A stretch of 64,000 nt of DNA, taken from a virus (taxonomy: Duplodnaviria; Caudoviricetes). The position numbers were made by a program, and so were the translations under genes. The DNA lies in IMG/VR virus record IMGVR_UViG_3300020213_000034, positions 611 through 64,610 of that record; one strand, written 5' to 3'. Shown one piece after another: positions 1 to 64,000 of this stretch; position 1 is the first letter of the stretch, and every line of letters begins with the position of its first letter. The notes beneath the pieces are model-generated. The model was given only the letters and a program-made list of their open reading frames with translations, did not search any database and had not been told where the DNA came from.

Positions 1-236
1 TCCATTTCCGCGTCGGGCTTCCATTCGAGATGCCGCCAGAGGGGTTTGGCGGCGCGTTTATTCTGTCGGTTTTCGGCCGCAAGACACCACCGGCAGTGAT
101 ACCCGCGGAACACGAACCGAGGCACTTCGCCGTGCATACCACAGGGCCCGTGCGCGTATTGGTGAGTGAGTTTCCCAGCGCGCTTGTGACATCCATCACA
201 CACGGCCTCGGTCGGTTGTTTTTCAGGAGTGCTCAT
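1..236 (-). CDS. hypothetical protein, truncated by window edge (MSTPEKQPTEAVCDGC...)
   Basis: ATG at 236 overlaps the end of the methyltransferase gene; N-terminus matches the M[NS]T[PQ]EK[QE] start shared by neighbouring genes. Confidence 0.55.
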   Translation of the reverse strand, partial: MSTPEKQPTEAVCDGCHKRAGKLTHQYAHGPCGMHGEVPRFVFRGYHCRWCLAAENRQNKRAAKPLWRHLEWKPDAEM

Positions 237-1065
237 CTTGGGTGTTCGCCAAAAGCCGAGCAAAGAGCGTCCCTTGCCCGTTCTCGAAGTATTCGTATTC
301 GTCCATCGTTGGCCCAGGGCAACCGCATTCCGAATAATCCTCCCCGCAAATTGAGCACTCGCCATATTCGTTACAGTCACCCGAAAAGGCCACCTGCTTC
401 CATCCCCCAATCGCCGGTGCCCATTGGTCTGCCATCGCCGCCGCAATGCCAGGATACGTCTTGCTGCGCAGCTTCCAACGGTCTGCGGAGGGTGTGAGCT
501 TGTTCTGTCCGCTGTCGGTCTGGTTCGCCCAACGCTCCACGTTGCCCACCATCCGCCCCGGCACTCGCTTCGTCGGCGTGAGCTTCGGAAGCCGGTGCAG
601 CCACAGGCATGTCCGCTTGCTCGCATCCTCTCCGAATTGGTAGGGCTGCACGGTCTGCGTCGGCTTGCGGATTTGAGTCGAGATTATAGACACCGGATTT
701 TCGAGATACCATGGTTTATCCCCGGCCAGCTCGATCAACTCGCGGACGAATGCGAGAGCGGCATTTGTCTTTTCCCATCCACGTCCCCGGTTGTTCCAAT
801 GGATGCCGGCGACGGTCAGGAATGTGCAGTCTGGGTGCATCCCATACCCGCCCCACTCACGCGAGCGCATCGCGTCGCGGCAGTCGCCTTGGATGTGGTA
901 TGGACTGGTATCGTCGGAAGGGAGTAGGTCGCAGCTCCATGCGTCGATTCCCTTCGCGCGGAGTGCTTCGCGCACCATTCCTGAGTGCTCGCAGCAAACC
1001 AAAAAAGACGCCGGCGGCGAACCCGTCGCCACGCCCTCGGTCGTTTCTTTTTCAGGAGTGTTCAT
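223..1065 (-). CDS. phage DNA cytosine-5 methyltransferase-like protein
   Basis: CEHSG..VR.A...G.DAWSCDL, HPDCTFL (PC-like motif IV), LENPVS, QPYQFG..ASKRTCLWL, RSKTYPGIA.AMA.QW are typical of this compact phage C5-MTase family. Confidence 0.8.
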   Translation of the reverse strand: MNTPEKETTEGVATGSPPASFLVCCEHSGMVREALRAKGIDAWSCDLLPSDDTSPYHIQGDCRDAMRSREWGGYGMHPDCTFLTVAGIHWNNRGRGWEKTNAALAFVRELIELAGDKPWYLENPVSIISTQIRKPTQTVQPYQFGEDASKRTCLWLHRLPKLTPTKRVPGRMVGNVERWANQTDSGQNKLTPSADRWKLRSKTYPGIAAAMADQWAPAIGGWKQVAFSGDCNEYGECSICGEDYSECGCPGPTMDEYEYFENGQGTLFARLLANTQDEHS

Positions 1066-1283
1066 GGTTGTTTTGGGATTCTGGAGTTAGCCTTATGGTC
1101 GGAGATGATTTTCTCGCCTTCGTCGATTAGCTGATCGGCCAGAAAAAGCGAATAACCCACGAGGTCTTTGACCTTGCAATTTACGAGCGCCCAGCCGCAC
1201 CCCGGGTTGTGCGCAAAGACGGCATTGTTCGCCGCAAATCCCGCCAGTATTCGCGAGGCGATTTCGATTCGTTGTGCGCTCAT
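1062..1283 (-). CDS. hypothetical protein
   Basis: 73-aa ORF with ATGA overlaps to both neighbours. Confidence 0.65.
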   Translation of the reverse strand: MSAQRIEIASRILAGFAANNAVFAHNPGCGWALVNCKVKDLVGYSLFLADQLIDEGEKIISDHKANSRIPKQP

Positions 1284-1465
1284 GGTTGATTTGGGTTCTG
1301 TGGATCAGAATCTTGGGTGTTCGCCAGAAGTTTATCCTGGATCGCGTTTGCGTAAGCTTGGATTTCTGTGACTGGCAACAAAAGCGCGTATGGCCCTATT
1401 TGTGCCAATAGCACATCTCTCCAGTTTTCGATTTGCGCGGGCGTAAGCACTATGTTGGGTTTCAT
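1280..1465 (-). CDS. hypothetical protein ending in LANTQDSDPQNPNQP
   Basis: coupled ORF whose C-terminus is encoded by an attC half-site plus the linker repeat. Confidence 0.6.
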   Translation of the reverse strand: MKPNIVLTPAQIENWRDVLLAQIGPYALLLPVTEIQAYANAIQDKLLANTQDSDPQNPNQP

Positions 1466-1477
1466 GGTGTGGCTTGT

Positions 1478-1696
1478 CTACTGGTTCTCCAGATTCCATC
1501 TGGCTTTCCATTTGGCTTGTTTCCGGACGTGAAAAAGACACGCCGCCACATCCCGCCGGCCAGCGCACGCTTCCGCGGCCCGTTTATGCCAAATGGCGCG
1601 ACCGAAGCAGAATGAAGCCCAATGCGGCCTAACAAAACGCCAGAGCCAACGCGGCCATTTGCCGCGTGATTGTGTATCAGGAATATTCGAGTGCAT
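1478..1696 (-). CDS. hypothetical protein (MHSNIPDTQSRGKWPRWLWRFVR...)
   Basis: ATG lies inside the attC-like site; the N-terminus is encoded by its right arm. Confidence 0.5.
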   Translation of the reverse strand: MHSNIPDTQSRGKWPRWLWRFVRPHWASFCFGRAIWHKRAAEACAGRRDVAACLFHVRKQAKWKARWNLENQ

Positions 1697-1749
1697 AGAG
1701 TGATTGCGGAGATTATAGCCCGCCGCGTGGCTCATCTTGGGTGTTGGGC
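1627..1749 (-). repeat. integron attC-like recombination site (123 bp)
   Basis: minus strand GCCCAAC-ACCCAA-GATGAGCCACGCGGC...GCCGCGTTGGCTCTGG-CGTTTT-GTTAGGC: RYYYAAC/GTTRRRY cores, spacers, and an imperfect inverted repeat with an extra base. Confidence 0.8.
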
Positions 1750-2036
1750 AGAGCGGACTCACAGGCTTGGATTGCAGTTTCGCGACTCGGCGAGATTCCG
1801 CTTTCGCAGCCAGCCATCCAGTTCCAGTTTCCGTCCGTTCGACGCTCAACTGACGCAGCGATGTTACGGAGCCGCCCCTCGTATTTGGTGCCAAGCGCCC
1901 AGATAGTTGGGCCGTGCCCTACGCACGCCCATTCAGTGTTCGTTTTATTGTTTTCGGAAGCCCAACCAGCCGCCAGACCGAACGCGCTTGGGCGTCCGTC
2001 CGGCGAGCGGGAGTCAGTGAGATGCGCGTCGGTCAT
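1713..2036 (-). CDS. hypothetical cassette-like gene between two attC-like sites
   Basis: ORF starts in the 1960-2050 site and ends (LPNTQDEPRGGL) in the 1627-1749 site. Confidence 0.5.
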   Translation of the reverse strand: MTDAHLTDSRSPDGRPSAFGLAAGWASENNKTNTEWACVGHGPTIWALGTKYEGRLRNIAASVERRTDGNWNWMAGCESGISPSRETAIQACESALPNTQDEPRGGL

Positions 2037-2050
2037 CTTATTTGTTAGCC
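1960..2050 (-). repeat. integron attC-like recombination site (91 bp)
   Basis: minus strand GGCTAAC-AAATAA-GATGACCGACGCGC...GCGCGTTCGGTCTGG-CGGCTG-GTTGGGC; same architecture as 1627-1749 with covarying arms. Confidence 0.8.
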
Positions 2051-2280
2051 TGAAGATCGGCCCGCGTAAATGGCCCGCAGTTGGGGCGGAAGTTCGGACA
2101 ATTCCAGTCGGCAACGCATTGAGCCCACGTCAGGTGCATCGCGGAGCGGGAGCAGTAGTTTACACATTCGACCGCGCCGTGTTTTCCGCGCCGTGCGGCG
2201 CCGCCGCACACCGGACAGGCCAACAAATCGCCACAGCCAACGGCCACGGCCCCGGTCGTTTGTTTTTCTTGAGTGCTCAT
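2038..2280 (-). CDS. Lar-like / zinc-finger small protein
   Basis: CPVCGG.A...V.C...C....A...WN pattern resembles restriction-alleviation Lar-like Zn ribbons. Confidence 0.5.
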   Translation of the reverse strand: MSTQEKQTTGAVAVGCGDLLACPVCGGAARRGKHGAVECVNYCSRSAMHLTWAQCVADWNCPNFRPNCGPFTRADLQANK

Positions 2281-2618
2281 GGTTGATTTGGGTTCTGTGG
2301 ATCAGAATAAACCGGCACCCGCATCCACGCGATGACCTTGCCCGAGTATTCCCAACTGGTCTCGCATATGTCGCACGACTCTTGATGCCAGCCGGTCCAG
2401 TAGTATTCGCCTTCTTCGCCCGGCACTGGCTCCGCATCGGAGGGCGGATCGCAGTCGTCGCTCGCCGGCGAGGCGTGGCGGTTGAGGTATTCGAGAGTGA
2501 CAAAGCTCGTTTTTCTGGAAGCGGTCTGCACGGCACACCAGAAGCGTTCGCGTTTGCCCTTGGCCACGTCCGGCGTGCCGACCTGCCATTTAAGCGGTTG
2601 TTTTTCTTGAGTGTTCAT
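2277..2618 (-). CDS. hypothetical protein, paralogue A (MNTQEKQPLKWQVGTP...)
   Basis: near-identical paralogue at 2935-3276; C-terminal VIAWM.VP resembles DUF551-type endings. Confidence 0.75.
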   Translation of the reverse strand: MNTQEKQPLKWQVGTPDVAKGKRERFWCAVQTASRKTSFVTLEYLNRHASPASDDCDPPSDAEPVPGEEGEYYWTGWHQESCDICETSWEYSGKVIAWMRVPVYSDPQNPNQP

Positions 2619-2662
2619 AGTTGTATTTGGGTTTGGAATGTTGGGCGGGGTCGTGGCTCGTC

Positions 2663-2938
2663 TCAGTGGTTCGGCTGAAACTTTTCGATGCCCGCCTTGA
2701 TGCGACGCGCCTCGTATTCGAATCCTATCCACGAAAACACGGCTTCGTAGCATTCTTCGGAGCATACGCATGGCTCCCTCGGCTCTCCTCCGCAGCCGCA
2801 CTCCTGTCCTGAGCAACAGTATTCAGGCACATAGCCCGGGACTGGCTTGCTGCAAATAAGGCAAATCGGGATAGCCGATCGAGTGATCAGCGCGGGTCTA
2901 TGTTGGCTATCGGGTTTTATGCTTGGTTCATTGCTCAT
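2663..2938 (-). CDS. Cys-rich hypothetical protein
   Basis: CLIC...CCSGQECGCGG.P...CS..C; ends at an attC left half-site. Confidence 0.65.
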   Translation of the reverse strand: MSNEPSIKPDSQHRPALITRSAIPICLICSKPVPGYVPEYCCSGQECGCGGEPREPCVCSEECYEAVFSWIGFEYEARRIKAGIEKFQPNH

Positions 2939-3276
2939 GGTTGATTTGGGTTCTGTGGATCAGAATAAACCGGCAGACGCATCCATGCGACGACCTTGCC
3001 ATCGTAGTCCCAAATGGTGTTGCACGTGTCGCACGACTCTTGTTGCCAGCCGGTCCAGTAGTATTCGTCTTCTTCGCCCGGCACTGGCTCCGCATCGGAG
3101 GGCGGATCGTAGTAGTCGCTCGCTGGCATGGCGTAGCGGTTGAGGTATTCGAGCACGATGCATCTCGTTTTTCCGGGATCGGTCTGCACGGCACACCAGA
3201 AGCTTTCGCGTTTGCCCTCGGCGACGTCCGGGTTGCCGACCTGCCATTGAAGCGGTTGTTTTTCTTGAGTGTTCAT
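2935..3276 (-). CDS. hypothetical protein, paralogue B (MNTQEKQPLQWQVGNP...)
   Basis: duplicate of 2277-2618. Confidence 0.75.
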   Translation of the reverse strand: MNTQEKQPLQWQVGNPDVAEGKRESFWCAVQTDPGKTRCIVLEYLNRYAMPASDYYDPPSDAEPVPGEEDEYYWTGWQQESCDTCNTIWDYDGKVVAWMRLPVYSDPQNPNQP

Positions 3277-3283
3277 GGGTGAT

Positions 3284-3676
3284 TTAGGGTTTGTGTGTCT
3301 GGCCGGGCTTGGGGTTTGGCAGAAGAGAATCAAACGCCTCTAGGGTGAACATGTGCCACTGGGCTTCTACCACCTCGTCCGTTGTTTTATCCCATTGCAT
3401 GGCCCCGCTGTTATTTTCTATCCCCTGCCGAAAGCCTGTGACGTATGCGCGTGAGATTGCGCGGGCCGCGCGCTCGATTTGCGCGTCAGAATAATCGGAG
3501 CCTAGCAAATCGTCAGGGTGCGCCGCTGGTGCGGGGACGTACTTGTAGGTGAGCCATGCATTGGTCGAGCATGGGCACAAGCTCAGGAGCTGTACCGCTG
3601 GTGCGGGGTTCGTCGGCGCGCTGGCGACGATCATGTCGTCGGTTTCGACGATATGTTTTTCAGGTTCGTTTTTCAT
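3284..3676 (-). CDS. hypothetical protein
   Basis: 130-aa ORF in the minus-strand operon. Confidence 0.6.
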   Translation of the reverse strand: MKNEPEKHIVETDDMIVASAPTNPAPAVQLLSLCPCSTNAWLTYKYVPAPAAHPDDLLGSDYSDAQIERAARAISRAYVTGFRQGIENNSGAMQWDKTTDEVVEAQWHMFTLEAFDSLLPNPKPGQTHKP

Positions 3677-3804
3677 GTTTCGAAGATGACGTTAGCGACA
3701 GCGGCCATGACGGCGAGCAAAACGACAAAAGCGAGCTTGAGTATCACCGCGCCAATGAAGACATCGACATCTAGTTTATTTTTTCCGGTTGGTTTGTCTT
3801 TCAT
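3673..3804 (-). CDS. small membrane protein (MKDKPTGKNKLDVDVFIGAVILKLAFVVLLAVMAAVANVIFET)
   Basis: 43-aa ORF read from the sequence, with a hydrophobic stretch and an ATGA overlap. Confidence 0.45.
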   Translation of the reverse strand: MKDKPTGKNKLDVDVFIGAVILKLAFVVLLAVMAAVANVIFET

Positions 3805-3940
3805 AGGGCCTGAAACTTGGCGGAACGGGTATGAGGTGCTCAATGGCAACCGCTTGAAAACAATGAAGTTAGCTATTCAGGGGTTGGGTGATCCCGAAAT
3901 CTGTTTCGGGATCACCGCGTGGGCGGCTGCGGAGGGGGCA

Positions 3941-4318
3941 TTAGGGGTGGCACGGTTTCCACGAGACGCTGGTGAAGAAGAGGAAAAGCGCGATGATGCC
4001 AAAGACGATGGCGCCAATATAGACTTGGCGGTCGCTGCGCTTTTCCTCGACCAATCTTTCGGCCGCTAGCTTTTCGCCGGCCAGATCGTGGAGACGTATA
4101 AATTCGGCGCGTCGGGCGGCCAAACTGTTTTTTTGTTTTTTCTTTTTCATGGAGTGGTGGTGGTGTATTTGCCGCGTCGCGGTACTTGGCACGGGCGGCG
4201 CATATGTCGGCCGCAGGTCCAGCGCCGCGTCGTAACCGGCGGCGAGGGCGGCGTCGGCTTCGGCGGCACGTTTGCGGCGGGCGGCGATGGGGGCGGTAAT
4301 TTCGATCATGGGGGTCAT
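3941..4318 (-). CDS. hypothetical protein with Ala-rich N-terminus and C-terminal TM helix
   Basis: starts MTPMIEI like the Ala-rich paralogues at 63.1-63.7 kb; shares AALAAGYDAAL with the upstream gene. Confidence 0.5.
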   Translation of the reverse strand: MTPMIEITAPIAARRKRAAEADAALAAGYDAALDLRPTYAPPVPSTATRQIHHHHSMKKKKQKNSLAARRAEFIRLHDLAGEKLAAERLVEEKRSDRQVYIGAIVFGIIALFLFFTSVSWKPCHP

Positions 4319-4322
4319 TGGG

Positions 4323-4868
4323 TTACAAGTCGATGTCGGCATCGTATTTGAGGCGAGCGGCGGCGTGTTTGGCGAGGCGGACAGCATGGTGGGGAGAGCA
4401 GGCGGCTTCGCAGGCGGCTTCGCAGGCGGCTTTGAGGCGAGTGGCGCAGGCGGCGGTGGAGCAGGCGGCCCGCACTGCGCGGCAGTGGGTGAGGTGTGGA
4501 GCGCACGCGGCGGTGCATTCGGCATTCGCGGCGGCCAGCGCCGCGTCGTAACCGGCGGCGAGGGCTGCGTTATATTCGGCGTTGTGCCAAGGCAGGTCCG
4601 ATGCGATTACGCGGTCCTTCTGGGCCCGCCGGTTGGCATGGCGACGTAGGTCGCGCGCTGCTTCGGCGCAAAGGGCGCGCACCTTTGCGGCGTGGATCGT
4701 GAAATCTTTCGGGAGCGTGTCGCGGTAACCCACGACAGCGACGCAGACAGCTTCCGCTAGGTCGAGCGCCTGTATCGCATCGCGGAATCCGCGCTCCGCG
4801 AAGCGGGCGGCGTTGAATTTGGCGCGGACGGCGTCGAGGTTGGCTTCGGTGTTGATTTCGTTTTTCAT
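4323..4868 (-). CDS. Ala-rich helical repeat protein
   Basis: AALAAGYDAAL, AACEAACEAAC and APHL..CRA motifs shared with the genes at 63-64 kb. Confidence 0.65.
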   Translation of the reverse strand: MKNEINTEANLDAVRAKFNAARFAERGFRDAIQALDLAEAVCVAVVGYRDTLPKDFTIHAAKVRALCAEAARDLRRHANRRAQKDRVIASDLPWHNAEYNAALAAGYDAALAAANAECTAACAPHLTHCRAVRAACSTAACATRLKAACEAACEAACSPHHAVRLAKHAAARLKYDADIDL

Positions 4869-5062
4869 TTCGTTTCTGGTTTTTTGTCCTTGGGGGCGTT
4901 GGCCCTTTTCCACGCGAAGAAGTCCTGCGCATCCTTCAGGTATAGTTGCCTGCATTTTTGCTCTTGGTGCTGTGCGTCACGCCGCTCGGCCTCTTGGTAT
5001 TGTTGGTCATCGGCCTCAAACCCCATGGCTTCAAGTTCGCCCCAGATGTTTCGTTTACTCAT
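4865..5062 (-). CDS. hypothetical protein
   Basis: coupled 65-aa ORF. Confidence 0.6.
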   Translation of the reverse strand: MSKRNIWGELEAMGFEADDQQYQEAERRDAQHQEQKCRQLYLKDAQDFFAWKRANAPKDKKPETK

Positions 5063-5258
5063 GTCGTTCTACTTTTGACGTAAGGTGCCACGCCCGGCAG
5101 GCGGGGCAAGGATAAATGCGCAAAGCCTCTGGGCGCTTGCGATGCGCGCTCATTCTTGCGTTCATCGCCGTCTGGGCTTCACGCTTACTGTAAGGGGTTT
5201 TCTGGCAGGAAAATCCGCCACGCCCGCCCCAATCAATCAATGGAAGCGGGCCAGTCAT
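5055..5258 (-). CDS. small Zn-finger phage protein
   Basis: C.K..YSK.EA...R.Y.CP.C.AWHLTS motif. Confidence 0.7.
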   Translation of the reverse strand: MTGPLPLIDWGGRGGFSCQKTPYSKREAQTAMNARMSAHRKRPEALRIYPCPACRAWHLTSKVERHE

Positions 5259-5503
5259 GCCAGTCTGACGGTTTCGACATTCCGCTCCGTTTCCGAGTCC
5301 CGCTGAATGCCGGCTACCGACAGCTTGCCAGCAACAATCAGCTCATTGACCCGGCCGCACACGCTGCTCAGGCGCATTCCGGTGGCCTTGGCGATCCCAG
5401 AGCGAGAAAGCCCGGCGCACATAAACAGGCAGCCGAGCACGCGCTGATGGCCGTCGGCCTTTGTCGGCTTGGTGGCCTTGAGTGATTCAGCCTTGGTGCT
5501 CAT
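5255..5503 (-). CDS. winged-HTH DNA-binding protein
   Basis: GLSRSGIAKATGMRLSSVCGRVNELI..G. Confidence 0.7.
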   Translation of the reverse strand: MSTKAESLKATKPTKADGHQRVLGCLFMCAGLSRSGIAKATGMRLSSVCGRVNELIVAGKLSVAGIQRDSETERNVETVRLA

Positions 5504-5754
5504 TGCAGGACGCGATTGTGGATAACCCCGACCTTGTAAAGCGGTGCAAGCCTTCCCGAGTCAAACAGGACTGACTTCTCAAAAACGCCGCGGATTTCCA
5601 TGGTTTTTGCGATGATCTTGTTCAGCTGACGGAGGCCCCTGAATCCCGGGAATGTCGTGGGGTGATCGGCCGGGAGGAGCACGCCAAGATTTTTATCGAA
5701 CGCGAGCGGCCTCCCGTTGGACTCCGCGTAGTGGACTTTCTTCTTCTTTGCCAT
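5500..5754 (-). CDS. hypothetical protein (MAKKKKVHY...)
   Basis: ORF with A/C-rich upstream region and ATGA overlap. Confidence 0.55.
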   Translation of the reverse strand: MAKKKKVHYAESNGRPLAFDKNLGVLLPADHPTTFPGFRGLRQLNKIIAKTMEIRGVFEKSVLFDSGRLAPLYKVGVIHNRVLQ

Positions 5755-5767
5755 TGTGGTTGGTGGG

Positions 5768-6346
5768 TTAAGGTTTGCAGCTGACTCCGGGGGCAGACCC
5801 GCGGCGTTCGCACTCTTCCTGAAGCAGAGCCAGACTGCGCCACGCAAGGGACCGCAGGTGCTCGAGTCTGTCTGGGGTGGAGGTGTTGCCAGCATCGATC
5901 AGGTGCCGCACGATGCAGTCGGCGTGATCGGGGCTTTTCCAGCGGGCCCAGTGCGGGCCTTTCACGTTACCCGGGGTGTGCTTCTGGTCCGATGTGAGCG
6001 AGTGGCGGGCGACCTCAAAAAGGGCAGCCGGGAAGTATCCAAGAAGACCCCGAAACATGGGGGCGGTCTTGCGCTCGTCGCTGTCCTGAGGAATAAAGTA
6101 TTTCTGTTCCGAAGACTGCAAGCATTCAGTTGTGTTCGGCTGGCTAATTCCGCCTTGCTGGGGGCAGGGGATTTTGCGATAAACCCTCCATCGCCCCTCC
6201 CCCTCCTCCATTCTCCCCACTGTGCGGCCAACACCCCAGCTAACAAACGCCTCGGGTATTCCGTCGCAGACATAAATGTCCCCTAGTGCACAAAGCACGT
6301 CAGGTTCAAGATGCTGGTATCCGCCGATGTGGGATGGTAGGTTCAT
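5768..6346 (-). CDS. dATP/dGTP diphosphohydrolase-like (DUF5664-type) protein
   Basis: RK..P.FRGLLGYFPAAL.EVA..S...DQKH.PG...HWAR.KS.DHADCI.RHL.D...HL..LAWR.LA.LQ. Confidence 0.7.
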   Translation of the reverse strand: MNLPSHIGGYQHLEPDVLCALGDIYVCDGIPEAFVSWGVGRTVGRMEEGEGRWRVYRKIPCPQQGGISQPNTTECLQSSEQKYFIPQDSDERKTAPMFRGLLGYFPAALFEVARHSLTSDQKHTPGNVKGPHWARWKSPDHADCIVRHLIDAGNTSTPDRLEHLRSLAWRSLALLQEECERRGSAPGVSCKP

Positions 6347-6582
6347 AGTGAAAGAATGTTCTCCATGTAGATTCCACGAGCCCCAGTGATTTTGTGCTCC
6401 ATCAGGGTATATTCGGTGGAAACCGGCATGCCGCCAAATAGGATCGCTTGCTTGAACTCGCGCCAAACTGTTTCGTGATTGAATCCGGCTATCCGGCGAA
6501 TCGGTTTGCAAATTGTTTCTACGCAAACTGGCTTGGATTGAACTGGCGTCATCTGCCGAGACCGTGCGGGTATATTTTTCAT
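6343..6582 (-). CDS. hypothetical protein
   Basis: 79-aa ORF coupled to the next gene. Confidence 0.55.
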   Translation of the reverse strand: MKNIPARSRQMTPVQSKPVCVETICKPIRRIAGFNHETVWREFKQAILFGGMPVSTEYTLMEHKITGARGIYMENILSL

Positions 6583-6613
6583 AGGTCAAAACTTTAGTGT
6601 TGCCACGGTCTTC

Positions 6614-6799
6614 TCAGTAGGCCAGCTTATGGCACCGATGAAAAAGACTAATCAGGCCACGGCAGAAATCGACCTCAACGTGCTGCTTGGCGTTCGCCAC
6701 AATCCGAAGCCCCCGCGTGCCCGCGGTCGCCTCCCGCAGCTGAACAAGTTCTATCTCCGCATGGCGGCGGCTAAGCGAAATGCTGAGCTGAGTGCCCAT
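6614..6799 (-). CDS. hypothetical protein
   Basis: 61-aa ORF in the operon. Confidence 0.45.
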   Translation of the reverse strand: MGTQLSISLSRRHAEIELVQLREATAGTRGLRIVANAKQHVEVDFCRGLISLFHRCHKLAY

Positions 6800-6971
6800 T
6801 GATAATAAGGGTCGTCAGCTTGTCCAGCTTGACGGCCCGGTATGGCTGAAACGGTATTGTAGCCTCAACGGATTTTGCAACCGGAGAGACCTTCACGGGC
6901 TCCGGTTTTTTCTTGGCCTTCTGCTCAACGATCTTCTCGCCAAGCAAGTCGAATACGTCAGTGGCGGACAT
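6771..6971 (-). CDS. hypothetical protein (MSATDVFDLL...)
   Basis: ORF overlapping the FkbM gene end. Confidence 0.5.
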   Translation of the reverse strand: MSATDVFDLLGEKIVEQKAKKKPEPVKVSPVAKSVEATIPFQPYRAVKLDKLTTLIINGHSAQHFA

Positions 6972-7551
6972 ACAGTGCGTCCCCAAAATCGCCGCCGTGC
7001 CATTCGGTTTCCACGCGCTTGAAGCCGCAGCTGCACAGGAACGAGTCGATCTCGTCAATCTGGGCGCAGTCCTTGAATACCTCGGCGCGATTGACCTCTG
7101 TGATGATGACATCCACCTCCTCTAGCGTGCGCCTCGCTCCGATTAGGACTGCCATCTCGTAGCCCTGCGCATCGATATAGAGAAAGTTGTAGCCCTTGAA
7201 TTCAAACTCGTCCAGCCGGCACACGATGACCTTCTGCCTCGTGTTGAACTTGATCCATGGAAGAATCTCAAGATGCTTGGCCGGTTCCAGCAGCGAGCAA
7301 GACTGCCCGCCGTTGACTGTTTCGCAAAACATTTCCGTCACGCAATTTTCACACCCGAGCGCCACGGGATACACCACGGCCTCAGGGTGATCGGCCATCA
7401 GCTTCTTGTAGTTGCTAATGATTGGCTCAAAGTGAACCTGCTTCAGGCCTAGACTATTCCACATTGGAATCTCCTCCCCGTGATGGGAGCCTACCTGAAT
7501 CACGCCACTCGGGGCGAGGTGGTGGGACTTCAGGACTTCGGGGACATTCAT
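6958..7551 (-). CDS. FkbM-family SAM-dependent methyltransferase
   Basis: VIQVGSHHGEE, HFEP, CSLLEP..HL, RLD, FLYIDAQGYE..VL.GA..TL, TEVN. Confidence 0.85.
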   Translation of the reverse strand: MNVPEVLKSHHLAPSGVIQVGSHHGEEIPMWNSLGLKQVHFEPIISNYKKLMADHPEAVVYPVALGCENCVTEMFCETVNGGQSCSLLEPAKHLEILPWIKFNTRQKVIVCRLDEFEFKGYNFLYIDAQGYEMAVLIGARRTLEEVDVIITEVNRAEVFKDCAQIDEIDSFLCSCGFKRVETEWHGGDFGDALYVRH

Positions 7552-8966
7552 TTGAGCTGGAAGTGCGTGTATTGGCTGATGTTGTGGCCAAAGCGGGCAA
7601 ACGGTCCCGTATTGTAGTCGTAGACGAAGGCCATGGCTCCGCGCTTCTGGTGGTTGAACGCCTTCAGGCGGTGCCACTCATTCGGCGCCGTAAGGCCGGG
7701 GATATATTCGATGGAGACGCCCTGCTCTTCGAAGGCGGCGGGATTGCTCGATCCCTTGCGATGCTGGTCGCCCAAGTGCCACTCGCGGAACTCGGTCTCG
7801 GACCAGTCCTTTCGGCGCTCGTTTGCCATCAAGGCAGCGAGACGAATGGGCGAAACAGAGTGGCCATGCTCGAAACCGATCAACGTCCTGCCATAGCGAT
7901 GAAACTTGTAGGGCGAAGAGCTGGCGTCCACGACCACATTCGGGTCTGTGTGAAAGTAGGCCCGAAGCAGGCGGGCCAGCGTGAAGTCAGCCATGCGGCT
8001 GTGATTGCCGGGAATCTGATAGATGTAGACCTTCTTGGCAATCTTGCGGGCGCGATTGACCATCTCGATTGCGATGCCCTCAGCGCGCTCGTAGACGTGA
8101 TGCCACGCAATGGCTTCGGGCTGGGCCGTGCCGGCTGTGGTCGTGTGAAAGACGTTGTCAACGTGCGTGAAGTCGTTGCCGAACGGCATGAAAACCTCAT
8201 CGAAAGGCCCGAACGCCATGGCTTTTTGGTAAAGGTCGTCGATGGCGGACATAATATGCGCGGCAGATAGGTCGATGTCCCACGGGCCGTCAGCCTCGGG
8301 TTGTTGGCATAGCAGGCCAATGTGCGGGTCCATGATGTCGATTTCAATGGCGCGTCGGTGGGGCAGCGTCAGCTTTCGCACCGCCGGGATGTCGAGCACT
8401 GGCGCATTTTCTTGAATCTTCCTCAGCAAGGATTCGCCGGCCAGAATCAACGGAGCCTTGCGCTTCAGCTTGACCTTCACCTGCCAGAGCTGTTCCCGAA
8501 CAGGAGTCTTGCTTCCGCGGGTCCACAGCGTGGACTGGGTGCCGTTGGGCCCGGCGGCAATGACCGTCTTGCCGTCCGCCGCTGCTCCGCCAACCGTCGT
8601 CGCCGGCTCGCGCATGATGACAGACCACTTGTTCACCTCCGAGCTTTCCACCGTCCAGATGTCGAGGTTGACCTTGGACGCCGCCAGCAATTGCTCGACG
8701 GTGGTGATGTCGGGCGACACGGAATAGGCCGTTGCCTCGTCCCCCGACTCCTTGAACCCTGATCGTGGTCCAGCCGCCTCGGAAGAGGCGCCCGTGTCGG
8801 CGGACTTATCCTTGCCGGATTCGATCGCCATTATGGCCCGACCGGCCGCGGCCCTAGAAATGCCAAGGGCGCTTGCCACGCGATGGCGCCCGTGACCCGG
8901 ATTGCGCTCGAGGTAACTTCTAATGCTTTGAATCTTTTCGCTGAACTTGACGTCTTGTTTGGTCAT
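7548..8966 (-). CDS. calcineurin-like metallophosphoesterase with N-terminal HTH
   Basis: DPHIG, GNDFTHVD, PGNH, EHGH, GDQH motifs. Confidence 0.8.
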   Translation of the reverse strand: MTKQDVKFSEKIQSIRSYLERNPGHGRHRVASALGISRAAAGRAIMAIESGKDKSADTGASSEAAGPRSGFKESGDEATAYSVSPDITTVEQLLAASKVNLDIWTVESSEVNKWSVIMREPATTVGGAAADGKTVIAAGPNGTQSTLWTRGSKTPVREQLWQVKVKLKRKAPLILAGESLLRKIQENAPVLDIPAVRKLTLPHRRAIEIDIMDPHIGLLCQQPEADGPWDIDLSAAHIMSAIDDLYQKAMAFGPFDEVFMPFGNDFTHVDNVFHTTTAGTAQPEAIAWHHVYERAEGIAIEMVNRARKIAKKVYIYQIPGNHSRMADFTLARLLRAYFHTDPNVVVDASSSPYKFHRYGRTLIGFEHGHSVSPIRLAALMANERRKDWSETEFREWHLGDQHRKGSSNPAAFEEQGVSIEYIPGLTAPNEWHRLKAFNHQKRGAMAFVYDYNTGPFARFGHNISQYTHFQLK

Positions 8967-8968
8967 AA

Positions 8969-9184
8969 TTATTTGCCTGTCGGTGCCCCTTGTAGCGCGA
9001 CGACCAAAGCAACGGCTTTTGGTCTGGCTGTGGTCGTCCCATCAAAAGTTATCCCTGATGCAGCATGGAGCCATGTCCAGCTCCACCCATCGCTCATTTC
9101 GTGCATCCTGAGCTGCATCCCAAATGCGCTGGCGGCTTTGGCGAGGTTTTCGGCCTGCTCGTATGTCGGCCAAGCGAGATTCAT
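8969..9184 (-). CDS. hypothetical protein
   Basis: first ORF of the leftward operon. Confidence 0.55.
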   Translation of the reverse strand: MNLAWPTYEQAENLAKAASAFGMQLRMHEMSDGWSWTWLHAASGITFDGTTTARPKAVALVVALQGAPTGK

Positions 9185-9389
9185 CGCACGTCTATGCTTT
9201 TCATTGCGTTACCAGAACCAGACAGGCGCAAAGAGCGCAAGTAAAATCTTACTGTTGACCGTCCGGAATGTAACCGCATGGTAGTAGGTGTTGGGGAAAG
9301 GTGGGACCGCGCCGGGGGAAACAACGACACCTCGTCAGTTTCATCCACTGCCGGGGAGAGCCGGACGACTCCCCGGCCCCCTCCTATTT

Positions 9390-9596
9390 ATGCAAGAGAA
9401 ACAGAGACACCCAAACCCGACCGATTCGTGGGTCGCACCCGAGCACGCCCGCATGGCCTACGGCATGCGCCGTTTCCGCCACGGGATCAAGGACCGTGAT
9501 GGGCTGTGGATCGCCCGACCCGGAGAGAGAATCCTGCCGGAACCCGAGTGCCTGCGTCATCAAAGATGGTCCGATGCGAGAAAAGATATTTGTTGA
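9390..9596 (+). CDS. possible small hypothetical protein
   Basis: ATG ORF downstream of a TTGACC promoter-like element at 9254. Confidence 0.3.
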   Translation: MQEKQRHPNPTDSWVAPEHARMAYGMRRFRHGIKDRDGLWIARPGERILPEPECLRHQRWSDARKDIC

Positions 9597-9687
9597 CAGG
9601 CCAAAAATAATCCCCATTTCTGGCCCTTTCTTTTCCCCTTTTCTTTGTCAAAATATTTTCGAGGAACCGCACATACGAAAACTACTG

Positions 9688-10074
9688 TCAGTGACCGAGA
9701 ATAACGACAGAGTGAGAGCGAGGATGCCAGACAAACGAAACCGATGCCATCTTGTCGCAAAGAGCCCAGACGCGATCCGCAATCGGCCGCAAATTCGGGT
9801 GACGCACTTTCCAGAGCCGAGCGGCGCCATTGATGACCAAGCTCGAATCGCCCTTCACGAGAAGTTCGTAGCCGGAAAATCCGCGCTCTCCGGTGATGTC
9901 CAGCAAGCCTTGCTCGAGCGTCATCCACTCAGCCTGATTGTTGGTTATCGGGCTTCCGTATTCCTTTTGCACTATTTTAGCAACACCTTGCTCATCAGAG
10001 ACTTGGAAGGAACCATATCCGTTTCCCGGATTGGTTGGTCGAGCGCCTCCATCGAAAATCAGCGTCAGTTTCAT
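9688..10074 (-). CDS. rnhA: ribonuclease HI
   Basis: FDGGARP.NPG..G, TNNQAEW, GDS.LVI, W.PR. Confidence 0.85.
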   Translation of the reverse strand: MKLTLIFDGGARPTNPGNGYGSFQVSDEQGVAKIVQKEYGSPITNNQAEWMTLEQGLLDITGERGFSGYELLVKGDSSLVINGAARLWKVRHPNLRPIADRVWALCDKMASVSFVWHPRSHSVVILGH

Positions 10075-10190
10075 CTGCGGCCTTAATTGCTGTCAGCGGA
10101 CGATTTATGTAGCAAGGACAAAGAACATGAAGAATAATCAAAATAGTTGTTGACGACCCCGGCTGTTTTAGTATTTGGTCAGCGTATAAC

Positions 10191-10328
10191 TCTTGTGCTT
10201 CAGGTTTGAGCTGCAATCAGACCTACGTTTCCGGAAAAACTGCCGGCCGTCCAAACCACCACCGGGTGAGAGGGGCGCAAGTGATGTTCTTTTTTGTTTC
10301 GACCAGTTCGGCGGATTGCCGGCTGGTC
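10191..10328 (+). ncRNA. structured leader RNA of the tRNA array
   Basis: closing stem CTTGTGCTTC/GGGGCGCAAG enclosing AGGTTTGA/TCAGACCT, CCGG/CCGG and CACC/GGTG hairpins, then a GACCAGTTCGGC/GCCGGCTGGTC hairpin. Confidence 0.45.
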
Positions 10329-10331
10329 TCT

Positions 10332-10406
10332 GCCTCAGTGATGTAGAAGTCAACATACGACCTTGCCAAGGTTGATACCAGAGTGCGAATCTCTGCTGGG
10401 GCACCA
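10332..10406 (+). tRNA. tRNA-Gly(GCC)
   Basis: cloverleaf; anticodon loop TTGCCAA; encoded CCA. Confidence 0.9.
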
Positions 10407-10411
10407 ATTTT

Positions 10412-10538
10412 CTGAAGACGACGGACGAGGCTTTGGCCCGGCGAAAATCCGGGATGGGTAGCGAGCGGTCGTTTTCAGGTGTCCGATGGTAGCGCGGGTC
10501 ACTTGGCTTGCCACTGTGTCAGCGCGAGAGTAGGACCT
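10412..10538 (+). ncRNA. unknown structured RNA
   Basis: CTGAAGACGAC/GTCGTTTTCAG stem enclosing a T-arm-like CCCGG-CGAAAAT-CCGGG, followed by a second paired domain. Confidence 0.4.
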
Positions 10539-10539
10539 C

Positions 10540-10628
10540 GGGTCGATTCCGATAGCAGCGAATCGTTTGGCCTTTTAAGCCAACTGGAGAAATCCACGTC
10601 GGGGGTGCAAGTCCCTCTCGGCCCACCA
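10540..10628 (+). tRNA. tRNA-Lys(TTT) with long variable arm
   Basis: TTGGC-CTTTTAA-GCCAA; variable stem TGGA-GAAA-TCCA; CCA. Confidence 0.88.
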
Positions 10629-10634
10629 ATTTAT

Positions 10635-10709
10635 GGCGGTTTAGCCAAGCAGTAAGGCAGTGGCTTGCAAACCCACTATACGTCAGTGCAATTCTGACAA
10701 CCGCCTCCA
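10635..10709 (+). tRNA. tRNA-Cys(GCA)
   Basis: loop TTGCAAA; U73; CCA. Confidence 0.9.
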
Positions 10710-10713
10710 AACT

Positions 10714-10783
10714 AGGAAGAAATGCCGGCTCGAATCCGGCGCGGTCCTACGGACCGACTCGTCTAAGCGACAAGGCGCTTCCT
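10714..10783 (+). ncRNA. circularly permuted tRNA-like RNA (YrlA/Y-RNA-like topology)
   Basis: AGGAAG, AAAT, T-arm GCCGG-CTCGAAT-CCGGC, closed acceptor hairpin CGGTCC-TAC-GGACCG, D-arm GTCT-AAGCGACA-AGGC, CTTCCT. Confidence 0.65.
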
Positions 10784-10789
10784 CTCTTT

Positions 10790-10865
10790 AGGCCGAAAGC
10801 ATTGTTAGTAATGCACCTCCCTTGCACGGAGATTTCTGCGGGTGCAACTCCCGCTCGGTCCACCA
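10790..10865 (+). tRNA. tRNA-Ala(TGC)
   Basis: loop CTTGCAC; G3-U70; CCA. Confidence 0.9.
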
Positions 10866-10871
10866 ATTTAT

Positions 10872-10929
10872 GTTCCGGCCCACCTGACTTGTGGGCTTAA
10901 ATGATGTAGTCGTAAAACTAGGAACTCCA
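10872..10929 (+). ncRNA. small three-way-junction RNA ending in CCA
   Basis: GTTCC/GGAAC stem plus TCCA; GGCCCAC/GTGGGCT and TAGT/ACTA hairpins. Confidence 0.4.
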
Positions 10930-10930
10930 T

Positions 10931-11006
10931 GCATCGGTAATTCAGTGGCCAGAATGTCTGCCTTCCAAGCAGAACGTCGTGGGTTCGACTCCCACCCGGT
11001 GCTCCA
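10931..11006 (+). tRNA. tRNA-Gly(TCC)
   Basis: canonical cloverleaf; loop CTTCCAA; U73; CCA. Confidence 0.93.
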
Positions 11007-11012
11007 TTTCAT

Positions 11013-11097
11013 CCAGCAGTGCCAGAGCAGCAATTGGAGGTGGCTGTAAACCATCTGCCTTCGGGCTACGGAGGTGCAAGTCCTTCCTGCTGGACCA
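11013..11097 (+). tRNA. tRNA-Tyr(GTA), C1-G72, long variable arm
   Basis: CCAGCAG/CTGCTGG acceptor; loop CTGTAAA. Confidence 0.9.
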
Positions 11098-11104
11098 ATT
11101 TCAT

Positions 11105-11179
11105 GGGGGATTAGCTTAAATAGTAGAGCGCGTGCCTGATTAGCGCGTGGCGGTGGAGCGTTACCACCATCCCCTACCA
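11105..11179 (+). tRNA. tRNA-Ile(GAT)
   Basis: loop CTGATTA (U37); T-loop AGCGTTA; CCA. Confidence 0.88.
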
Positions 11180-11185
11180 TTTCAT

Positions 11186-11259
11186 AGGGCCGACAGGTAT
11201 AGTATCGGCAGGCACTCCAAACGCCTAGCGAGTTGGTGCGATTCCAACCGGCCTTGCCA
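11186..11259 (+). tRNA. tRNA-Trp(CCA)
   Basis: loop CTCCAAA; G73; weak D arm; CCA. Confidence 0.82.
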
Positions 11260-11260
11260 T

Positions 11261-11378
11261 TTCAGTATGATAGCAACGATAGCGACAGCGTATGTCGCAT
11301 TGTGGATGATCCTTCTTCCGCAGTGGCGACGTAAGAACTAAGACAACAACAGGGCCGCCGGACGCCGACGCCCTCTAA
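11261..11378 (+). ncRNA. unknown structured spacer RNA
   Basis: long hairpin TATGTCGC-ATTGTGGA/TCCGCAGT-GGCGACGTA plus an AGGGC/GCCCT hairpin. Confidence 0.35.
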
Positions 11379-11383
11379 ATTTC

Positions 11384-11459
11384 GGGACGGTAGCTGATGT
11401 AGTCATAGCGGCGGCCTGAAGAGCCGTTGAAGTTGGTGCAATTCCAACCCGTCCCACCA
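11384..11459 (+). tRNA. tRNA-Phe(GAA)
   Basis: loop CTGAAGA; CCA. Confidence 0.9.
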
Positions 11460-11465
11460 TTTTAT

Positions 11466-11537
11466 TGCCGGGAGATTTGGAATCCTCCAGCCTCATAAGC
11501 TCGGATGAAGTGAGTTCGATTCTCACCCCAGCATCCA
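11466..11537 (+). tRNA. tRNA with CAT anticodon (Met/fMet-like), miniature D arm
   Basis: loop CTCATAA; T arm GTGAG-TTCGATT-CTCAC; CCA. Confidence 0.78.
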
Positions 11538-11543
11538 TTTCAT

Positions 11544-11619
11544 CGGTCCAAAGTGTTACTTGGTCGCACACTCCGTTTGGGGCGGAATAGTCGGGGTTCA
11601 AATCCCCGTGGGCCGACCA
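11544..11619 (+). tRNA. tRNA-Pro(TGG)
   Basis: C1-G72; loop TTTGGGG; CCA. Confidence 0.92.
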
Positions 11620-11642
11620 CCTTCGTCAGCAATATCAACCCA

Positions 11643-11999
11643 ATGCTAGTCATTTTCATTCTCATGAATATCTCCTGCCCCCCGAATTACAAGACGTCCG
11701 TCTCCGCCAGCCCGCGCAATCAGTTCGGGATGCTTGGCGGATATACGCCTCCGCTTCAGTGGAGCGTTGATCCGACGTTTGGCTCGTTTATTGAAGACCC
11801 GGAGCATCCCGGCGACACAACCCTCGGCTTCTTCGTTGCGACAACCGATAATGCAAGGTATGGCCAAACGACCAATTATACGGTCACGGCCCAAACGGTC
11901 AACGGGCCAGTCGTGCAAAGTGGAGGCGTGCAGCTAAGTTTTCCGGAGGCCCCGGCTGACCATATTACGGTGACCGTGGGTCTACCAGTCCCTGCCTAA
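11643..11999 (+). CDS. hypothetical beta-rich (Ig-like?) protein inside the tRNA array
   Basis: ~118-aa ORF filling the gap between two tRNA-Pro genes; alternative start at 11664. Confidence 0.6.
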   Translation: MLVIFILMNISCPPNYKTSVSASPRNQFGMLGGYTPPLQWSVDPTFGSFIEDPEHPGDTTLGFFVATTDNARYGQTTNYTVTAQTVNGPVVQSGGVQLSFPEAPADHITVTVGLPVPA

Positions 12000-12009
12000 T
12001 GGCAGTTTT

Positions 12010-12085
12010 CCAGATGTGGTGCCAAAGGCTGGCGACTCCGCTCGGAACGGAGATTATGCAGGTTCGAGTCCTGTCATCTGGACCA
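12010..12085 (+). tRNA. tRNA-Pro(CGG)
   Basis: loop CTCGGAA; CCA. Confidence 0.9.
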
Positions 12086-12089
12086 TTTC

Positions 12090-12167
12090 AAATCAGCGGT
12101 GAGCCGGCGCGAATCCGGCCTGCACCTCGGCCAAGGTTTTTCGCGGGCTCCGCGAATCCGCTGATTT
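12090..12167 (+). ncRNA. unknown four-way RNA with 5'-proximal T-arm
   Basis: AAATCAGCGG/CCGCTGATTT stem; GCCGG-CGCGAAT-CCGGC; TTCGCGG/CCGCGAA. Confidence 0.5.
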
Positions 12168-12177
12168 TCACTTTCAC

Positions 12178-12251
12178 GGGTTATTGTTGAATGAGTATCT
12201 TGTCCCTCTGTCTAAGGGACGTAGCGAGTGCGAGTCTCGCATAGCCCGCCA
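12178..12251 (+). tRNA. tRNA-Asp(GTC), unpaired D region
   Basis: loop CTGTCTA; G73; CCA. Confidence 0.82.
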
Positions 12252-12255
12252 TTTC

Positions 12256-12331
12256 CCACGATTAGTTCAACGGCTAGAACGGCAGTCCTACACACTGCGC
12301 GCAGAGGGTTCGACTCCTTCATCGTGGACCA
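12256..12331 (+). tRNA. tRNA-Val(TAC)
   Basis: loop CCTACAC (C33); CCA. Confidence 0.88.
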
Positions 12332-12336
12332 TTTAT

Positions 12337-12415
12337 TGCAAGGAAGGCAAATCGGTGAACGCCGGCAGTCTGTTAAACTGTGTCGTAGATGGTTCGACCC
12401 CATCCCTTGCAGCCA
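12337..12415 (+). tRNA. tRNA-Asn(GTT)
   Basis: loop CTGTTAA; G73; CCA. Confidence 0.9.
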
Positions 12416-12419
12416 TTTC

Positions 12420-12495
12420 GGGAGTGTAGCTCAGCAGTCAGAGCATTCGGTTGTTAACCGACAGCGCGCAGGTGCGAATCCTGCCACTCCCTCCA
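12420..12495 (+). tRNA. tRNA with GTT anticodon but U73 (identity uncertain)
   Basis: GGGAGTG/CACTCCC-T-CCA; loop TTGTTAA. Confidence 0.82.
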
Positions 12496-12496
12496 T

Positions 12497-12572
12497 TCTC
12501 GCGTAGCTCAGTAGTTAGAGCGCCTCCTTGACATGGAGTAGGTCGCTGGTGCGATTCCAGCTGCGAGAACCA
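12497..12572 (+). tRNA. tRNA-Val(GAC)
   Basis: loop TTGACAT; CCA. Confidence 0.9.
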
Positions 12573-12577
12573 TTTGA

Positions 12578-12637
12578 GCCCTTGGACAATACCGTGTGCC
12601 GCATCCCGGCAGCTGTGCGACCCAGCAATCCAACGGC
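12578..12637 (+). ncRNA. small structured RNA / degenerate tRNA-like element
   Basis: GCC-TTGGA/TCCAA-GGC stem; TGCCG/CGGCA; T-like GCTG-TGCGACC-CAGC. Confidence 0.4.
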
Positions 12638-12643
12638 GGTTAC

Positions 12644-12718
12644 GGGCCTATAGTGTAACAGTCAGCACACGGAGCTTTGACCTCTTGAGACTAGGTGCAA
12701 ATCCTAGTGGGCCTGCCA
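12644..12718 (+). tRNA. tRNA-Gln(TTG)
   Basis: loop CTTTGAC; G73; CCA. Confidence 0.9.
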
Positions 12719-12725
12719 ATTTCAT

Positions 12726-12800
12726 GCCTCGTTCGTATATCGGCAATTACGCCGCTCTCTGAAAGCGGACAGGGTGGTTCGATTCCATCACGGGGCGCCA
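12726..12800 (+). tRNA. tRNA-Gln(CTG)
   Basis: loop CTCTGAA; G73; CCA. Confidence 0.9.
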
Positions 12801-13022
12801 TTTCAATCGCGGGCATTCGCTGTCTTGTCTATCTGGCGGGATAGAGGAAGTTCGCGTCTGCACAACACGTCGAGGCAGGCTCACGCCGTTACGACCTCAC
12901 GACCGCAGCAAGCCAAACAGAACGAGGGGTGAGTGTTGCTCCTATGACTTCGGGTTGGCGCTCAGACAAATGAATGCCTCCTGCTTCGGCAGAAGACAGA
13001 AACGCGGCTACAGCGATTGAAA
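12801..13022 (+). ncRNA. rnpB: minimal RNase P RNA (catalytic domain intact, specificity domain nearly absent)
   Basis: P1 TTTCAATCGC/GCGATTGAAA; P2 GGGCATTC/GAATGCCT; P3; CR-I GAGGAAGTTCGCGT pairing with CR-V ACAGAAACGCGGCTA (P4 with bulged U); P5; P6; P15 with GGU; CR-IV AGACAAATG; P19 CTGC-TTCG-GCAG. Confidence 0.88.
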
Positions 13023-13029
13023 ACTTTAC

Positions 13030-13104
13030 GGACCACAAGCATTAACAGTGATGCACTAGGCTCTTACCCTTGGGAACACGGCGCAATACCGTGGCGGTCC
13101 ACCA
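13030..13104 (+). tRNA. tRNA-Lys(CTT)
   Basis: loop CTCTTAC; CCA. Confidence 0.9.
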
Positions 13105-13106
13105 AT

Positions 13107-13160
13107 TTCTGCCAGTTGCCGGATACCCAACGCGGTTCCCGGAACCTTCTTCTGGCAGGA
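13107..13160 (+). ncRNA. small structured spacer element
   Basis: TTCTGCCAG/CTGGCAGGA stem enclosing GGTTCC/GGAACC. Confidence 0.35.
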
Positions 13161-13164
13161 TCAT

Positions 13165-13236
13165 GGCCGGCGATTCAGCAATCCACAGACTCTCATAAGG
13201 TCAGTGAATCCGGGGCAGCACCGGAGCCAGCTTCCA
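13165..13236 (+). tRNA. tRNA with CAT anticodon (Met or Ile2), reduced D arm
   Basis: loop CTCATAA; T-loop GGCAGCA; CCA. Confidence 0.75.
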
Positions 13237-13241
13237 ATTTC

Positions 13242-13319
13242 GGTCTAAATGCGGAGATAGTCACCGCGCATCATTGGTAATGATGAATAGGCTGGGTGCG
13301 AATCCCAGTTAGACCTCCA
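13242..13319 (+). tRNA. tRNA-Thr(GGT)
   Basis: loop TTGGTAA; U73; CCA. Confidence 0.9.
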
Positions 13320-13325
13320 GTTTAC

Positions 13326-13409
13326 GGGGATATGGTGGAACGGCAGACACAGTTGCCTTAGAAGCATCCGACGAAAGTCATGGGGGTTCAAATCCCTCTA
13401 TCCCTACCA
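13326..13409 (+). tRNA. tRNA-Leu(TAG)
   Basis: loop CTTAGAA; long variable arm; CCA. Confidence 0.92.
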
Positions 13410-13415
13410 ATTTAT

Positions 13416-13490
13416 GGCCGATTCGACAACCAGCTAAGTCCTCGCCCTTTCAAGGCGAAGTAGTGGGGGCAGCACCCACATCGGCTACCA
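13416..13490 (+). tRNA. tRNA-Glu(TTC)
   Basis: loop CTTTCAA; CCA. Confidence 0.9.
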
Positions 13491-13495
13491 TTTAT

Positions 13496-13570
13496 GGCCT
13501 GTTCGTCTATAAGTCAGGACGGTTGCTTCTCAAGCATCAAAGGCGGGAGCGTTACCCGCACAGGCTACCA
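13496..13570 (+). tRNA. tRNA-Glu(CTC)
   Basis: loop TTCTCAA; CCA. Confidence 0.88.
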
Positions 13571-13571
13571 T

Positions 13572-13805
13572 TTGATTGGAACTACCCAGATGCGCTGGGA
13601 CGTGGCAGCAGGAAGCTGAAGGGGATGCGCAAGCGAGTCGGGTCATGGCTGACAAGGGCGAAACTCCGTTACACTAAGGCACTCCCAGAGATCGTAAGCT
13701 CTGGCTCCGCGCTGCAGGGAAGCATTTTCAAATGAGCGGTCAACCGAATGCCATCCCTCCGCTACACGGGCCTCTCGGCGGGATGCAAAACCCGCTTTCA
13801 ATCAA
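13572..13805 (+). ncRNA. unknown ~235-nt multi-helix RNA
   Basis: terminal stem TTGATTGGAA/TTTCAATCAA; nested GTGGC/GCTAC and GGGGATG/CATCCCT; hairpins CCCAG/CTGGG, CAGC/GCTG, CCAGAG/CTCTGG, GCATT/AATGC, GCGGG/CCCGC. Confidence 0.6.
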
Positions 13806-13808
13806 TCT

Positions 13809-13892
13809 CGGCTTGTGGTGGAACAGCAGACACAGGGCGCTCAAAACGCCCCGCCTAACCGCGTGAGGGTGCGATTCCCTCCTTGCCGACCA
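13809..13892 (+). tRNA. tRNA-Leu(CAA)
   Basis: loop CTCAAAA; long variable arm; CCA. Confidence 0.9.
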
Positions 13893-13899
13893 ATTTCAT

Positions 13900-13990
13900 A
13901 GTCTCGTGTCCCAGCGGACCCGGAGGATTTATACCCCTCAGTGCGCCAGATTAGCGCCGTGACTGGGGGCAGCACCCAGCGGGACTACCA
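13900..13990 (+). tRNA. tRNA-Ile(TAT) with long variable arm
   Basis: GAGGA-TTTATAC-CCCTC; variable stem GCGC/GCGC; AGTCTCG/CGGGACT acceptor; CCA. Confidence 0.8.
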
Positions 13991-13994
13991 TTTC

Positions 13995-14066
13995 GCAGAT
14001 GCCTTCAGCAAGGCAGCGGCTTTCGTAAAGCTGATGAAGTCGGGGCAGCACCGACCTTCTGCTCCA
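13995..14066 (+). tRNA. tRNA-Thr(CGT)
   Basis: loop TTCGTAA; U73; CCA. Confidence 0.8.
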
Positions 14067-14072
14067 TTTCAT

Positions 14073-14146
14073 GTTGGCTTGTATTCAGCAATCCTACCGC
14101 CCTTGTAGCGCGGAAGAAGCCGGGGCAGCACCGGCAGCCAACTCCA
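14073..14146 (+). tRNA. tRNA-Thr(TGT)
   Basis: loop CTTGTAG; U73; CCA. Confidence 0.8.
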
Positions 14147-14152
14147 TTTCAT

Positions 14153-14231
14153 CAGGGGAAGTAGTGTAACGCAGCAAACACTGGAGATTGTGAACCTCCG
14201 ATTGTGGGTGCAAATCCCGCCCCCCTGACCA
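14153..14231 (+). tRNA. tRNA-His(GTG) lacking G-1/C73
   Basis: loop TTGTGAA; acceptor CAGGGG/CCCCTG; A73; CCA. Confidence 0.85.
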
Positions 14232-14235
14232 TTTC

Positions 14236-14310
14236 CCCGTCATAGCTCAAGAGACAGAGCAAGCCCCTGCGAAGGGCGAGATTGCAGTGCGAGTCTGCAT
14301 GATGGGACCA
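14236..14310 (+). tRNA. tRNA-Arg(GCG)
   Basis: loop CTGCGAA; CCA. Confidence 0.88.
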
Positions 14311-14314
14311 TTTC

Positions 14315-14391
14315 GTCTCGTTACATCAATCATATAGACCCGGGCCTTCTAAGCCTTGTGGATGCTGGTGAGAGCCCAGCACGAGACACCA
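14315..14391 (+). tRNA. tRNA-Arg(TCT)
   Basis: loop CTTCTAA; T-loop TGAGAGC; CCA. Confidence 0.85.
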
Positions 14392-14394
14392 ATT

Positions 14395-14464
14395 TGCGGA
14401 TACTTATTGGGGTAGTGCCCAAGCCCAAAGGACGGCACCAAGTCCGAGTAAGGTAATATCCGTG
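14395..14464 (+). ncRNA. long interrupted hairpin RNA
   Basis: GCGGATA/TATCCGT, CTTATT/AGTAAG and GTGCC/GGCAC nested stems. Confidence 0.4.
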
Positions 14465-14474
14465 ATATATTTTT

Positions 14475-14549
14475 GCTCCATTCGTCCAATGTACAGGGCC
14501 TGCGTCTTCGGAACGCATGATGAGGGTTAGATTCCTTCATGGAGCGCCA
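14475..14549 (+). tRNA. tRNA-Arg(TCG)
   Basis: loop CTTCGGA; CCA. Confidence 0.9.
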
Positions 14550-14567
14550 CTTTATAAAAACCATCAC

Positions 14568-14642
14568 TCTCTTGTAGCACAAAGGACAGTGCGGCGGTTT
14601 CCTAAACCGTTGATGCGGGTTCAAGTCCCGCCGAGAGAACCA
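14568..14642 (+). tRNA. tRNA-Arg(CCT)
   Basis: loop TTCCTAA; CCA. Confidence 0.92.
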
Positions 14643-14645
14643 TTT

Positions 14646-14731
14646 GGAGACGCAATCCAGCGGGGCTGGAACGGGCCTTGAAAACCCAGTGACGCGAAAG
14701 CGTTGGGATTCGATTTCTCGCGTCTCCGCCA
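14646..14731 (+). tRNA. tRNA-Ser(TGA), 8/4 fold
   Basis: 8-bp acceptor GGAGACGC/GCGTCTCC; 4-bp T stem; G73. Confidence 0.88.
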
Positions 14732-14735
14732 ATTT

Positions 14736-14823
14736 GGACAGTCAATCATGCAAGGCATGGCTCGCCCTCGAAAAGCGAAGGACGCAGCAATGCGTTGGGG
14801 TGCAACTCCTCGGCTCTCCGCCA
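14736..14823 (+). tRNA. tRNA-Ser(CGA), 8/4 fold
   Basis: GGACAGTC/GGCTCTCC; 6-bp D stem; loop CTCGAAA; G73. Confidence 0.88.
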
Positions 14824-14824
14824 C

Positions 14825-14912
14825 GGAAGGTTAACTGCTCAGGGAGCAGAACGCTCTGGAAAGGCGCTTGTTCGGGAAACCGGATGGGATTCGACTTCTC
14901 AGCCTTCCGCCA
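14825..14912 (+). tRNA. tRNA-Ser(GGA), 8/4 fold
   Basis: GGAAGGTT/AGCCTTCC; D stem CTGCTC/GAGCAG; loop CTGGAAA. Confidence 0.88.
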
Positions 14913-14916
14913 TTCT

Positions 14917-15007
14917 GGAGAGTGAACCAAGGCAGCCTTGGGATTCTTTGCTAAAGAAATCGTTCGGGCTTGACCCGGATTGGGGGCAGCACCTACTCTC
15001 TCCGCCA
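14917..15007 (+). tRNA. tRNA-Ser(GCT), 8/4 fold
   Basis: GGAGAGTG/CTCTCTCC; D stem CCAAGG/CCTTGG; loop TTGCTAA. Confidence 0.88.
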
Positions 15008-15020
15008 CTTCGAAACAAAA

Positions 15021-15638
15021 ATGAACATCAAGAACGTGCTCGGGCTACCCGTGCTTTCGCTCAACAAGAATTGGCAGGCTTACGACGACAGGAAGAACGT
15101 CAGAAGGGCATTCGAGGACATGACGTCCGGCATCGACCTACCAGCATTCTACGGGATGGACATCGAGCTTCACCCTGACGGCACGCTGATCTACGCCAAT
15201 CCGTGCGACATGGATGATTGGGAGCAGCTGGCCGTGCGTCCCGGGGACGACTTCATCTTCACTGGCCGCAGGAACATCCGCGCACCCCGGGTCATCATCA
15301 GCCGCAACTACGACAAGACCTCGGTCAAGCCAATCAAGCTTACCTACTCGGCCATCAAGAAGAGGGACAAGCAGCAGTGCCAATACTGCCGCCAGTTCTT
15401 TCCGCTCGAGGAGCTGAATGTTGACCACGTAACCCCCCGTCACCACGGCGGCGTGGACTCGTGGGATAACCTTGTATGCTCGTGCATCCCGTGCAACAGC
15501 AAGAAGGGGCACAAGCTGAACGAGGAAATCGGCTACGTTCCGCTGAATTCGCCCAAGCAGCCGTTGCCGCTTCCGGAAACATTCATTTCGAACGCCAAGC
15601 ACCCCAGCTGGATTCCGTTCATGGTGGCCGCGAAATAG
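15021..15638 (+). CDS. HNH endonuclease (McrA-like), tRNA-array associated
   Basis: RD...CQYC...LNVDHVTPR..GG.DSWDNLV.SC.PCN.KKG. Confidence 0.9.
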   Translation: MNIKNVLGLPVLSLNKNWQAYDDRKNVRRAFEDMTSGIDLPAFYGMDIELHPDGTLIYANPCDMDDWEQLAVRPGDDFIFTGRRNIRAPRVIISRNYDKTSVKPIKLTYSAIKKRDKQQCQYCRQFFPLEELNVDHVTPRHHGGVDSWDNLVCSCIPCNSKKGHKLNEEIGYVPLNSPKQPLPLPETFISNAKHPSWIPFMVAAK

Positions 15639-15676
15639 GTCTTGACCATTCCTGTTCCCGCGGTCACCACTGGTGT

Positions 15677-16060
15677 ATGAAAACCTCAGAACACCCGGGA
15701 AAGATCGCAATGGACAAGGTGCTGTTCGACGCAGCCACTGGCAATGCTACGGACCTAACCGCCTACTCGGCTATAGTCTACCTGCACCAGCGCTTGGAGG
15801 AAGTCGAAAGCAGGCTGGCAGATCGCAATCGAGCATTCAAGCCGCCGGCCCCAGAGGAGGTCGCGGCCTATGCCGCCACCATCACCTTCTCCCTAGATGG
15901 CGCCACGTTCTGCGATTACTACGCAACCCGAAACTGGTGTGTCGGGAAAATAAAAATGAAGGACTGGAAAGCGTGCGTGCGGACATGGAAATCGCGCCGC
16001 GCCCAAGACGTCCCGAAACGCGGCAACGCTGCCCAGAGTCAATTTGGAGACAAGTTTTAA
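15677..16060 (+). CDS. phage replication initiator C-terminal-like protein
   Basis: FKPP..EEV.AY....F.DYY...NW.VGK.KMKDWKA.VRTW, directly upstream of a DnaC-like gene. Confidence 0.7.
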   Translation: MKTSEHPGKIAMDKVLFDAATGNATDLTAYSAIVYLHQRLEEVESRLADRNRAFKPPAPEEVAAYAATITFSLDGATFCDYYATRNWCVGKIKMKDWKACVRTWKSRRAQDVPKRGNAAQSQFGDKF

Positions 16061-16779
16061 TGAAGCTCGAAGAGGTTGAAGTTCGAGACACCGCCAAGCC
16101 GCTAGACGTCGTCGTCCCCGGCTATATTCCTCCCGCCGTTCCGCCAACCCCCGAGCAGCGGGCCTCAGAGCTTGAGCGCCTTGCCCGTGACTACATCGCC
16201 CGCGCTCGCAAGCAGGACGCAATCGCACGCTACGAGGCCTACTGCCCACCGGAATACAAGAGCTATGATCGCAATCACCCGGTGGCTGCGGCGAACATGG
16301 AGAACATCAATCGTATCTTGTCGTGGAAATACGGAAAGAGGGGCCTGCTTGTGACGGGACCGACCGGTGTCAACAAGACGCGCTCGCTCTGGGGGCTGAC
16401 GCGCCGGCTGGCCCATGATGACGGTGTGGATTTCCGCTACTACAACGCATCAGACTGGCTCTCTGGCCTTCACGAGTGCGTGAAGTATGGGCGCGATGAG
16501 GCAAAGGGGTGGGTGGACAAGCTCGGCTGGTGCCCGCTGGTCATCATCGATGACTGGGGGCAGGAGGCTACGCTGAAGTCCCGGGAGGATTGGGCGCAGG
16601 CGTGGTTCTTCCGCTTCCTTGACTTGCGCATCGAGCGCGGCCTTCCTGTCGTCATGACCACCAACCTCAAGGCCCGCGACATCGCTGAGCGTTCGGACGC
16701 CATCCGCGGCGACCCCCTTATCCGTCGCATGCTCGAGATCATGGATGTCGTCAACTTCTGGCCTCAGGACAGAAAATGA
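16060..16779 (+). CDS. DnaC/IstB-like AAA+ helicase loader
   Basis: GLLVTGPTGVNKT (Walker A variant), VIIDDWG.E, TTNL, RRM. Confidence 0.8.
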   Translation: MKLEEVEVRDTAKPLDVVVPGYIPPAVPPTPEQRASELERLARDYIARARKQDAIARYEAYCPPEYKSYDRNHPVAAANMENINRILSWKYGKRGLLVTGPTGVNKTRSLWGLTRRLAHDDGVDFRYYNASDWLSGLHECVKYGRDEAKGWVDKLGWCPLVIIDDWGQEATLKSREDWAQAWFFRFLDLRIERGLPVVMTTNLKARDIAERSDAIRGDPLIRRMLEIMDVVNFWPQDRK

Positions 16780-17342
16780 GACTGCGCATCAATCGCAAGC
16801 ACATGAGTCAACCGCATGGCGGTTGGGGCTACCCGGTTCCCGATGGCCCCGTGCTGAACGCGGACACGGTTGATGCGCTGGTCGAGAAGCTCTCCGACTA
16901 CCGCGAGGCGAATGGGCAGCCTGTTGGCGAACCCGAGCATGACATCGCCAAGCATCACGCGGCGAAGTGGCCTTGGCTGATTGAGGAGATCGAGGACGCG
17001 GACGTCGAGCTTAACGAGGCTGAGGCTTGGATTCACCGCGTCTGGCGATCCCCGCCGCTGCGTCAGGCGGAGACACGCGCCAGAGAGGAGCGATTTTCTC
17101 AATGCCTCAAGTGCGTCCATTTCGAGCCGCTCGACACCGAATCGCTGACGAATGAGGCGGCGCGCCGACTCCTCTGCCTGAATCCGGCCAAGCACAGGCC
17201 GGAGCACGGCTGGTGCTTGCTTCGCGGGTGGATTCCTTCTGTTGCGGTCCAGATACAGGACCCATGGGAATTTGCCGATTGGACCGGCAAGGACAAGGCA
17301 TGCTGGCTTGACAAGGAAACAAAAACTGACATCACCAAATAA
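16776..17342 (+). CDS. hypothetical protein
   Basis: coupled 188-aa ORF with C-terminal Cys motifs. Confidence 0.7.
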   Translation: MRLRINRKHMSQPHGGWGYPVPDGPVLNADTVDALVEKLSDYREANGQPVGEPEHDIAKHHAAKWPWLIEEIEDADVELNEAEAWIHRVWRSPPLRQAETRAREERFSQCLKCVHFEPLDTESLTNEAARRLLCLNPAKHRPEHGWCLLRGWIPSVAVQIQDPWEFADWTGKDKACWLDKETKTDITK

Positions 17343-17539
17343 TGAAGCACACTACGGCAGCGTTCGGAGGAACCTACAATCACAAGGTCATCAAAGAGTT
17401 GCGCGCAAAGCTGGCGCAGAGCAACCTGATTTTGACGGCGCTTGTTCAGCACAGCGAGATCAGCGAGGAAGAGCTGAAGGCCATCGTCAGTGATTTCATG
17501 GCGAAGCAGTACGCCCAGCTGACCAAGCGCGGGGTATAA
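17342..17539 (+). CDS. hypothetical protein
   Basis: coupled 65-aa ORF. Confidence 0.6.
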   Translation: MKHTTAAFGGTYNHKVIKELRAKLAQSNLILTALVQHSEISEEELKAIVSDFMAKQYAQLTKRGV

Positions 17540-17594
17540 GAAAAGCTTATATTGGCCTTGACCGGCCCGGGTTTTGCGCCATTTTCACCACGAA

Positions 17595-19745
17595 ATGGTT
17601 AAAAATCCGAAAAAACTGGCCAAATCGAATCCTTTTGGGGTAGCCGATCCTTATGCATCAAGTATCGGGAATTCGCCGGAAGTCTCCGAGAAGACACTAG
17701 ACTCCGACAATCGGGTCATCACCAGTGTCGATCAGGCCATTTCGGTCATCGACACGCTGCAGTGGGACGCGCAGAAGCTCGTCAAGAATGCGGCAAAGAT
17801 CACGTCGTTGAAACAAGGCCGCAAGCCTTACGACAGCAAGACCCTGCAGAAGCAGGGCAAGGGCTACAAGACGAACATGTCGTCTGGCACCTACGCAACG
17901 ACGCTGCGCCGCGTTGCCCCGAAACTCTACATGCCGTTGCTCAGTGCGAGCACTCTGACCGCGGCGGAACTGCCCGCCGGAACCCCGAACGGGGAACAGA
18001 AGACGGAACACTACCGCGAGACGATCACCAACGCCATCCGCTCGTGGCCTCGCTGGAGCACCTTCGTCCGACTCCTGACTCAGGAAGTCGTTGACTACGG
18101 TTTCGTGTTTTCTGCCTTCACCGACCGCTATGAGTGGCGCCCGCACCTGTGCCGCATGGACCGCGGATTCGTCCCGGCCGGCACGGAGGTCATGGATTTG
18201 GAGCCGGCATTCTTCGCCCTGCAGTGGGACTACCAGCCGAGCCAGCTGCTGAAGATCGCCAAAGACGCAGCCGATGCCGGCGTTGATGGATGGGACAAGG
18301 AAGCTGTGGCCAAGGCCGTGCAGCAGTCCAAGCCTTCCACCGCCCCGACCCGCGAGCCAACGGGCTGGCGCAAGTGGGAGGAGCTGGTGCGCGAGCAAGT
18401 GTGGAGCTACGCGACGTCCAAGAATTTCCGCGTCGTGGAGTCGATCCACCTTTTCGCCCTCGAGAATGATGGCAAGGTGTCTCACTACATCGTCCTCAAG
18501 GAAGCTGAGGAGGATTTCCAGCTGCTATACGAAAAGGTTGATGCCTTCGATAGCATGGCTAATGTCGTCACGCCGCTGACGTTCAACTCGACCGACGGCA
18601 CCATCCACGGCTCGTGGGGCGCCGGCCATCTTCTTTACGACTTGGGCGGTCTGCAGGAAAAGATTTTCTGCGACATGGTGGATAATCTGCGCAACGCCAA
18701 CAAGCAGCGCCTTCAGGTCAAGAATCCGGCTGACATCAACGACGTCAAGCAGGTGGTAAACGACACCGAGGTCATCGTTTCCGGCGCTGAGTTCGCCAAC
18801 AATTTGGGTGGCGTGCAGCAGAATGTCGATGCCTACCAAGTGCTCCGCAACCTGCTCTTGCAGGCCATGGACTCAAAGGTCGGTGCGTATGTTCCGCCAA
18901 TCCCGATGCAGAGTTCGGACATCAAAGCGGCACAGGTCAACGCCGCCATGATTCAGGAGAAGGAGATTTCGGATGACGCCACCGAACACTATCTCGCTCA
19001 GCTTGCTTGGGTAATCTGGGCAATAGAGCGCAGGCTCACCGACCCGGATTCTCCGCAGCCGAAAGCCAAGGAAGTCCGCGAGGCCCTGCTCAAGGTCCTG
19101 ACGAAGGATGAGATCGAAATTCTGCGCAGCCAGCCGGCCATTCGCTCCGTCACCAACTTTACGCCGCTTGCGGCCCAGTCCCGCGCCCAATTTGCCACGC
19201 AATTTCTCGGCAATCAGCTCTTCAAGCAGACCGAGCTGGCGAAGCTCATTGCCAACGGCGTTCCTTCCGGAGGCACGCGCCTTGCCGAGGCAACAGTTGT
19301 GCAGGATGGAGACCAGACGCAGACGACTGCGGCCCAGCGCCAGCAGTTGCTCGAGAACGCCGTCATGACCCTCGGTCAGGACGTCCCGGTGCTTATCACC
19401 GACAACCACTGGGTCCACATGCAGACCATGAAGGGACCGCTGACTCAGGCCGTTCAGGCCAAGATGCTTGTTCAGGGCAAGGCCGGGCTCCGTCACTACA
19501 CGGCACACTGGACTGCGGGCGTCGCCCAGAAGACGCTGCCCGACGAAGCAATCAACAAGGAGAAGTCATTCATTGCTGACGTCGAGAAGGCGCTTGCCGC
19601 AATCGAGCAACAGCAGCAGATGCAGCAAGCCCAGCAGGCCCAACAGCAGCAGATGCAGCAGATGCAGGGGGGCGGTGGCGGTGGCGAGGTTGCTCAGATG
19701 CCTCCTGATATGCAGCAGATGCAGCAGATGCAGCCCGGCGCTTAA
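17595..19745 (+). CDS. putative portal protein
   Basis: ~716 aa, first large gene of the structural block, helical, Gln/Met-rich C-terminal tail typical of podovirus portals; positional inference. Confidence 0.65.
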
Positions 19746-19750
19746 TCACC

Positions 19751-21391
19751 ATGGCTGATTCATCGCTCAGGCCCCAAGTTGGCGACACGTCCAACCTCCT
19801 TCTCAAGAAGCTCGTAGAAGCTACGCAGGCGCTTGCGGCTGGTGGCGGAGGCGGTGGCATTCCAGACGCTCCAGTCGATGGAATAACTTACGGCAGAAAG
19901 GATGCTGCGTGGGTTGCTGTTCAGGCGGGATACATCGATGGCGATGTCCAGTTCTACGCCGACCTTCCGATCACGATTGGAACCCCAGCGCTGGACTCGG
20001 CGTATCTGGTGCGCGAGCCATCCGGCGTTTGGTTGGTCAACTACCACCCGGCCGGCATCTATATCCGCACGGGAAATTCTGGCGCGTTGTCCGACTGGAC
20101 ATACGCAGGAGAATTCCCTGATGTTTTTAGTGACGCGAACTTTCAGGTCTATAACGCAGCGGATGCCACCAAGCAGCTGAAGTTTGGGGTCGGCCTTATT
20201 ACTCCAGCCACGGTTCGAACCGCGCAGTGGCCGGACAAAGATGGCACTGTTGCTATGCTGGATGACGTCCAGCCGGGCCCAACCGGTCCTACGGGTCCTA
20301 CTGGAGCCGCTTCTACAGTCGCAGGCCCAACCGGCCCAACAGGCCCAACGGGTGCTAACTCTACTGTGGCCGGCCCGACTGGCCCGACCGGTGCTAACTC
20401 TACTGTGGCTGGCCCGACTGGCCCGACCGGTGCTAACTCTACTGTGGCTGGTCCAACCGGTCCTACGGGGCCGGTATCAACTGTGGCCGGTCCAACCGGT
20501 CCCACTGGCGCGAACTCCACGGTGGCCGGACCCACGGGCCCAACAGGGCCAACAGGACCGACCGGTGCAAATTCTACGGTGGCCGGCCCGACAGGCCCAA
20601 CCGGTCCGACAGGCCCAACAGGTGCAGATTCTACTGTGGCTGGCCCGACAGGCCCGACTGGCCCGACCGGTGCAAACTCTACGGTGGCCGGCCCAACCGG
20701 ACCAACCGGTCCGACCGGTGCTAACTCTACGGTGGCTGGCCCAACCGGGCCAACAGGGCCAACCGGTCCAACTGGGCCAACTGGTGCAAATTCTACGGTA
20801 GCCGGTCCAACAGGACCAACAGGACCAACAGGTCCAACTGGTGCTGACTCTACGGTGGCTGGCCCAACCGGGCCAACAGGGCCGGCCACGGCTCTCTACA
20901 ACGCGAACGCCACTGATGTCGTGGCCAACGCCACCGACACTTATCTAACCGGCTCCGCGCTCACGGTCTCTGGATTCATCAAGGTCGGATCAACCCTGCG
21001 CTGGTCCCTCATGGCCAGCAAGACGGTAGCGGGCACAGCGGTCCCGACCTATAATATCCGATTCGGCGCGGGAGGCACCCTGACCGACACGGCCCGCATC
21101 ACCACAACCGGCGTCGCCCAGACTGCTGCGACCGACTTTGCCCGCATCGACATTGTCGCGGTAGTCCGTGCCCTCGGCGCCACCACCGTCGTTGCTGGTG
21201 GCCACTGCTTGCAGCACAGCAACGGCGTTATCGGCTTCAAGAACGACGAGGGAAACAACATTGCCAGCGCCACATCCGCCGCATTTGATTCCACGCCGGG
21301 CAGCACGCAGGCCGGCATCTCCATCAATCCCGGCGCTGCTGGGGTCTGGACATTTCAAGTGGTTTCTGCGTGTCTTGAGAACACCGCATGA
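19751..21391 (+). CDS. collagen-like virion fibre protein
   Basis: [15 protein letters not shown] fibritin/foldon-like motif; (GPT)n repeats broken 12 times by G-x-x-STVA. Confidence 0.85.
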
Positions 21392-22452
21392 GATTCCATG
21401 TTGCAGCCCTACCCAATGTTCAGACTACCCGCGCTTATTCACTGTGCGGTTTTTGCATGGCGACGATTCGCTTTTGCGCCTTGCTCAAAGAGCTTGGGCA
21501 CACCGTTTATCTCTACGCATCAGAGGAAAACGAAGCCCCTTGCGACGAGCTGATCGCTGTCATCACGAAAGAGGAGCAGCAGACAATCATCGGGAAAGGG
21601 GAGTATCAACACGCGACGACCGACGCGCAATATCCGCTCTGGGCCCTATCGAATTCTCGCACTATAAAAGAAATTGAGAAGCGCAAGCAGCCGCGTGATT
21701 TCATCTGCATTATTGGCGGCGTGTCTCAGGAGGCTTTGGCCAAGGCCCACCCCGACCTGATGACAGTGGAATACTCCATCGGCTACGTCAGTTCGTTCTC
21801 CAAATACAAGGTCTTTGAAAGCCACGCTTGGAGGCACATGACCTACGGCGCGTGCCACGACGTTATGGGGCATTTCTTCGATGTCGTCATCCCGCTATCC
21901 TATGACGAGACGGAGTTTCGATTCAACCCCACGCCCGAGCCATTCGCCCTTTATGTTGGGCGCCTGATCCCGAACAAGGGCCTTTCCATCGCGTGCGAGG
22001 CCGCGAAGGAGGCCGGCGTCCCCCTAAAGGTCATCGGCCACGGAGACAAATCCCTGATTACCCATGGCGCGGAATACCTCGGGGCGTTGTCGATGGAGGA
22101 ACGGAACGAATGGATGGCTCGCGCCTCCATGTTGCTATGCCCAACTTTCTACGTTGAACCATTCGGCGGCGTGGCAGTCGAGGCGCAGCTTTGCGGAACG
22201 CCTGTAGTTGCCACCGACTTCGGCGGATTCCTCGACACTATTGAGGAAGGCAAGACCGGCTACCACTGCAACTACATGGGGGGATTTGTGGACGCCATCA
22301 AGAGGGCGCCCGCCCTAGACCGGGCCTACATCCGGGAGAGAGCGGTTTCCACCTACTCCATTCATGCCGTAAAGCATGCCTACGAACATTACTTCAAGCG
22401 GCTGATGCTCCTATGGGGCGACGGATTCAATAGTCTGGAGGTAATCAAATAA
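21388..22452 (+). CDS. glycosyltransferase family 4 (GT-B)
   Basis: [31 protein letters not shown]. Confidence 0.9.
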
Positions 22453-22529
22453 GCACTGGATCGCGTGCAAACTTTGGCGGTCAAGGATCATGCGATTTCT
22501 GGTTGACATAGTATTAGTTTTTCTGCTGT

Positions 22530-22823
22530 ATGCAGAAAATGGAACCAGAGCCTCCGATCCTGACTGTTGAGTGCCGCGACGGCATTACCGCTCGCGTGCA
22601 GCGCGTTCCGTATGAGGGAACGGGTGGCGGCGTGATTACTTTTGGCCACCGCATGCATCCCGTGCTTCCGAGATACGACGAGTCCGGCGACCGCAACGAA
22701 GGGCCGGACATCTGGTATCAGGACGGTCACTGGCTCGAGAATATGCAGAGCCATCCGTTTGACATCATCCGTATCATCAAGGTCACCGCCGCCGCGCTAA
22801 CCCCTGTGCAATCCCATGCCTGA
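22530..22823 (+). CDS. hypothetical protein
   Basis: ORF downstream of TTGACA at 22503. Confidence 0.55.
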   Translation: MQKMEPEPPILTVECRDGITARVQRVPYEGTGGGVITFGHRMHPVLPRYDESGDRNEGPDIWYQDGHWLENMQSHPFDIIRIIKVTAAALTPVQSHA

Positions 22824-23070
22824 AATCTCCAAATTCCTCCGCCGCGCCGACCGTCAAGTATGGTCGCGCTTCCTGAACAGTGAAGAGGGCCAGCGCGGCT
22901 TGGCCTATCTGAAGCTTTCGTGCCCTCGCTCCAAGGAGGACACAGAGGCGTCCCTGATTCGCAATGCCGTGGGATTCGATTTCTGGCACAAGAGCATTGA
23001 CGCCATGGAATCCCTCGGGGAAGTCCCCGAAAAGCCAGTCATTCAAGAAGAAGACGCCCTAGAGCGATAA
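22816..23070 (+). CDS. Bbp19-like small head-associated protein
   Basis: W..FLNSEEGQRGLAYL, in the typical position before the scaffold gene. Confidence 0.55.
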   Translation: MPEISKFLRRADRQVWSRFLNSEEGQRGLAYLKLSCPRSKEDTEASLIRNAVGFDFWHKSIDAMESLGEVPEKPVIQEEDALER

Positions 23071-23076
23071 TCATTT

Positions 23077-24606
23077 ATGTCAAACACCCCCCCCGTAGAG
23101 CCATCCGCACAGCCCACCGCCGAAGCCGACATTCCGCCGGGCGTCGCCGCAACGGTCGATCCAACCCCTCCGTCCGAGTCGTCCCTTTCTTCGCTCCGTG
23201 AAGGCCTGAGCAAGATGACGCCGGCCAAGCCGGAACCTTCCGCCGCGCAGCTGGCTGGCCAATCCATGGCCGAGACCCCTCCCGCCGCTGAGAAGAAAGA
23301 TGATTCGGGCGGCGTGCGCGAGACCATGGGAAGTGCGCTGGATTCTTTCCAAGGCGACCTGAAGACGGCCCGCAAAGCCAAGGCCAAGGCCCAGAGCGGC
23401 GAGCCGAAGCCGGAAGAGCAGTCCGCCACTGAGGCCCTCGCTTCCGCCGCGGCGCCCGAGCAGTCGGAGTCCTCTGTTCCTGTGCAGAAGACTGAGGAAG
23501 AAAAGCCGGTCACCGATGAGGAAATCCAGCAGACGATCAACGATCCCGGCATCTCGAAGCGCCACCAGAAGCGCATGGTCCACCTCGCCAACAGGGCCAA
23601 GGAACTCGAGCGCAAGCTTTCGGAGGTGGAGGCCAAGCCTCAGTCAGACGCCAACGACGCTAAAATCAAGGAACTGGAGCAGAGGGCAGCCACTGCCGAC
23701 AGCGAGTTGACCCGCTATCGCCATCGCTATGCCCTTGAGCAGGAGCCCGAGCTGAAGCAGTTCGAGGAGCGGGCCGTTCAGGCCGAGGCATCCATCCACG
23801 GAAAACTGAAGGAGGCCGGTCTTTCCGACGGCACCATCAAGCTGATTCAGGATGCCGGCGGGTTCGACGCATTCTCGCGCTCCACGAGGCAGTTCGTGGT
23901 CAAGGAGCGAGACGAGGACGGCAACGATGTCGATGTTCCGATCACCGCGGCGTCGCTCGCGAAGAAGTGGCTCAACGATATGAACGTGGGTGACTCCGAA
24001 TACATCCGCTCCAAAATGAAGGAGAAGTTCGAAGCCTTCGACAGCAAGAAGCGCAAGGCCGAGGAGCTTTCCTCGCAGTCCGAGCAATGGTTCAAGGACC
24101 AACAGGCTTCTCAGCAGAGGTTGATTGAGGATCAACAGAAGCTGGCCGAGGGCTATCGATCTGGTTACGAGAGGGAGATCACCGACTGGGAAAAGCAGCA
24201 GGAGCCGCTCAAGGACAAGCAGATTTCCCCGACGGCCACCGAGTCCGAGCGCAATGGGATCGAGGCCTACAACAACCACAATGCGGGCGTGCGCGCCATG
24301 CTGAAGATGGCAGTCGCCCCGACGTCACTCTCGGATCACGTTGCGGTCGTCAAGGAGGCCGCTTCGGCCCTATTGCTGCGCCGCGACAACACCGCGCTGA
24401 AGAAGCAGCTGGTTGAGGCCACGGAGAAGCTCGAGCGCCTGCAGAAGGCCACAACCACCACAGGCAAGGCGGGCGGAAGCTCCCTTGCCCGGGGCCCGGC
24501 CAAGGGTCCGGATAAGTCTGCCTCGGGCCAGCTGGCGGTGAGCGCGACGGCATCCCTGCAGGAAGCCATGGAGAGGCTCCGCACGGGCGGCGGGGGTGAA
24601 GACTAA
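23077..24606 (+). CDS. putative capsid scaffolding protein
   Basis: disordered acidic N-terminus plus coiled coils, upstream of the MCP. Confidence 0.65.
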   Translation: MSNTPPVEPSAQPTAEADIPPGVAATVDPTPPSESSLSSLREGLSKMTPAKPEPSAAQLAGQSMAETPPAAEKKDDSGGVRETMGSALDSFQGDLKTARKAKAKAQSGEPKPEEQSATEALASAAAPEQSESSVPVQKTEEEKPVTDEEIQQTINDPGISKRHQKRMVHLANRAKELERKLSEVEAKPQSDANDAKIKELEQRAATADSELTRYRHRYALEQEPELKQFEERAVQAEASIHGKLKEAGLSDGTIKLIQDAGGFDAFSRSTRQFVVKERDEDGNDVDVPITAASLAKKWLNDMNVGDSEYIRSKMKEKFEAFDSKKRKAEELSSQSEQWFKDQQASQQRLIEDQQKLAEGYRSGYEREITDWEKQQEPLKDKQISPTATESERNGIEAYNNHNAGVRAMLKMAVAPTSLSDHVAVVKEAASALLLRRDNTALKKQLVEATEKLERLQKATTTTGKAGGSSLARGPAKGPDKSASGQLAVSATASLQEAMERLRTGGGGED

Positions 24607-25169
24607 TGGCCGACAAGAACTACAGGTCCTACTACGGAATTGACGGTCAAGTCGTTGCTGACGAGACGCTTCCTCCACTAGACGAGTACCCAAAGGACTA
24701 CGACGACATCCTGAAGTTCTCAATCTGCAGCGGTGCGACAGTCAGGGACTGCGCAATATCTTGCGGTAGAGAGAATTGCACTGATGCGGTTCGGGGAACG
24801 AACTACCTGTGGAAGGGCTGCTTGTTCGACGTGGAACCGCCGGCCTATGGCGCGATGACGATCAAGGGGGCGATCAAGGGCTGGACGGTAGACAACTGCC
24901 GATTCCAAGGCCATGGCGACAAGTTCGACATTGAGGTGGGTCAGTTTGATGACTACTGGTATCCCGGCCGCGTTGGCACCAAGAACGGCCTGATTCGGGA
25001 CAGCTACTCGCTGGACGGAAAGCCGATCTTGGTGACCGTGTGGGACGCCGATGTCCCGGTCGCTTCCAACTCGAACGTGAAGATCAAGAAGGTCTCACCG
25101 TTCATCTGGTTCCCCTACTTCATGTTCCGCTATATTCAGATCAAGCTGAAGAAAATGTTCGGAAAGTAA
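24606..25169 (+). CDS. small beta-helix (pectin-lyase-like) protein
   Basis: repeated V.DC.I / NC.F motifs, G.ENC.DAVRG. Confidence 0.5.
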   Translation: MADKNYRSYYGIDGQVVADETLPPLDEYPKDYDDILKFSICSGATVRDCAISCGRENCTDAVRGTNYLWKGCLFDVEPPAYGAMTIKGAIKGWTVDNCRFQGHGDKFDIEVGQFDDYWYPGRVGTKNGLIRDSYSLDGKPILVTVWDADVPVASNSNVKIKKVSPFIWFPYFMFRYIQIKLKKMFGK

Positions 25170-25179
25170 AAGAAGGGGC

Positions 25180-25402
25180 TTGACAAGCCCAAGCATAGGG
25201 GTTTTACCCTACGACGCTGGTGTAACACTAAATTTCAGGTCGCAAGTGCGACGCCTCTCGCCACCACTAGCAGCGAGGGGAGGGCGCTAACAGCTTTCGC
25301 CGCGGCAAAACGCATATCGGTGCTGATACTATCGGCACGCTTAGCACCACATGCGTCTACCCGTAACGATCAAGCGAGCCGGAAAATACCACACATTTTC
25401 CT
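25180..25402 (+). promoter_or_regulatory. promoter and structured 5' leader of the major capsid gene
   Basis: TTGACA at 25180; hairpins CCTCTCG/CGAGGGG and GTGCTGAT/ATCGGCAC in a ~200-nt leader. Confidence 0.4.
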
Positions 25403-26653
25403 ATGTCCCTCCCAACCTGTTCCCTAGACGCCTCTGAAGTTTCTCAGCTCGTCACCGCCCAGAACCCGAAGATTTATCTGGAAATCCTCCAGAAGGTCAA
25501 CACGGAGTCTCCGTGGGCCAACATCATCCCGTCGTCTCCGACCGAGGCGAACATGGGCGACACCATCGAATCCGTCGTAACGCCTCGCTCCGTTACGAAT
25601 CAGGATCAGGTGGAGCCCGCCTTCACCAACTTCACCTCGACGGGCTGCACCCTCGAAGGCCCCGTCTCCCAGATGGGCAACATCCGCTTCTCGACCCAGC
25701 TCGAGATTCTCCGCGGCGAGACCGAATACATCTGTCTTTTCGCCAACTGGGACACCGTCTACGGTGCGCTCGCCCAGAGCATTCAGGCGCTGAAGTCTGA
25801 AATCACCTACCTCTACGACACGGACGTCAAGTCCAAGCTCGTGCGCTACTCCGGTCTCAAGGCCGCTGTGGTCGAGGGCGTCTCCCCGATGGCATCCATG
25901 AGCGGTGGCGAGTGGGAAGTCACGGTTGCCTTCCCGTCATCCCTGCCGACGGCCAATATCACGTTCGCGTGGACGAAGGCCCTTCTCAACCACATCACGG
26001 AAGTGTTCGAGGTTGAGTGGTTCGGCGCAGGTGCCGACCAGCACGCGAAGTTCATCGCTTCCGCGACGGTCCTCGATGCCTTCCGCAACGAGATCGGCGC
26101 CGCCGGCCCGAACACCTCGCTCATTGCGGGCACCACGGGTGGTTTCTCCGACGCCAAGAAGGCGCTCTGGGAGTTCCTGTGGATGGAGTCCAACTTCCGC
26201 GGCCTGAAGTTCGCCAAGGACCGCTACCCGCTCCGCTACAACGTAGTGGACGTGGATGGCTACCCGGTGTGGATCGCTCCCCGCGTGAAGCAGCTGGTCA
26301 CCGCCACGAACAGCGGTTCCGGCTACCGCCTCGCTCCGAACGCCCAGTGGGCTACGGCGAAGTATGAGGTCGCGGTCATGGTGTTCCAGAACGCCTTCCG
26401 CCGCCGCGTGCCGCAGCAGTTCGTTGCACAGGGCGAGATCAAGTATCCGTCCCAGAACTTCGGTGGCGACCTTCAGTGGTCCTTCCTGAAGGATCAGTGT
26501 AACAAGTGGGGTGACAAGGGTCAGTTCCTGTATCAGATCGCTCGCGCCTACCAAGTTGGTTCGGCCGGTGCCCACAGCATCGTCCCGATTGCCTTCAAGC
26601 GCTGCCTGCCTGACTACGGTCTCTCGACTTGCTCGAGCCTGACCTCCAGCTAA
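25403..26653 (+). CDS. major capsid protein
   Basis: 416 aa, strong C-ending codon bias, after the scaffold, followed by a terminator. Confidence 0.75.
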   Translation: MSLPTCSLDASEVSQLVTAQNPKIYLEILQKVNTESPWANIIPSSPTEANMGDTIESVVTPRSVTNQDQVEPAFTNFTSTGCTLEGPVSQMGNIRFSTQLEILRGETEYICLFANWDTVYGALAQSIQALKSEITYLYDTDVKSKLVRYSGLKAAVVEGVSPMASMSGGEWEVTVAFPSSLPTANITFAWTKALLNHITEVFEVEWFGAGADQHAKFIASATVLDAFRNEIGAAGPNTSLIAGTTGGFSDAKKALWEFLWMESNFRGLKFAKDRYPLRYNVVDVDGYPVWIAPRVKQLVTATNSGSGYRLAPNAQWATAKYEVAVMVFQNAFRRRVPQQFVAQGEIKYPSQNFGGDLQWSFLKDQCNKWGDKGQFLYQIARAYQVGSAGAHSIVPIAFKRCLPDYGLSTCSSLTSS

Positions 26654-26667
26654 GCTGAAGAGTTCTC

Positions 26668-26697
26668 GAGCCCCCCGGACATCCGCGGGGGCTCTTT
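26668..26697 (+). terminator. intrinsic terminator after the MCP
   Basis: GAGCCCCC...GGGGGCTC-TTT. Confidence 0.6.
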
Positions 26698-26787
26698 GCA
26701 CTCCTCAACCTAACCTAACTTCGGCGGATTAAGTTCACGCCCAGCGGACACAAAGTGGTCCACCTCACAATCGCTCCAACCTGAACC

Positions 26788-26970
26788 ATGCCAGAGACTG
26801 CCAAAAGCCCGGCCTACAATGATTCGGACAACGTCCTTCTCTGGAAGGCGATGTTGAATTTTTGGGTCATCTCCGGCCAGTATGGGTTCAACACCTCCAA
26901 GCCGACACTTGGAAGTTCAGACACGGTCCTCCTTACCCGGGGATTGGAAGCGGTTCTAGCTATAAACTAA
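26788..26970 (+). CDS. small virion protein with two P-x-x-x-[DS]-S-D-x-V-L-L motifs
   Basis: motif related to the N-termini of the 19751 and 26980 proteins. Confidence 0.55.
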   Translation: MPETAKSPAYNDSDNVLLWKAMLNFWVISGQYGFNTSKPTLGSSDTVLLTRGLEAVLAIN

Positions 26971-26979
26971 CCGTTTCCT

Positions 26980-28062
26980 ATGCCTCCAGCCAATCCTCTC
27001 GCTCCTCAAGTTGGTGACACGACAAACCTGCTTCTCAAGAAGCTAGTCACCGCAACGCAAGGCATCTCTGGCGCCATCGGCGCAGTCACATCGGTCAACG
27101 GTCAGATTGGCGCGGTCGCCCTTGACGCAGCCGACGTCGGTGCGGCCCCGGAGTTTTACCCGTCTGCCTCCACCCGCCGAGTATATGTAGACAAGTCGGG
27201 AATCGATGCGACGGCAGACGGCACTCCGTCGCTGCCGTTCCTGACTGTCACAGGCGCACTTACCGCAATTGCTTTGTTTGCTCAGCAGCCAGCCGTCACG
27301 ATCCCGGTTGAGATTGTTCTCGGCCCCGGAGTTTACACCGAGGCATCTTCATATCTGCCATTCTATGTCGATATAACGGGGTCGGGGCGCACCGCGACAC
27401 GCTTGGACAAGAACCTGACCGTTGGCAACAGCAACTATGGGTCGAACCTCATTCGTGATCTTACGCTTGGCAACGACACCACGATCAGCAACATCGGAAA
27501 CGCTGGGGCAACACACTACGCTTTGTTTGTAGTGAACTGCAACGCAAATTGCACGATCAATGGTAACGCCGCGGCAGGTAACTGCTTCACGGCGATCATT
27601 GGATGCCAAGGGCAAGCTGCTGGCGACCCGCCTAACCGCGGCACCACTACAGTATACAACGGGGTGTTCATCATTACCGGGTGTCAGGAGTTCAATATGA
27701 GATGCGGAACGCAGTATGGTTCCACGGCGCTTACAACGGTCAGGCTGCTTGGTTGTCAGGTGAATGTCCTGAGCATCGAAGGCAACGCGAACAGCGGGCC
27801 GGTGACAACCCACATAAAGGCCTGCAACGTGGCGAGCGGAAGCATCAACAAGTATGGCGGAGCTAGCGTCCTGACCCTGATTCACGACGCGCTTTTTGAT
27901 CCTTCGATCCTGACCGGCGTCGCCGCCGATGTCGTCACGCTCACGACGCTAGCAGGCTTGGTGTCGTATCCAGCCGCTGTCCCCGGAAACTGGGCTGGGG
28001 CGGCTCCGACAACTATTCAGGCTGCCATCGACCGCCTCGCCGCGGCCAACCCCGGCGCGTAA
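26980..28062 (+). CDS. virion fibre/spike protein with beta-helix
   Basis: VTSVNGQ.GAV.L.AADVGA fibre repeat; DGT.S.PFLTV..A and V.LGPGVY beta-helix cap. Confidence 0.75.
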   Translation: MPPANPLAPQVGDTTNLLLKKLVTATQGISGAIGAVTSVNGQIGAVALDAADVGAAPEFYPSASTRRVYVDKSGIDATADGTPSLPFLTVTGALTAIALFAQQPAVTIPVEIVLGPGVYTEASSYLPFYVDITGSGRTATRLDKNLTVGNSNYGSNLIRDLTLGNDTTISNIGNAGATHYALFVVNCNANCTINGNAAAGNCFTAIIGCQGQAAGDPPNRGTTTVYNGVFIITGCQEFNMRCGTQYGSTALTTVRLLGCQVNVLSIEGNANSGPVTTHIKACNVASGSINKYGGASVLTLIHDALFDPSILTGVAADVVTLTTLAGLVSYPAAVPGNWAGAAPTTIQAAIDRLAAANPGA

Positions 28063-28065
28063 ACC

Positions 28066-28773
28066 ATGAGGCCGCATTCACATCGTGCAGAAGCAGCCAC
28101 GTTGATCCTGCTTGTGATCGTCCTTCTGGGCGCCGGTGGCTACGGGCTGAGCAAGACCAAGTGGTTCAACGGAGATGCTAAGCGGGCCACGCAAAGCACC
28201 GAGACAACGGCGAACCTTCTCAGCATCAATGCGGAGCGGGACGGAAAGATCGCGTCTGTCTTTACGGCTATCGGCGTGACCAATTCGGAGGCTCCGGAAT
28301 CCCAGCAGAGGCGCGTCATCGGCCGCTTCGTTCCTGTCGGCCTTTCTCTGGTGAGCGCACCGCCCGACCCGGCGTTCCTTCTCGAGCTTGAGAAGCTCAA
28401 GGTGGCCGAGCTGAGCGGGAAGCTGTCTCAGGCAGACCGCATCAACGATGCTTTGCTCAGGGATGCCGGTGCGACCCAGCGCGAGCTGGCAAAGGCCATT
28501 GCCGCCAAGCGGGCTTCCGACCAAGCCCTAGAGTGGGCCGCGGCCGAGAAGCTGGGGGCTGAAAAGCAGGCATTCTGGTTCATGCTGGCAGCAGCGGGAG
28601 CCGCGATCCTTTACGTCTACACCAAGGTCACGCACCTCAGCCCCGGCGCCCTCGCTGAGGCGGTATCAGACATCCGCAAGGACCCAACCCAAGCCATTGC
28701 CGCAATCGACGGGGTTACGACAAGACTGCAACAGAAGCTCGTGAGATTTTCGCGCCGAGTCTTCCACCCATAA
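28066..28773 (+). CDS. membrane protein (lysis/spanin-like)
   Basis: N-terminal TM, coiled coil, second TM. Confidence 0.55.
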   Translation: MRPHSHRAEAATLILLVIVLLGAGGYGLSKTKWFNGDAKRATQSTETTANLLSINAERDGKIASVFTAIGVTNSEAPESQQRRVIGRFVPVGLSLVSAPPDPAFLLELEKLKVAELSGKLSQADRINDALLRDAGATQRELAKAIAAKRASDQALEWAAAEKLGAEKQAFWFMLAAAGAAILYVYTKVTHLSPGALAEAVSDIRKDPTQAIAAIDGVTTRLQQKLVRFSRRVFHP

Positions 28774-28774
28774 A

Positions 28775-29026
28775 ATGTCACAATCTATGATCGAACGCTT
28801 TGAATCTACCATCGGGGCCGTGAAGCCCGTATTTGCAACCGCCTTCAGTGGTCTTCCTATTGTCGCTTCTGCCAGCGTGTGGATGGACGCCATTCGGGGA
28901 TGGGCAGCGTTTGCCACGGTTCTGCTTGGCGTTCCGACCGCGATGCTGATTATCATCTACTGGGGCCTGAAGGTCCGCTCCTCTTGGATTAATCGCAATC
29001 ACAGAGGGGGCGTCTATGAGCTGTAG
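28775..29026 (+). CDS. putative holin
   Basis: 83 aa, hydrophobic helices, basic C-terminus. Confidence 0.55.
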   Translation: MSQSMIERFESTIGAVKPVFATAFSGLPIVASASVWMDAIRGWAAFATVLLGVPTAMLIIIYWGLKVRSSWINRNHRGGVYEL

Positions 29027-29630
29027 CAACTGCGGCGCTTCTGGGGGGGCCTGCTGTGGTGGGGGAACAACCTGCGGCCACTGCGACTCCGATGCGTTCG
29101 ACTCGCCATGCACCGATCTCGGTCAGGGCTTCCCGCTTTCCATCAAGGCCGATTGCGCGCTTCCGATCTACACGCCAATCCCGGGCATTGTTGGAATCTG
29201 GAACGGTGTTGAATGGCTGCTGTCCGGCGATGACAGCTCGTCCACGGACTCTTCTGCGGCGTCTTCTGCGCCGGTTGCTGGTTATTCGCTGCTCGTGTAC
29301 CGTCGGGACGGTGGGAATGAGCTTTTCAACGGAGGAATGTATGTCAGGACAGCGTTGACTGACGATCTGCTTCAGCTGACGCTCGAAAATCCGGCCGGAA
29401 ATCCAGATACCATTATCTTTGGGCCGGCGACCATTGATGATCCGGGTGGTATTCTCGTCTCGCCAAGCATGATCGGGTCTCTCACCCCGGGGCAGACCGA
29501 GGTAGGTGGATTTGAGGCATCCATCGGAAGCGGACCGAATGGCCTATACGTCGGCTCCATCACGCTCAACTTCATCGGGGCGAACAACTCTCCGTTCGTC
29601 ATCAACTTCGAGATTACCCTAGCAAACTAA
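29016..29630 (+). CDS. virion protein, Cys-rich N-terminus and Ig-like C-terminus
   Basis: CSNCG...CCGG; L.PGQT, NNSPF.I typical of Ig/ASH-like domains. Confidence 0.55.
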   Translation: MSCSNCGASGGACCGGGTTCGHCDSDAFDSPCTDLGQGFPLSIKADCALPIYTPIPGIVGIWNGVEWLLSGDDSSSTDSSAASSAPVAGYSLLVYRRDGGNELFNGGMYVRTALTDDLLQLTLENPAGNPDTIIFGPATIDDPGGILVSPSMIGSLTPGQTEVGGFEASIGSGPNGLYVGSITLNFIGANNSPFVINFEITLAN

Positions 29631-29673
29631 GCCTTGACACTTAGTATTAGAAAAACTTATACCACACACCACC

Positions 29674-30015
29674 ATGATTGACCTTAGCCGAAAAGACTCC
29701 TGCTACCCGGGCGAGAAAGACTTGCCTGCGCGTGTCTGCTATCCAAGCCTGCATATCACCTCGGAGGACGCCATCAAGTTCCCGGACGGCAAATTCGAAG
29801 CCACCATTTCTTGCAAGTGCAAGGCCGGCGAGTGGCGCGAGAATGAGCGCGGCGAGAGGGTCTGTGCCTACACCCTTGAGGTCTTCGGTATCCAGCCCGG
29901 CAAGTCGGTGAAGGGCGAAGATGGCGAGGGGGAAGAGGGCGAGGAGCAGGACGCTGCCTCGGCCATCATGGAGAGCATGCAGAAGACCGCATCCAAGAAG
30001 CTGAAGGACGAATAA
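29674..30015 (+). CDS. hypothetical protein
   Basis: ORF after TTGACA-N18-TATACC (29634). Confidence 0.65.
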   Translation: MIDLSRKDSCYPGEKDLPARVCYPSLHITSEDAIKFPDGKFEATISCKCKAGEWRENERGERVCAYTLEVFGIQPGKSVKGEDGEGEEGEEQDAASAIMESMQKTASKKLKDE

Positions 30016-30019
30016 CCCA

Positions 30020-30982
30020 ATGCTTGTCTCCTCCATCTATTCCGACGTGATTGATGCACTGGGTAAGTGCAATCAGGAGTTTGCGTTCCGCAGGCTCACT
30101 GAGGCCCTTGCCATGCTGCAGAACAAGGCGCGATGGAATCCGAATGTGGCGGACATCGACATCTGCGTCACGCAGAACTACGTCACCCTCCCGGGCTTTG
30201 TCGGCACCGTTCTCGGCGTCATGACCAACGGCAAGCCGAACTACCTGACGGATGCGTCATGGTTCGACTACCACCTGAATGGCCCCGGCAACCAAGACTG
30301 CGTTGGCGTCAACTACGCCCAGCTGGCAGGCTGGTTCCCGGTCATCCGTGATCCCAGCTCGGCGGTCTACGTCGTGGCTGAACTCGAGACCGCTGCGGAC
30401 AACAACACCCAGCTTCGTGTCTTCGGCCTAGATGCCAACGGCAACCAGATTTACACGCCCAACCCAGAGACCGGCGTCATGGAGCCCGGCTTTCTCGTTC
30501 CGACCGTGTTCGGTTTCCCTGTTCGTGCGGCTGACGTGGGCCCTATCACGCGAATCACCCGCATCCAAAAGGCCGTGACGTCCGGTCGCGTTCGCCTTCT
30601 TGCGATCTACCCAGACGATCTGGCGGCACAGACCCTTCTCGGCTACTACGAGCCCGAGGAGACCGACCCGCGCTACCAGCGCATCAAGGTCCCGCCACAC
30701 AGTTGGGTGCGCGTCAAGTACCAGAAGAAAAACCCGGTTATCACCGGCCTGAACGACTGGATTTCGCTGAATTCCTCGCAGGCCGTGATCATGGCGGTGA
30801 AGGCCGTGAAGTTCCGCTACGAAGACAAGCTCGAACTTGCCAGCGGATACGAAAACGAAGCAGCCCGACTCCTCTCTGAGGACCAGAAAGCAACGCAGCC
30901 GGCCGTCGTCTCTGCGCCGCAAATCGTCAACTCCGATCAGTTTAATAACTGTGGTCAGGACGCCCTAATCTACAACTGCTAA
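30020..30982 (+). CDS. putative head-tail adaptor
   Basis: position before the nozzle; LP..V.TVL.V...G.P and helical C-terminal pattern. Confidence 0.55.
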   Translation: MLVSSIYSDVIDALGKCNQEFAFRRLTEALAMLQNKARWNPNVADIDICVTQNYVTLPGFVGTVLGVMTNGKPNYLTDASWFDYHLNGPGNQDCVGVNYAQLAGWFPVIRDPSSAVYVVAELETAADNNTQLRVFGLDANGNQIYTPNPETGVMEPGFLVPTVFGFPVRAADVGPITRITRIQKAVTSGRVRLLAIYPDDLAAQTLLGYYEPEETDPRYQRIKVPPHSWVRVKYQKKNPVITGLNDWISLNSSQAVIMAVKAVKFRYEDKLELASGYENEAARLLSEDQKATQPAVVSAPQIVNSDQFNNCGQDALIYNC

Positions 30983-32991
30983 TGCCCCCCCGTGAGACTC
31001 AAGGTGATCTACAGCCAGCCGGTTCCGCCTATCTAATCGGCGGCGCGGATTCCTTCACGCAGCCGATGGCGCTGGAGGACACGGAGGTGGTCATGGGCAT
31101 GAACGTCGTGAACCGCGGAGGCTACTACCGAACTCGTCCCGGCACCCGAATCATGTCGAACCTGATTGGGGGCAACGCGCAGGGAGGCGCCTTCTTTGTC
31201 CCAAGCAACGGCGGAACGCCGGCCTATGTTGCGGCGGTGGACGGCAAAATCTACGTGTCCGTGTCCCCGTTCAGAGCCTACATCCAGCTGGATGGCCTGC
31301 AGTTTAACCCGGTTTCCCGGTTTGTCTCCTTCACCCTTTGCGAGCAGTCTACCGACTACACGCCCGAGGGGCAGCTTTACTTCCTCGAGCAGCCGAAGAC
31401 GGTGCTTATCATGCAGGATGGCGTGACTCGCGCCGCTTACTGGGACGGCGTCACGCACGGCCACATCAATCCGACGCCGTCGGGGGGAGCGGAGACGGAG
31501 GTCGGATTGGACGGAACCAAGATCGGGCTTTGGTCGGTCTGGTCAAACAACCGCTTGTGGGTCAGCCGCGGCAACCAGATTTTCGCCTCGGACATTGGCA
31601 ATCCCCTCAAGTTTACCGAGAGCCAATACCTCAACGAAGGGCGCGCTTTCTACCTTACGGGCGACTGCACCGGAATCATCGAGACGCCGGACAAGGACGG
31701 AATTCTGGCGTTTACGGAGAAAGACGGAACGCTGCTTCTTTCCAACATTCAGGACCGTGAGCTATGGCTCGACACCTCTGGGTTCCAGAAGACGATCCTT
31801 CCGGCAACCGGCTGTGTGGCCCCTCGCTCTCTGGTGAACCAATACGGTCTGACGTGGTGGTTCTCTGCGACGGGCCTGCAGAACCTGAACTCCGCCCTCA
31901 ACCAGAACATCACGTCCAAGATCGACTATCAGGACATGGCGATGATGTCCTCCAAGCTGAACATTGGCCCGGACATGACCGTGGTGGCAGCCGGATACTA
32001 CGAAAACTATCTCGTGATGAGCGTCCCTTCGGGCGACCCATACAACCGCCACACTTGGGTGCTGGACCAGTCTCCGTTTGAGCAGAACACCAACGCATGG
32101 CCGGGGTATTGGACTGGGTGGCGTCCGCTCCAGTGGTCCAAGGCGGTTATCGGTGGGCGCGAGCGCGTGTTCTTCATTTCTCACGACTATGACGGGGTCA
32201 ACCGCGTTTGGGAAGGCTTCCTGCCAGAGCGAGCTGACAATGGCTGCGCAATCACCTGCAGCCTGCAGACCAAGCAGCACAATTTCGGAACACTCGACCG
32301 CAAGATTTTCCGCTTTGCCCGACTCTACGCATCGCAGATTGCCGGAAAGGTTTCGCTGCGATGGTGGTGCATTCCGGAGAACGGTTCCCCTTTTCAGATT
32401 GGAACCAAGGAGATCGTGGCCACGACGGGTCAGGTGTATCCAGACTCGGCCTACGGAGGCGTCGCGCCAAACGACAATCTGTTCAGGCCGAATCGCTCCC
32501 AGACCAGAATCATCCTTTCCGAAGAAGACGCCGGAGGAAATGACTCCTGCACGACATGCGGAGTTGAGCGAGAATTGCTCAATCAGATCGATTACGCCTT
32601 CGGCCTGTTTATGGCATGGTCCGGAAATATGGGCATCACGGCCTATCAGATTTACGTCACAGGCGATAAGCAGAAGGACAGCGGCAAGTGCGAAGAAAAC
32701 GAAGAAGGGCCTCGATCCGTCAACGGAGATGGTTGCGGCGGGCTTGAGCTGTTCCCGGACGGAAACCCATTTGGCCCGACTTACACGGCAGAGGCGACGA
32801 TTTGTATCACGGCCAACAACGCCTCCTCGGCTGCATCTTCCAGCGACTCATCTGACGCCAGCTCCCCGGGCACGACGACCTACTGCTCAACACAGGAGCG
32901 CACCAGCGTGATCTCGCAGGCGGACGCAGACAGGCGTGCGGCTTGCGCGGCAAACTTCGACGCCCACTTCCGGGCTGGAATCTTCGTCTAA
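30982..32991 (+). CDS. putative tail nozzle/stabilisation protein (beta-propeller)
   Basis: NV..RGG...TRPG, NNRLWV..GNQIFASDIG.P, GC.APRS. Confidence 0.7.
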   Translation: MPPRETQGDLQPAGSAYLIGGADSFTQPMALEDTEVVMGMNVVNRGGYYRTRPGTRIMSNLIGGNAQGGAFFVPSNGGTPAYVAAVDGKIYVSVSPFRAYIQLDGLQFNPVSRFVSFTLCEQSTDYTPEGQLYFLEQPKTVLIMQDGVTRAAYWDGVTHGHINPTPSGGAETEVGLDGTKIGLWSVWSNNRLWVSRGNQIFASDIGNPLKFTESQYLNEGRAFYLTGDCTGIIETPDKDGILAFTEKDGTLLLSNIQDRELWLDTSGFQKTILPATGCVAPRSLVNQYGLTWWFSATGLQNLNSALNQNITSKIDYQDMAMMSSKLNIGPDMTVVAAGYYENYLVMSVPSGDPYNRHTWVLDQSPFEQNTNAWPGYWTGWRPLQWSKAVIGGRERVFFISHDYDGVNRVWEGFLPERADNGCAITCSLQTKQHNFGTLDRKIFRFARLYASQIAGKVSLRWWCIPENGSPFQIGTKEIVATTGQVYPDSAYGGVAPNDNLFRPNRSQTRIILSEEDAGGNDSCTTCGVERELLNQIDYAFGLFMAWSGNMGITAYQIYVTGDKQKDSGKCEENEEGPRSVNGDGCGGLELFPDGNPFGPTYTAEATICITANNASSAASSSDSSDASSPGTTTYCSTQERTSVISQADADRRAACAANFDAHFRAGIFV

Positions 32992-33197
32992 TGAAATACA
33001 CGGATAGACTCAACGCTTCGAACCCGATGAACTCCACATCGGCCGCGCCGCGCACGCTTGGACTTGGAGATGCGCTTACCAAGGTCTTCGCCCCTATTGC
33101 TAAAGTCGTTGGCAAGAGCGGGTGTGCCGGTTGCCGCCGTCGTGCCCAGCGCCTGAACCACATGGTTCCGAACATCAACCCATTCGCTAAGACCTAA
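32991..33197 (+). CDS. small phage protein
   Basis: GLGD....V..PIA.....C.GC.RR...LN motif. Confidence 0.6.
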   Translation: MKYTDRLNASNPMNSTSAAPRTLGLGDALTKVFAPIAKVVGKSGCAGCRRRAQRLNHMVPNINPFAKT

Positions 33198-34381
33198 TGT
33201 CAGAGCCATTCAAAGGCCTTGCCCCGGCCAACATCCGAGTTGTCGAGCTGGACTACATCCCGCCCTATGTTTTGGTGTGCCCGTATTTCACGCTTCAGCC
33301 GGCTTCGGTCTCTGTGGATGCTGGCGAGAACGCGGTATTCTCGGCAACTTCAGACATCAGCACTGAGGACACGATCACTTACCAGTGGCAGGTTTCGACG
33401 GATGGCGGAATCTCTTGGGATGACATCATTGACGGGGCCCAGTATTCAGGGGCAACCACTGACGAGCTGACCGCCATTGCGATCACTGCCGACCAGCAGG
33501 GCTATCTGTATCGCGTTGAAGCCGCTGCGGGAGGATGCACGGTTGATTCAGGCGAAGCCATGCTGACAGTCATCATCGTCACGGGCGTTGAGCGCGCCAT
33601 GGTTGGCGGCGGAGGCGGAGGCGGCAAGCTCTATGGAGGCGGCGGAGGCGGCGGTCAGTTCCTCGGGGACAGCATCGAGCTGAATCCAACACTGCCCTAC
33701 TCCGTCGTCATTGGCGATGGAGGCCTCGGTTCAACGAGCGCACTCAACTATCGCGGACAAATCGGTGGTGATACGATCTTCAATGGCGACACAGTCAAGG
33801 GCGGTGGCGGTGGCGGTGGTGGTGGATTCCCTAGCTCAGATGGAGTCGGAGGAAGTGGAGGCCCCGGCGGCGGTGGCGGTCAATCGAGTGGCGCTGGAGT
33901 CTTCACGCTGGGCGGAACGGGCGCCCCGGGCGGAACGGGCGGCTCTGGTTTCTGGACTGGAGGAGACGAAGTTGCTGGCGGCGGCGGAGCAAGCTCTGGG
34001 GCTAACGGGCAGAGCGCCTACAATAGCGGCCAGAACGGCGGCAACGGCGCCGATGGCGCCCTTTCGTCTGTCCCTGCCGTGCCGACACGCTTCGGTCCCG
34101 GCGGTGGCGGCGGCGTGCAGCCTATTCAGACTCCCGGTGCCGGTGGTGCCGATGGCGGCGGAGCTGGCGGAAAGATCACGAACGGATTCAATGGATCAGG
34201 CCCGGGCGCTGGCGGTGGCGGTGGCTCTGGCAGTGCTGGGAACAATGGCGGAAATGGATTCCGCGGAGAACTCGTTCTTCGTTACTATGGCGCTCCTCGC
34301 TGGACCGGCGGAACGGTCACTTCGGATGGCGGCGACACAATCCACACCTTCACGGCAAGCGGCTCACTCGACCCGCTGTAA
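33197..34381 (+). CDS. Ig-domain plus glycine-rich tail protein
   Basis: QP.S.SV..GENA.FS, YQWQ, G..YR; GGGGGG repeats; TGGTVT..GG.TIHTFT.SG. Confidence 0.85.
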   Translation: MSEPFKGLAPANIRVVELDYIPPYVLVCPYFTLQPASVSVDAGENAVFSATSDISTEDTITYQWQVSTDGGISWDDIIDGAQYSGATTDELTAIAITADQQGYLYRVEAAAGGCTVDSGEAMLTVIIVTGVERAMVGGGGGGGKLYGGGGGGGQFLGDSIELNPTLPYSVVIGDGGLGSTSALNYRGQIGGDTIFNGDTVKGGGGGGGGGFPSSDGVGGSGGPGGGGGQSSGAGVFTLGGTGAPGGTGGSGFWTGGDEVAGGGGASSGANGQSAYNSGQNGGNGADGALSSVPAVPTRFGPGGGGGVQPIQTPGAGGADGGGAGGKITNGFNGSGPGAGGGGGSGSAGNNGGNGFRGELVLRYYGAPRWTGGTVTSDGGDTIHTFTASGSLDPL

Positions 34382-34435
34382 ACTTGCCTTGACTCTCCAA
34401 ATTACACTAGTAGAACTACTAATACCCACAAGCCG

Positions 34436-35377
34436 ATGAGCCAACTACCCGTCACAGTCGATTTCGGAACCCTTCCAAACAACGGGCAAGGATATACCCC
34501 GCAAGAGTTTGCGAATAGGCTTGGCCTGAATGGCCGCATCTTTACCGAGCAGGACTTCGCGCTCTTCACCATCGGCGCCACCGCGCCAACCAGTAATTCT
34601 GGTCCTTGGGCGAAGAACGGAAACTCATGGTATTACTGGGACTCGGTGAGCGGCTCGTATGTTCCGTTTGTGATTCCGTCCGCCAGCTTGGGATATTCGG
34701 TCAGCGCCATCGCGCCGGACCCGGCGCTGTTCCAGTTCTGGATTCAGCTAAACGGCGCAGGCTCTCCGCTCGCCCTCAAGACCTACTTCAGCGGCGCATG
34801 GGTTGACGTCTACGCGGCCACCATGGCCGGATTCTCGACAACGGTTGCCATGAACGCTGCAATTGCGACGCAGGCTGCCATCACCCTAGCCGCCGCTAAT
34901 GCTTACACCACCGCCGCGATTGCAGCCATCCCCGGCGTCACGATTGTTGCCGGTCAGGGAGTGTTCAGCGGGGTTTCTGCCGCGGCTCAGAGCGTCGTAT
35001 TTGGTGGGGCTGGAAGCCAGACGGGATCGGTGGACCTCGGCGCCGAAAGCTTCGATCCAGACAACTGCTTTGGGAGCAATGTCTTCACCGCGCCAGCGGC
35101 AGGATATTATACGTTCCAAGGAGAGGTCAGAACAGATGTTGTCAGCGGCGCACCAACAGCCGTAGAAATCGGAATCTTCTTCCTTGTCAACGGAACGCCA
35201 TCGGACAGGTTCAACAACGAAGAGACCGATGGCACCGGAGGCCAGACCGTGGTTGGCTCGACCACCTATCAGCTGGGTGCCGGAAACACGGTTGGACTTG
35301 GATTCGATTTCACCGTTAATGCGGCCTGCACCATCGAGATGAACCCGACCCGCCTATCCGGGTTCCGCATCCGCTAA
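34436..35377 (+). CDS. tail fibre with C-terminal C1q-like domain
   Basis: FDP...F....FTAP.AGYY.F...L.AG.TV....LSGFRI. Confidence 0.75.
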   Translation: MSQLPVTVDFGTLPNNGQGYTPQEFANRLGLNGRIFTEQDFALFTIGATAPTSNSGPWAKNGNSWYYWDSVSGSYVPFVIPSASLGYSVSAIAPDPALFQFWIQLNGAGSPLALKTYFSGAWVDVYAATMAGFSTTVAMNAAIATQAAITLAAANAYTTAAIAAIPGVTIVAGQGVFSGVSAAAQSVVFGGAGSQTGSVDLGAESFDPDNCFGSNVFTAPAAGYYTFQGEVRTDVVSGAPTAVEIGIFFLVNGTPSDRFNNEETDGTGGQTVVGSTTYQLGAGNTVGLGFDFTVNAACTIEMNPTRLSGFRIR

Positions 35378-35381
35378 TTCT

Positions 35382-35981
35382 ATGAAAACACTGACAGTCA
35401 TCGATGATTTCTATTTCGCCCCGAAGGCCCTCTTGAGGGCCGCGCAGGGCTTGGACTATTCCACCAAGGAATATGAGGGGTACCCATACCACGGCGTAAG
35501 CGTTGACTTCGAGCCCGACAACATCGCCGGACTGATTAGCCTGAGCATGGATAAGCCGGTCAAGGTTGGCATCAACTACTTCCGTCTCGGCATCACCACG
35601 GAAAGTTGCACGACGCACATCCATTCAGACAACGCCATCGACCCGTTTGCGGCGGTGTTGTATCTCAACGACGCTCCGGAAGGAGTGCGCGCAGGCACCG
35701 CGTTCTGGCGCCACAAGGAACATGGAATTGACGCCATGCCGACGCTCGAGTGGATCGCGGCCAACACCACGCTTTCCGTCGAGGAATTCATCAAGAAGCT
35801 GAACGAGGACGGGGCCGATGAATCCAAGTGGGATATGGTCTCTCTCGTGGGCCAGAAGGCCAACCGATTCGTTACTTATCCATCGCATCTCTTCCACTCC
35901 CGCTACCCGCAGGCCGCGTGGGGCTCGAGCCCGAAGGACGGTCGCCTCATTTGGACCGGATTCTACCACTACATTGGTTAA
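35382..35981 (+). CDS. 2OG-Fe(II) oxygenase (DUF6445-like)
   Basis: VIDDFY..P, HIHSD, AAVLYLN, GTAFWRH, NR...Y....FHS, RL. Confidence 0.8.
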   Translation: MKTLTVIDDFYFAPKALLRAAQGLDYSTKEYEGYPYHGVSVDFEPDNIAGLISLSMDKPVKVGINYFRLGITTESCTTHIHSDNAIDPFAAVLYLNDAPEGVRAGTAFWRHKEHGIDAMPTLEWIAANTTLSVEEFIKKLNEDGADESKWDMVSLVGQKANRFVTYPSHLFHSRYPQAAWGSSPKDGRLIWTGFYHYIG

Positions 35982-36414
35982 ACAGATCACAGTCGAACAA
36001 CTCGCTGAAGTAGCGGAAATGGGCCCGGCCTTCTGGGCTGAGGGCATGCTTCCGGGTGCGTTCATCCCGGGCGTATTCTGTGCCAAGTGGCAGTCCCTCA
36101 TCGAGCAGAACATCGGGTTCATCCTCGGCCTTTTCTCCGAAGGCAAGATCGTCGGCACATTCGGCGCAATCGTCGCTGAAGACCTCAACGATGCAAAGCT
36201 GGTAGCCAATGAATGCTTTTGGTTCGTGAAACCGGAAGCCCGTGGCCGAGGATTTGAGCTTCTGATCGCCTACGAAGAAGAGGCCCGACGCCGTGGCGCG
36301 GTTCGCTGCTCCATGATCCACCTTCTCAATCTCCAGCCGGAAAGGCTGGCGCACATCTACGAACGCCGCGGCTACCTTGCCGTGGAAACCTCATACTTCA
36401 AGGAACTAACCTAA
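35974..36414 (+). CDS. GNAT acetyltransferase-like protein
   Basis: WFVKPEARGRG..LL..YE..A, IYER.GY; TTG start inferred. Confidence 0.75.
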   Translation: MVKQITVEQLAEVAEMGPAFWAEGMLPGAFIPGVFCAKWQSLIEQNIGFILGLFSEGKIVGTFGAIVAEDLNDAKLVANECFWFVKPEARGRGFELLIAYEEEARRRGAVRCSMIHLLNLQPERLAHIYERRGYLAVETSYFKELT

Positions 36415-36415
36415 C

Positions 36416-37438
36416 ATGGTCACAACAGCAGCAGTCGTCGGCGCAGCTTCAGCGGTAGGCGGTCTCGGCCTAGCCGCCAAGTCCATGTCGAACCAGAATA
36501 AGGCCGCCAAACAGGCTGCCGAAGCCGCCAAGAATTCCGGCGTGAACGTCGGCGAGGTCAACAAGATGGCGGAGGCTCAGGCCATCCGCAACGCCCGCAA
36601 TTCGGCCGCGCTTGAGCAGGAGCTTAACCCGCTCGCTCCGCAGCTACGCACGCGCTCCCTTCAGGCGGTTATCGACTCCTTGGGTGACGGTAAGTATGAC
36701 GAGGCGATCCAGCAGCGCCTATTCCAAGACTTCAATGGACAGGACGTCACGCCGCAGTATCAGGACTATGACCAGTCTGATCTGAGCAAGGCGTCGCAGG
36801 CTCGCGCTCTTGAGCAGTTGCAGCTTGGCGGCAAGCTGGATACCGAAACCGCCAACCAAGTCATCCGCTCTTCCGCAGCCCGTGCCGGTGGCTTCGGTGA
36901 CACGCTGGGTCTGGGCCGTGATATTTCCGCCCGCGACCTTGGGCTAACTAGCCTGCAGCTCTCGCAGCAGCGCCTTGCAACCGCCGGCCAGTTTGGTCAG
37001 GCTCAGGACCAGTTCACGGCCCAGCGCATGGGGGCGCTCAACAACTTCGGGCTTTCTGCCGCCCAGCTGGCTCTAGGCCAGCAGCAGCAGCGCGCCAACA
37101 CCGGCTTCGGCTTGAATGCGATGGGCCAGCAAGGCTATGGTCGCGCCCTACAGGCGGCTCAACTCGGCCAAAGCATCCAGCAGCCGCTGACCGGACTGGA
37201 CCCGGCCTCCATTGCCAACCTTGCTGTCGGAAACTCCAATCTGCAGGCCAACGCAGCCCAGCAGGCTGCCGGACTTCGCTCCTCTGCGGCGGCTGGCCTC
37301 GGTCAGTTTGGTGGAGCGCTTACTGGCGCTGGCCTTGGTCTCCTTGGAAACGCTGCGAAGCTCTACGAAAATAGGAAGCCGCCAACAGTGCTGCCGCCAA
37401 CAGTGCCGCCGCCCTCCCCGGGGTCGGGGGGTAGGTAA
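36416..37438 (+). CDS. internal virion / DNA ejection protein
   Basis: Gly/Ala-rich hydrophobic N-terminus, Gln-rich; position. Confidence 0.65.
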   Translation: MVTTAAVVGAASAVGGLGLAAKSMSNQNKAAKQAAEAAKNSGVNVGEVNKMAEAQAIRNARNSAALEQELNPLAPQLRTRSLQAVIDSLGDGKYDEAIQQRLFQDFNGQDVTPQYQDYDQSDLSKASQARALEQLQLGGKLDTETANQVIRSSAARAGGFGDTLGLGRDISARDLGLTSLQLSQQRLATAGQFGQAQDQFTAQRMGALNNFGLSAAQLALGQQQQRANTGFGLNAMGQQGYGRALQAAQLGQSIQQPLTGLDPASIANLAVGNSNLQANAAQQAAGLRSSAAAGLGQFGGALTGAGLGLLGNAAKLYENRKPPTVLPPTVPPPSPGSGGR

Positions 37439-37465
37439 ATTCCAGAATCTTCGGCTCATAATACC

Positions 37466-38575
37466 ATGCCATCACCAATCCAGACCCGCGGTTTCGAAGT
37501 CAGCGTCATGCCGGACGTGCAGCTGGCTGACCCACGCATGTTCAACCCATACGGCGGAATCGTAGACGGCCTCGGGGCCGGCATGAAACTGGCCGGTGGC
37601 CTGCAGGACATTGTTCTGCGCCGCCACCAGCAGAAACTGCAGGATGCACAAGAGGCCCGCAGCGCCGAGCAGAGCGCCTATAACATCGGCCGTCGCCCAA
37701 CGGCAGAGCGGATGGACGCGGCCAATCTGGCTCTCGTTGAGAATCGCAAGACGCTGGCAGACGCGAAGCTTCCGGGGCAGGTTGGGGAGGCCGAGGGGAT
37801 CGTCGAGAAGCAGACGGGCACGTTTACCGATCCCGATGAAGACGGAAACGAGGTGGAATATGGAAACTTCGAGTTCTTTAATCCGGTCACTGGGGAGAGG
37901 GGCACATACACCGGCCGCCCGCTAAGGACGCTGCGCACCAAGGCCCAGATTGATTCCGACAACCTGAAGGGTGAGGCTGCAGTGCGCGCAAGTGATGCGC
38001 TCGCCAAAAGCCGCGACTCATACGGACTCGCCGTTTCCCGGTTTCAGCAGGCTGAGGCCGGTGGAGACCCGGAGGAGATTCAGTTCTGGAGGAATAGGCT
38101 CGAGCGCCTCAACGCAATGCCGGGAACCCTTGCTCCGGGCACCACATCCGGTCGGCGTCTCGAGCGCCTTGCGGTAGACGCAGGCTTCACTCAGGAACAA
38201 GGCGAAGCCCTCGCCGGGACACAGGAAGGTGTCAGCGCTATGAATAAACTCGGCGCCCAGATGAAAATGCTGGGAACGCAAGGCTTCGTGCCTGACGAGC
38301 TGAAACTTACCCCTGCAGAACAGGCGGCGGTTAATGCCGCTAAGCGTCCATCCGCTTCGGCGCCGGCACGCGCTGCCGCACCTGCCCCAGTTCCTGCGCG
38401 GCCTCCTGCGGCCGGGGGAGCACCCGTTCCAGAGATGTTTCCCATGTCGTTTTCGGCCCGGCCTCCTGTTCCTCAGTTCAACACATCGGAAGAGGCCCAA
38501 GCGGCTTATGATGCTGGTCAAATCAAAGAGGGCCAAGAGATTCGGGTTGCCGGGCAACTTGGGCGCTGGCAGTAA
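37466..38575 (+). CDS. internal virion / ejection protein
   Basis: position between ejection genes; composition. Confidence 0.6.
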   Translation: MPSPIQTRGFEVSVMPDVQLADPRMFNPYGGIVDGLGAGMKLAGGLQDIVLRRHQQKLQDAQEARSAEQSAYNIGRRPTAERMDAANLALVENRKTLADAKLPGQVGEAEGIVEKQTGTFTDPDEDGNEVEYGNFEFFNPVTGERGTYTGRPLRTLRTKAQIDSDNLKGEAAVRASDALAKSRDSYGLAVSRFQQAEAGGDPEEIQFWRNRLERLNAMPGTLAPGTTSGRRLERLAVDAGFTQEQGEALAGTQEGVSAMNKLGAQMKMLGTQGFVPDELKLTPAEQAAVNAAKRPSASAPARAAAPAPVPARPPAAGGAPVPEMFPMSFSARPPVPQFNTSEEAQAAYDAGQIKEGQEIRVAGQLGRWQ

Positions 38576-38581
38576 ATCCAC

Positions 38582-41500
38582 ATGCCATTCGTTGCGCATC
38601 CATCGGGTAGCACCCCTTCGGGCAAAGGCTTCGTTCCATACGAAGCCCAACCGGCTTCGCCGTATTCTCCAGAAGCCATGCGCGCCAATGCCATGGCAGG
38701 GTTTGAGAGCCGTCTCCGCTTTCTCCAGAGCCGTGATGCAGCCGAGGCCGAGCTGAACCCGGAGCGCAATCCATTCGCTGAGGCTGGTGACGCGCTAGTC
38801 ACAACCGGCCTGCGCGCTGGCCTGCCTCTGGCCGCGGCGGTCCTTTCTGCTGAGACTGGCCCCGGCATGGTTCCGATCACGGCTGGCGCTGGCGCTATCG
38901 GCAACCGACTGGCCAACATCTACGAGGACGCCCGGGGCTACGAGAAGCCGCAGAAAAGCTTTCTTGGCAACCTGAAGGAGGACTTGGACTGGGGGGCAAT
39001 GGCCGGCATTGGCGCGGCTATTCCGGCCCTGCCGAGGCTCCCGGCCCGCTTCATCGCACGCAGCCCGCTCAAGGCCGCTGTCACACAAGGCTTGGCGGAC
39101 ACCGCCGCGGGCGCAATCACTAATACTGGCATGGATGCTGCCCTGCAACTTTCTCAGACCGGAGAGCTGGACTCGCAGCGCTTGGCCGAGATGGGCCTGA
39201 TGGGAGGCGGAATGTCGGCCTTGATTGGCTTGCACCCAGCCATGGACACGCTGCGCCGCGGGCGCGCTGCAGGCCGCGCTCGCCCGGTCAACCAGATGCC
39301 GGACGTCCCGCCGGTCGAGCCGACCTTGGCGCTGGGCCGCGGGCCCCAGCTGCCGCTTCAGGACGGCGCTGGAAACATCGTTCCGGATGGCCCGCCTCCG
39401 GTGCCGCAACTTCCTCCGCCCAAGAGCACCAGCAAGACTAGCAAGATCAGCAAGACCAGCAAGACCATCAAGGACGTCACCGAGCGCATGGCCACAGCCT
39501 CAGACCCGGAGCAGAAGCTGGCCATCCTGAAGCAGGAAGTGAAGCTCCGCGGGGACACCCTGACCATGATCGAGCAGCGTGTCGCGCTTGATGCCAAGAT
39601 TTCCCTCGAGAGCCAGATCGCCAAGAAGAATGCCGCCCAAGAGAAGGTGGACACGGCGGTCGAAGCGCAGGAAGCGCAGGTTGCAGCTGTTGAAAAGCAG
39701 CAGAAGCAGCAGGAAGACCTGTTGAAGGCGCAGCAGAAGGTCGAGATGGAGCAGGTTAAGGCTGCCGAGGCTGCCAACAAGCAGCAGCAGGACGCCGTTG
39801 CTGAGCAACAGCGCGTTGCGGATGAAGCCGAGAAGGCCACCAAGCTGCTGGAGCCGAAGCCCATTGTCCTTGCGAACGCTGCAGCCACCGCGGCCAAGGC
39901 TATTGAGAACCAGCCGGGCACGGGACAGGGGGTGCTCAACGAGATTTCCAGCGCACCAGCCCAGCAGGCCCCCGATCCGCAACAGATGATGCCGCCGAGC
40001 AACGCGGCTCCGCTGCCGCAACAGTTGCAGCAGCCGTCTTCCGGTATTGCGTTGCCAACAATTTCACGCCCAACGAAGGCCCAGCTCAAGGCGATCCCGG
40101 AGGACACCCAGTTCCTCTACAAGGAGGGCAAGAATAGCTACTATCAGGTGGACCGCACCCCGGAGGACCCGCGTGGCCGCACGGTGGACAAGCAGACGCT
40201 GAAGGCCGAGGGTTATGACGTGTCGAAGCTGCCGAAGCCACCCAAGAATGGCGTGGATGATAACTTTGATGAGCGATCGCTGATAAGCGGCATGGCTGAT
40301 AAGGAGATCGAAGGGCAAGTAGCGCCTGCGCCAGCCGCGACGCAGCAGGCTCAGCCCGAAGCAACTCCGGACTATGGACCGCCACCTCCAGACAACACGG
40401 AGAACCGCCGCAAGGGCGCTTTCCGTCGTCAGCAGCGTGGTTCGGTCTCTGAAGATGCCCTCAGCTCGCTTGCTGGCACCGGCCTCGGCGGTGCTTACGG
40501 CTTCATCTCCACGGAAAAGAGGGAGGACGAAAGCGAAGAGCAGTTCCAAGCCCGCCGGCTGAAGAACATGCTGGCTTGGGCCGCTGGCGGTGCTGCCGCT
40601 GGCTTCGGCACATCCCGCGCATTGACCCCGGGCAAGCGGGCCATTCGGCGCGACGGAGGCCCGCAGCCCAGCTCTCGCGTGGCCCGTTCGCTGGGCATGG
40701 TGGTCGATCACAAGCCGATCATGCAGCGCATTTCCGACACAGCGCTGCTGGCCGAGAAGTGGAAGAACATCGCTCTCCGCGGTAGCCCGATGCGCAAGCC
40801 GTTCTACGATGCCACCCAGCGCGCACAGTATCGCATCATGGCTGGTCTGGCCGAGACGGTCTCCATCTTGAACAACATGCGTCGCATTGTGGTCACGCAG
40901 CATAGCGGGCCGCAGAAGCAGGCCGTCTTCGACAAGATCAATGAGGTCTTCTTGGACATCAGCAAGCTGGAGCAGCTTCCGGCCAACCTCCAGAAGGATG
41001 CCGCCCGCATGTTTGGGATTCGCGCCCACAACGCGACGCTCCTGAACAACATGGAGGGCCTGACGCAGGCCACCCGCGACACCATCGCGGAGAATGGTGG
41101 AAACTATCTTGCCCGTCAATACGCCATCTTCGACCTGAAGAACGAGCGCGAGCTGCGCGCCTACAAGGAGAGCCTTGCGCCTGAGGATGTCAGCGCAGCA
41201 CTCGACGCGATTCAGGAGAGCTGGAAGCCGAAGCCGAAGAGCCCGGAAGAACAGAAGTTCGCCGCGGACACCATCGAGTTTGTTGCCAAGCAGGCCGTTG
41301 GCGGTTCGGATGACGCCGTGGCATCCATCAAGTCGCTCCGCCCATGGATGACGGACGCTGACGCGGCGAGGGTCGCGGCTTGGGTGGCTGGCGGCAAGCA
41401 GCCGGGACTGCCGAAGGTTAGGGCGCTCTACCAAGAGCTTATCAATCCTTCCGACGTCACCCGAGACGAAGCCAAGGTGCTACTGGACCAGTTCCTTGAC

Positions 41501-43690
41501 CGCAACCAGTTCGGTCCATTCAGCATCGGTCGCAAGGAAATCGGCGGCAAGGACGTGACGTCGCTTTACCAGAAGCAGGAGATTGACACGCGCCTGCGCA
41601 AGGTGCTGGGAGAGGTCAAAGACCCACTGAAGAACGCCTATCGCACGGTAGACAACCAAGTGCAGTTGATTGAGCGTGACCGCCAACAGCGTGAGCTGAT
41701 CGGGATCGGTTCGGGCATGAATATCATGACCAAGGACGCCGACGTGGCCGCGTCCAAGGGATTCCAGCCCTTCGTCAAGGCCGGCACGCAGCTCAACGGC
41801 TCATACGACAACTGGGATGGCGTCTACATCGACCCGGTGTTCCGCGAGGAGTTCCAAGGATTGTTCAACCAGTCCGGCATGGACGACAACCTCGCCAAGA
41901 AGCTGATTCTTGACCCGATTCGCACGGCGACGGGCGTGTTCAAGTGGATGAAGATCATCCCGAGCACCGACTCCCGCTCCATTAACGCTCTCGGCGCCTA
42001 CCTGAACAACGTCCAGAATGGACGCGCCCTCAACCCGCTTGGCAAAGGTTACCGCGAAGGAACCAAGGCGCTGCTGACGCAGGCCGGCCTGATTAACCCT
42101 ACCGGTGGCCCGAATGGCAAAGCCATCAACGATCTCATCAAGGTCATGACGGAGCAGGGCATCATGGACGAGTCCGCCATCGGCCGCGACTTCCAAGAAA
42201 ACATCAAGAACGGCACGCTCGACGGGGCGCTGGGCAAGATCGACGCCTTCATTCAGAACGGAATCAGTAATCCGACAGCCCGCAAGGCAGCCATGCTGGC
42301 CCGCTTTGAGGTGTCTGGTGGCGAGTTTGCCGCAGCCGACACCGTGGCTCGTATCGCCGGGTTCCTGAGCGAGCGGGCGGACTATCGCAAGGCCTACCCG
42401 GACCTTTCAGACGGCGCTATTGACGACTTGGCTGGCCGCGCCATGCGCATGACCGGAATGATCTACTCCGAGGTGCCGCATATCCTCCGCAAGCTTTCCG
42501 GATACAGTGTTCTGCCGGCCTTCATCAACTTCCCCTACGCGACCGCCCGTGCAGCCATCAACGGGGCCCGCCTTGGCGCTGCTGAGGTCAAGGAAGGGCG
42601 AGAGACAGGAAACAACGCCCTTCTGCGCAAGGGCGCCCGTCGCCTTGCCTCTCTGGCGCTGGTTACGGCGGCTGCCTCTGGCGGTGGCGTTTCCCACTGG
42701 GTCAACAAGAGCAACGGCATCACGGATAAGCAGGAAGATGCAGCGCGCCGCATCGGCCCAAGCTACATCCAGAATTCTGCCATCATGTTCGGCGGACCGA
42801 TCGAGAATGGCCGCGTATCCATCGTTGAGCAGAGCTACCTGCTGCCGAACGCCATGCTGACGACTCCGTTCAGCGAAGGCATCAAGGCCGCCAAGGACGG
42901 TGGATTCTGGAAGGGGCTCGAGCGCACGGCGGAAGTCGCGCTTGAGCCATTCCTCGGCGGTTCCAACGAAAACGTCATGAGTCTAGGCCCGGTGGCCGGA
43001 ACCATTGAACAGATTCGGGGCAACAAGAACGAATTTGGCGAGCGTATCTTCAACCCGGAGGACCCGGAAAAGAATAAGGTCATCAGCAAATACATCCTGA
43101 ACAAGTTTGCCCCGGGTGGCTGGAGCAAGGCGCAGCGTATGTCCAAGGCGCTTAGCGACAACCCGGTGGGGACATCTGGTCAGGTCTACTCGATGAAGGA
43201 GGAGGCGCTACGCACACTTGGTCGCCGCTCGACCACCATCGATGCCCGCGTGATTCTTCCGCGCCGTTCGGCCGACATCTACTCCCGCTACACCAACGCC
43301 GGCAAGCTCTACACCGAGACTGTCCGCAAGAACCCATCGTTCACCCCCGAGGAGAAGGCCGCTGCCTACAAGAAAATGACCGATGCGCAGGCCGAGGTCT
43401 TCTCGGACTTGGTGCAGCTCTATGACGACGGAAAGACATTCGGTCTGGGAGACTCGGAAATCCGCCGCGGCATGGACATGGCCGGCGTTCCGAACGCGCT
43501 AATCAATCAGGTGCGTGCAACCAAGTATCGCCCGAACCGCCAGATTCAGCTGGACCACAAGCTGGAGCAGCGTCTCAGGCTGCAGGATCGCTTCCGTGCG
43601 GGCGGCGCTGGAAACATCGTTACGGATGGACCACCTCCGGGGCCGCAACTTCCTCCGCCCAAGAAGAGCGAGTTCGTCCCATACAAATAA
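38582..43690 (+). CDS. large internal virion / ejection protein (1702 aa)
   Basis: size, last gene of the structural block, helical composition. Confidence 0.65.
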   Translation: MPFVAHPSGSTPSGKGFVPYEAQPASPYSPEAMRANAMAGFESRLRFLQSRDAAEAELNPERNPFAEAGDALVTTGLRAGLPLAAAVLSAETGPGMVPITAGAGAIGNRLANIYEDARGYEKPQKSFLGNLKEDLDWGAMAGIGAAIPALPRLPARFIARSPLKAAVTQGLADTAAGAITNTGMDAALQLSQTGELDSQRLAEMGLMGGGMSALIGLHPAMDTLRRGRAAGRARPVNQMPDVPPVEPTLALGRGPQLPLQDGAGNIVPDGPPPVPQLPPPKSTSKTSKISKTSKTIKDVTERMATASDPEQKLAILKQEVKLRGDTLTMIEQRVALDAKISLESQIAKKNAAQEKVDTAVEAQEAQVAAVEKQQKQQEDLLKAQQKVEMEQVKAAEAANKQQQDAVAEQQRVADEAEKATKLLEPKPIVLANAAATAAKAIENQPGTGQGVLNEISSAPAQQAPDPQQMMPPSNAAPLPQQLQQPSSGIALPTISRPTKAQLKAIPEDTQFLYKEGKNSYYQVDRTPEDPRGRTVDKQTLKAEGYDVSKLPKPPKNGVDDNFDERSLISGMADKEIEGQVAPAPAATQQAQPEATPDYGPPPPDNTENRRKGAFRRQQRGSVSEDALSSLAGTGLGGAYGFISTEKREDESEEQFQARRLKNMLAWAAGGAAAGFGTSRALTPGKRAIRRDGGPQPSSRVARSLGMVVDHKPIMQRISDTALLAEKWKNIALRGSPMRKPFYDATQRAQYRIMAGLAETVSILNNMRRIVVTQHSGPQKQAVFDKINEVFLDISKLEQLPANLQKDAARMFGIRAHNATLLNNMEGLTQATRDTIAENGGNYLARQYAIFDLKNERELRAYKESLAPEDVSAALDAIQESWKPKPKSPEEQKFAADTIEFVAKQAVGGSDDAVASIKSLRPWMTDADAARVAAWVAGGKQPGLPKVRALYQELINPSDVTRDEAKVLLDQFLDRNQFGPFSIGRKEIGGKDVTSLYQKQEIDTRLRKVLGEVKDPLKNAYRTVDNQVQLIERDRQQRELIGIGSGMNIMTKDADVAASKGFQPFVKAGTQLNGSYDNWDGVYIDPVFREEFQGLFNQSGMDDNLAKKLILDPIRTATGVFKWMKIIPSTDSRSINALGAYLNNVQNGRALNPLGKGYREGTKALLTQAGLINPTGGPNGKAINDLIKVMTEQGIMDESAIGRDFQENIKNGTLDGALGKIDAFIQNGISNPTARKAAMLARFEVSGGEFAAADTVARIAGFLSERADYRKAYPDLSDGAIDDLAGRAMRMTGMIYSEVPHILRKLSGYSVLPAFINFPYATARAAINGARLGAAEVKEGRETGNNALLRKGARRLASLALVTAAASGGGVSHWVNKSNGITDKQEDAARRIGPSYIQNSAIMFGGPIENGRVSIVEQSYLLPNAMLTTPFSEGIKAAKDGGFWKGLERTAEVALEPFLGGSNENVMSLGPVAGTIEQIRGNKNEFGERIFNPEDPEKNKVISKYILNKFAPGGWSKAQRMSKALSDNPVGTSGQVYSMKEEALRTLGRRSTTIDARVILPRRSADIYSRYTNAGKLYTETVRKNPSFTPEEKAAAYKKMTDAQAEVFSDLVQLYDDGKTFGLGDSEIRRGMDMAGVPNALINQVRATKYRPNRQIQLDHKLEQRLRLQDRFRAGGAGNIVTDGPPPGPQLPPPKKSEFVPYK

Positions 43691-43694
43691 GTGC

Positions 43695-43721
43695 TTGACG
43701 GCCGTATGCGGGGCCGTATGT
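43695..43721 (+). promoter_or_regulatory. sigma70-like promoter
   Basis: TTGACG followed by TATGTT upstream of a new operon. Confidence 0.4.
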
Positions 43722-43728
43722 TGGGGGC

Positions 43729-43917
43729 ATGGAAAATAAAGATGAACCGGCGGTTCCGCTCACAACGAGCAAGCGGTATTATCCCGGGATGAGCAAGTTC
43801 GAGCACGTCAAACTGGAGGTCCTGAAGGCGATGCTCAGCAACCCCAACACCAACAACGGGCACATTGCGATCGATGTTAGCTCGGCCGACATGGCGGCCA
43901 AAGAATTCTTCAAGTGA
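43729..43917 (+). CDS. hypothetical protein
   Basis: EPA.P....Y.GMSK pattern of small phage proteins. Confidence 0.6.
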   Translation: MENKDEPAVPLTTSKRYYPGMSKFEHVKLEVLKAMLSNPNTNNGHIAIDVSSADMAAKEFFK

Positions 43918-44342
43918 TCCCTGTCATCGACGCCCTAAAGCTGCCGGACGGCACCATTGTCGAGGCTGTTGGTGGTCGCCTCACGGTGACCAGTCCCCGA
44001 GTGGAAAAGCACCGCGACGACGGCACGCCATACACCCAGCAGACCTTCTCAGTCAGCGATGGAACAGGCGAGATGCTGGGCACGATCTACGACCACTACC
44101 AGCTTGAGCCCCACGACGGAAAGAAGGTGGTGTTTGCGTCCATGAAAGCGCGCAACAATCGCTTTGGCGGGGTGACCATCAAGGTTGACCCGACCAGTGG
44201 TGGCCTGTTTGCCCGCCGCCCAGCCAAGGCCGTGATCCGCGTTTCCAAAGCCGGCGCCATCCACACCCCCGAGACGTATGCTCAGCTGTGTGGAACCACC
44301 AAGCGGCCCGAGCAAAAACTTTCCCCTAAACTTGGGGATTAA
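43914..44342 (+). CDS. OB-fold-like protein
   Basis: Q.F.VSDGTGE..GT.Y. Confidence 0.55.
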   Translation: MIPVIDALKLPDGTIVEAVGGRLTVTSPRVEKHRDDGTPYTQQTFSVSDGTGEMLGTIYDHYQLEPHDGKKVVFASMKARNNRFGGVTIKVDPTSGGLFARRPAKAVIRVSKAGAIHTPETYAQLCGTTKRPEQKLSPKLGD

Positions 44343-44348
44343 CAAACC

Positions 44349-45074
44349 ATGAGCACGTTCAAACTGACAGACAAAGGCGGAGCCGATTTCGCCCCCATAC
44401 CGGCCGAGACCCATCAGGCCGTTTGCTACGGTGTCGTTGACACCGGCACGCAGAAGTCCAACAACCCACAGCACGGTTCCAAGCGCAAGCTTGTGCTTGT
44501 CTTCGAGCTGCCCTACGTCAGGGCGGACTTCGGAGACAAGAAGGACCAGCCGCGGGCCATCAGCATCACGTTGACCGCCTCCCTCAACCAGAAGGCCGTT
44601 CTCCGCGGCATGCTGGAGAGCTGGCGTGGTCGCAAGTTCACGGCACAGGAGCTGGAGGGTTTCGACCCGAAGGTCCTGATCGGCGTGAACTGCATGCTGG
44701 GCGTCATCCACGAGGAGAAGGGCGACAAGGTCTATGCCAATATCAAGAGCATCTCGAAGCTCATGGCCCAGATTCCTGTCGTCAAGCAGGAGAACCCGTC
44801 GCTCTACTTCACGCTGGAGGGTGCTGACCTGACGAACCTACGATTCCCTGTGAACATGCCTCAGTGGATTCAGAAGAAGGTCACATTCTGCGAAGAGGTC
44901 ATGCAGGCCACTGGCGCGGAAGGCCGCGAGCCTCTGGACATGGGTGACGAGGCATCCCACCGCGCTGCACACGAAGCCGACGTTGCGGCCCATGCGGCCG
45001 GGGCCAATGTCAACAAGCCGTCCGTTCCGGCTCCTGCCAAGCAGGAGATTCTGGACGAAGAGGTCCCGTTCTGA
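44349..45074 (+). CDS. ssDNA-binding/annealing protein
   Basis: A.CY.VVD.GTQ...K....FEL, L...LESWRGR.FT..E..GFD...LIG.NC; acidic DEEVPF tail. Confidence 0.75.
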   Translation: MSTFKLTDKGGADFAPIPAETHQAVCYGVVDTGTQKSNNPQHGSKRKLVLVFELPYVRADFGDKKDQPRAISITLTASLNQKAVLRGMLESWRGRKFTAQELEGFDPKVLIGVNCMLGVIHEEKGDKVYANIKSISKLMAQIPVVKQENPSLYFTLEGADLTNLRFPVNMPQWIQKKVTFCEEVMQATGAEGREPLDMGDEASHRAAHEADVAAHAAGANVNKPSVPAPAKQEILDEEVPF

Positions 45075-45076
45075 GC

Positions 45077-45505
45077 ATGCTACCGGGACTAAATAAGCCC
45101 CTGCGACACTGCACTCTGAGTGACCTTAGCCGGCACTCGGAGTGCAGCTCTGCGCGCCAATCGCAGGCCCAACGTGTCTACAGCGTGGGGCTTCTGGAGG
45201 AAGCCTACAAGCTGAGTAAGGAGGTTGGGCTAGGCGAGGCTGCGCGTGTCACTGAGGTCAATGCGAATAGCCTGAGTCACTACACCCAGATTCGCCGCAG
45301 GGAAGAGGGCCATAAGCCCAAGAAGATTGGCGGCAGGCGCATCACCGATGCCCAGAAGAAGGATTGCCTGAAGATCATGCAGATGCTGCACCAGCGCGGC
45401 TTCAGCAAGGGCAGGCGCAAGTGCTGGATCGAGGCTGGAAAAAGAATAGGAGTCAACGGGCGATCCGTTGAGTTCCAATACGTCCGCGGACTGTGGACCC
45501 CCTGA
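45077..45505 (+). CDS. putative HTH DNA-binding protein
   Basis: two HTH-like segments; basic. Confidence 0.5.
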   Translation: MLPGLNKPLRHCTLSDLSRHSECSSARQSQAQRVYSVGLLEEAYKLSKEVGLGEAARVTEVNANSLSHYTQIRRREEGHKPKKIGGRRITDAQKKDCLKIMQMLHQRGFSKGRRKCWIEAGKRIGVNGRSVEFQYVRGLWTP

Positions 45506-45508
45506 TTT

Positions 45509-46318
45509 ATGCTATTGAAACAAGGACAACAAAACTTCGTCAAGGAAGAGACCAGTGCCCACTGGTATAAGGTCATGCCGGACGGCTCTGTCGTCTCGCA
45601 GCACGACGCCGACCTTCGGCGCGCCCGCAAGGAGAAGCTCTTCCCGAGCCCGACCAGCATCGAGAAAGAAGTCCGGGCCAATCCAATCCTGAGCCGATGG
45701 ATCAAGAACCAAGTGGCCAAGGCCTTCGTGAATAACCCGCGCTTTGAGGGCGAGGACGACCAGCCATACGCCGAGCGCATCCTGAAGCTGGCTGACGGCG
45801 TGCGGGATAACGCAGCCGATCTAGGCACCCGCATCCACGCCGCCATCGAGAATGATGGCACCTCCGACCCGGCGATCCTGCCGTTCTATGAGGCCTACCT
45901 TCCGTGGCATGCCGACAACATTGAGACCACTATCGGGAGCGAGGTGAAGATGGCGGACGAGACCATTGGCGTGGCCGGAACGGTGGACCGAATTGTGCAG
46001 CACAAGCAGCACGGTCTGGTCATCCTCGACTACAAGACGAAGAAGGTCAGGGACGGCAAGGCCGAGTTTTATGACAGTTTCTCGCGCCAGCTGTCGTTCT
46101 ATGCCGGTGCCTACAGGCGCATGCATGGCGTGCTGCCACGCATCATGTCCGTGGTGATCGACTCCAAGAATCCCAGCCGCCCCTACGACAAACTCTACTC
46201 AATGGAAGAGCAGCAAGAGGCCTACATTGAATTCCTGTCCCATGTTTGGCTGTGGTGTTCGTCCAAGGACTACTGGCCAGCCGGCAAGTGGAATCCGTCG
46301 TTCCCGTTTGACCATTGA
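45509..46318 (+). CDS. PD-(D/E)XK exonuclease
   Basis: PSPTSI, GT.IH.AIE, E, AGTVD, ILDYKT, QL..Y. Confidence 0.85.
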   Translation: MLLKQGQQNFVKEETSAHWYKVMPDGSVVSQHDADLRRARKEKLFPSPTSIEKEVRANPILSRWIKNQVAKAFVNNPRFEGEDDQPYAERILKLADGVRDNAADLGTRIHAAIENDGTSDPAILPFYEAYLPWHADNIETTIGSEVKMADETIGVAGTVDRIVQHKQHGLVILDYKTKKVRDGKAEFYDSFSRQLSFYAGAYRRMHGVLPRIMSVVIDSKNPSRPYDKLYSMEEQQEAYIEFLSHVWLWCSSKDYWPAGKWNPSFPFDH

Positions 46319-46340
46319 GCCCATTGAGCCCATTGAGCCC

Positions 46341-46616
46341 ATGATCGTAGGCAACCCCAAGATCAAGGTCACCAAGACGGATGTCTGCCGATTGCTGAAC
46401 GAGCATGCGGCAGGCGTGTTTCCTGAGCTTGTGCCCATGCTCGACAAATACATGGAGTCATGCACGAGAGCCCGCCGCACCGCTGTCAGCCAGTTTGGAT
46501 TCTGGCTAAGACAGCACAAGCCCGTCCACTTCCAGCGCTGCTACAGGTGGGCGCAGAAGAACCAGATAAAGGTCTTGGACACCCTTTACGCCACCGACTC
46601 CGATGCCAATCCCTGA
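46341..46616 (+). CDS. hypothetical protein
   Basis: ATG after three CCATTGAGC repeats (46312-46338). Confidence 0.6.
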   Translation: MIVGNPKIKVTKTDVCRLLNEHAAGVFPELVPMLDKYMESCTRARRTAVSQFGFWLRQHKPVHFQRCYRWAQKNQIKVLDTLYATDSDANP

Positions 46617-46908
46617 CGAAACAGCCTATCTGGACGTGCCAAAGCACGAGCCATACGACTCTCCACTCAGATGGATGATCCAAAGTCGCACCAAGGGCCA
46701 CGAAGCCTACGTTGTGGACCTCGGCCTGCCTGAGTGCCAGTGTCGTTTCTGGCAGTGCGAGGTCGGTCCCAAGCTTAGAAAAGGCTTGCCAGTTAATAAG
46801 CTATGCACACACTGGCACATGGCTCGTGACCGCTTTGCGTCGTGGGCCATTGACCAATTCAAGAAACACGATCCGAACAAGTCACACGACGACGAACAAC
46901 TTCGATGA
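46603..46908 (+). CDS. SWIM zinc-finger protein
   Basis: Y.VDL...ECQC..W....C.H. Confidence 0.7.
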   Translation: MPIPDETAYLDVPKHEPYDSPLRWMIQSRTKGHEAYVVDLGLPECQCRFWQCEVGPKLRKGLPVNKLCTHWHMARDRFASWAIDQFKKHDPNKSHDDEQLR

Positions 46909-47222
46909 ACCAACCTACTCCCGCCAAGCTCGGTCTCCGGGCGCAACTCAAGCAAACGCAGCGACTGCTGAAGTCAGCCATTGCCAACGCCAACCACGGC
47001 ACATTCGTGGCCAACGCCATGTTTTGGAAGCTGGGCCTCAAGGACCGCGAGGAGATCAAGGCCATCGTGGATGAATACATGGCAGTGATGCACGCCAAGG
47101 TCGTGGAAGAGAAGGCATCACGTGAACAGGGCAGCTCGCAAGTCATCGAGGGCTTCATCCCGGTTGACGCAGTGGTCTTGAGCAAGGTTCAAGAGCACCT
47201 CGACGGCACCGACAGCGCATGA
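46905..47222 (+). CDS. hypothetical protein
   Basis: coupled ORF. Confidence 0.6.
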   Translation: MNQPTPAKLGLRAQLKQTQRLLKSAIANANHGTFVANAMFWKLGLKDREEIKAIVDEYMAVMHAKVVEEKASREQGSSQVIEGFIPVDAVVLSKVQEHLDGTDSA

Positions 47223-48775
47223 GCGGGCCATACTCCCCCATTCGCCCCAAGGACCGGGCGAGAGTGAGCCGGGTATACATCAACCTCGGCCGAACCGGAG
47301 ACGCCATCGCAAGCCTGCCGCTCTGCTATCTCTACTGGAAGGAGACCGGCAAGAAAGCAGCGCTCATGGTGCATCGCCAGTTCTCCTCCTTCTTGGAGGG
47401 CGTGAGCTATGTTGAGCCGGAAATATGGGAGGGCGACTGGAAGGATGTTGGGTCGGCCCGCCAGCACTGCAAGCGCCTTGGCTATACCGAGATCAAGGTC
47501 GCTCAGATTTACGGCAACGGCATCACGGTGGGTCGCAACACTTCGTCCTTCATCCTCGAGTCATGGCATCAGGTGGGGCGATTGGCCGACTGGGCCAATG
47601 CGCCTCTGGTGTTTGACCGACGCAATGCGGCCCGTGAGGCCAAGCTTGCCGAGGCCCTTCCGGAAGGCCTGCCAATCATTCTGGTTGCAGCCGATGGCGT
47701 GTCTTCCCCGTTCGAGCACCGCGAGGCGATGATGCAGGCGCTGCGAGAGACCTTCTCTGGCGCAGCCAAGGTTGCGCATATTGTGGACCTTGCCGACTAT
47801 CGCTCGCCCCATTTCCACGACTTCCTCGGCCTGATGGACCGCGCCGCCTGCTTGGTGACAATCGACACCGGGTTTGGCCAGCTCGCCTGCGCCAGTTCCG
47901 TGCCCGTCGTGGCACTCATAGCTTACAAGCCGACGACGTGGCACAGCTCACCTCGCCGCACCCAGCACGTGGCCTACATCCGCTACAATGAGTTCCCGTC
48001 CCGCAAGGGGGAGTTCCTGCAGGCGGTTGACCGCTGCATCTCGGCCCGCCCCCGCGTTCAGACCAACAGCTCCCGCATTCACCATGTCTGGTCCGGCGTT
48101 GCGCTCAGCCATGAGGCCATCCGCCGGCAGGGGGTTGCGCAAGAGACGTGGAGGAGCGAGGCCTACGACTACGGCAACTGGCACGAATATCAAGTCAGCT
48201 CGGCGGATTTCAAGCGATCCGCCCGAGACATCGGGGACCCGGTGGCGTTGCCATATATCAACGACATGCTGGATCACGCAGCGGCCAAGGCTGAGCCAGA
48301 TGACATTTTGCTTATCACCAATACTGACATCTGTCTTGTGCCCGGCCTTGCCAAGGAGCTTGTGCAGAAGTGCAAATCCGTCGGGTCAACCTATTGCCAT
48401 CGGTGGGATTTCCCGCGAGTGAACACGCACATCGAGCGCAAGGACATCCATATCGGCAGCAGCTGGTATATTGGCTGCGATCTGTTCGCGTGCAGCAAGC
48501 GCTGGTGGGACCAGCACAAGCACAAGCTTCCACCGATGGTGCTTGGGCGTGAGTGTTGGGACTGGGCGTTTCGCGTTCTGATCGAAGAGACCGGAGGGTC
48601 ACAGATCGAGCGGGGCATATACCACGAGAAGCACGCTTCGCCTTGGGAGGTTACGCGCAACCTGAAGGGTAACCTATACAACCGCAGCTACTGCCGGGCG
48701 TTCCTTCAGGAACGAGGACTGCCGTTGCAAGAGATTGCCAACGAGCCGTTCATCGACATCAAACGGCCCCTATGA
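47219..48775 (+). CDS. GT9-like glycosyltransferase fused to a second GT-A-like domain
   Basis: LGR.GD....LP, LVTIDTG..QLA.A..VP; C-terminal ITNTDICL domain. Confidence 0.7.
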   Translation: MSGPYSPIRPKDRARVSRVYINLGRTGDAIASLPLCYLYWKETGKKAALMVHRQFSSFLEGVSYVEPEIWEGDWKDVGSARQHCKRLGYTEIKVAQIYGNGITVGRNTSSFILESWHQVGRLADWANAPLVFDRRNAAREAKLAEALPEGLPIILVAADGVSSPFEHREAMMQALRETFSGAAKVAHIVDLADYRSPHFHDFLGLMDRAACLVTIDTGFGQLACASSVPVVALIAYKPTTWHSSPRRTQHVAYIRYNEFPSRKGEFLQAVDRCISARPRVQTNSSRIHHVWSGVALSHEAIRRQGVAQETWRSEAYDYGNWHEYQVSSADFKRSARDIGDPVALPYINDMLDHAAAKAEPDDILLITNTDICLVPGLAKELVQKCKSVGSTYCHRWDFPRVNTHIERKDIHIGSSWYIGCDLFACSKRWWDQHKHKLPPMVLGRECWDWAFRVLIEETGGSQIERGIYHEKHASPWEVTRNLKGNLYNRSYCRAFLQERGLPLQEIANEPFIDIKRPL

Positions 48776-49074
48776 AGCGAACGCCCATCCGCCGCGTCAG
48801 CAAGAAACGCATGCGAGACATGCGGGAATACTCGAAGCTTCGCAAGGAGTTCCTCGAAAAGCACGTCAACTGTCAGGCGTGGCCAGTAATCCGTTGCCAC
48901 CTGAAGATGCACGGGCTTCCGCCCCCGCCGTCAACCGAGGTCCACCACAAGGCCAAGCGCGGCAAGAATTACCTCAACACTGATACGTGGCTGGCCGTGT
49001 GCCGCGCTAGTCATGAGTGGATCGAGAACCACAAAAACGTAGCCCGTCAGCTGGGCCTTTTGGAGAACATCTGA
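48772..49074 (+). CDS. small HNH-like protein
   Basis: MKRTPIRRVSKK; STEVHH...RG......WLAVCR..H.WI. Confidence 0.75.
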   Translation: MKRTPIRRVSKKRMRDMREYSKLRKEFLEKHVNCQAWPVIRCHLKMHGLPPPPSTEVHHKAKRGKNYLNTDTWLAVCRASHEWIENHKNVARQLGLLENI

Positions 49075-50564
49075 TGCAGCCATCAATCTATCACGCATGG
49101 TCAGGCAGCAAGGGCGACGTCGAGACCGACCGCCGCGTCTCCATGGCCCAGCAGACCAGAGAGACCGAGTCCGCCCAATACGGCGGCACGTATTTGCTCA
49201 TGGACCTGAGTCAGCGCGACTTCAAGCGCACCGGCAAGGACGTCGGTGACCCGGCGCCGCTGCCGTTCATCCATGACATGGCTGATGCCGCCTTTGACAC
49301 GGTCATCGAGAACGACTCCGACATCTGCGTCATTACCAACGCCGACATCTGTCTGTATCGTGGATTCTCCGACGAGGTTGCCGACGTCTGCGGGAAGCAT
49401 GGCTCTTGCTATGCCTATCGCTGGGACTTTTCCAGTGTGTCTGGACCCATATCCACCAAGGCCGAGATCAAGAAGGGGCGCTGGTATATTGGCAGCGATG
49501 CGTTCGCCTTCACCCGCAAGTGGTGGAATGACCACCGCGATGAGCTTCCCCCCTTCATTCTTGGCCGGGAGACATGGGACTGGATTCTGCGTGAGCTTAT
49601 CAAGGAGACAGGCGGACAGGAGCTGCATGCCGCCATCTATCATGAAAGCCACCGTTCGCCATGGAAGAAGGGCCGTCTCTATCAGCCGGGCAACGTCTAC
49701 AACCGCAGCTATGCCCGCGCTTGGCTGCGCCACCGCAAGATGCACCTGCGCGAGATTGCCAATGCCCCCTACGACGAAGTGTCTTGGCCGCTGGTCAAAT
49801 GGGCCAAGAAGGAAGGGGCGCCTGTCATCTCTGGCGTAACCACCGACGTCCTGATTGTCCTTGGCCGTGGCAGCAAGTGGTCCAACACCGAGCTGCGATA
49901 CTGCCTGCGGTCGATTGAGAAGCATGCGAATGGCCTCGGCCGAGTGTTCGTGGTTGGAAACAACCCGGGCTTCCTGAGTAAGGAGTGCATCACCCTGTGG
50001 CGCGACGACGCCGGCAAGAACAAGGAACACAACATCGCGGAACAGGTCATGCATGCCTGCAAGAGTCTGCCGCTGTCAGAGGACTTCCTGTGGACCACAG
50101 ACGACGTGTTCTTCCTTCAGGATACAGACATCACCAAATACCCCTACTACCACGACGGCGATCTGGAGCAGAAGTGGAACAGGTGCAAGCCGGGCGGCTA
50201 CCGCGTGGCGCTCATGCAGACGGACGCCCAGCTGCGCGGCAAGAGCCTGCCGACTTCGAACCACGAGATTCACGTTCCGCTGATGTATAACCGCACGAAG
50301 TTCCGCTCGCTGGAGAAATGGCTCGACCTTTCGTCCCGGGTTCCCATGGGGCTGACGTTCCGCTCGGTCTACTGCAACGTCCTTGGCGTCACCCCGGGCC
50401 CGCGCTACACCGACATGAAGATCGGCAACGCGACTACCGCGGCGGAGCTGAAGGCCAAGACATCCGGGCGGCACTGCTTCTCCATCGGTGACGGTCTGCT
50501 GGATGACGCCAAGGGGTTTCTGCATGAGCTGTTCCCGAATCCGTCGAAATACGAGGCCTCCTGA
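49074..50564 (+). CDS. GT-A-like domain fused to a Stealth-like sugar-phosphotransferase domain
   Basis: ITNADICL domain; ELRYCLRSIEKH, VFVVG..P.FL, LSEDFL...DD.F, E.HVP, FRS.Y.N. Confidence 0.7.
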   Translation: MQPSIYHAWSGSKGDVETDRRVSMAQQTRETESAQYGGTYLLMDLSQRDFKRTGKDVGDPAPLPFIHDMADAAFDTVIENDSDICVITNADICLYRGFSDEVADVCGKHGSCYAYRWDFSSVSGPISTKAEIKKGRWYIGSDAFAFTRKWWNDHRDELPPFILGRETWDWILRELIKETGGQELHAAIYHESHRSPWKKGRLYQPGNVYNRSYARAWLRHRKMHLREIANAPYDEVSWPLVKWAKKEGAPVISGVTTDVLIVLGRGSKWSNTELRYCLRSIEKHANGLGRVFVVGNNPGFLSKECITLWRDDAGKNKEHNIAEQVMHACKSLPLSEDFLWTTDDVFFLQDTDITKYPYYHDGDLEQKWNRCKPGGYRVALMQTDAQLRGKSLPTSNHEIHVPLMYNRTKFRSLEKWLDLSSRVPMGLTFRSVYCNVLGVTPGPRYTDMKIGNATTAAELKAKTSGRHCFSIGDGLLDDAKGFLHELFPNPSKYEAS

Positions 50565-50929
50565 TGCCAAGGTATACCGAGTTCAAATCGTGCTGTGCCC
50601 TCATGGAGTGGTGGTCCTTCTACGCACGGATCAACAAGTTCTACGAGGGCCTGCTGTTTCACTGCCCCAACCAGTCGGCGGGAGGCGTCAAGAATGGGCG
50701 CAATCTGCAGCGCATGGGTGTGCGCAAGGGCCAGCCCGACTACATGCTGGCGATTCCGCGTGGCGTATATCATGGGATGTTCATCGAGATGAAGTCAGCT
50801 GATGGCAGGCTTTCTCCGGAGCAAAAGGTTGCCCTTGATAAGCTTGCCCAGCAAGGCTACTGCATCGCAGCTTTCTACTCGACAGATGAAGCTCGCAACG
50901 GCATTGAGGCCTATCTGAAACAGCCATGA
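50564..50929 (+). CDS. VRR-NUC domain nuclease
   Basis: FH.PN, GV.KG.PD, FIEMK...GRLS.EQ. Confidence 0.9.
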   Translation: MPRYTEFKSCCALMEWWSFYARINKFYEGLLFHCPNQSAGGVKNGRNLQRMGVRKGQPDYMLAIPRGVYHGMFIEMKSADGRLSPEQKVALDKLAQQGYCIAAFYSTDEARNGIEAYLKQP

Positions 50930-51390
50930 CACCGACTTACATATTCGACCTAGACGGAACGCTCGCGCTCTGTCATCACCGTCAGCATATTCTAGACAAT
51001 CGGGCGAACCCGCATCGCTGGCGCGACTTCTTCAAGGCCTGCGTGGATGACGAGCCTAATCGCTCCGTGATCCACACCTTCCATGCCTTGCTTCGCTCCG
51101 AGGGGGCTGTTGCGATCTGGTCCGGCCGCAGCGACGAGGTTCGTGAAGAGACGGAGCAGTGGCTCGAGTCGCGCCTTCACGTCAGCCGTCAGTGGCTGCG
51201 CGAGAACCTGCGCATGCGCCCGGCCGGAGACAGCCAGCCCGATGATACACTGAAGGGCGGATGGATGGACTCAATTATCACCCATGAATACGCCGGCCCG
51301 GTCGCTATCTTTGACGACCGACAAAAGGTTGTTGATATGTGGCGTTCCCGCGGTCTTACCTGCTATCAGGTTCAGCCCAGCTTCGATTAA
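50926..51390 (+). CDS. HAD-family polynucleotide 3'-phosphatase (PseT C-terminal-like)
   Basis: FDLDGTL, SGR, MR..GD..PD..LK, FDDR..VVDMWR..GL.C.QV. Confidence 0.88.
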   Translation: MTPTYIFDLDGTLALCHHRQHILDNRANPHRWRDFFKACVDDEPNRSVIHTFHALLRSEGAVAIWSGRSDEVREETEQWLESRLHVSRQWLRENLRMRPAGDSQPDDTLKGGWMDSIITHEYAGPVAIFDDRQKVVDMWRSRGLTCYQVQPSFD

Positions 51391-51392
51391 CC

Positions 51393-51764
51393 ATGAAAAA
51401 GATACTGTTCGCCTTCCTGCTGCTTGTCGGCCAAGCGTTCGCCATCGACCGATTGGCCTTCCTGCAGTGCATCGCTATTCAGGAGAATAGCTGGGGCAAG
51501 GCAGGCAAGGCCGGCGAGCTTGGCCCATACCAGATGATGCCCAAGACGGTGCGGGATGCCGGCGGACACGATCTAGTGGCTGCCTTGAGTCATCTGGAAT
51601 GGCTCGAGCGCAGCCTGAAGGCCAAGGGCGTAAAGGTGAATGCATTCAACCTTGCGCTGTGCTGGAACGCTGGCCTTACCCGTGCCACAACCGGGAAGGC
51701 CAAGCTGTTCAGTTACGACTACGCCCTGCATGTTGAGGGCCGCTACTACCGGCTCACCCGGTGA
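51393..51764 (+). CDS. secreted lysozyme/transglycosylase-like protein
   Basis: signal peptide; I..QE....GE.GPYQM; WNAG. Confidence 0.65.
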   Translation: MKKILFAFLLLVGQAFAIDRLAFLQCIAIQENSWGKAGKAGELGPYQMMPKTVRDAGGHDLVAALSHLEWLERSLKAKGVKVNAFNLALCWNAGLTRATTGKAKLFSYDYALHVEGRYYRLTR

Positions 51765-52617
51765 CCATCATCTCGGCCAGCTGCGGCAGCGTGGTCTTGA
51801 AGCAGTGAGAAAAGCTGCTGTACGAGGTGCAGCACTTCGTGTGGTATTCCCTGCTGTATTCAGCGTATACCTTCGCCCAAGACTCCTCCTCGGGAATGAG
51901 TGCATCAATGATTAGTACATCCATGCAGGCCTTGGCGTAGTCTCCAACGCTTCGGGTTACCCCGGAGCCTAGTACAGCCTCGTAGATCGGGCTGTTGACC
52001 TGTTCCCAGACCGCCTGCATCATGTCGCCGGCAAAGTTCCACTCCTTCTCGTCATCCGGGTTCATTACCCTCATGTGGGGGGATAGTCCCTTGGCCACAA
52101 GCCTAGCCTGTTCAGCCAGTTTCTTGGCTAGATGGTGCGGCTTGCGAAGCGGGCTGTCGTGGTGGCTGAAGTAGCCGACGTAGACCTGAATTCCGGTGCT
52201 GCGATAGTAGCGGGCGTAGCCCACCATGGCGTTGCGCTGGGCGGCGTAGATCGTGTTGTTGCTCGGCGTGCTCGTCAGGGACACGTCGTGCTGCTCTTGA
52301 AACTGCAGGATACTTCCGGCCAAATATACTTTGCAGTTCGGCGCGTGGTCCTTGACGGCTTCGAGAATGTGAAGGGCGCCATCAACGATAGCCACTTGGT
52401 TTCGATACCAATCCTCATGCTTGGTGCTGGACTCGGCCGCGAAGTGGAAGACGTAGTCGGGCTCAGCCATGCGCACGATTGAGCGGACATGGGTCTGGCT
52501 GACGACGTTGCATTGAATCCTGCTGTATGCATACACGGCCACACCTTCCCTAGCCAGCAGCTGCTTTAGGTAGTGTCCGTCCTGACCTCCTGCGCCAAAG
52601 ATAATTGCCCGTTTCAA
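51754..52617 (-). CDS. GDP-mannose 4,6-dehydratase-like SDR
   Basis: AIIFGAGGQDGHYL..LL, PDYVFHFAA.S, H.SPLR; catalytic YxxxK is YAAQR. Confidence 0.75.
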   Translation of the reverse strand: MKRAIIFGAGGQDGHYLKQLLAREGVAVYAYSRIQCNVVSQTHVRSIVRMAEPDYVFHFAAESSTKHEDWYRNQVAIVDGALHILEAVKDHAPNCKVYLAGSILQFQEQHDVSLTSTPSNNTIYAAQRNAMVGYARYYRSTGIQVYVGYFSHHDSPLRKPHHLAKKLAEQARLVAKGLSPHMRVMNPDDEKEWNFAGDMMQAVWEQVNSPIYEAVLGSGVTRSVGDYAKACMDVLIIDALIPEEESWAKVYAEYSREYHTKCCTSYSSFSHCFKTTLPQLAEMMVTG

Positions 52618-53831
52618 CGGACCACCTCGAGATTAGGCAGCGGGAACAGGAGCTTGCCGCCGCCCTGCAGATAGGCTTGCTCTCGCTTTACGATGCCTTC
52701 CCTAAAGTGCCAAGGCAGCACCAGCATATAGTCAGGCTTGTAAGCCCTTGCGAACTCCTCGCTGACGATCGGGATATGGGTGCCGGGGGTAAAGCAGCCG
52801 TGCTTGAGCGGGTTGACGTCGGACACAAAGCCGATGTCGCGGTTGGTGAATCCACAGTATTGCAAGAGCACGTTGCCCTTGGTCGATGCGCCCAGAGCCG
52901 CCACCGTGTGGCCTTGGTTGTTCAGATCGCTCACCAGATGACGCAGTTTGGCTCGATGCACCGATACCCGGGCCTCGAAGTTGCGCAGCTCAGATAGCAT
53001 GTCGGTGCGCGTCTCTTTGAGCAGCAAGCCGGTGATGGCGATGGCGTTTTCCTTGTGGCCGCTTCCTATGTGCGCCGCAGTCACAGCAAAACTTCCGCCG
53101 TTGATGTCGTTAAGCTCAACGTCGATCACGCGCAGGCCGTGCTTGGCAAGGAGTGCCATGACCACGCTTAGCGTGTAGTATTCCAAGTGCTCGTGGCACA
53201 CCGTGTCGTAGGCGTTGGCCCGCAGCATGGAAGGGAGATAGCTCTGCTCAAAGTGCCAGATTCCCTGCGGCTTCAGGCTTAGAGCAATATCCCGCACGAA
53301 GACGCTCGGGTCCTCGAGATCGTAAAACATGGCGATGCTCGTGATGATGTCTGCCGTGTTCATCGGACGGAACGCGAAGAAGTTCGCTTCCACTTCGATG
53401 TCCGTGCCCACGTAGTGCTCGCGCCACTTGTCCACGGTCGGGTCTATGCAGATGCGCCTGAGCCCTGCTGTGCCATAGCACTTCAGCAGCGTGCCGTCAT
53501 TGCCTCCGATGTCGAGAACCGTGGACTCGGCATCCAGTGGCTTGATGGTCTGCAGGTAGGCGACCTTGTCTGTCAGGTGCTTGACCATGCTGGCGTTCAG
53601 GCCCGAGCGATAGCCGTAGTTGTCGCCATACATCTCGTTGAGATCGTAGCTCTGCTCCATCTGGAGCAGGCCGGAGTCTGGGCAATAGACAAGGCTGACT
53701 GGGCCAGACGTCACCTTGTCGGTGCGCTTTTTGGGGAAAACCCCGGTGAGTGCCATGTTCCCAAGAGAAAGAACCCTTATCAGATTCGCAGAACCGCTGA
53801 TGCGGCAACGGTCGATTGTGTCGAAGCTCAT
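52614..53831 (-). CDS. NDP-hexose C-methyltransferase
   Basis: CRI.G..L..VLSLG...LTGVF, YGYRSGLN, DIGGNDGTLL, YDT.CHEHLEYY, GASTKGNVLLQ, TPGT.IPI, LPWHF. Confidence 0.9.
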   Translation of the reverse strand: MSFDTIDRCRISGSANLIRVLSLGNMALTGVFPKKRTDKVTSGPVSLVYCPDSGLLQMEQSYDLNEMYGDNYGYRSGLNASMVKHLTDKVAYLQTIKPLDAESTVLDIGGNDGTLLKCYGTAGLRRICIDPTVDKWREHYVGTDIEVEANFFAFRPMNTADIITSIAMFYDLEDPSVFVRDIALSLKPQGIWHFEQSYLPSMLRANAYDTVCHEHLEYYTLSVVMALLAKHGLRVIDVELNDINGGSFAVTAAHIGSGHKENAIAITGLLLKETRTDMLSELRNFEARVSVHRAKLRHLVSDLNNQGHTVAALGASTKGNVLLQYCGFTNRDIGFVSDVNPLKHGCFTPGTHIPIVSEEFARAYKPDYMLVLPWHFREGIVKREQAYLQGGGKLLFPLPNLEVVR

Positions 53832-53911
53832 GCCCGCCGAGCATTCACATGCCAAAAACGCTGTCAAAACAAAATTATTGACGAATTAAGGCCATCTAAT
53901 ACCATGATCGG

Positions 53912-54394
53912 ATGTCCGATGAATACCAGCTGGCGGTAGTTCCAAAGAGGCGTAAGCGCATCATCTCCGAGAAGTTCGCTCCGTGCATGAAGGTAATGAT
54001 GCCGGATCGCAGCTTTGTTATGGTTCCGGTGGACAAGATGGCGTCTGATGCTAAGCGCTCAATCTTGGTGGCCAAGGCGCGTGACTTTGTGACTGACCAG
54101 CTCGAGCGCCTGAAGAACGCAGCCCTGACGCCGGCCGAGGTGAAGGACTTGGTGAGGGCGGTTACCGACATTGACTCCCTGCAGCGGGAGCAGTATGTTA
54201 CTCACGCAAACAACTCACCCGGAACCGCTTCTTCCAGTGAACTTGGCCGCCAGATGCAGGGTATTGTCCATGCCGCTGCTGCCGGAGCCGCTGCCGGAAC
54301 GGCCGATAGCTTCGCCCAGAAGGCCAAGCTCATGGATGCCGCGGCAAGGAAGATTGAGACTGTCATTGACGTGAAGCTGGAGCACAAGAAATGA
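53912..54394 (+). CDS. putative terminase small subunit
   Basis: helical 160-aa ORF coupled to terL. Confidence 0.5.
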   Translation: MSDEYQLAVVPKRRKRIISEKFAPCMKVMMPDRSFVMVPVDKMASDAKRSILVAKARDFVTDQLERLKNAALTPAEVKDLVRAVTDIDSLQREQYVTHANNSPGTASSSELGRQMQGIVHAAAAGAAAGTADSFAQKAKLMDAAARKIETVIDVKLEHKK

Positions 54395-56364
54395 CCGATG
54401 CCAAGCCTCTCGGTCTGGCGCTCGACATTGCACAGATCAAACTGATCCATGGAGAGCTGGCCGCTGGCAACAAAGCGACCGCCGCAAATCTGCTGAAATA
54501 CGCCATCGGTGACACGCCTGACGTGTCGCTGGATACCGAAGGCGAGAAAATCATCCGGATGTTCTTCAATGCCATGGTGGACGCCAACAATTACGTCGGC
54601 GCTGCCGCCCTCTGCTGGGGCCCGCCCCTGTTTCACCCCGAGCTTCAGAGCGTGCGAGAAATCTTTGAGGCGGCTGCTGTCCAGCCACTGATGCTATCGA
54701 TGGGCGCCTCCTCCATGGGCAAGACTTACAATCTGGTCATCTTCTGTTACATGGACTGGCTGCGCGATCCGGAGTGGACCAGCGTGAAGCTGATGTCCCA
54801 GTCGGACAAGCATTTGACCGACAACGTCTGGCCTCACTTGATGCAGATTCATGAGTCGTGCGCGCTGCGTCCGGACGGCAAGGTGAAGGACCTACCGTCT
54901 GATCTGTGGATGGGCATGGCGGATTGCGAAAAGTCCTACGGCTTCGCTGGCATGGCGTTCAAGCAGAGCCAGTTGTCGTCTGGCGCGTGGAAGGGATTCA
55001 AGCCCCAGCCCAAGCGCCCAATTACCGACCAGAACTTTCACCAGTTCGGACCGATGACCCGGCTGCGCGTGCTTATGGACGAGGCGCAGCAGATTCCTGA
55101 GGGCGTGTGGCAGGACCTGAACTCGGTCAAGGCATCCGTCGGTGCCGGCCGTGTGAAAATCTTTGCCGCCTTCAACCCCGAGGACGTGTCTCAGGCGGTC
55201 GTTCGGCGCGCTGAACCGACTGGCGGCTGGCATTCCGACCAGCAGGAGACGCTCTACAGCTACGAGTCCGCACAAGGCTGGTGGGTGGTTCGATTGGATG
55301 CCGCCAAGTGCGAGAACGTGGTGCAGCGTCGGGAAATCTACCCGGGCGTCATGCGTTACGAGGCCTTCCTAGATACGCTGAAGGGTGGCGGCGATGCCTC
55401 GCCCCGCTACTGGACGTTTGCCCGCGGCTTCCCGCCACTGCAGAACTCGGCCAACACAATCATCCCGCCGGATTGGGCGAGCACGCAGCGCGGTGAGGCG
55501 CTATACGTGGGTGACGTCATCAACGTGGCAGCGGTAGACTTGGCCTACCAAGGCGCCGACAAGGCGGTCATTGCCATCGGTCGCTGGGGTCTGGCGCATG
55601 GCTGGCGCGACCAGAAGGGCGCCAACCACTACTTCGAGAACCGGCTGAACCCGGGCCAGAAGCAGAGCCGGCACGTCCTGACCATCGACCAATTCTTCAC
55701 GCTTCCGAAGAGCCTCGACGTCATGGGCGTGACGCAGCAGGTGATGGGGCAGTGCAAGCAGCTCCGCATCTCGGCCGAGTGGGTCGCAATGGACTCCACT
55801 GGCAACGCCATGGCCACCTATTCCTATGCCTCCAAATACTGGGGCAAGGTGCTTGGCATCAACTGGGCGGAGTCCGCCAGTGAGACCAAGATTCTGACCG
55901 ATGACGTCATGATGGCAAAGGACAGGTTCGACGGAGTTCCGTCCGAGATGTGGTTTGCCACCAAGCACTGGCTGGACCCAAACGTGTGCGCGCTGCTGTT
56001 CAACGGCACGATTCAGGCGCCTGACATGTATAGCCAGATGACCACGCGCCGCTACAAGGGCATGCGCAATGGCCGCCTGCATGTCGAATCCAAGGATGAA
56101 TACAAGGCCCGCAACGCCGGCAAATCGCCAGACGAAATGGACGCTGTCGTCATGCTGGTGCATCTGGTCAGGATGCGCGGCGGGATCACGCCCGGCATCA
56201 TTGAGCAGAAGTCACGAAACGAGGGAAAGGGTGCGCCGCAAGCGACTACGCCCACTGACGAAAAGATCGACAGGGAGGAGCCGCTCGACCTCGAAGGTTC
56301 TCCGCTGGAAGCCGGTGACGACGTTCGCGGAGAGCTTGACCTTGGCGCCGAGGATGGGGGTTGA
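54391..56364 (+). CDS. terL: terminase large subunit
   Basis: Walker A GASSMGKT, Walker B VLMDE, FNP coupling motif, RNase H-like VDLA, DSTG, SPDEMDA. Confidence 0.88.
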   Translation: MTDAKPLGLALDIAQIKLIHGELAAGNKATAANLLKYAIGDTPDVSLDTEGEKIIRMFFNAMVDANNYVGAAALCWGPPLFHPELQSVREIFEAAAVQPLMLSMGASSMGKTYNLVIFCYMDWLRDPEWTSVKLMSQSDKHLTDNVWPHLMQIHESCALRPDGKVKDLPSDLWMGMADCEKSYGFAGMAFKQSQLSSGAWKGFKPQPKRPITDQNFHQFGPMTRLRVLMDEAQQIPEGVWQDLNSVKASVGAGRVKIFAAFNPEDVSQAVVRRAEPTGGWHSDQQETLYSYESAQGWWVVRLDAAKCENVVQRREIYPGVMRYEAFLDTLKGGGDASPRYWTFARGFPPLQNSANTIIPPDWASTQRGEALYVGDVINVAAVDLAYQGADKAVIAIGRWGLAHGWRDQKGANHYFENRLNPGQKQSRHVLTIDQFFTLPKSLDVMGVTQQVMGQCKQLRISAEWVAMDSTGNAMATYSYASKYWGKVLGINWAESASETKILTDDVMMAKDRFDGVPSEMWFATKHWLDPNVCALLFNGTIQAPDMYSQMTTRRYKGMRNGRLHVESKDEYKARNAGKSPDEMDAVVMLVHLVRMRGGITPGIIEQKSRNEGKGAPQATTPTDEKIDREEPLDLEGSPLEAGDDVRGELDLGAEDGG

Positions 56365-56368
56365 TTGC

Positions 56369-56420
56369 TTCTCCTCGATTATATATCAGAGGATTTCTCC
56401 TCGATTATATGCCAGAGGAT
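56369..56420. repeat. 26-bp tandem repeat, two copies, each with internal dyad symmetry
   Basis: TTCTCCTCGATTATATATCAGAGGAT / TTCTCCTCGATTATATGCCAGAGGAT. Confidence 0.85.
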
Positions 56421-56575
56421 GTTTCCGTTGGGCTTCCTGTAGGAATACCAAACTATGTTGACGGGCCCTTTACGGGCTAGCACGATCCGGGTCTCCAGTA
56501 CTAGTGGGCCGTCGGGGAGACGCCACGCAAGCCAGCGTTGGTATAGATATTTAAGCATTTAGTTTTTATTGGATG

Positions 56576-57022
56576 TTACCCAAAGTTTGCGGCCATGGGA
56601 CGGGCCTTGGTGAGGCAGTTGAGCCAGACTTCGTAGTTGGCCTCCAGCCGGCCACCGAAGGTGCGGATGAAGTCCTCCAGCTGTTCCTCCTGCTTGGAGG
56701 GGAGCATCATGATCTCCATATCCGACAGCTCGAGTATACCGGACGGCATTATCGCCTCCGCCTCAGCCCACCCGGGATAGAGGTCGATGTCCAGCTTCTT
56801 GTCTGCTGTGATGGGGTGGTCATGGCCCGCGCCATCTCGACACAGACAGAACATGCCTTGCTCTGTCTGCACGTAACCGTAGTCACTGGTGCTTACCTTG
56901 ATGGCGGTCTCCTGCCCCTTGGATAGACGGGCTTGGTTGAATTCCTCAAGCGCCTGCGCAAGAGGGCCGGTCAGGTCGATGACGCTGACCGTGATGTTGG
57001 ATTGCCTTCGTTGGCTTTTCAT
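56576..57022 (-). CDS. hypothetical protein
   Basis: ATGA-coupled ORF. Confidence 0.6.
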   Translation of the reverse strand: MKSQRRQSNITVSVIDLTGPLAQALEEFNQARLSKGQETAIKVSTSDYGYVQTEQGMFCLCRDGAGHDHPITADKKLDIDLYPGWAEAEAIMPSGILELSDMEIMMLPSKQEEQLEDFIRTFGGRLEANYEVWLNCLTKARPMAANFG

Positions 57023-57330
57023 TCGTTGCTCCTTAGTCGGCGTTTCCGGGCGCGCTCTGCCCTGCTTGCTTCCTTCTTGGCTTTGCGATCCCGCAGCTTG
57101 GCCATCTTGGTCTGGTTCGCTTCGCACTTTATGAGGTAGACCCAGAGGTCTTCCATCGAGATGGCGCGGGCCATTTTCAGGCGCTGCGGTTTCAGCTGGA
57201 TGAGGTCAGGGACGCTGCCGCCGTTACCCGGGAATAGGGTGACGACGATGCGACGGTTCTTGTCTCTGCCATGCGAGGCGGATAGCTTGCTATTGCTGAC
57301 GCGCCTCACTGGTTTGTGTAGTATGGTCAT
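57019..57330 (-). CDS. hypothetical basic protein
   Basis: MT.L.KPV.R...R.IVVTL.PG....L.P.R pattern. Confidence 0.6.
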   Translation of the reverse strand: MTILHKPVRRVSNSKLSASHGRDKNRRIVVTLFPGNGGSVPDLIQLKPQRLKMARAISMEDLWVYLIKCEANQTKMAKLRDRKAKKEASRAERARKRRLRSNE

Positions 57331-57431
57331 GACGACTCGAACATTTCTTGCAGGTTCATTTTTATGGTTGTTTTGAGGTAGCGGCATTGCCGCCTCATGA
57401 CTGCCCCCCCGTGACAGGGGGCAGGTTGAGG

Positions 57432-58391
57432 TTACAGTGCCATCGCCATCTTCAGGGCGCGCTTCTTGAGGCCAGCCCCGACGCCACCAAAGGTGGTGTC
57501 CAGAAACCGGCGCTCGTCCTTACCTTCCGACTCCTTGTAGACCTTGTGGTGGTCCACAAAGTCGGTTACCGCATTGACCAGATCGAAGGCCGTCTTGCCC
57601 TCGTTGCCCCGGCCGATCTTGAACAGCGCCATCATCTCGGCGGCGCGGTCCAGCTCGGTGTCCGTGACGTCATTTGCTTCCTTGTCCTTCTGGAACAGCC
57701 GCACGAACAGCTTGTAGGCCGCGTCGTGCGTCACGTTCTTGTTGGCCAGCGCCTCATAGATGGCGAATGTCGCCTCGGTGGCCGACGTGGCCCAGCCGAT
57801 GGTCTCAATCGCCGCATTGATGCGGTCGGTCACGTTGCCCTGATGCGTCGTGAACAGCGCCGACTTGCTGTTCTCCGCCGCAGTCAGGGTGTTGTTGCAG
57901 ACGACGCGAACGTCAGTCAGCGTGCCACGCACCCCCCGGCCAGCGTAGTGGCCGTTGGACAGCAGGATATACTGCTTGTGGTCGCTGCCTGCGAAGTTGC
58001 GCAGTCCGGTCTGGACGAGTGCCCAGACGATCCTGCCCCCGCGTAGGGAGCCGGCCGTTTCGATCACAGGCTGGAAGTCGCCAGTGCCCGGGGCTTGCGC
58101 CAAGGCTTCAGCGATTTCCAGCAGCTGGCGGTTCTGCAGCGGGGTCCAGTCCTTCGTTACGATGGACAGCACCTGCCGGGTGTCAGAGCGGCGAAGCAGG
58201 CGGAACCCGTCAAGGTCCACCATCTCACCGTCAAACACATGCTCGGGCATCACCTCCCAGTCGAGCCTTGCGGCTTTCAGGGCGGCTTCAGCCGTCAGCG
58301 CTTTGTCGGTCAAGACAGCGCCGAGGCCGTGCCACGGAACTCTGTTCCCAGCGGAGACCATGTGGTCATCCTTAGTCATTTCATGTGCCAT
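57432..58391 (-). CDS. DUF932/DUF945-family protein
   Basis: PWHGLG, A.LDWEV, R.DT...L..V...W.PLQN, ETAGSL.GGR.VW, VRVVCNNTL, T.FDLVNAVT...DH. Confidence 0.88.
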   Translation of the reverse strand: MAHEMTKDDHMVSAGNRVPWHGLGAVLTDKALTAEAALKAARLDWEVMPEHVFDGEMVDLDGFRLLRRSDTRQVLSIVTKDWTPLQNRQLLEIAEALAQAPGTGDFQPVIETAGSLRGGRIVWALVQTGLRNFAGSDHKQYILLSNGHYAGRGVRGTLTDVRVVCNNTLTAAENSKSALFTTHQGNVTDRINAAIETIGWATSATEATFAIYEALANKNVTHDAAYKLFVRLFQKDKEANDVTDTELDRAAEMMALFKIGRGNEGKTAFDLVNAVTDFVDHHKVYKESEGKDERRFLDTTFGGVGAGLKKRALKMAMAL

Positions 58392-58457
58392 ATACTTGTT
58401 GGTTGTTTGCTGCGGGATTGCAGCATGTAGCCCCCTGTCACGGGGCTAGGGATGCAA

Positions 58458-59183
58458 TCAAGCGCCATATTGGCTTATGACGAATCCGCTTGTGTCCTTC
58501 TTGCCGCGGCCCTTGGCGGTGAGACCGACGACAACGCCCTTGCCATCGAGGAAGCGCAGATCGCTCTCGTCTCCGCAGACTACGGGGAACTCCTTCCACT
58601 CGGAAGGGAGTCCACCAGAGAATACAGCGGCGACGTTGCCGCCCCAGCGAAGAATGTCAAGGCACTGGTCCTCGTTTGATTCGCTGCGACTGAACGTCAG
58701 GTGGTAGTTTTTCGGCATTGGCACGCCGGCAGACTTGCCCGCGAGAAACGCCATCATTCTCTTGGGGTTTTTGGTGTAGTCATAGAACTGAAGCGACGGA
58801 TAGGCCTCCATCACTCCGAATTTTTCCCACGGGATGTCGCTGGTTGCGTTCAGCCGGGCACACGGGATCATGCGCCGATACTCGGCATCATTGCTGAGCG
58901 TGCTTAGGTCAAACCGCAACTGCCTCAGGTATTCCAGCCGGTCCTGAAAGAACAGGCGGGTCTTCCTGATTCGCGCATCCTGCGACTTCTGCATGGCACC
59001 ACGTCCTGCCGTGTTAAGGCAGGCCTTGATGCAGCCACTGCTGGCATGGGGGCAGACGTTGCCCAGACCGCTCAACTTGTGCGGAGCGAGGTAGGTCAGC
59101 CCCGTAAGGTAGCCGAACTTCTCTCCCTTCACAGTCTTGGGGTCGTGACCGACGCACAGCAGTCGGTATTTCTGATAGCTCAT
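58458..59183 (-). CDS. Gp88-like phage protein
   Basis: CP.AS.GC..ACLNTAGRG, RLN.TSDI.W, QFYDYTK, NYHLTFS.SE.N, GD..DLRFLD. Confidence 0.8.
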   Translation of the reverse strand: MSYQKYRLLCVGHDPKTVKGEKFGYLTGLTYLAPHKLSGLGNVCPHASSGCIKACLNTAGRGAMQKSQDARIRKTRLFFQDRLEYLRQLRFDLSTLSNDAEYRRMIPCARLNATSDIPWEKFGVMEAYPSLQFYDYTKNPKRMMAFLAGKSAGVPMPKNYHLTFSRSESNEDQCLDILRWGGNVAAVFSGGLPSEWKEFPVVCGDESDLRFLDGKGVVVGLTAKGRGKKDTSGFVISQYGA

Positions 59184-59199
59184 TTAGTCCTTGGGTTGT

Positions 59200-59598
59200 T
59201 CAGTCGATGCTGAGGTTGTTCATAAAGGCAAACTCTTCCAGTTTCGCACTCCATTTATGCGTGACGCAGTCGTCGTGAATGCTCTGGAGTTCTTTCAGGA
59301 ACGACGCATCTTCGCTGGTTATCTCGGGAATCCCGAGGGAGTCGGCGATGGCCCGTAGCAAGCGCTTTGTGCGAGAGATAGGGCTATCGCCTTCAGCGCC
59401 CTCGCCTTCAGCGCCCTCGAGTGTAGGGGTCAGGCCCTCGAAGTCTGGGTGGTAATGCTCTGACGCGATAAGACACCCAACCGCGCACTTGAGGCCCTCG
59501 GCGGTTCGGTATCTGCACGAACCCCCCCACGTTTCTGCTTTTGCATTTTGCTTCAGGAGGTGCTTGCGCACCGTGTTGAATACTTCTTGTCTGTTCAT
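59200..59598 (-). CDS. conserved phage hypothetical protein
   Basis: QEVF..V..HLL.Q...C.YR...GLKCAVGCLI....Y, L.ELQ.IHD. Confidence 0.75.
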   Translation of the reverse strand: MNRQEVFNTVRKHLLKQNAKAETWGGSCRYRTAEGLKCAVGCLIASEHYHPDFEGLTPTLEGAEGEGAEGDSPISRTKRLLRAIADSLGIPEITSEDASFLKELQSIHDDCVTHKWSAKLEEFAFMNNLSID

Positions 59599-59599
59599 G

Positions 59600-59791
59600 T
59601 TATTTTTTGGGTTGTTGAACCAGAGACACCGTGTCCTTGGTCCGGTTATACCAACGCAGGTGGCCGATCTGGTCGATGGCCTCCCACTTGGCGAAGCGCT
59701 TGTTGATGGTGACGACAACTATCGATGTGATAGAACCGTCAGGGTGCCACACCTTGACGCGCCAGTTCCGGCAGCAGGGGATCATTTTCAT
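59600..59791 (-). CDS. hypothetical protein
   Basis: coupled ORF. Confidence 0.5.
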   Translation of the reverse strand: MKMIPCCRNWRVKVWHPDGSITSIVVVTINKRFAKWEAIDQIGHLRWYNRTKDTVSLVQQPKK

Positions 59792-60087
59792 TTCTTTCCC
59801 TCCCGTTTGCTGGCGATCTTCAGCGGTTCTCCTTCGAGGCTGACGAGAGACTCGGGCCACCAGCCCGCGTTCTCGTCTTTGAACTGCTTCTGGCCAGATA
59901 GCCGTCCGGACTTGATGATCATGCTGGTCTGGCTGTCCCAGTCCACGTCAGTCCCGCCCTCCCATTCCGGTTCGAGCGTGCGATCCTTTTTGCGAGTGGC
60001 TTCGCTGCACTGGGCGATGCCGATGATGATGTCCACCTGCCCCACGATCCTGAGACCGTTGGGGGCAAACATTTGCTTGGCGCTCAT
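59788..60087 (-). CDS. hypothetical protein
   Basis: coupled 99-aa ORF. Confidence 0.65.
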   Translation of the reverse strand: MSAKQMFAPNGLRIVGQVDIIIGIAQCSEATRKKDRTLEPEWEGGTDVDWDSQTSMIIKSGRLSGQKQFKDENAGWWPESLVSLEGEPLKIASKREGKK

Positions 60088-60392
60088 GACGACACCCGCT
60101 TCTTGAGTTCGGCCTTAACCGACCGGGCGACGTCACCGCGCCACGTCTGGGCGTTGGCGAGGAAGTAGTTGACCACTTCCCGGCCGGGATCGAAGCCGTA
60201 GTCGTCGTTGATGCTCTGCATGCTTCTCATGGCATCCAGATAGGGAACGGCGCCGAAGTAAACCTTCGGCTTCCAGTTGCCCCGGATGATTTCGGCCAGC
60301 CCCGCAATGCTTTGCGTGCTGAGTTCTTCCGGGACCGGGACGACGCCTTGGCTAACTCTAACAGTTTCATTTTTCATGTTGGTTGTTTGCAT
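60084..60392 (-). CDS. conserved phage hypothetical protein
   Basis: YFGAVPYL.AM...Y..D....V.YFLANA.TWRG..A...KAEL. Confidence 0.75.
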   Translation of the reverse strand: MQTTNMKNETVRVSQGVVPVPEELSTQSIAGLAEIIRGNWKPKVYFGAVPYLDAMRSMQSINDDYGFDPGREVVNYFLANAQTWRGDVARSVKAELKKRVSS

Positions 60393-60450
60393 GGCCGGGG
60401 AATCCAGCCTGCCTGTAGCCCACCGCTCAGAACGATGGGCTAGGAGCAGG

Positions 60451-60858
60451 TTAGCTGTCGTACTGCAGTTTCGGGATGGCCGAAAGCAGCGCCTTGGGCG
60501 TGCCCTTCAGGGTCAGTTTCTTGTTGTCGGCGTCCCTGATTTCGATGGTCAGGCCGATGCCCTCCTCGTGCCTGATGTGGTAGACATACTCCTCGCCACA
60601 GTCTTTCGACTTGACGGGGTAGATGTATACGTTGCCGACTCCATCCTTGAGGTGGCAGACGAGCTGCGCCGCCAAGCAGCCCATGCCGTTGGCGCACTTT
60701 TCTGGGTTCTTTATGCCGAAACCGTTGACGACTACGAAGCCGTCGAGGAATTTGGCGAGGTCAAGGCCGAGGCCTTCCGGATAGCCGTCGAATTGACGGT
60801 AGAGCGTCAGGATGACTTTATCGTCATGATAGACGTGCGTTAGTGAGCGAGTTCCCAT
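60451..60858 (-). CDS. conserved phage hypothetical protein
   Basis: MGTRSLT...YRQFDGYP.G.G...NGMGCLAAQ. Confidence 0.8.
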   Translation of the reverse strand: MGTRSLTHVYHDDKVILTLYRQFDGYPEGLGLDLAKFLDGFVVVNGFGIKNPEKCANGMGCLAAQLVCHLKDGVGNVYIYPVKSKDCGEEYVYHIRHEEGIGLTIEIRDADNKKLTLKGTPKALLSAIPKLQYDS

Positions 60859-60914
60859 GTTGTTTGTTTCCTTTTTGTGTCAGTGACCGACTGACGGCGG
60901 GCCTTGCGGCAAGA

Positions 60915-61205
60915 TTACTTGAACACCGACCTGATAACGCTGTCGGGTGGGGGCGGCAGGCGGCGAGGTATCTCGCAGCTGAGCCGTTCCCAGTGAAGCG
61001 TGACGCGCTTGTGGTCGTCCTCAGAGGCGGGGACCTTTATGTCGTCGCCCTTGTTCCACTGTGGATTATTCCATGGGCCGCGGGATCGGCCGACTTCCCA
61101 TGCCTCGCCAGCGCGATTTATCATGACGTGACCATGCAGGCCGAATGAGTTGGGCTTGTCGGTCACTGCCACGATCCGGAACTCGAGCGTTAGAGTGCGA
61201 ATCAT
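60915..61205 (-). CDS. hypothetical protein
   Basis: coupled ORF. Confidence 0.6.
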   Translation of the reverse strand: MIRTLTLEFRIVAVTDKPNSFGLHGHVMINRAGEAWEVGRSRGPWNNPQWNKGDDIKVPASEDDHKRVTLHWERLSCEIPRRLPPPPDSVIRSVFK

Positions 61206-61507
61206 TGTCTGCCCCCCGGTGAGTTGCGACCTTCGCTGGCCAGAAGGGACACCAGCAGCAGCGCAAGGATGCGGTGCTGGCGACGTTCGGCTTCAGATAG
61301 AGGCGCGGGATAGGAGAAATAGGCGTAGTGTGGGCGCTCCCAAGGTGGCATCATCCAGTGGTGGAAATATGCTTCCACATTGCTGTGCCACACGTTTCGG
61401 TTGGCTACGCCAATGGCACCACAGCAGTAGATTTCCCTGTGATCGTCGATCAGCTCAGCCGCCTTGAGTAAGACGGCAGCGTATTTGTTTTTGTGTTTTG
61501 GTTTCAT
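61202..61507 (-). CDS. hypothetical protein
   Basis: ORF after an intergenic hairpin. Confidence 0.6.
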   Translation of the reverse strand: MKPKHKNKYAAVLLKAAELIDDHREIYCCGAIGVANRNVWHSNVEAYFHHWMMPPWERPHYAYFSYPAPLSEAERRQHRILALLLVSLLASEGRNSPGGRQ

Positions 61508-61562
61508 GGTTGCTGCATTGGCAGCTTACAGCCCATCGCTCTGACCAATGGGCTGGAGGTGC

Positions 61563-62057
61563 CTACCAGCTTGAGCGGTATTCGAAACTCCAGTCTTCGA
61601 ACTTGGGGTTATTCAGGATTGATTCGATCATCTGAATTGTCTCCTGCGTTTCCGCATAATACCGCTCGTCCTTTTCGGTGGAGCCAAAGAAGAAACCGCT
61701 CTGCGGCTGAAGCGCCGTAGAGTCCGCTTTGCCCTTGTCTGCGATGGCCTTCTTGCACTCGTCAACCAGCTGCTGCAGCTGTACACGACTGACGTCATGC
61801 GGCATACACTTGTCTTCCCCGCCTTGAACCACATCCACAAACCACTTGTGGATGGCGTTTGCCTTTCGCCAGTAGCCGACGACGAACCTGACGCGCCCCA
61901 CGAACCTGACGCGCCCCGGTGGCGATACATCGGAAATGTCTTTTCGTGTCAGCCCCGACGCCTTGAGCAAGGCCGCGAATTGGGATTTTTCCTCTTCGCT
62001 GGCGTGATTGGAGCCGCTCGAGAATCGCTCGGCGGACAGATACATGTCTAGTCCCAT
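61563..62057 (-). CDS. conserved phage hypothetical protein
   Basis: MGLDMYL...YWRKANAIH.WFV..VQ.G.D.C, GFFFGST, Y.SSW. Confidence 0.85.
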   Translation of the reverse strand: MGLDMYLSAERFSSGSNHASEEEKSQFAALLKASGLTRKDISDVSPPGRVRFVGRVRFVVGYWRKANAIHKWFVDVVQGGEDKCMPHDVSRVQLQQLVDECKKAIADKGKADSTALQPQSGFFFGSTEKDERYYAETQETIQMIESILNNPKFEDWSFEYRSSW

Positions 62058-62069
62058 GGTAGTGGTGGG

Positions 62070-62459
62070 TTAGTTGGTTTTTGCCTCTTTCACGGCTTCG
62101 GCCAGCTCCAGAATCTTCTCGTGAGAGAAGACCTGACATCCGACCGTGACGTTATCGCGTGTCACCGTGGCGACGTATTCTTCGTTGAGGTAGATGACGG
62201 CGGGCTTCGGGTGGATGAGCATGAGCGCGAAGAACGGGAAGCCGTAAATATCTCTATCTGGCATTTGGAGAACGATGTCCCCACTCACCGAATGCACCTT
62301 GAATTCATGCCCGACGCATTCGTCCATTGAGCGCTCCCACGAATTTACCCATCCCATCTCGTGATCATTCGCAGCGCGAATAACGCGAACAGTGTCACCC
62401 GCTCGGATGCCACTGGCTTCTTGCATAGCAGCGTAAGCTGCTTTTATATTTATTTCCAT
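62070..62459 (-). CDS. hypothetical protein
   Basis: GD.VRV.R...W...MD..VG...FPFF.L; LN.EY.A...VGCQ.F. Confidence 0.7.
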   Translation of the reverse strand: MEINIKAAYAAMQEASGIRAGDTVRVIRAANDHEMGWVNSWERSMDECVGHEFKVHSVSGDIVLQMPDRDIYGFPFFALMLIHPKPAVIYLNEEYVATVTRDNVTVGCQVFSHEKILELAEAVKEAKTN

Positions 62460-62525
62460 GTTGTTGTTTTGTGCCGCGGAATTGCAGCATGGTGCATCCA
62501 GTTCGCCAGATGCACGGTGCTGGAA

Positions 62526-62699
62526 TCATGCGCCCCGTTGCGCTAGTTTTCTGGCGCGCTTGGCTTCGGCCTTGGCCAGAGCCTCTTTGTCCGCTTCCGT
62601 TGGGTCCACGGGCTCCGACGCGGGGATGGGGAACTGCGGTTTGTTTGTCAGCGGCCCACCATTGGCGGTGCGCCGCGGTCTGTAGGTTATTGGTATCAT
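62526..62699 (-). CDS. hypothetical protein
   Basis: ends ALAKAEAKRARK. Confidence 0.5.
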   Translation of the reverse strand: MIPITYRPRRTANGGPLTNKPQFPIPASEPVDPTEADKEALAKAEAKRARKLAQRGA

Positions 62700-62971
62700 G
62701 GTCGTGACTGTTTGGCGATCTTCACGGCTTCGTGCAGTTGCAGCGACTCGCCCACCGTGCGCCAGTATTTGGTGGTCTTGCCCTTTCTTCCCCATCTGAA
62801 AGATGCGGAGAACTTGGCCGCATTCAGCAGAAGAAACTTGCGGTGGTTGCATGGCTTGAACCAGTAGTTGCCGCGGTAGCCATGGCGACAGAGGGCGCGT
62901 GCCAGATTGGCGCCGCGCTTGTCTGCGGTGGTAATCCGCGCACCAGACGGTGCCGGCACGTAGGCGCTCAC
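62696..62971 (-). CDS. hypothetical protein
   Basis: GTG start inferred; coupled. Confidence 0.45.
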   Translation of the reverse strand: MSAYVPAPSGARITTADKRGANLARALCRHGYRGNYWFKPCNHRKFLLLNAAKFSASFRWGRKGKTTKYWRTVGESLQLHEAVKIAKQSRP

Positions 62972-63117
62972 TCCAGCCCCTCCTCTTCGGCGCGGTCGCG
63001 CTCGTGGCGCCACACGACGAACAGGGCGTAGGCGAGGCAGCCAAGCGGGAACACCAGCACGAGGCCGATGGATGCGATGATGAAGTATATTGTTGGGTCC
63101 ATGGTTGTGGGTATCAT
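62968..63117 (-). CDS. small membrane protein
   Basis: IYFIIASIGLVLVFPLGCLAYALFVVW TM segment. Confidence 0.55.
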   Translation of the reverse strand: MIPTTMDPTIYFIIASIGLVLVFPLGCLAYALFVVWRHERDRAEEEGLE

Positions 63118-63419
63118 GCGTTGTATTTGTCGGTCAGTGCGTTCATGGCGGCGTTGTATTTGTCGGCGGCGACGGTGAGTTTGGCGCGGCATTCGGCGAG
63201 GTGGGGGGCGATGGCGGCGTGGCATTCGGCGCTGGCTGCGGCCTTGGCGGCGTCGAATTTGGCGCTGGCTGCGGCCTTGGCGGCGTCGAATTTGGCGAGG
63301 TGGGGGGCAATGGCGGCCCGATACTTATCGCCCGCTGCGGCGTATTCGGCGGAATGTTCTGCGAAGGCGGCGTTTTCGGAGACGCGCCGGGGATTTATGG
63401 TGTCGTTCATGGGTTTCAT
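63114..63419 (-). CDS. Ala-rich helical repeat protein, paralogue 1
   Basis: MKPM; AAIAPHLA and DAAKAAASA repeats. Confidence 0.7.
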   Translation of the reverse strand: MKPMNDTINPRRVSENAAFAEHSAEYAAAGDKYRAAIAPHLAKFDAAKAAASAKFDAAKAAASAECHAAIAPHLAECRAKLTVAADKYNAAMNALTDKYNA

Positions 63420-63422
63420 GGG

Positions 63423-63698
63423 TTAAGCGCCGCGCGTGGCGGCGTAGTATTTGGCGGCGGCGACGGTGAGTTTGGCGCGGCATTCGGCGAGGTGGGGGGC
63501 GATGGCGGCAAGAAACTTGGCTTCCGCTGCGTCGTATTTGGCGCTGGCGGCGGCCTTGGCGGCGTCGGATTTGGCGAGGTGGGGGGCAATGGCGGCCCGA
63601 TACTTATCGCGCGCTGCGTCGCAATCGGCGAAATGTGCGGCGCGCGCGGCGGCGCGGGCGGCGCGCCGGGGATTTATGGGGTAGATCATGGGTTTCAT
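63423..63698 (-). CDS. Ala-rich helical repeat protein, paralogue 2
   Basis: tandem duplicate of 63114-63419. Confidence 0.7.
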   Translation of the reverse strand: MKPMIYPINPRRAARAAARAAHFADCDAARDKYRAAIAPHLAKSDAAKAAASAKYDAAEAKFLAAIAPHLAECRAKLTVAAAKYYAATRGA

Positions 63699-63701
63699 GG
63701 G

Positions 63702-64000
63702 TTAAGCGTCGAGCGCGGCGAGGGCGGCGCGGTAGGCGTCGATGTGCGGCACTCGCGCGAGGTCGTGCGTTACGTCCGCAGCCAAAATCTTGGCGTTCGC
63801 TGCGGCGCGGGTGGCGTCGCGTGCGGCGTCGAGGGGGGCGCAGGCGGCGTCGTATTTGCTGCTGGCGGCTTCGATGGCGGCGGCGCGTTTGGCGCGGGCT
63901 TCGGCGGCGTTGATGGCGGCGTGCGCGGCGTCGAGGGCGGCGTGCGCGGCGTACGCGGCGTCGAGGGCGGCGTGCGCGGCGGCGTGCGCGGCGTACGCCG
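63702..64000 (-). CDS. Ala-rich repeat protein, truncated by window edge
   Basis: open frame ...AAHAALDAAYAAHAALDAA...ALDA-TAA. Confidence 0.6.
   Translation of the reverse strand, partial: AYAAHAAAHAALDAAYAAHAALDAAHAAINAAEARAKRAAAIEAASSKYDAACAPLDAARDATRAAANAKILAADVTHDLARVPHIDAYRAALAALDA

Follow-up and report, generated by a model that had tools for sequence, protein, structure and literature searches.

The first 3,300 nt of the window, i.e., the whole stretch of 64,000 nt analyzed here, are likely to be a partly decayed cluster of integron attC sites without an integrase (CALIN), set among small phage accessory genes. The window belongs to an uncultured phage (IMG/VR record IMGVR_UViG_3300020213_000034) whose record of 64,610 nt is ca. 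94% complete by the CheckV estimate. Integron cassettes are a main bacterial route for trading accessory genes, and a CALIN is a cluster of attC sites that lacks the integron integrase. Phage-borne CALINs as such have already been published (Qi 2023, PMC9892861). The features of the region are collected in Table 1.

Table 1. Features of the attC cluster and its surroundings (positions in the window; R2 and HMM, models described in the text).
Feature	Position	Strand	Evidence or remarks
Gene I, orphan DNA methyltransferase, 280 aa	223..1065	-	phrog_757, E 5.3e-56
5' half-site	231..253	-	GGCGAAC, spacer ACCCAA, GATGAGC; 5'-half HMM E 0.072, borderline
Gene H, small	1062..1283	-	ORF list
Second junction type, no attC fold	1272..1311	-	40-nt linker, repeat family D15
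Gene G, small	1280..1465	-	ORF list
Cassette-sized unit, 424 nt	1310..1733	-	attC site 1, 160-nt doubtful stretch (F) and gene G; absent from an X5 contig
5' half-site remnant	1310..1328	-	in 3' end of gene G; HMM E 12, not significant
F?, doubtful coding	1478..1735	-	ORF list
attC site 1, 123 nt	1627..1749	- (bottom strand)	geometry; R2 60.0 bits, E 1.8e-12
Gene E, small	1713..2036	-	ORF list
attC site 2, 91 nt	1960..2050	- (bottom strand)	geometry; R2 57.8 bits, E 6.2e-12
Gene D, small	2038..2280	-	ORF list
3' half-site	2218..2250	-	6-bp arm, unpaired T, spacer, GTTGGCC; 3'-half HMM E 1e-3 (2218-2242)
Gene C, small, paralogue of A	2277..2618	-	ORF list
Possible 5' half-site	2652..2675	-	after gene B: GCCGAAC, 6 nt, GAC, GAGCCA; by eye only
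Gene B, small	2663..2938	-	ORF list
Gene A, small, paralogue of C	2935..3276	-	ORF list

By sequence and geometry, the two complete sites are integron attC sites. The accessible parts of Nivina 2016 (PMC5027507) define attC by RYYYAAC/GTTRRRY boxes, a spacer of five to six bases and a length of 57 to 141 bp, which includes both of ours, with extrahelical bases at positions 16 and 23/24 (conserved T) on the arm opposite AAC and a 6-bp stem between them. On the minus strand, site 1 runs from the R box GCCCAAC through a 6-nt spacer, GAT and the arm GAGCCA to TGGCTC, GGC, a 5-nt spacer and GTTAGGC; site 2 has the same spacing, with the 6-bp arms GACCGA/TCGGTC and the ends GGCTAAC and GTTGGGC. The sequence-only reading of this DNA had proposed both as complete attC-like sites, and rightly so, while some of its details need correction. 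Its consensus cores hold for site 1, and site 2 is off at one position (GGCTAAC). The 6-nt spacers that it gave are found on the AAC arm, those of the other arm having 5 nt, and in place of its single extra T both sites have two unpaired T's, at 16 and 23 counted from the 3' end, separated by the 6-bp stem. The arms do covary as it claimed, since two pairs differ between the sites and complementarity is kept. In the window copies, pairing is poor within the 3 bp of the L box (G-C, A-G, T-G), as it also is in bacterial copies of the same subtype, e.g., locus L222. Overall, the phage sites resemble those of Vibrio and mobile integrons, as far as these are described in the same article, in their R boxes, spacer length, two extrahelical bases six pairs apart, variable terminal loop and total length, but differ in their large terminal loops (ca. 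36 and ca. 62 nt) and in the first extrahelical base, a T where the literature gives "usually G" (PMC5027507). Only two sites are intact, a point against the main reading.

A covariance model (R2) trained on 150 copies taken exclusively from other viral contigs, and hence independent of the window, recovers both sites, so that the check by an attC covariance model came out in favor of the reading that had suggested it. It matches the minus strand only (the plus strand of site 1 gives just 8.5 bits). No further match in the 64 kb falls below E 0.1; the next one, around the 3' half-site (2212-2309), reaches 15 bits with E 0.15. A second model (R1), built from phage copies only, gives site 1 70.6 bits, but its training included the site 1 copy. 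Motif counts of the attC family are well above those of shuffled sequences. Folded as single-stranded DNA, the sites do no better than shuffles; site 1 has z-scores of -0.20 and 0.01 and site 2 of -0.92 and 0.03; the proposed stems are present in the minimum-energy fold of site 1 and missing from that of site 2.

The same family is found in bacteria, where R1 gave 115 matches in 11 loci (19 to 63 bits). A 23-nt motif of the 3' end occurred in at least 120 stretches of the genome_contigs set; among the matches listed, 55 of 80 motif stretches carried a Verrucomicrobiota label, and arrays reached at least 14 matches in 8 kb. In five Verrucomicrobiota integrons, the R1 matches are found upstream of the integrase gene, on the strand that encodes it (21, 21, 10, 2 and 3 matches in L339, L340, L341, L342 and L343). 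The integrases of four of them score 413, 324, 337 and 439 bits with TIGR02249, above the cut-off of 265 bits, and that of the fifth (G009), which is split in two, stays below it with each piece (200 and 237 bits). Counted by genome, three of five exceed the curated cut-off, versus none of 14 controls. As intI and the cassettes of an integron lie divergently, this placement identifies the modelled strand as the bottom strand, which is the one bound by the integron integrase when folded. These matches place the phage sites in the attC family of Verrucomicrobiota chromosomal integrons, with which they share family and geometry, and the host is therefore probably a member of Verrucomicrobiota. 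These integrons have cassettes of ca. 180 to 520 nt and, unlike the phage, an integrase, arrays of at least 20 sites and the longer ORF mostly on the top strand (42 of 57 cassettes). To our knowledge, there are few cultured phage-host pairs for this phylum, and the attC family could serve as a sequence-based host marker for its phages.

The structure is conserved across both settings. An alignment of 55 copies, drawn from both phage and bacterial loci and fitted to the model, has 93.2% of its cells paired, versus 78.7% in shuffles and 20 to 42% with a slid partner. Changes on both sides were found in 17 of 23 pairs, including all seven of the upper stems, and the observed values were reached by none of 500 shuffles. 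One pair is U-G in 23 of the 55 copies and forms on the modelled strand alone. In viral contigs, the family amounts to 284 matches (E of ≤0.001) in 100 loci, and the phage contigs that share it are otherwise unrelated. In the bacterial arrays, the modelled strand is mostly antisense to the ORFs, and the structure is equally conserved there, which indicates that the constraint acts on DNA.

The claim that no tyrosine recombinase is present could be extended from the window to the entire record, in which profile searches gave no match at E of ≤1 to PF00589 (tyrosine recombinases) or PF00239 (serine recombinases). With two intact attC sites 210 nt apart and no integron integrase in the record, the array is CALIN-like, as had been suspected. 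In the accessible portion of Qi, Rajabal, Ghaly, Tetu and Gillings (2023, PMC9892861), 17 CALINs are reported from 10,705 isolate phage genomes; IntI1 recombined five of the six phage attC sites tested, five methyltransferases are among the cassettes, and two arrays are described as co-oriented, in bacterial style. Our array is like those in that it has no IntI, that at least two attC sites stand no more than a few hundred bases apart, and that its small cassettes include an orphan DNA methyltransferase. It differs in having genes on the bottom strand, start codons in the sites and mostly decayed sites, and in its attC family, which is frequent in uncultured viral contigs. The terms Verrucomicrobia, "opposite" and "start codon" are absent from the accessible text of that article (PMC9892861). 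Phage attC clusters have been reported only since 2023, and as rare; in the present case, the sites can be traced to one particular bacterial attC family and, through it, to a probable host phylum.

Each unit of the array consists of an attC site followed by one or two small ORFs, and the upstream ORF ends inside the R box or just past it. That genes start and stop inside the sites was correctly noticed in the sequence-only reading: site 1 contains an ATG (1733-1735) where its 6-bp arm begins, along with the end of gene E (1713); in site 2, gene D terminates (2038-2040) and gene E has its start codon (2034-2036), which is placed at the foot of the arm. At the second type of junction, the linker serves as the end of one gene (..SDPQNPNQP*) and, by an ATGA overlap, as the beginning of the following one; more copies are found at 2269-2308, 2927-2966 and, weaker, 3265-3304 (95%, 90% and 68% identity). 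Genes A and C are paralogues (repeat D6, 88% over 300 nt). Nine of 10 array proteins had no Pfam family at E of ≤0.1, and no relatives of the small genes were detected among ca. 340 fetched loci, so that only the methyltransferase cassette has been seen in two places. An orphan DNA methyltransferase is a typical counter to restriction. Its core is common to L002 (88% amino acid identity), L003 (73%) and L083 (45%), with different leaders and tails; the blastn limits versus L002 are 1008..257. A same-strand attC site is found at the 5' end of the homologue in L003, L083, L207, L156 and L206. The homologue in L002 has no attC site and has different neighboring genes.

Six isolated half-sites had also been proposed, and they fared unequally with half-site HMMs (5' and 3') built from the same 150 viral copies as R2. 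One (2218-2242) is supported and another (231-253) is borderline, while the remaining four have no statistical support, including 2652-2675, ca. 3300-3320 and ca. 1000-1030, where the HMMs gave no match at all. The supported one lies within the 5' end of gene D, in a reading frame different from that of the motif in E and F. The borderline one is located at the junction between the methyltransferase gene and the next gene (ATG at 234-236). At the weak remnant in gene G, 12 nt (1310-1321) are identical to positions 1734-1745 of site 1. With one half-site supported and one borderline, decay of the sites into remnants is plausible.

Variation at the level of cassettes, which the sequence-only reading had set as a check, is found in related populations, whose contigs differ from the window by cassette-sized pieces that end on the R box or its GTT. 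These variants are assembled contigs rather than reads, and each of the two key joints is represented by a single contig. In a contig from another sample (X5), 1062-1309 is joined straight to 1734-2046, without the 424-nt unit, one end of which is the remnant in gene G; the 12 letters common to both sides of the joint cover the AAC, the spacer and GAT. These identical letters mean that homologous recombination explains the gap equally well. Another contig (X3) matches the window as far as the GTT of the R box (1745) and diverges afterward, with no similarity over the 30 letters compared. The point at which IntI recombines attC is G|TT, which reads AA|C in the bottom strand. In an X5 contig, a second gap, 2952-3289, lies between two linker copies, which are not attC sites.

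The sequence-only reading, in which cassettes are moved by a host IntI and then fixed by decay, is supported by these data and held up in each part open to testing, although the IntI step is one that we infer. Phage DNA that becomes single-stranded in an IntI-expressing host would allow the attC bottom strands to fold, and the host IntI would exchange strands within the R box (AA|C), so that entire units are excised or inserted. At a later stage, point decay and homologous recombination at short repeats of the junctions would leave half-sites and fixed genes. The insertion of cassettes by IntI outside att sites (bioRxiv 10.1101/2022.09.11.507474, in the part accessible) would explain single units at GTT in phage DNA, and would leave one intact attC and one half-site, as seen at 1310-1749. 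Taken together, our findings make testable the idea that phages reshuffle genes, such as the orphan DNA methyltransferase, via a host integrase.

A less active history, doubtful to us but the most serious competitor, is that the phage took up, on one occasion, part of a host integron array or individual cassettes, that the sites are dead, and that the variation comes from homologous recombination between junction repeats. An inert relic of this kind agrees with the small number of intact sites, the half-sites with weak or no scores, the fold z-scores near 0, the identical letters on both sides of the X5 gap and the second gap between linker repeats. It is harder to reconcile with the divergence of X3 directly past GTT, with a family that is abundant and structurally intact in viral contigs and has compensatory changes, and with attC-methyltransferase units that recur in five other contigs. 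We also considered that the phage itself might encode a recombinase or nuclease of an unrecognised family that acts on the sites. Most large proteins of the record are family-less (none of eight and none of six large ORFs were matched in two profile scans), which leaves room for such an enzyme, but the blank result for PF00589 and PF00239, the match in detail to a family tied to IntI in bacteria and the otherwise unrelated phages that share the sites make it very improbable.

Rather unlikely, too, is an element that works at the level of RNA, with hairpins in the early mRNA that mask start codons, couple translation, or process or weakly terminate the transcript, the likeness to attC being ancestry only. 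The folding strand is indeed the sense strand, with start codons in or beside the 6-bp arm; the U-G pair forms only on it, and terminator-like sites number 15 in positions 1-5000 versus 7.8 (standard deviation, 2.8) expected. However, bacterial arrays conserve the structure equally while mostly antisense on the same strand, no Rfam family matched at E of ≤5, and one attC copy in L003 has ATA where others have ATG. In addition, G-T pairs that favor the bottom strand are a published trait of attC sites (PMC5027507, accessible part). Chance likeness of gene-boundary sequences to attC is hardly credible. Cores as short as RYYYAAC are frequent, and some of the proposed half-sites are at chance level, but for the two complete sites this origin is refuted by the R2 E-values (Table 1; next full-length match, E 0.15), by motif counts far above shuffles and by covariation.

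The orientation of the genes is a separate matter, and it was overlooked in the sequence-only reading. All the array genes, including the methyltransferase, are on the strand modelled by R1 and R2, i.e., the attC bottom strand, so the canonical layout (ORF on the top strand and attC at its 3' end) is not that of the phage array; the unit missing from X5 has its attC first and then the ORFs. The phage units reverse the textbook sense of a cassette, and the units by which related natural populations differ have their ends at the recombination point. One tentative possibility, toward which we remain more skeptical than inclined, is that phages of Verrucomicrobiota hold a cassette pool of their own, in which the ORF is on the bottom strand and a 5' attC gives the start codon and a short leader peptide. 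If so, transcription would free the non-template strand, which is the recombinogenic one, units would be shuffled among coinfecting phages by a hijacked host IntI, and a unit captured by a host integron would be antisense to the promoter and silent. Against this possibility, ORFs that start in attC and span the cassette are not significantly commoner in viral (21 of 64) than in bacterial (12 of 57) cassettes (P = 0.16). The L-box variant with ATG is also found in bacteria (17 in L222 and four in L246), and in all 17 L222 sites it opens just 19 to 36 codons. One hint in favor of such a pool is the recurrence of attC-methyltransferase units of the reversed build in five other viral contigs. Another comes from a crude longest-ORF measure, by which the bottom strand carries the longer ORF in 44 of 64 viral versus 15 of 57 bacterial cassettes (Fisher P = 4e-6).

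The two complete attC sites in the window (site 1 and site 2, in the table) share the same geometry. On the minus strand, both run from a 7-nt box with a terminal AAC through six unpaired bases, GAT, a 6-bp arm and the upper stem to the loop, and return through the upper stem and the 6-bp arm, each followed by one unpaired T, to GGC, five unpaired bases and a GTT box. GAGCCA/TGGCTC forms the 6-bp arms of site 1 and GACCGA/TCGGTC those of site 2, so that two pairs are swapped and the pairing is kept. In the attC bottom strand as described by Nivina et al. 2016 (PMC5027507), RYYYAAC is followed by five to six spacer bases. The arm opposite the AAC has extrahelical bases, one at position 16 that is usually G and a conserved T at 23 or 24, which are separated by a 6-bp stem; the terminal structure is variable, and the whole site measures 57-141 bp. 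Both window sites agree with that description on every point, except that base 16 is a T. Single-stranded DNA folding of the two sites was no better than that of shuffled sequence (z from -0.92 to 0.03), which argues against a very stable hairpin. The 3' arm motif falls in three different reading frames across genes D, E and F, indicating an element that acts at the DNA level and not a protein motif. At first, the 5' motifs shared by the genes looked like a peptide tag or conserved translation leaders; this reading was dropped for the attC halves because the 3' arm motif falls in these three frames and recurs in bacterial arrays.

A scan for a portion of the 3' arm picked up a copy located before the methyltransferase gene of another viral locus, L083; a 20-nt scan gave six stretches, which by eye comprised one true copy (that of L083) and five unrelated ones. 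Exact scans of viral_contigs found neither the 23-nt linker nor the 27-nt shared gene-start motif. A fuzzy search recovered four copies in the viral locus L003, upstream of its methyltransferase gene and extending into it. The L003 and L083 copies have different stem sequences and retain the pairing and the unpaired T's. A covariance model (R1) built from seven copies (window, L083 and L003) matched 284 times across 100 viral loci with E no higher than 0.001, and the best 150 of them, with the copies of this record excluded, were used for an independent model (R2). With filters off, R2 found both sites on the minus strand, at 1621-1755 (60.0 bits) and 1954-2056 (57.8 bits), and 2212-2309 with 15 bits (E 0.15); there was no further match below E 1 in the whole window, with just 8.5 bits for site 1 on the plus strand. 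The two complete sites perceived in the sequence-only reading are thus confirmed by geometry and model. Its half-sites fared unevenly under HMMs made from the 150 copies of R2. The one on the 3' side at 2218-2242 is supported, 231-253 is borderline and 1310-1328 has no support, and those placed at 2652-2675, ~3300-3320 and ~1000-1030 gave no HMM match.

Genes, attC sites and half-sites in the array region (window positions)
Feature	Position	Strand	Basis or remark
Gene A	2935-3276	-	ORF list
Gene B	2663-2938	-	ORF list; PHROGs match to a family of unknown function
Gene C	2277-2618	-	ORF list; paralogue of A
Gene D	2038-2280	-	ORF list
Gene E	1713-2036	-	ORF list
Gene F	1478-1735	-	ORF list; doubtful ORF
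Gene G	1280-1465	-	ORF list
Gene H	1062-1283	-	ORF list
Gene I	223-1065	-	DNA methyltransferase, phrog_757, E 5.3e-56
Gene J	starts 236, extends past window edge	-	
attC site 1	1627-1749	-	complete
attC site 2	1960-2050	-	complete
3' half-site	2218-2242	-	HMM E 1e-3
5' half-site	231-253	-	HMM E 0.072, borderline
Proposed 5' half-site	1310-1328	-	HMM E 12

In the window, which covers bases 611-64610 of the IMG/VR virus record (64,610 nt, estimated completeness 94%, G+C 58.8%), minus-strand genes extend to ~10 kb, those beyond 15 kb are mostly plus-strand genes, and 21 tRNA genes lie at 10.3-14.6 kb; few of the proteins have family matches. Within the array, Pfam gave no family for nine of the ten proteins, and PHROGs matches were limited to the methyltransferase and gene B. 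When 12 array proteins were compared by tblastn with all the collected loci, 11 had no match, the methyltransferase being the sole exception. Blastn of positions 1-6000 against 50,697 phage records produced four short matches, the top one under the methyltransferase gene. There were no Rfam matches in 1-5000 at E up to 5, and a sigma-70 promoter scan found one site versus 1.7 expected.

The same kind of site is present in bacterial integrons. When the 3' arm was searched for as a 23-nt degenerate pattern, 116 stretches matched in viral_contigs and at least 120 in genome_contigs, where up to 14 matches fell within 8 kb of single loci and 55 of the 80 matches listed carried names that we take, partly from genus and family, to be Verrucomicrobiota. 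Five of these genomes matched the integron integrase family TIGR02249, three of them above the curated cut-off, which was reached by none of 14 control genomes. We extracted 12-20 kb around five integrase genes and scanned them with R1, finding 21, 21, 10, 2 and 3 sites, each located upstream of the integrase gene, on its coding strand. Since integron cassettes are transcribed in the direction leading away from intI, the strand modelled here, i.e., the sense strand of the phage genes, is the bottom one, and the extrahelical-base rule leads to the same assignment. Over 55 phage and bacterial copies, 93.2% of the cells are paired versus 78.7% in shuffled copies and 20-42% when the partner is slid, with changes on both sides in 17 of 23 pairs, in an alignment that was fitted to the model and is biased toward structure. 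With the attC family as the sole indicator, the phage host is probably a member of the Verrucomicrobiota. In the bacterial locus L222 (8 kb of a 9-kb contig), the ATG-bearing sub-type seen in the window recurs in an array of no fewer than 18 attC sites; the contig is binned as Paceibacterota, a label that looks doubtful.

Genes and sites appear in a reversed layout in the phage. In bacteria, the top strand carried the longer ORF of 16 of 20 cassettes in L339, 14 of 20 in L340 and 12 of 17 in L222, and the ATG of the L box in L222 opened only 19-36 codons at all 17 sites. The window genes are all on the attC bottom strand. As had been claimed from the sequence, genes start and stop within the sites: the start of gene E lies at the base of the 6-bp arm in site 2, and the gene reads across the entire site, gene D stops within site 2 and gene E within site 1. 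The attC also supplies the N terminus of the methyltransferase in L003 (first 29 residues) and L083 (~33), and lies on the same strand at the 5' end of its homologues in three more viral loci (L207, L156 and L206); the homologue in the viral locus L002 (88% identical) has an 11-residue leader without attC and an adjoining terminase gene. Across 19 viral loci with at least three sites within the best 150 matches, their phage identity taken as given, the bottom strand carried the longer ORF of 44 of 64 cassettes, versus 15 of 57 in the bacterial arrays (Fisher p 4e-6); the measure is crude in G+C-rich DNA. With a stricter one, an ORF starting in the attC and spanning the cassette, there was no difference (21/64 viral versus 12/57 bacterial, p 0.16).

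Natural variants were found in related populations. Six public runs, from microbial-mat and hypersaline-lake metagenomes, contain the stretch; leaving out the two possible source runs of the record, we compared the contigs of the other four (X3-X6) over 1-5000, without counting gaps in the contig cover of X4-X6 as absence. Each variant is an assembled contig, one per joint, and shows the existence of a form, not its frequency. A 1,265-nt X5 contig joins 1062-1309 directly to 1734-2046, so that the missing 424 nt correspond to attC site 1 plus genes F and G. Positions 1310-1321 and 1734-1745 have the same 12 letters, which read, on the sense strand, AAC, spacer and GAT; site-specific and homologous recombination fit this joint equally well. 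An X3 contig agrees with the window up to 1745, the final T of the R-box GTT, and continues with unrelated letters, for which site-specific exchange is the better fit; a second X3 contig agrees with the window across 1275-2272. In another X5 contig, 2952-3289 (gene A) is missing between two copies of a 40-nt non-attC linker. Just past the array, 3667-3941 is replaced by ~18 other letters in contigs of X3, X5 and X6. The joints 236 to 2243, 1745 to 2601, 2294 to 4580, 2518 to 4783 and 2676 back to 2243 were set aside because each has undetermined letters in between or one side of just 20-29 letters. Two loci with relatives of the exonuclease gene (41-43% identity) have no attC site and are thus uninformative on cassette order.

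The 40-nt linker has copies at 1272-1311, 2269-2308, 2927-2966 and 3265-3304, 90-95% identical in three of them. It ends one gene (..SDPQNPNQP), and the next begins through an ATGA overlap; the first 7-12 codons are common to five genes, A, C, D, I and J (MNTQEKQ.. or MSTPEKQ..). It is a second junction module besides the attC sites, and one natural gap falls between two of its copies.

The search with R2, the link of this attC family to IntI in bacteria and the variant contigs support the interpretation as a cassette array proposed before any database search. We take the array to be a CALIN, a cluster of attC sites lacking an integron integrase, whose units consist of an attC followed by an ORF. 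On this view, a host integron integrase would have moved the units by working on the bottom strand in its folded form, and may continue to do so; later erosion of the sites would be due to mutation and to homologous recombination between short junction repeats. No integrase was found in the phage record, in agreement with the earlier remark that the window holds no tyrosine recombinase. Clusters of attC sites in phages are already a known kind of element: Qi et al. 2023 (PMC9892861) describe 17 CALINs among 10,705 phage genomes, five methyltransferase cassettes and recombination of five of six phage attC sites by IntI1. The words Verrucomicrobia, "opposite" and "start codon" do not occur in that paper. 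In our literature search, no paper surveying viral contigs for attC sites came up.

Other features of the record lie outside the array. A 273-aa protein (5768-6589, minus strand) weakly matches PF18909, the N-terminal domain of dATP/dGTP diphosphohydrolase (28.1 bits versus a cut-off of 27), a hint of nucleotide-pool manipulation. An unusual phage cargo is a 417-aa C-methyltransferase with a zinc-binding domain at 52614-53867 (minus strand; PF08484, E 8.8e-47, plus PF08421 and PF13489). Within a 546-aa ORF (19751-21391), positions 20256-20900 hold collagen-like Gly-Pro-Thr repeats, the periods being 9, 39 and 57 nt. The 21 tRNA genes form a plus-strand array (10332-14642), many of them followed by a CCA-TTT motif. 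Between called tRNA genes, at 13174-14152, repeats of families D13 and D14 follow each other at tRNA-sized steps of 76-80 nt, each finishing with a GC stem around GCAGCAC and then CCATTT; they had no ARAGORN call and may be odd or degenerate tRNA-like units. Alanine-rich repeat genes sharing families D2, D4, D5, D8 and D12 are found at both ends of the record (L001 1-500 and window 63100-64000) and at 4200-4900 of the window; the two ends look similar, which may reflect terminal redundancy or a circularly permuted genome.

Follow-up and report, generated by a model that had tools for sequence, protein, structure and literature searches.

In an uncultured phage of 65 kb (64.6-kb record, genome ~94% complete) we identified what is likely a mobile cassette for tRNA production, its genes probably co-transcribed. 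The window (the whole 64,000-nt stretch analysed) holds 38 co-oriented cloverleaf tRNA genes on the + strand between 10332 and 15007, with encoded CCA forming the 3' end of 38/38 units and 36 different anticodons that together serve 20 amino acids. The count, shared orientation, encoded CCA and near-complete decoding set had been claimed by a first-pass annotation and were confirmed. Its reading of the region as a self-contained tRNA supply operon was also supported, by the near-complete set, the identity features, a gene resembling RNase P RNA and an HNH gene associated with the array. The features (coordinates, strand, description; evidence) were as follows.

10332..10406, +, tRNA-Gly(GCC), T-loop TGCGAAT (G55); ARAGORN, Rfam 54.6 bits, parse
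10540..10628, +, tRNA with Lys anticodon TTT, 89 nt, 17-nt variable arm, T-loop TGCAAGT; ARAGORN, Rfam 27 bits (below gathering score), parse
10635..10709, +, tRNA-Cys(GCA), G55; ARAGORN, Rfam, parse
10710..10789, +, 80-nt spacer, four-way-junction fold, T-arm-like hairpin, closed 'acceptor' hairpin; fold z -1.95, reached by 9/200 shuffles, no Rfam match
10790..10865, +, tRNA-Ala(TGC), G3:U70, A1/C72 mismatch, G55; ARAGORN, Rfam, parse
10931..11006, +, tRNA-Gly(TCC), canonical elbow; ARAGORN, Rfam 66.1 bits, parse
11013..11097, +, tRNA-Tyr(GTA), long variable arm, G55; ARAGORN, parse
11105..11179, +, tRNA-Ile(GAT), T-loop AGCGTTA; Rfam 43.6 bits, relaxed ARAGORN, parse
11186..11259, +, tRNA-Trp(CCA), G55, weak D stem; anchored scan only
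11384..11459, +, tRNA-Phe(GAA), G55; ARAGORN, Rfam, parse
11466..11537, +, tRNA(CAT), 72 nt, very small D-arm, canonical T-loop; ARAGORN, parse
11544..11619, +, tRNA-Pro(TGG), canonical; ARAGORN, Rfam, parse
11627..12002, +, 376-nt insertion segment with orphan ORF 11643-11999 (118 aa); absent from X4 and X5 contigs
12010..12085, +, tRNA-Pro(CGG), canonical; ARAGORN, Rfam, parse
12086..12177, +, 92-nt spacer, 9-bp closing stem, T-arm-like hairpin; fold z -3.23, reached by 0/200 shuffles, no Rfam match
12178..12251, +, tRNA-Asp(GTC), G55; relaxed ARAGORN, parse
12256..12331, +, tRNA-Val(TAC), canonical; ARAGORN, Rfam, parse
12337..12415, +, tRNA-Asn(GTT), canonical; ARAGORN, Rfam 43.5 bits
12420..12495, +, tRNA-Asn(GTT), G55; ARAGORN, Rfam, parse
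12497..12572, +, tRNA-Val(GAC), G55; ARAGORN, Rfam, parse
12644..12718, +, tRNA-Gln(TTG), G55; Rfam 48.5 bits, relaxed ARAGORN, parse
12726..12800, +, tRNA-Gln(CTG), canonical; ARAGORN, Rfam, parse
12802..13021, +, miniature RNase P RNA-like element, 220 nt; RF00373 alignment
13030..13104, +, tRNA-Lys(CTT), T-loop CGCAATA; relaxed ARAGORN, parse
13165..13236, +, tRNA(CAT), 72 nt, T-loop GGCAGCA; anchored scan only
13242..13319, +, tRNA-Thr(GGT), G55; ARAGORN, Rfam 44.3 bits
13326..13409, +, tRNA-Leu(TAG), canonical, long variable arm; ARAGORN, Rfam, parse
13416..13490, +, tRNA-Glu(TTC), T-loop GGCAGCA, stems all perfect; anchored scan only
13496..13570, +, tRNA-Glu(CTC), T-loop AGCGTTA; Rfam 37.5 bits, relaxed ARAGORN, parse
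13571..13808, +, 238-nt spacer, 10-bp closing stem; fold z -0.08, no Rfam match
13809..13892, +, tRNA-Leu(CAA), G55, long variable arm; ARAGORN, parse
13900..13990, +, aberrant 91-nt tRNA-like unit, two anticodon-arm-like hairpins (TAT, GAT), T-loop GGCAGCA; anchored scan only
13995..14066, +, tRNA-Thr(CGT), T-loop GGCAGCA; anchored scan only
14073..14146, +, tRNA-Thr(TGT), T-loop GGCAGCA; anchored scan only
14153..14231, +, tRNA-His(GTG), G55, A73; Rfam 31.6 bits, relaxed ARAGORN, parse
14236..14310, +, tRNA-Arg(GCG), G55; ARAGORN, Rfam, parse
14315..14391, +, tRNA-Arg(TCT), T-loop TGAGAGC, weak D-arm; anchored scan, relaxed ARAGORN gives a different reading
14475..14549, +, tRNA-Arg(TCG), T-loop TTAGATT; ARAGORN, Rfam, parse
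14568..14642, +, tRNA-Arg(CCT), canonical; ARAGORN, Rfam 65.1 bits, parse
14646..14731, +, tRNA-Ser(TGA), canonical T-loop; tRNA-Sec model 36.2 bits (below gathering score), relaxed ARAGORN, parse
14736..14823, +, tRNA-Ser(CGA), G55; relaxed ARAGORN, parse
14825..14912, +, tRNA-Ser(GGA), canonical T-loop; relaxed ARAGORN, parse
14917..15007, +, tRNA-Ser(GCT), T-loop GGCAGCA, T stem 4/5; anchored scan
15021..15638, +, HNH endonuclease gene, 205 aa counted from ATG; Pfam, PHROG, homologues adjoin arrays

ARAGORN at default settings detected 21 tRNAs, every one on the + strand, and Rfam detected 18 at the gathering score; in E-value mode Rfam returned 22 RF00005 rows (21 at or above the gathering score) and one additional tRNA-Sec-model match below threshold. 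Combined, these curated thresholds (ARAGORN default and Rfam) recovered 25/38 units and missed 13/38; of these, six required relaxed ARAGORN thresholds, and seven were seen by an anchored acceptor/T-arm scan alone (acceptor stem of 7 bp, T stem of 5 bp closing a 7-nt loop, N73, CCA). The anchored scan placed 37 units within 10332-14912, and the 38th (14917-15007) has a T stem of 4/5. The same pattern matched twice on the remaining + strand (59 kb) and four times along the entire - strand; when the 5-kb array was shuffled 100 times, the mean was 0.06 matches (maximum 2). The acceptor stem was paired 7/7 in 29/37 units, U33 was present in 36/37, position 37 was a purine in 35/37, and the minimum-energy fold was cloverleaf-like for 27/38. 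Identity features read from the sequence include G3:U70 in tRNA-Ala, long variable arms in 4/4 Ser (G73), 2/2 Leu (A73) and Tyr (A73) tRNAs, and an A following the D-loop G in Arg tRNAs only. Irregularities include the aberrant unit at 13900-13990 and the A1/C72 mismatch of tRNA-Ala. The 37 junctions comprise 25 of at most 12 nt (1-7 nt), one of 18 nt and 11 longer than 50 nt, and TTT occurs within four bases 3' of CCA in 31/37 units, in agreement with the short U-rich spacers noted earlier. A search of the + strand for sigma-70-like promoters gave none, and no RNA runs holding the array stretch were found.

The array departs from the norm in the tRNA elbow and not in the anticodon loop. G55-C56 replaces the usual T-loop pair in 25/38 units, and 21/24 scored G55-C56 units of the window carry a D-loop AG in place of the expected G18-G19, without GG, whereas GG was present in 11/11 T55-C56 units (Fisher 2.7e-7). 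Pooling six arrays gave 65 AG and 11 GG for G55-C56 units against 0 AG and 41 GG for T55-C56 units (1e-21), and in 32 other phage arrays AG was found in 13/13 G55-C56 units and GG in 562/567 T55-C56 units. Units for 17 or more amino-acid families show the change, in which G19 and C56 are retained and the 18/55 contact is swapped. The same unusual loops were found in related arrays (L007, L013, L028, L085/L236, L090) on two viral contigs and in three Verrucomicrobiota genomes, and the odd loop types occur with perfect cloverleaves in distant arrays. Housekeeping tRNAs of the three Verrucomicrobiota genomes were canonical in 19/19 sampled, a sample of top-scoring matches that is biased to canonical forms. 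The anticodon loop was the same as that of a housekeeping tRNA of the candidate host phylum in 7/12 units compared. Our preferred guess, held with low confidence, is that elbow rewiring would let the tRNAs evade some host enzyme or defence recognising G18/U55; we know of no defence that reads the tRNA elbow. Natural tRNAs without the conserved elbow nucleotides include the non-proteinogenic tRNA-Gly of Staphylococcus aureus, used in cell-wall synthesis, which lacks G18, G19, U55 and C56 (PMC4574755); in the phage array, however, G19 and C56 are kept and only 18/55 is swapped, across families. The tRNAs of phage T5 also diverge from host tRNAs, at a host-factor recognition site, and evade tRNA-targeting defences, but there the changes reported are in the anticodon loop (PMC10264068) and here they are in the elbow.

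The first-pass annotation had proposed that the cassette replaces host tRNAs cut by anticodon nucleases, aided by phage RNA-healing enzymes. The near-complete set of anticodons favours this, and a counter-defence role of tRNA arrays and phage tRNAs has been proposed (PMC10264068, PMC12803027), yet we consider it doubtful, as the systematic change lies in the elbow, 7/12 anticodon loops compared equal those of housekeeping tRNAs of the candidate host phylum and the enzymes were not recovered. The PseT-like 3'-phosphatase and metallophosphoesterase it had named found no counterpart, Pfam PNK3P, Metallophos and RNA_ligase having no match anywhere in the 64.6-kb record, and no tRNA-related protein or domain was detected among 41 distinct ORFs scanned. 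Of its RNase HI, an RNase H-like ORF stood (RVT_3 1e-7), but weakly, with RNase_H (0.0036) below the cut-off.

The ribozyme claimed for the array proved to be an RNase P RNA-like element (12802-13021). Its alignment to RF00373 is full-length, spanning model positions 1-288, with 31.4 bits (E 4.8e-7 and 1.3e-7), and it scored 39.6 bits (E 1.9e-11) in a further search. These 31-40 bits fall below the RF00373 gathering score of 84, but a bona fide bacterial RNase P RNA of 364 nt reached 42.7 bits, so the phage element scores as well on this model as genuine bacterial RNase P; nothing else in three genomes (12 Mb total) exceeded 15 bits. Helices read from the alignment and sequence were P1 (12802-12810/13013-13021), P2 (12812-18/12972-78), P3 (12820-44), CR-I with the P4 5' strand (12844-57, bulged U at 12851), P5 (12858-61/12905-08), P15 (12912-16/12955-59), an extra UUCG hairpin (12981-92) and ACAGAAA with the P4 3' strand (12996-13009). 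P1-P4, CR-I, CR-V and the bulged U in P4 are shared with RNase P RNA (Rfam clan CL00002); the catalytic domain is retained, and the specificity domain is reduced to a stub of ~43 nt. Type T of Pyrobaculum is a minimal RNase P RNA that has likewise lost the specificity domain; the type T model RF02357 did not match the element at E<=1, and by this test it does not belong to type T. The bacterial type A model (RF00010) did not match at E<=1 either. It differs from these RNase P RNAs in being phage-borne, in its 220 nt and in the extra hairpin between P2 and J2/4. No second copy for covariation was found in five related records, a pair of long gaps in L007 and L090 held none, and motif search and nhmmer gave no homologue. 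The missing homologues, the sub-threshold score, the absent S-domain and the unusual hairpin before the ACAGAAA stretch could mean that the element is a relic without activity or acts as a decoy or a regulator instead of a working ribozyme, but we regard this as unlikely, given that the deletion is clean, with P5 closing over the 43-nt stub, P1 directly adjoins the flanking tRNAs, the bulged U of P4 is kept and natural variants show no differences in the element.

The 'about ten structured non-tRNA elements' of the earlier annotation held in part: 11 long junctions (>50 nt) exist, but of 10 long spacers folded only two beat all 200 shuffles, four were reached by 3 to 9 and four were ordinary. 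No Rfam family matched the supposed tRNA mimics. In phage T4, the tRNA cluster includes two stable RNAs whose function is not known. The internal ORF is present at 11643-11999 as claimed and is an orphan insertion that natural variants lack: the X4 and X5 contigs join 11626 to 12003 through 9 other letters, no Pfam or PHROG family matched, and its sole homologue was itself. Natural variants showed 12 differences, of which two lie in tRNA sequence (2970 nt) and none lies in the RNase P element; six sit in one spacer and may be a single event. The tRNA-Ala variant in run X5 has G1 and C33. Matches to Pfam (HNH_5 1.5e-13, HNH 3.9e-13) and 24 PHROG HNH families bore out the HNH gene said to close the array; its homologues adjoin arrays in L028 and L007, and among the best 80 metagenome loci with HNH homologues 32 carried such arrays, which makes it a type of HNH endonuclease frequently found with phage tRNA arrays.

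Compensation for codons poorly decoded by the host is the classical account of phage tRNAs (PMC6409571), but appears rather improbable here, as a set of 36 anticodons for all 20 amino acids is not aimed at a few rare codons. Least likely is a selfish HNH-driven cassette of little use to the phage with many units decaying into pseudogenes, which would fit the 13/38 units missing curated thresholds, the aberrant unit and tRNA-Ala mismatches, the insertion/deletion of the ORF segment, the HNH gene travelling with arrays and phage fragments related via replication genes yet without tRNAs, but not the matched D-loop and T-loop changes, the retention of U33, R37, G3:U70 and perfect stems, the recurrence of odd loop types with perfect cloverleaves in distant arrays or the few variants within tRNAs.

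L-arrays, defined by at least 20 tRNA genes at two or more per kb, are horizontally transferred, as the phage array probably is, and like it often lie beside a homing endonuclease gene (PMC8421152, PMC4758250, PMC6582537); the homing endonuclease SegB serves the tRNA region of T4 (PMC8421152). Those of the Anabaena trn operon, Acidithiobacillus and Mycobacterium share with it a long, dense, same-strand and non-periodic layout. Unlike them, the present array sits in a 65-kb phage, has a rewired elbow in two thirds of units and contains an internal RNase P RNA; the consulted passages of the L-array literature (PMC8421152, PMC4758250, PMC6582537) make no mention of such elbows or ribozyme. Surveyed phage tRNA clusters (Morgado and Vicente, 2019; PMC6409571) hold 15-37 genes with a density of 2-10 per kb in genomes of 72-617 kb, HNH genes being present in some, with all 20 isotypes in 8/228; 38 genes in a 64.6-kb record lie outside these ranges of gene number and genome size.

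In the favoured reading of a mobile tRNA production cassette, RNase P would cut a long transcript at every tRNA 5' end and, because 25/37 spacers are 1-7 nt, one cut would also free the upstream tRNA, whose short U-rich tail exonucleases may trim to the encoded CCA. The phage ribozyme may supply extra capacity for 38 cuts per transcript and should be indifferent to the altered elbows because it has no elbow-reading domain. The HNH gene would spread or retain the cassette, and host synthetases would charge the array tRNAs, which would keep phage translation going without reliance on the tRNA pool of the host.

The tRNA genes, the gene that closes them and a putative ribozyme among them are placed as follows:

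10332-15007, + strand: array of 38 tRNA units.
12802-13021, spacer between tRNA-Gln(CTG) and tRNA-Lys(CTT): 220-nt RNase P RNA-like element.
15021-15638, 3' end of the array: HNH gene.

The number of tRNA genes recovered depended on the tool. ARAGORN at default settings called 21 tRNAs and Rfam at its gathering score called 18 over the whole window, while a sensitive Rfam search of the array region returned 22 tRNA rows, of which 21 reached the gathering score, and a sub-threshold match to the tRNA-Sec model. The RF00005 gathering score (29 bits) was reached by 21 of the 38 units and missed by 17, and combining the tools at curated thresholds gave 25. As CCA followed by (A)TTT recurred about every 80 bases, an anchored scan was undertaken (7-bp acceptor stem, 5-bp T stem with a 7-nt loop, discriminator base, CCA) and its units were then parsed as cloverleaves. 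This yielded 37 units and a 38th with one T-stem mismatch, all of them + strand units within 10332-15007. As controls, the scan gave two weak matches in the remaining 59 kb of that strand, four on the entire - strand and a mean of 0.06 matches in 100 shuffles of the array. ARAGORN at a lowered threshold, where it also made many overlapping false calls, recovered six of the 13 extra units; the remaining seven, comprising the entire GGCAGCA T-loop class (six units) and tRNA-Trp, were supported by the anchored scan only. Thirty-six distinct anticodons cover all 20 amino acids. The first-pass annotation, which had read 38 co-oriented tRNA genes for all amino acids, mostly short spacers and about ten structured non-tRNA elements, was correct in its numbers; the ARAGORN count by which it was to be confirmed did so in part, with 21 genes by default and the remainder through Rfam, relaxed ARAGORN or the anchored scan. 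Default tRNA finders thus overlook a third of the array genes as well as the ribozyme, and surveys will undercount such systems for this reason.

The units occupy 2970 of the 4676 nt of the array (8.1 genes/kb), with 25 of the 37 spacers at most 12 nt long, one of 18 nt and 11 exceeding 50 nt, and the anticodon order is without repeat. Both the gene number (38, or 25 at curated thresholds) and the density exceed the values of at least 20 genes and at least 2 genes/kb that define a tRNA array unit (Tran et al., 2016). The layout is also that of an L-array (same strand, short gaps, rarely periodic), including the horizontal spread and homing endonuclease described for that class (Santamaria-Gomez et al., 2021), with the HNH gene at the 3' end and related arrays in viral and bacterial sequences. 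Earlier literature already describes tRNA arrays, clusters of tRNA genes in phages and the endonucleases that go with them. The accessible part of one survey (PMC6409571) reports phage clusters of 15-37 genes, from genomes that span 72-617 kb, 8 of 228 with all 20 isotypes, and the phage studied here, with 38 genes on a 64.6-kb record, lies just beyond these ranges.

Most units have the features of regular tRNAs. Of 37 units, 29 have a perfect acceptor stem, 36 have U33 and 35 have a purine at position 37, and the minimum-energy fold of the isolated unit was cloverleaf-like in 27 of 38. By E. coli rules, identity elements include the G3:U70 pair, discriminator bases, long variable arms and the D-loop A of tRNA-Arg. 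In the array, tRNA-Ala carries G3:U70, long variable arms occur in all four Ser (G73), both Leu (A73) and the Tyr (A73) units, and an A following the D-loop G occurs in three of the four Arg tRNAs and in no other family.

Several units are unusual. The 89-nt tRNA at 10540-10628 has TTT (Lys) as its anticodon and a variable arm of 17 nt, made up of a stem and a GAAA loop; its D-arm and T-loop are similar to those of the array tRNA-Tyr. In the 91-nt unit at 13900-13990, which has a perfect acceptor stem and a GGCAGCA T-loop, there are two anticodon-arm-like hairpins, one with TAT and one with GAT (both Ile anticodons); the unit either forms a five-way junction or is a damaged gene. CAT-anticodon tRNAs of 70-72 nt with a very small D-arm lie at 11466-11537 and 13165-13236, both 72 nt, and recur in L090, an array from a Verrucomicrobiota genome bin (reverse strand, 3118-3187). 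A short variable loop is unusual for a bacterial tRNA-Leu; the parser reads Leu-anticodon (CAG) tRNAs with a 5-nt variable loop on the reverse strands of L090 and L236, the latter also a Verrucomicrobiota array.

The elbow, where the D-loop contacts the T-loop, departs most from the norm. Just 11 of the 38 units have a TTCRANY T-loop. Twenty-five have NGC loops (16 TGCRANT, six GGCAGCA, two AGCGTTA, one CGCAATA) and the other two read TGAGAGC and TTAGATT. The canonical combination of G18-G19 with T54-U55-C56 (RF00005 type) was found in 11 units and is lacking from the rest. The D-loop changed together with the T-loop: AG without GG was present in 21 of the 24 units with G55-C56, compared to GG in all 11 units with T55-C56 (Fisher's exact test, P = 2.7e-7). 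In the usual numbering, the G18-U55 contact would here be exchanged for A18-G55 while the outer G19-C56 pair is kept. A weak association of the T-loop class with the base that follows AG in the D-loop (P = 0.027) was not relied upon.

Relatives were sought with a pattern made from two adjacent GGCAGCA T-arms. The 13 viral stretches retrieved included L007 (31 units) and L013 (21 units), both of them arrays in which the odd loops of the window recur, and at least three more such arrays (L028, L085/L236 and L090) were present among the matches listed from at least 120 bacterial stretches, all in bins labelled Verrucomicrobiota. Because this pattern retrieves related arrays with the same odd loops, the elbow is a conserved design. 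When all six arrays were combined, AG was found in 65 and GG in 11 of the G55-C56 units, compared to none with AG and 41 with GG among T55-C56 units (P = 1e-21). In 32 other phage arrays, reached through the HNH gene, 562 of 567 T55-C56 units had GG and all 13 G55-C56 units had AG. The rarity of G55-C56 in these arrays indicates that G55 is no product of the method, and the 13 of 13 with AG that the covariation holds beyond the family of the window. No paper describing A18-G55 tRNAs was found in the open-access literature or bioRxiv, and a review of T-loops (PMC7912444) never mentions G55 or A18. The nearest natural loss of the elbow contact, in the staphylococcal non-proteinogenic tRNA-Gly as far as the accessible text describes it, is a different thing from the A18-G55 of the window.

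In three Verrucomicrobiota genomes, dispersed tRNAs scored 55-77 bits compared to 30-55 bits for array tRNAs, and 19 of 19 dispersed tRNAs were canonical in a sample of top scorers that leans towards canonical units. The bacterial arrays hint at a verrucomicrobial host for the phage. Recent capture of the array from such hosts was rejected, the array tRNAs matching the sampled housekeeping tRNAs at only 37-52 of 72-86 positions. A Chthoniobacterales bin (G002) carries two separate low-scoring tRNA arrays on contigs C9 and C95, one on a 106-kb contig.

The first-pass annotation had also placed a ribozyme in the array. Rfam searches of the 64-kb and 5.4-kb sequences reported none. With the laxer filters of a 1-kb search, the 229-nt spacer between tRNA-Gln(CTG) and tRNA-Lys(CTT) matched the archaeal RNase P model RNaseP_arch (RF00373) across the entire model at 31.4 bits (E = 4.8e-7, and 1.3e-7 in a repeat with alignment), and a whole-record search gave 39.6 bits (E = 1.9e-11). 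Both scores are below the gathering score of 84; on this model a genuine 364-nt Verrucomicrobiota RNase P RNA scored 42.7 bits, and nothing else exceeded 15 bits over 12 Mb. Neither the bacterial type A model nor the Pyrobaculum type T model (RF02357) matched at E ≤ 1. The alignment, and helices located on the sequence, place the P1-P4 pseudoknot, CR-I, CR-V and the bulged U of P4.

Elements of the RNase P RNA-like spacer, each read from the alignment and the sequence.
P1: 9 bp, flush with the flanking tRNAs
P2: 7 perfect pairs
P3: hairpin
CR-I: GAGGAAGUUC, present
P4: 12849-56 with 13003-09, bulged U
P5: closing stem of a stub of about 43 nt
AGCAAG, P15, ACAGAAA and CR-V: downstream of the P5 stub, in this order
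Extra UUCG hairpin: between P2 and ACAGAAA

The specificity domain (P7-P14), which docks on the tRNA elbow, is almost entirely lost, with 37 nt in the alignment in place of 117 model positions. The P15-enclosed region contains GGU, and in bacterial RNase P the GGU that pairs with the substrate CCA is located in this part of the molecule; the GGU of the phage element may pair likewise. Judged from sequence and alignment, 12802-13021 is very probably an RNase P RNA of which little more than the catalytic domain is left, and the ribozyme call is upheld as an RNase P RNA-like element with its catalytic core kept.

A second copy that would allow covariation analysis was not found by motif, nhmmer or RF00373 searches. 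A three-motif pattern retrieved seven stretches from viral contigs; all were purine-rich, had no tRNAs in their vicinity and were rejected as chance matches. When every fetched locus was scanned for motifs, just the window, one host RNase P and one chance match were returned; nhmmer found nothing, RF00373 on five related records found one host gene only, and sensitive Rfam searches of the long gaps of L007 and L090 found no ribozyme. No paper on a phage-encoded RNase P RNA was found in the open-access literature or bioRxiv; in the accessible part of PMC6582537, RNase P appears as a host gene only.

The remaining long spacers are less distinctive. When ten spacers were folded, two were more stable than all 200 of their shuffles (12086-12177 and 13105-13164), four were reached by 3-9 of 200 shuffles and four were of ordinary stability, including the ribozyme itself and the 238-nt spacer at 13571-13808. 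The latter is non-coding and has a 10-bp closing stem beside the flanking tRNAs, with no Rfam match. Three spacers (10411-10479, 10714-10783 and 12090-12167) have a closing stem in common, along with a T-arm-like hairpin whose stem is almost identical in all three, and 10710-10789 folds as a four-way junction of tRNA topology with a closed acceptor-like hairpin and an open anticodon end. End-to-end pairing of the 11 spacers taken jointly was marginally above shuffles (P = 0.044). The three T-arm-like spacers matched no Rfam family and had no counterpart in the related arrays, a blastn comparison of the spacers with these arrays gave chance matches only (≤17 nt), and a sensitive Rfam search of 10100-10940 returned nothing. 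The sole rows for YrlA, a Y RNA-like family, overlapped true tRNAs (E = 0.38 and 3.2). The term tRNA mimics, applied earlier to these spacers, is therefore a description and not a finding, as they match no described family.

Natural variants were present in public sequencing runs. In contigs of two runs 11626 is joined to 12003 through nine other letters, so that 11627-12002 is an insertion some natural genomes lack; one of the runs, X5, has contigs both with and without it. The 118-aa product of the ORF segment belongs to no family and its sole homologue is itself. Within the array the X5 variant differs by 10 base changes and two one-base deletions, none in the ribozyme, ten in spacers or the ORF segment and two in tRNA. 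Both of the latter are in tRNA-Ala, one restoring the 1:72 pair and the other altering U33. The 65-nt spacer 10866-10930 holds six of the 12 differences, one of which breaks its stem, and for this reason it was not counted as a conserved RNA. The pattern fits purifying selection, but one event may account for all six clustered changes.

The HNH gene starts 14 nt past the last tRNA and encodes a clear HNH domain (Pfam HNH_5 50.9 bits, HNH 49.8 bits, both above cut-off), as first annotated. Homologues adjoin the L028 array (34% identity over 195 residues) and lie inside the L007 array. Among 237 candidate stretches from metagenomes, 182 encode an HNH relative, and 32 of the best 80 of these 182 loci have at least four co-oriented, CCA-ending tRNA units. 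The pairing agrees with the accessible published descriptions of L-arrays, mycobacterial arrays and SegB of T4.

The window corresponds to bases 611-64610 of one IMG/VR virus record of 64,610 bases. The record is about 94% complete by CheckV estimate and has no end repeats. It encodes tail-fibre and head proteins of a tailed phage, a DnaC-like loader, a DNA-repair exonuclease and an HNH endonuclease, and the majority of the remaining ORFs in the window matched no Pfam family. Its ends (window 1-600 included) are GC-rich, with GGCGGC-type repeats within coding-like sequence; a terminal repeat was not seen. A group 1 glycosyltransferase (21388-22452), a Stealth-like protein (49017-50564, under the Pfam cut-off), a C-methyltransferase (52614-53867) and an FkbM methyltransferase (6958-7677) could be a sugar-modification set. 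Searching 50,697 phage records by blastn gave tRNA-sized matches only (≤2% of the query covered). Protein relatives of the DnaC-like loader and the exonuclease (41-43% identity) led to three records that were uninformative, being fragmentary (16-19% complete) and without tRNAs or an RNase P match. Six public runs have contigs with the window DNA or near-identical variants of it; five of these runs carry the label microbial mat metagenome and the sixth is labelled hypersaline lake metagenome. Three of the six may be the source of the window DNA, and no RNA run is listed among those that contain it. A sigma-70 scan found no promoter on the + strand.

If expressed, the array would give a single long transcript in which RNase P would cut the 5' end of every tRNA. 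Trimming of the short U-rich tails would then leave the encoded CCA at the 3' end, as is usual for bacterial tRNA genes that include the CCA, and host synthetases would charge the phage tRNAs. The phage ribozyme may supply extra capacity for the 38 cuts per transcript and, being without an elbow reader, should be indifferent to A18-G55. The rewired elbow might serve to escape an enzyme or defence that reads G18/U55, to be independent of elbow-modifying enzymes or to mark phage tRNAs apart from host tRNAs. A more ambitious and rather unlikely proposal is a semi-orthogonal system, in which tRNAs with A18-G55 (plus the GGCAGCA and AGCGTTA units) would evade an elbow-reading factor and the S-domain-less ribozyme would be co-adapted to them, as a counter-defence or takeover module. 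Replacement of host tRNAs destroyed by anticodon nucleases, with RNA ends healed by phage enzymes, had been proposed at first and received no support. The anticodon loop was identical to that of housekeeping tRNAs of the candidate host phylum in seven of the 12 units compared. The genes of T4-type tRNA repair (PNK and RNA ligase) are not matched in this phage, with no hit to the PNK 3'-phosphatase (PF08645) or RNA ligase (PF09414) at E ≤ 0.1 in the record, and a metallophosphoesterase domain is likewise not found there. The earlier interpretation is supported in part, apart from its anticodon-nuclease and RNA-healing elements.

The purpose of phage tRNA arrays is still argued. Here 5.4 kb unites a complete decoding set in a small genome, a covarying swap at the elbow, one of the most conserved tertiary contacts of tRNA, and a stripped-down RNase P ribozyme. 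If these RNAs are active, the elbow contact would be shown to be replaceable in working tRNAs, a minimal bacterial-type RNase P would become testable at 220 nt, and there would be a concrete handle on how a phage benefits from its own tRNAs.

Follow-up and report, generated by a model that had tools for sequence, protein, structure and literature searches.

Window positions 12801 to 13022, in DNA of the uncultured phage analysed here, probably hold the gene of a miniature RNase P RNA from a type-A-derived phage lineage, which would mature the phage's own pre-tRNAs. The phage originates from salt-lake (hypersaline) microbial mat samples, and the window, that is, the whole stretch of DNA analysed, comprises 64,000 nucleotides. 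RNase P RNA is the ribozyme that trims new tRNAs, and its specificity domain reads the T/D elbow of the tRNA. The 222-nt RNA is homologous to type A RNase P RNA, its structure is under selection, its core residues are conserved, and it is placed among tRNA genes. The identity, proposed in an initial annotation as a phage-encoded, type-A-derived RNase P RNA of miniature size in a tRNA array, is borne out by Rfam-positive relatives, a family profile, the helices, the core residues and covariation. From comparison of the sequences, the phage lineage appears to have kept the catalytic domain and to have lost P18 and all but a stub of about 35 nt of the specificity domain.

The ends of the gene were placed by the complementarity of the 10-bp P1 helix (Table 1), and the likeness of a relative on an independent metagenomic contig (X9) starts exactly at 12801. 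The surrounding array comprises some 30 tRNA genes that share the plus-strand orientation, with an encoded CCA in 30/30 and a G at T-loop position 55 in 18/30 of the tRNAs of the window; the downstream neighbor, tRNA-Lys(CTT), was called by ARAGORN at a relaxed threshold only. Array stretches without a called tRNA, several of them long, lie at 11620-12009, 13105-13241, 13571-13808 and 13893-14152. The first bases of the RNA gene, UUUCAA, resemble the usual spacer of the array after CCA. The 64.6-kb record (estimated completeness, 94%) yielded no rnpA gene (PF00825), in agreement with the initial annotation, and no HARP-type PIN_5 protein; because it has no rnpA, a protein partner supplied by the host is plausible. 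No RNA run carrying 12801-13022 was present among the 22 runs listed, and nothing was found in X7 or X8.

Table 1. Features of the candidate RNase P RNA gene and of its flanking tRNA genes, in window coordinates
Feature	Position	Strand	Basis or remark
tRNA-Gln(CTG), encoded CCA	12726..12800	+	directly upstream; RNA gene begins at next base
Whole miniature RNase P RNA gene (candidate), 222 nt, P1 5' strand to P1 3' strand	12801..13022	+	family profile match 12802-13016
P1 5' strand, partner 13013-13022	12801..12810	+	10 bp; family columns paired 8/8
P2 5' strand, partner 12972-12979	12811..12818	+	8 bp including one G-U, read from sequence
P3 hairpin, 10 bp (four G-U), 5-nt loop	12820..12844	+	closing 3 pairs match family columns (3/3)
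CR-I GAGGAAGUUCGCGU	12844..12857	+	P4 5' strand = 12849-12857, U12852 bulged
P5 5' strand, partner 12905-12908	12858..12861	+	4/4 pairs
P6 pseudoknot 5' strand CAACAC, partner 12933-12938 in P17 loop	12863..12868	+	6/6 pairs
Specificity-domain stub, ~35 nt	12869..12903	+	stem 12869-12875/12895-12903 (2-nt bulge) around hairpin 12878-12887
J5/15 CAA, P15 5' strand GCC, L15 5' side AAACA	12909..12919	+	invariant with E. coli A249, G251-A256, A258 (alignment A4)
P16 and P17 with P6-forming loop	12920..12951	+	P16 3/4, P17 4/5 pairs
L15 3' side GGGUU (12952-12956) and P15 3' strand	12952..12959	+	invariant with E. coli G291-U294, G296-G297
CR-IV AGACAAAU (J15/2, equivalent to J18/2)	12964..12971	+	aligned to invariant E. 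coli A328-A330, A333-U335
P2 3' strand, complement of 12811-12818	12972..12979	+	sequence
UUCG-capped hairpin at P19 position, 4 bp and tetraloop	12981..12992	+	read from sequence
CR-V: ACAGAA (12996-13001), then P4 3' strand ACGCGGCU (13002-13009)	12996..13009	+	aligned to invariant E. coli A347-A352, G357, U360
P1 3' strand, partner 12801-12810	13013..13022	+	same 10-bp helix
tRNA-Lys(CTT), encoded CCA, unusual T loop	13030..13104	+	downstream, 7 nt past P1

Counting the pairs on the candidate leaves nearly all of the helices first assigned to it in place. P4, initially drawn as a CR-I/CR-V helix containing a bulged U, closes with 8/8 pairs between 12849-12857 and 13002-13009. Its alignment to Escherichia coli rnpB contains zero indels, and the bulged U12852 is therefore the equivalent of U69; in the alignment of relatives, T52, in the CR-I/P4 5' strand, is invariant. 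P3 is a hairpin as proposed, extending one base further on each side than the 12821-12843 originally given, and its length varies among relatives. P6 is likewise a pseudoknot, one pair longer than the AACAC/GTGTT pairing first described, and its strand in the candidate differs from the CUGCUU, UAGCUC and AAGCAG of relatives, each of which has a matching partner. P16 is weak in the candidate, with one C-C mismatch and 3/4 pairs. P18 is absent, as only 4 nt separate the P15 3' strand from CR-IV, and in place of a specificity domain (P7-P14 with CR-II/CR-III) there are 35 nt beyond P6 between the P5 strands; both reductions had been recognized at the outset, the second at the same coordinates. 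The stub pairs on the family columns at 4/5 positions in its stem and 3/3 in its hairpin.

The P19 helix with a UUCG loop, also named in the initial annotation, is present as a hairpin in the candidate and is not a feature of its relatives: it is absent in 13/13 aligned relatives, and the likeness of the X9 relative ends at 12981, so that the hairpin is not common to that sequence either. This hairpin scores terminator-like on the minus strand, a reading that was set aside, since the genes of the array all run along the plus strand and the hairpin falls within the RNA gene itself.

Rfam in gathering mode revealed no RNase P match in the whole window, nor did Rfam at E<=10 on 12700-13260 (561 bases). 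The RF00010 model run over the whole record gave nothing at the candidate (gathering score, 100 bits), and RF02357 (type T) over the same record gave a sole match of 7.2 bits (E 1.55), located elsewhere. The local Rfam match expected in the initial annotation is thus formally lacking, a negative outcome that is overridden because homology was shown through Rfam-positive relatives. The minimum-energy fold of the candidate was no better than that of shuffled sequences (z = -0.97), as computed by a method that cannot predict pseudoknots. Searches of phage records by blastn gave no match for the candidate and none for one of its relatives (L039), and for another (L040) returned only two records, both of one uncultured 735-kb phage. 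A tblastn search of phages with the neighboring 723-aa protein gave no match, and a protein-anchored search for related phages led to one distant locus (L015) with neither tRNAs nor the element.

Relatives were fished from viral contigs by pattern scans built on the candidate's own motifs. All 13 matches (13/13) of the first DNA pattern were judged on inspection to be chance. A later scan with 57 loci contained 8 real members and 49 chance matches, and one with 20 loci contained 13 real loci and 7 chance matches in coding sequence; the 13 comprise 12 members or duplicates and a divergent form (L089/L092). Five identical or near-identical duplicates (L076, L077, L078, L091 and L092) were left out of the alignments, as was L089, with its CR-V unresolved, and three relatives too long for the seed (L075, L083 and L056) were scored later against the family profile.

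In all seven relative loci searched (7/7), Rfam returned an RNase P match spanning the whole model. L056 exceeds the gathering score of RF00010 with 174.4 bits (E 1.4e-54), and the same model matches L040 with 61.5 bits (E 2.6e-16) and L071 with 42.9 bits (E 5.2e-10). L027 and L039 match RF00373 (E 2e-10 and 3.5e-10, respectively), and L054 and L075 gave RNase P matches with E values of 0.0013 and 0.045. The helices of L040 correspond one to one to those of the Rfam model, with the S-domain and P18 deleted (110 model positions at the specificity domain and 24 at P18). In 4/7 of the loci searched, tRNAs are located on both sides of the RNA.

The family profile is an nhmmer sequence profile of 13 relatives from which the candidate was excluded, and its E values are not structure-aware. 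In the 64-kb window it matches a single place, 12802-13016, with 74.8 bits (E 9.6e-23) over 194/204 profile positions, and on 70 pattern-matched decoy loci (604 kb) it reaches at most 4.5 bits. The score is partly built in because the relatives were found with patterns from the candidate's motifs, a concern that the decoy control and the phage DLP6 described below answer only in part. On the structure derived without the candidate, the candidate forms 47/52 family pairs as aligned and 49/52 with P2 in its true register, the P19 insertion having led MAFFT to misplace the P2 3' strand of the candidate. The fold energy and the start at UUUCAA, like that of a usual post-CCA spacer, might suggest a structured tRNA spacer that resembles RNase P RNA by chance; this has a negligible probability and is already refuted by the profile match, set against the decoy scores, and by the 49/52 pairs.

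The paired state of the family was measured on the alignment without the candidate, in which 84.8% of 658 cells were paired, against 59.8% after shuffling (0/500 shuffles reached the level of the real alignment) and 33 to 42% when slid; with the candidate (14 sequences), 87.0% were paired against 60.3% when shuffled. The covariation of P2, P4 and P6 anticipated for homologues is present, with changes on both sides in 6/6, 6/8 and 5/6 pairs, respectively. All the sequences (14/14) pair P4 completely (100%), although its strands occur in 11 different versions; P2 is 97.4% paired in the relatives, and P6 is 72.6% paired in the family. Pairing of P2, P5 and P16 in the family ranges from 91 to 100%, with P5 (98%, 4/4 pairs covarying) and P16 (98 to 100%) both covarying. 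The stub of the candidate can be aligned to that of the family as a stem and hairpin followed by a GUUAC-like strand.

The X9 relative shows 27 differences over 12801-12981, among which three pairs are compensatory, as follows: 12879/12886 in the stub hairpin changes from G-C to A-U, and in the P16/P17 region 12922/12949 changes from A-U to G-C and 12929/12939 from G-C to A-U. One hairpin loop is changed to UUCG, and P3 is remodelled by substitutions and several 1-nt deletions, which would break any reading frame; a helix appears, in our reading, to remain there.

A copy of 249 nt is present in a cultured phage, Stenotrophomonas phage vB_SmaS-DLP_6 (KU682439.2, positions 105774-106022), which was found without the search patterns. 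It matches RF00010 with 54.7 bits (E 3.3e-17) and the family profile with 94.9 bits, and a search with the candidate alone, over the DLP6 locus together with 607 kb of decoys, matched nothing but the DLP6 RNA (E 8.8e-6). The copy adjoins a tRNA-Arg in a tRNA cluster, with no annotated feature over it, and differs from the candidate by an insertion of about 34 nt at the P18 position and by lacking the hairpin at the P19 position. The short length of the candidate, its failure to match Rfam and its weakened P16 could also mark the remnant of an rnpB captured from a host, decaying and without function. This is very improbable given that each helix shows compensatory changes among the 14 diverged copies and in the close relative, and given the same reduced architecture in many unrelated viral contigs and a cultured phage.

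The catalytic domain of the candidate matches E. coli M1 RNA (rnpB; type A, RF00010) helix for helix through P1-P5, P15-P17 and P6. The bulged U of P4 is in the same register, and CR-I, CR-IV, CR-V, the J5/15 adenines and the GGU of L15 are identical at invariant positions. When six phage RNAs are aligned with E. coli rnpB, 40 columns are invariant, all 40 of them including the candidate; their E. coli equivalents include A249, G291-U294, A328-A330, A333-U335, A347-A352, G357 and U360-A361. In contrast to the 377-nt E. coli RNA, the candidate has no P18, P8-P14 or CR-II, and it is encoded by a phage in a tRNA array.

In type A RNAs the bacterial protein binds the P3, CR-I, CR-IV and CR-V regions, all of which are kept in the candidate, with the specificity domain and P18 gone and Rfam not recognizing the RNA. 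These features would fit a non-catalytic RNase P RNA homologue that serves as a decoy, soaking up host RnpA or pre-tRNA and thereby diverting or slowing the host's tRNA processing in the infected cell, a role discussed for a camelpox RNase P-like RNA in a review (PMC3001073). We regard this as unlikely, since a protein sponge would need no bulged U in P4, no J5/15 adenines, no L15 GGU and no P6, all of which are kept or covarying here. Moreover, activity of the C-domain by itself is established (PMC5839562), and the camelpox RNA reduced pre-tRNA processing in cells by only 20% (PMC3001073).

A catalytic ribozyme is further consistent with the engineered E. coli "CP RPR", which is also a catalytic domain without an S-domain. 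According to the report on it (PMC5839562), the type A C-domain by itself can still cut substrates, though less efficiently, its activity depends on a P6-like contact, and P18 is dispensable once the S-domain is gone; these requirements agree with what the candidate keeps (P6) and has lost (P18 and the S-domain). The engineered RNA is a laboratory deletion of reduced efficiency, whereas the phage RNA is natural, has a true P6, retains a small stub and has been conserved among phages.

In bacteria the GGU of L15 pairs with the 3' CCA of the tRNA. The conservation of this GGU together with the CCA on all the tRNAs points to tRNA substrates. The phage RNA would probably work as follows. It would be transcribed within the co-oriented array, and the cuts that free the neighboring tRNAs would also release it. 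It would fold around the P4 and P6 pseudoknots, join the host RnpA protein and cleave the short U-rich leaders from the phage's CCA-bearing pre-tRNAs. Recognition would involve the acceptor stem, the CCA end (via the L15 GGU) and the -1 base (via J5/15), and not the T/D elbow. Infected cells would thereby have additional, or host-independent, means of separating the polycistronic tRNA transcript into its parts.

The long array stretches without a called tRNA leave room for a ribozyme derived from RNase P that acts mainly on something else, be it non-tRNA elements of the array, phage mRNAs or, in cis, the ends of the array transcript, which it would shape. An S-domain-less enzyme should accept hairpin-like substrates, and the C-domain cleaved a model hairpin-loop substrate (PMC5839562). 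Such a specialization is nevertheless quite unlikely with the L15 GGU kept, CCA encoded on 30/30 tRNAs and the relatives located in plain tRNA arrays.

A U at T-loop position 55 is near-universal in tRNAs, and the initial annotation had taken the RNA for an elbow-independent enzyme made for the non-canonical tRNAs of this phage. This explanation is not supported by the relatives, in which the same miniature RNA accompanies tRNAs with U55 (10/10 in L039, 11/11 in L074 and 5/5 in L082), position 55 being read only in arrays with an encoded CCA, as it is unreliable elsewhere. Reduction of the specificity domain is therefore characteristic of the whole family and not an adaptation to the tRNAs of this phage. 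A broader proposal, which is tentative and which we consider rather doubtful, is that phages have evolved their own elbow-blind lineage of RNase P ribozymes that frees array maturation from the host RNase P RNA. In the present phage it would have co-evolved with the G55 tRNA set (18/30), whose members are perhaps poor substrates of the host enzyme or shielded from host defences directed at tRNAs.

The specificity domain is nearly absent from type T RNase P RNA. This class of the Thermoproteaceae (Pyrobaculum; RF02357) is likewise a natural diminutive RNase P RNA, but it has an archaeal core and archaeal proteins, and the candidate has no sequence relation to RF02357; the reduction is therefore convergent. 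The type T class was also missed by earlier Rfam models, according to PMC3579882.

In the literature searched, the sole precedent found for comparing an RNA encoded by a virus with RNase P RNA was the camelpox RNA (PMC3001073). It belongs to a eukaryotic virus (camelpox/orthopoxvirus) and shows, in the wording of the same source, only "some secondary structure similarity," whereas in the phage RNA the conserved core is complete and the relatives provide significant covariance-model support. The literature searched, which lay outside subscription journals and supplements and included passages of PMC6582537, PMC11143913 and PMC3001073, contained no account of an RNase P RNA in a phage.

Standard RNA annotation misses this family, as Rfam is blind to the candidate and the DLP6 copy is unannotated. 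RNase P RNA is generally viewed as a ribozyme common to all cells. A conserved virus-borne version of half the usual size would constitute a natural minimal RNase P and would reveal the portions of type A RNA that are indispensable in vivo. Because DLP6 is a cultured phage, the function is directly testable. The 5' processing of tRNAs would join the translation-related functions that phages bring along.

The candidate RNase P RNA gene lies in an array of tRNA genes, all in one orientation, that occupies approximately positions 10330 to 14910 of the window (10332 to 14912 in a side entry). The virus record comprises 64.6 kb with an estimated completeness of 94%, nearly all of it covered by the window, and the candidate stretch is present in DNA runs from metagenomes of hypersaline lakes and microbial mats. 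ARAGORN at its default setting retrieved 21 tRNAs and Rfam a further 3; ARAGORN at a relaxed threshold, the sole basis for nine of the genes, reported 30 plus-strand tRNAs, every one with an encoded CCA. The spacers are frequently just 4 to 7 nt long and U-rich, and the long array stretches 11620-12009, 13105-13241, 13571-13808, and 13893-14152 yielded neither tRNA calls nor Rfam matches. Elsewhere in the record, a minus-strand protein (5768-6589) carries the N-terminal domain of a dATP/dGTP diphosphohydrolase (PF18909, E 2.1e-6), a domain associated with phages in which DNA adenine is replaced.

Features around the candidate RNase P RNA gene (window positions)
Feature	Position	Strand	Remark
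tRNA-Gln(CTG)	12726-12800	+	Flanks candidate on 5' side
Candidate RNase P RNA	12801-13022	+	222 nt
tRNA-Lys(CTT)	13030-13104	+	Flanks candidate on 3' side
Terminator-like hairpin	14927-14941		Between array end and HNH endonuclease gene
HNH endonuclease gene	14970-15638	+	PF01844, PF14279; directly 3' of last tRNA

All helices listed in the initial annotation are present in the candidate. P1, a perfect 10-bp stem, joins its two ends, P2 has 8 bp, P3 is a 10-bp hairpin, and P5 has 4 bp. CR-I pairs with CR-V to form an 8-bp P4 with a single bulged U, in exactly the register of Escherichia coli and with no indels; its closing U-A pair is found in no relative. In characterized RNase P RNAs, the U bulged from P4 and adjacent residues bind catalytic metal ions. 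The P6 pseudoknot has 6 bp (CAACAC with GUGUUG), and P16 and P17, the L15 motif GGGUU, CR-IV, a UUCG hairpin at the P19 position, and ACAGAA of CR-V occur in the correct order. The absence of P18 was confirmed, as was the reduction of the specificity (S) domain to 35 nt (12869-12903), where 150 to 200 nt are expected. On the minus strand, the P19-position hairpin (12975-12998) scores as terminator-like, with a 10-bp stem and then a U-rich tail.

Rfam at gathering scores did not recognize the candidate as an RNase P RNA, a search at E<=10 over a 561-base stretch around it gave no RNase P match, and its minimum folding energy does not surpass that of shuffled sequence. The lack of a covariance-model match had been named at the outset as a refutation of this identity, and none was obtained at the candidate when RF00010 and the type T model RF02357 were run on the record. 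The type T RNAs of Thermoproteaceae, described as diminutive RNase P RNAs overlooked by earlier Rfam models, provide a precedent for a small RNase P RNA missed by Rfam (PMC3579882).

Searches for relatives by blastn and by protein anchors yielded nothing useful. Relatives emerged when viral contigs were scanned for three degenerate patterns that set core motifs at the spacing of the miniature RNA; the majority of matches are chance occurrences in coding sequence, and about twenty are clearly the same kind of element. In all seven relatives' loci searched, Rfam placed a whole-model RNase P match at the element: L056 (174.4 bits, E 1.4e-54, exceeding the gathering score), L040 (61.5 bits, E 2.6e-16), L027 (E 2e-10), L039 (E 3.5e-10), L071 (E 5.2e-10), L054 (E 0.0013), and L075 (E 0.045). 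The relatives are thus RNase P RNAs according to Rfam's own models. The L040 alignment has P1 to P5, P15 to P17, CR-I, CR-IV, and CR-V in place, with 110 S-domain and 24 P18 model positions deleted. The 287-nt RNA of L056 (3624-3910) keeps P18 and more of the S-domain and may link the full-size and miniature forms as an intermediate; ARAGORN found no tRNA in the 14.9 kb of that locus. The L040 RNA also has a 72% identical counterpart at 181389-181530 of LR756501.1 and LR756503.1, two unannotated records of one uncultured 735-kb phage.

A profile hidden Markov model made from 13 relatives (alignment A1), with the candidate excluded, has a single significant place in the 64-kb window, at 12802-13016 (74.8 bits, E 9.6e-23; profile positions 4 to 197 of 204), a score that is partly built in because the relatives were retrieved with the candidate's own motifs. 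Two controls were therefore used. Seventy decoy loci (604 kb) holding chance matches to the same patterns scored at most 4.5 bits. The second control, in the cultured Stenotrophomonas phage vB_SmaS-DLP_6 (DLP6), was located not by the patterns but by RF00010 (54.7 bits, E 3.3e-17). This unannotated element (KU682439.2, 105774-106022; L096, 1501-1749) lies between a hypothetical CDS and tRNA-Arg(CCG), just before the latter, and carries an insertion of ~34 nt at the P18 position. It scores 94.9 bits with the 13-relative profile, and it was the sole match (E 8.8e-6) when the candidate alone was compared with it and all decoys.

Pairing was counted on a structure taken from L040 and its Rfam alignment. 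Among the 13 relatives, paired cells make up 84.8% of 658, compared with 59.8% under shuffling; none of 500 shuffles reached the observed value, and sliding the partners by 1 to 3 columns lowered the paired share to 33 to 42%. Both sides change in 44 of the 52 pairs. With the candidate included, 87.0% of cells are paired (60.3% shuffled), and P4 is fully paired in all 14 sequences through 11 different strand sequences. The candidate makes the family-column pairs of P1 (8/8), P3 (3/3), P4 (8/8), P5 (4/4), P6 (6/6), the stub stem (4/5), the stub hairpin (3/3), P16 (3/4), and P17 (4/5); its P2, intact in the actual sequence, was put out of place in the MAFFT alignment by the extra P19-position hairpin. 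As an independent check, a contig from metagenome run X9 shows 27 differences from the candidate over 12801-12981, with three clean compensatory swaps (12879/12886, 12922/12949, and 12929/12939) and one hairpin loop changed to UUCG. Its P3 has several 1-nt deletions plus substitutions, and we read these changes as leaving a helix in place. Small ORFs at this locus are ruled out, since these deletions would break any reading frame. The likeness begins exactly at 12801, straight after a different tRNA-CCA, and stops at 12981, the start of the candidate's private P19-position hairpin.

In an alignment of E. coli rnpB with the candidate and five phage relatives (A4), the cleanly aligned 3' half is invariant at A249, G251-A256, A258, G259, G291-U294, G296-G297, A328-A330, A333-U335, A347-A352, G357, and U360-A361 (E. 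coli numbering). For the short RNAs the MAFFT alignment of the 5' half is wrong, and CR-I is assigned from the P4 register test and the Rfam alignment of L040. In PMC11143913 the 3' end of the tRNA is paired with GGU, and an interaction of A248 with the -1 residue is suggested in PMC10465520. The tRNA arrays beside the miniature RNAs of L040, L071, L050, and L027 mostly lack encoded CCA (present in 1/28, 0/14, and 0/10 tRNAs of the first three), and the L15 GGU is kept in these four ribozymes despite this. It is very likely that the candidate belongs to this phage family and is a real, selectively maintained homologue of the catalytic domain of RNase P RNA. A search of the openly accessible literature, supplementary files excepted, turned up no account of an RNase P RNA encoded by a phage.

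The initial annotation proposed that the phage brings an elbow-independent ribozyme to process its non-canonical tRNAs. The tRNAs are indeed odd, with G in place of U at T-loop position 55 in 18 of the 30 plus-strand genes (T loop U-G-C-R-A); position 54 is A or C in a few (Ile 11105, Glu 13496, and Lys 13030). The explanation itself was not supported, as relatives with the miniature RNA have U55 in all their CCA-bearing tRNAs (L039, 10/10; L074, 11/11; L082, 5/5). It follows that the missing elbow-reading domain characterizes the family and is not a response to the tRNAs of this phage; a secondary fit between the RNA and the G55 tRNAs is conceivable.

The plus strand has no promoter-like site of the candidate's own and tRNAs abut it, so the RNA would most likely be released by cutting from the array transcript. 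The phage record yielded no rnpA, as initially claimed, and no HARP-type protein; any protein partner would therefore be host RnpA. As described in PMC5839562, a type A catalytic domain can cleave substrates on its own at lower efficiency, needs a P6-type contact, and can dispense with P18 once the S-domain is gone. The phage RNA has a real P6 and is missing both P18 and the S-domain, the combination expected from those findings. The candidate probably acts together with a host protein as a ribozyme that processes tRNA 5' ends. Thirty tRNAs with very short spacers would have to be separated mainly at their 5' ends, so added RNase P capacity for array processing would be a reasonable benefit to the phage.
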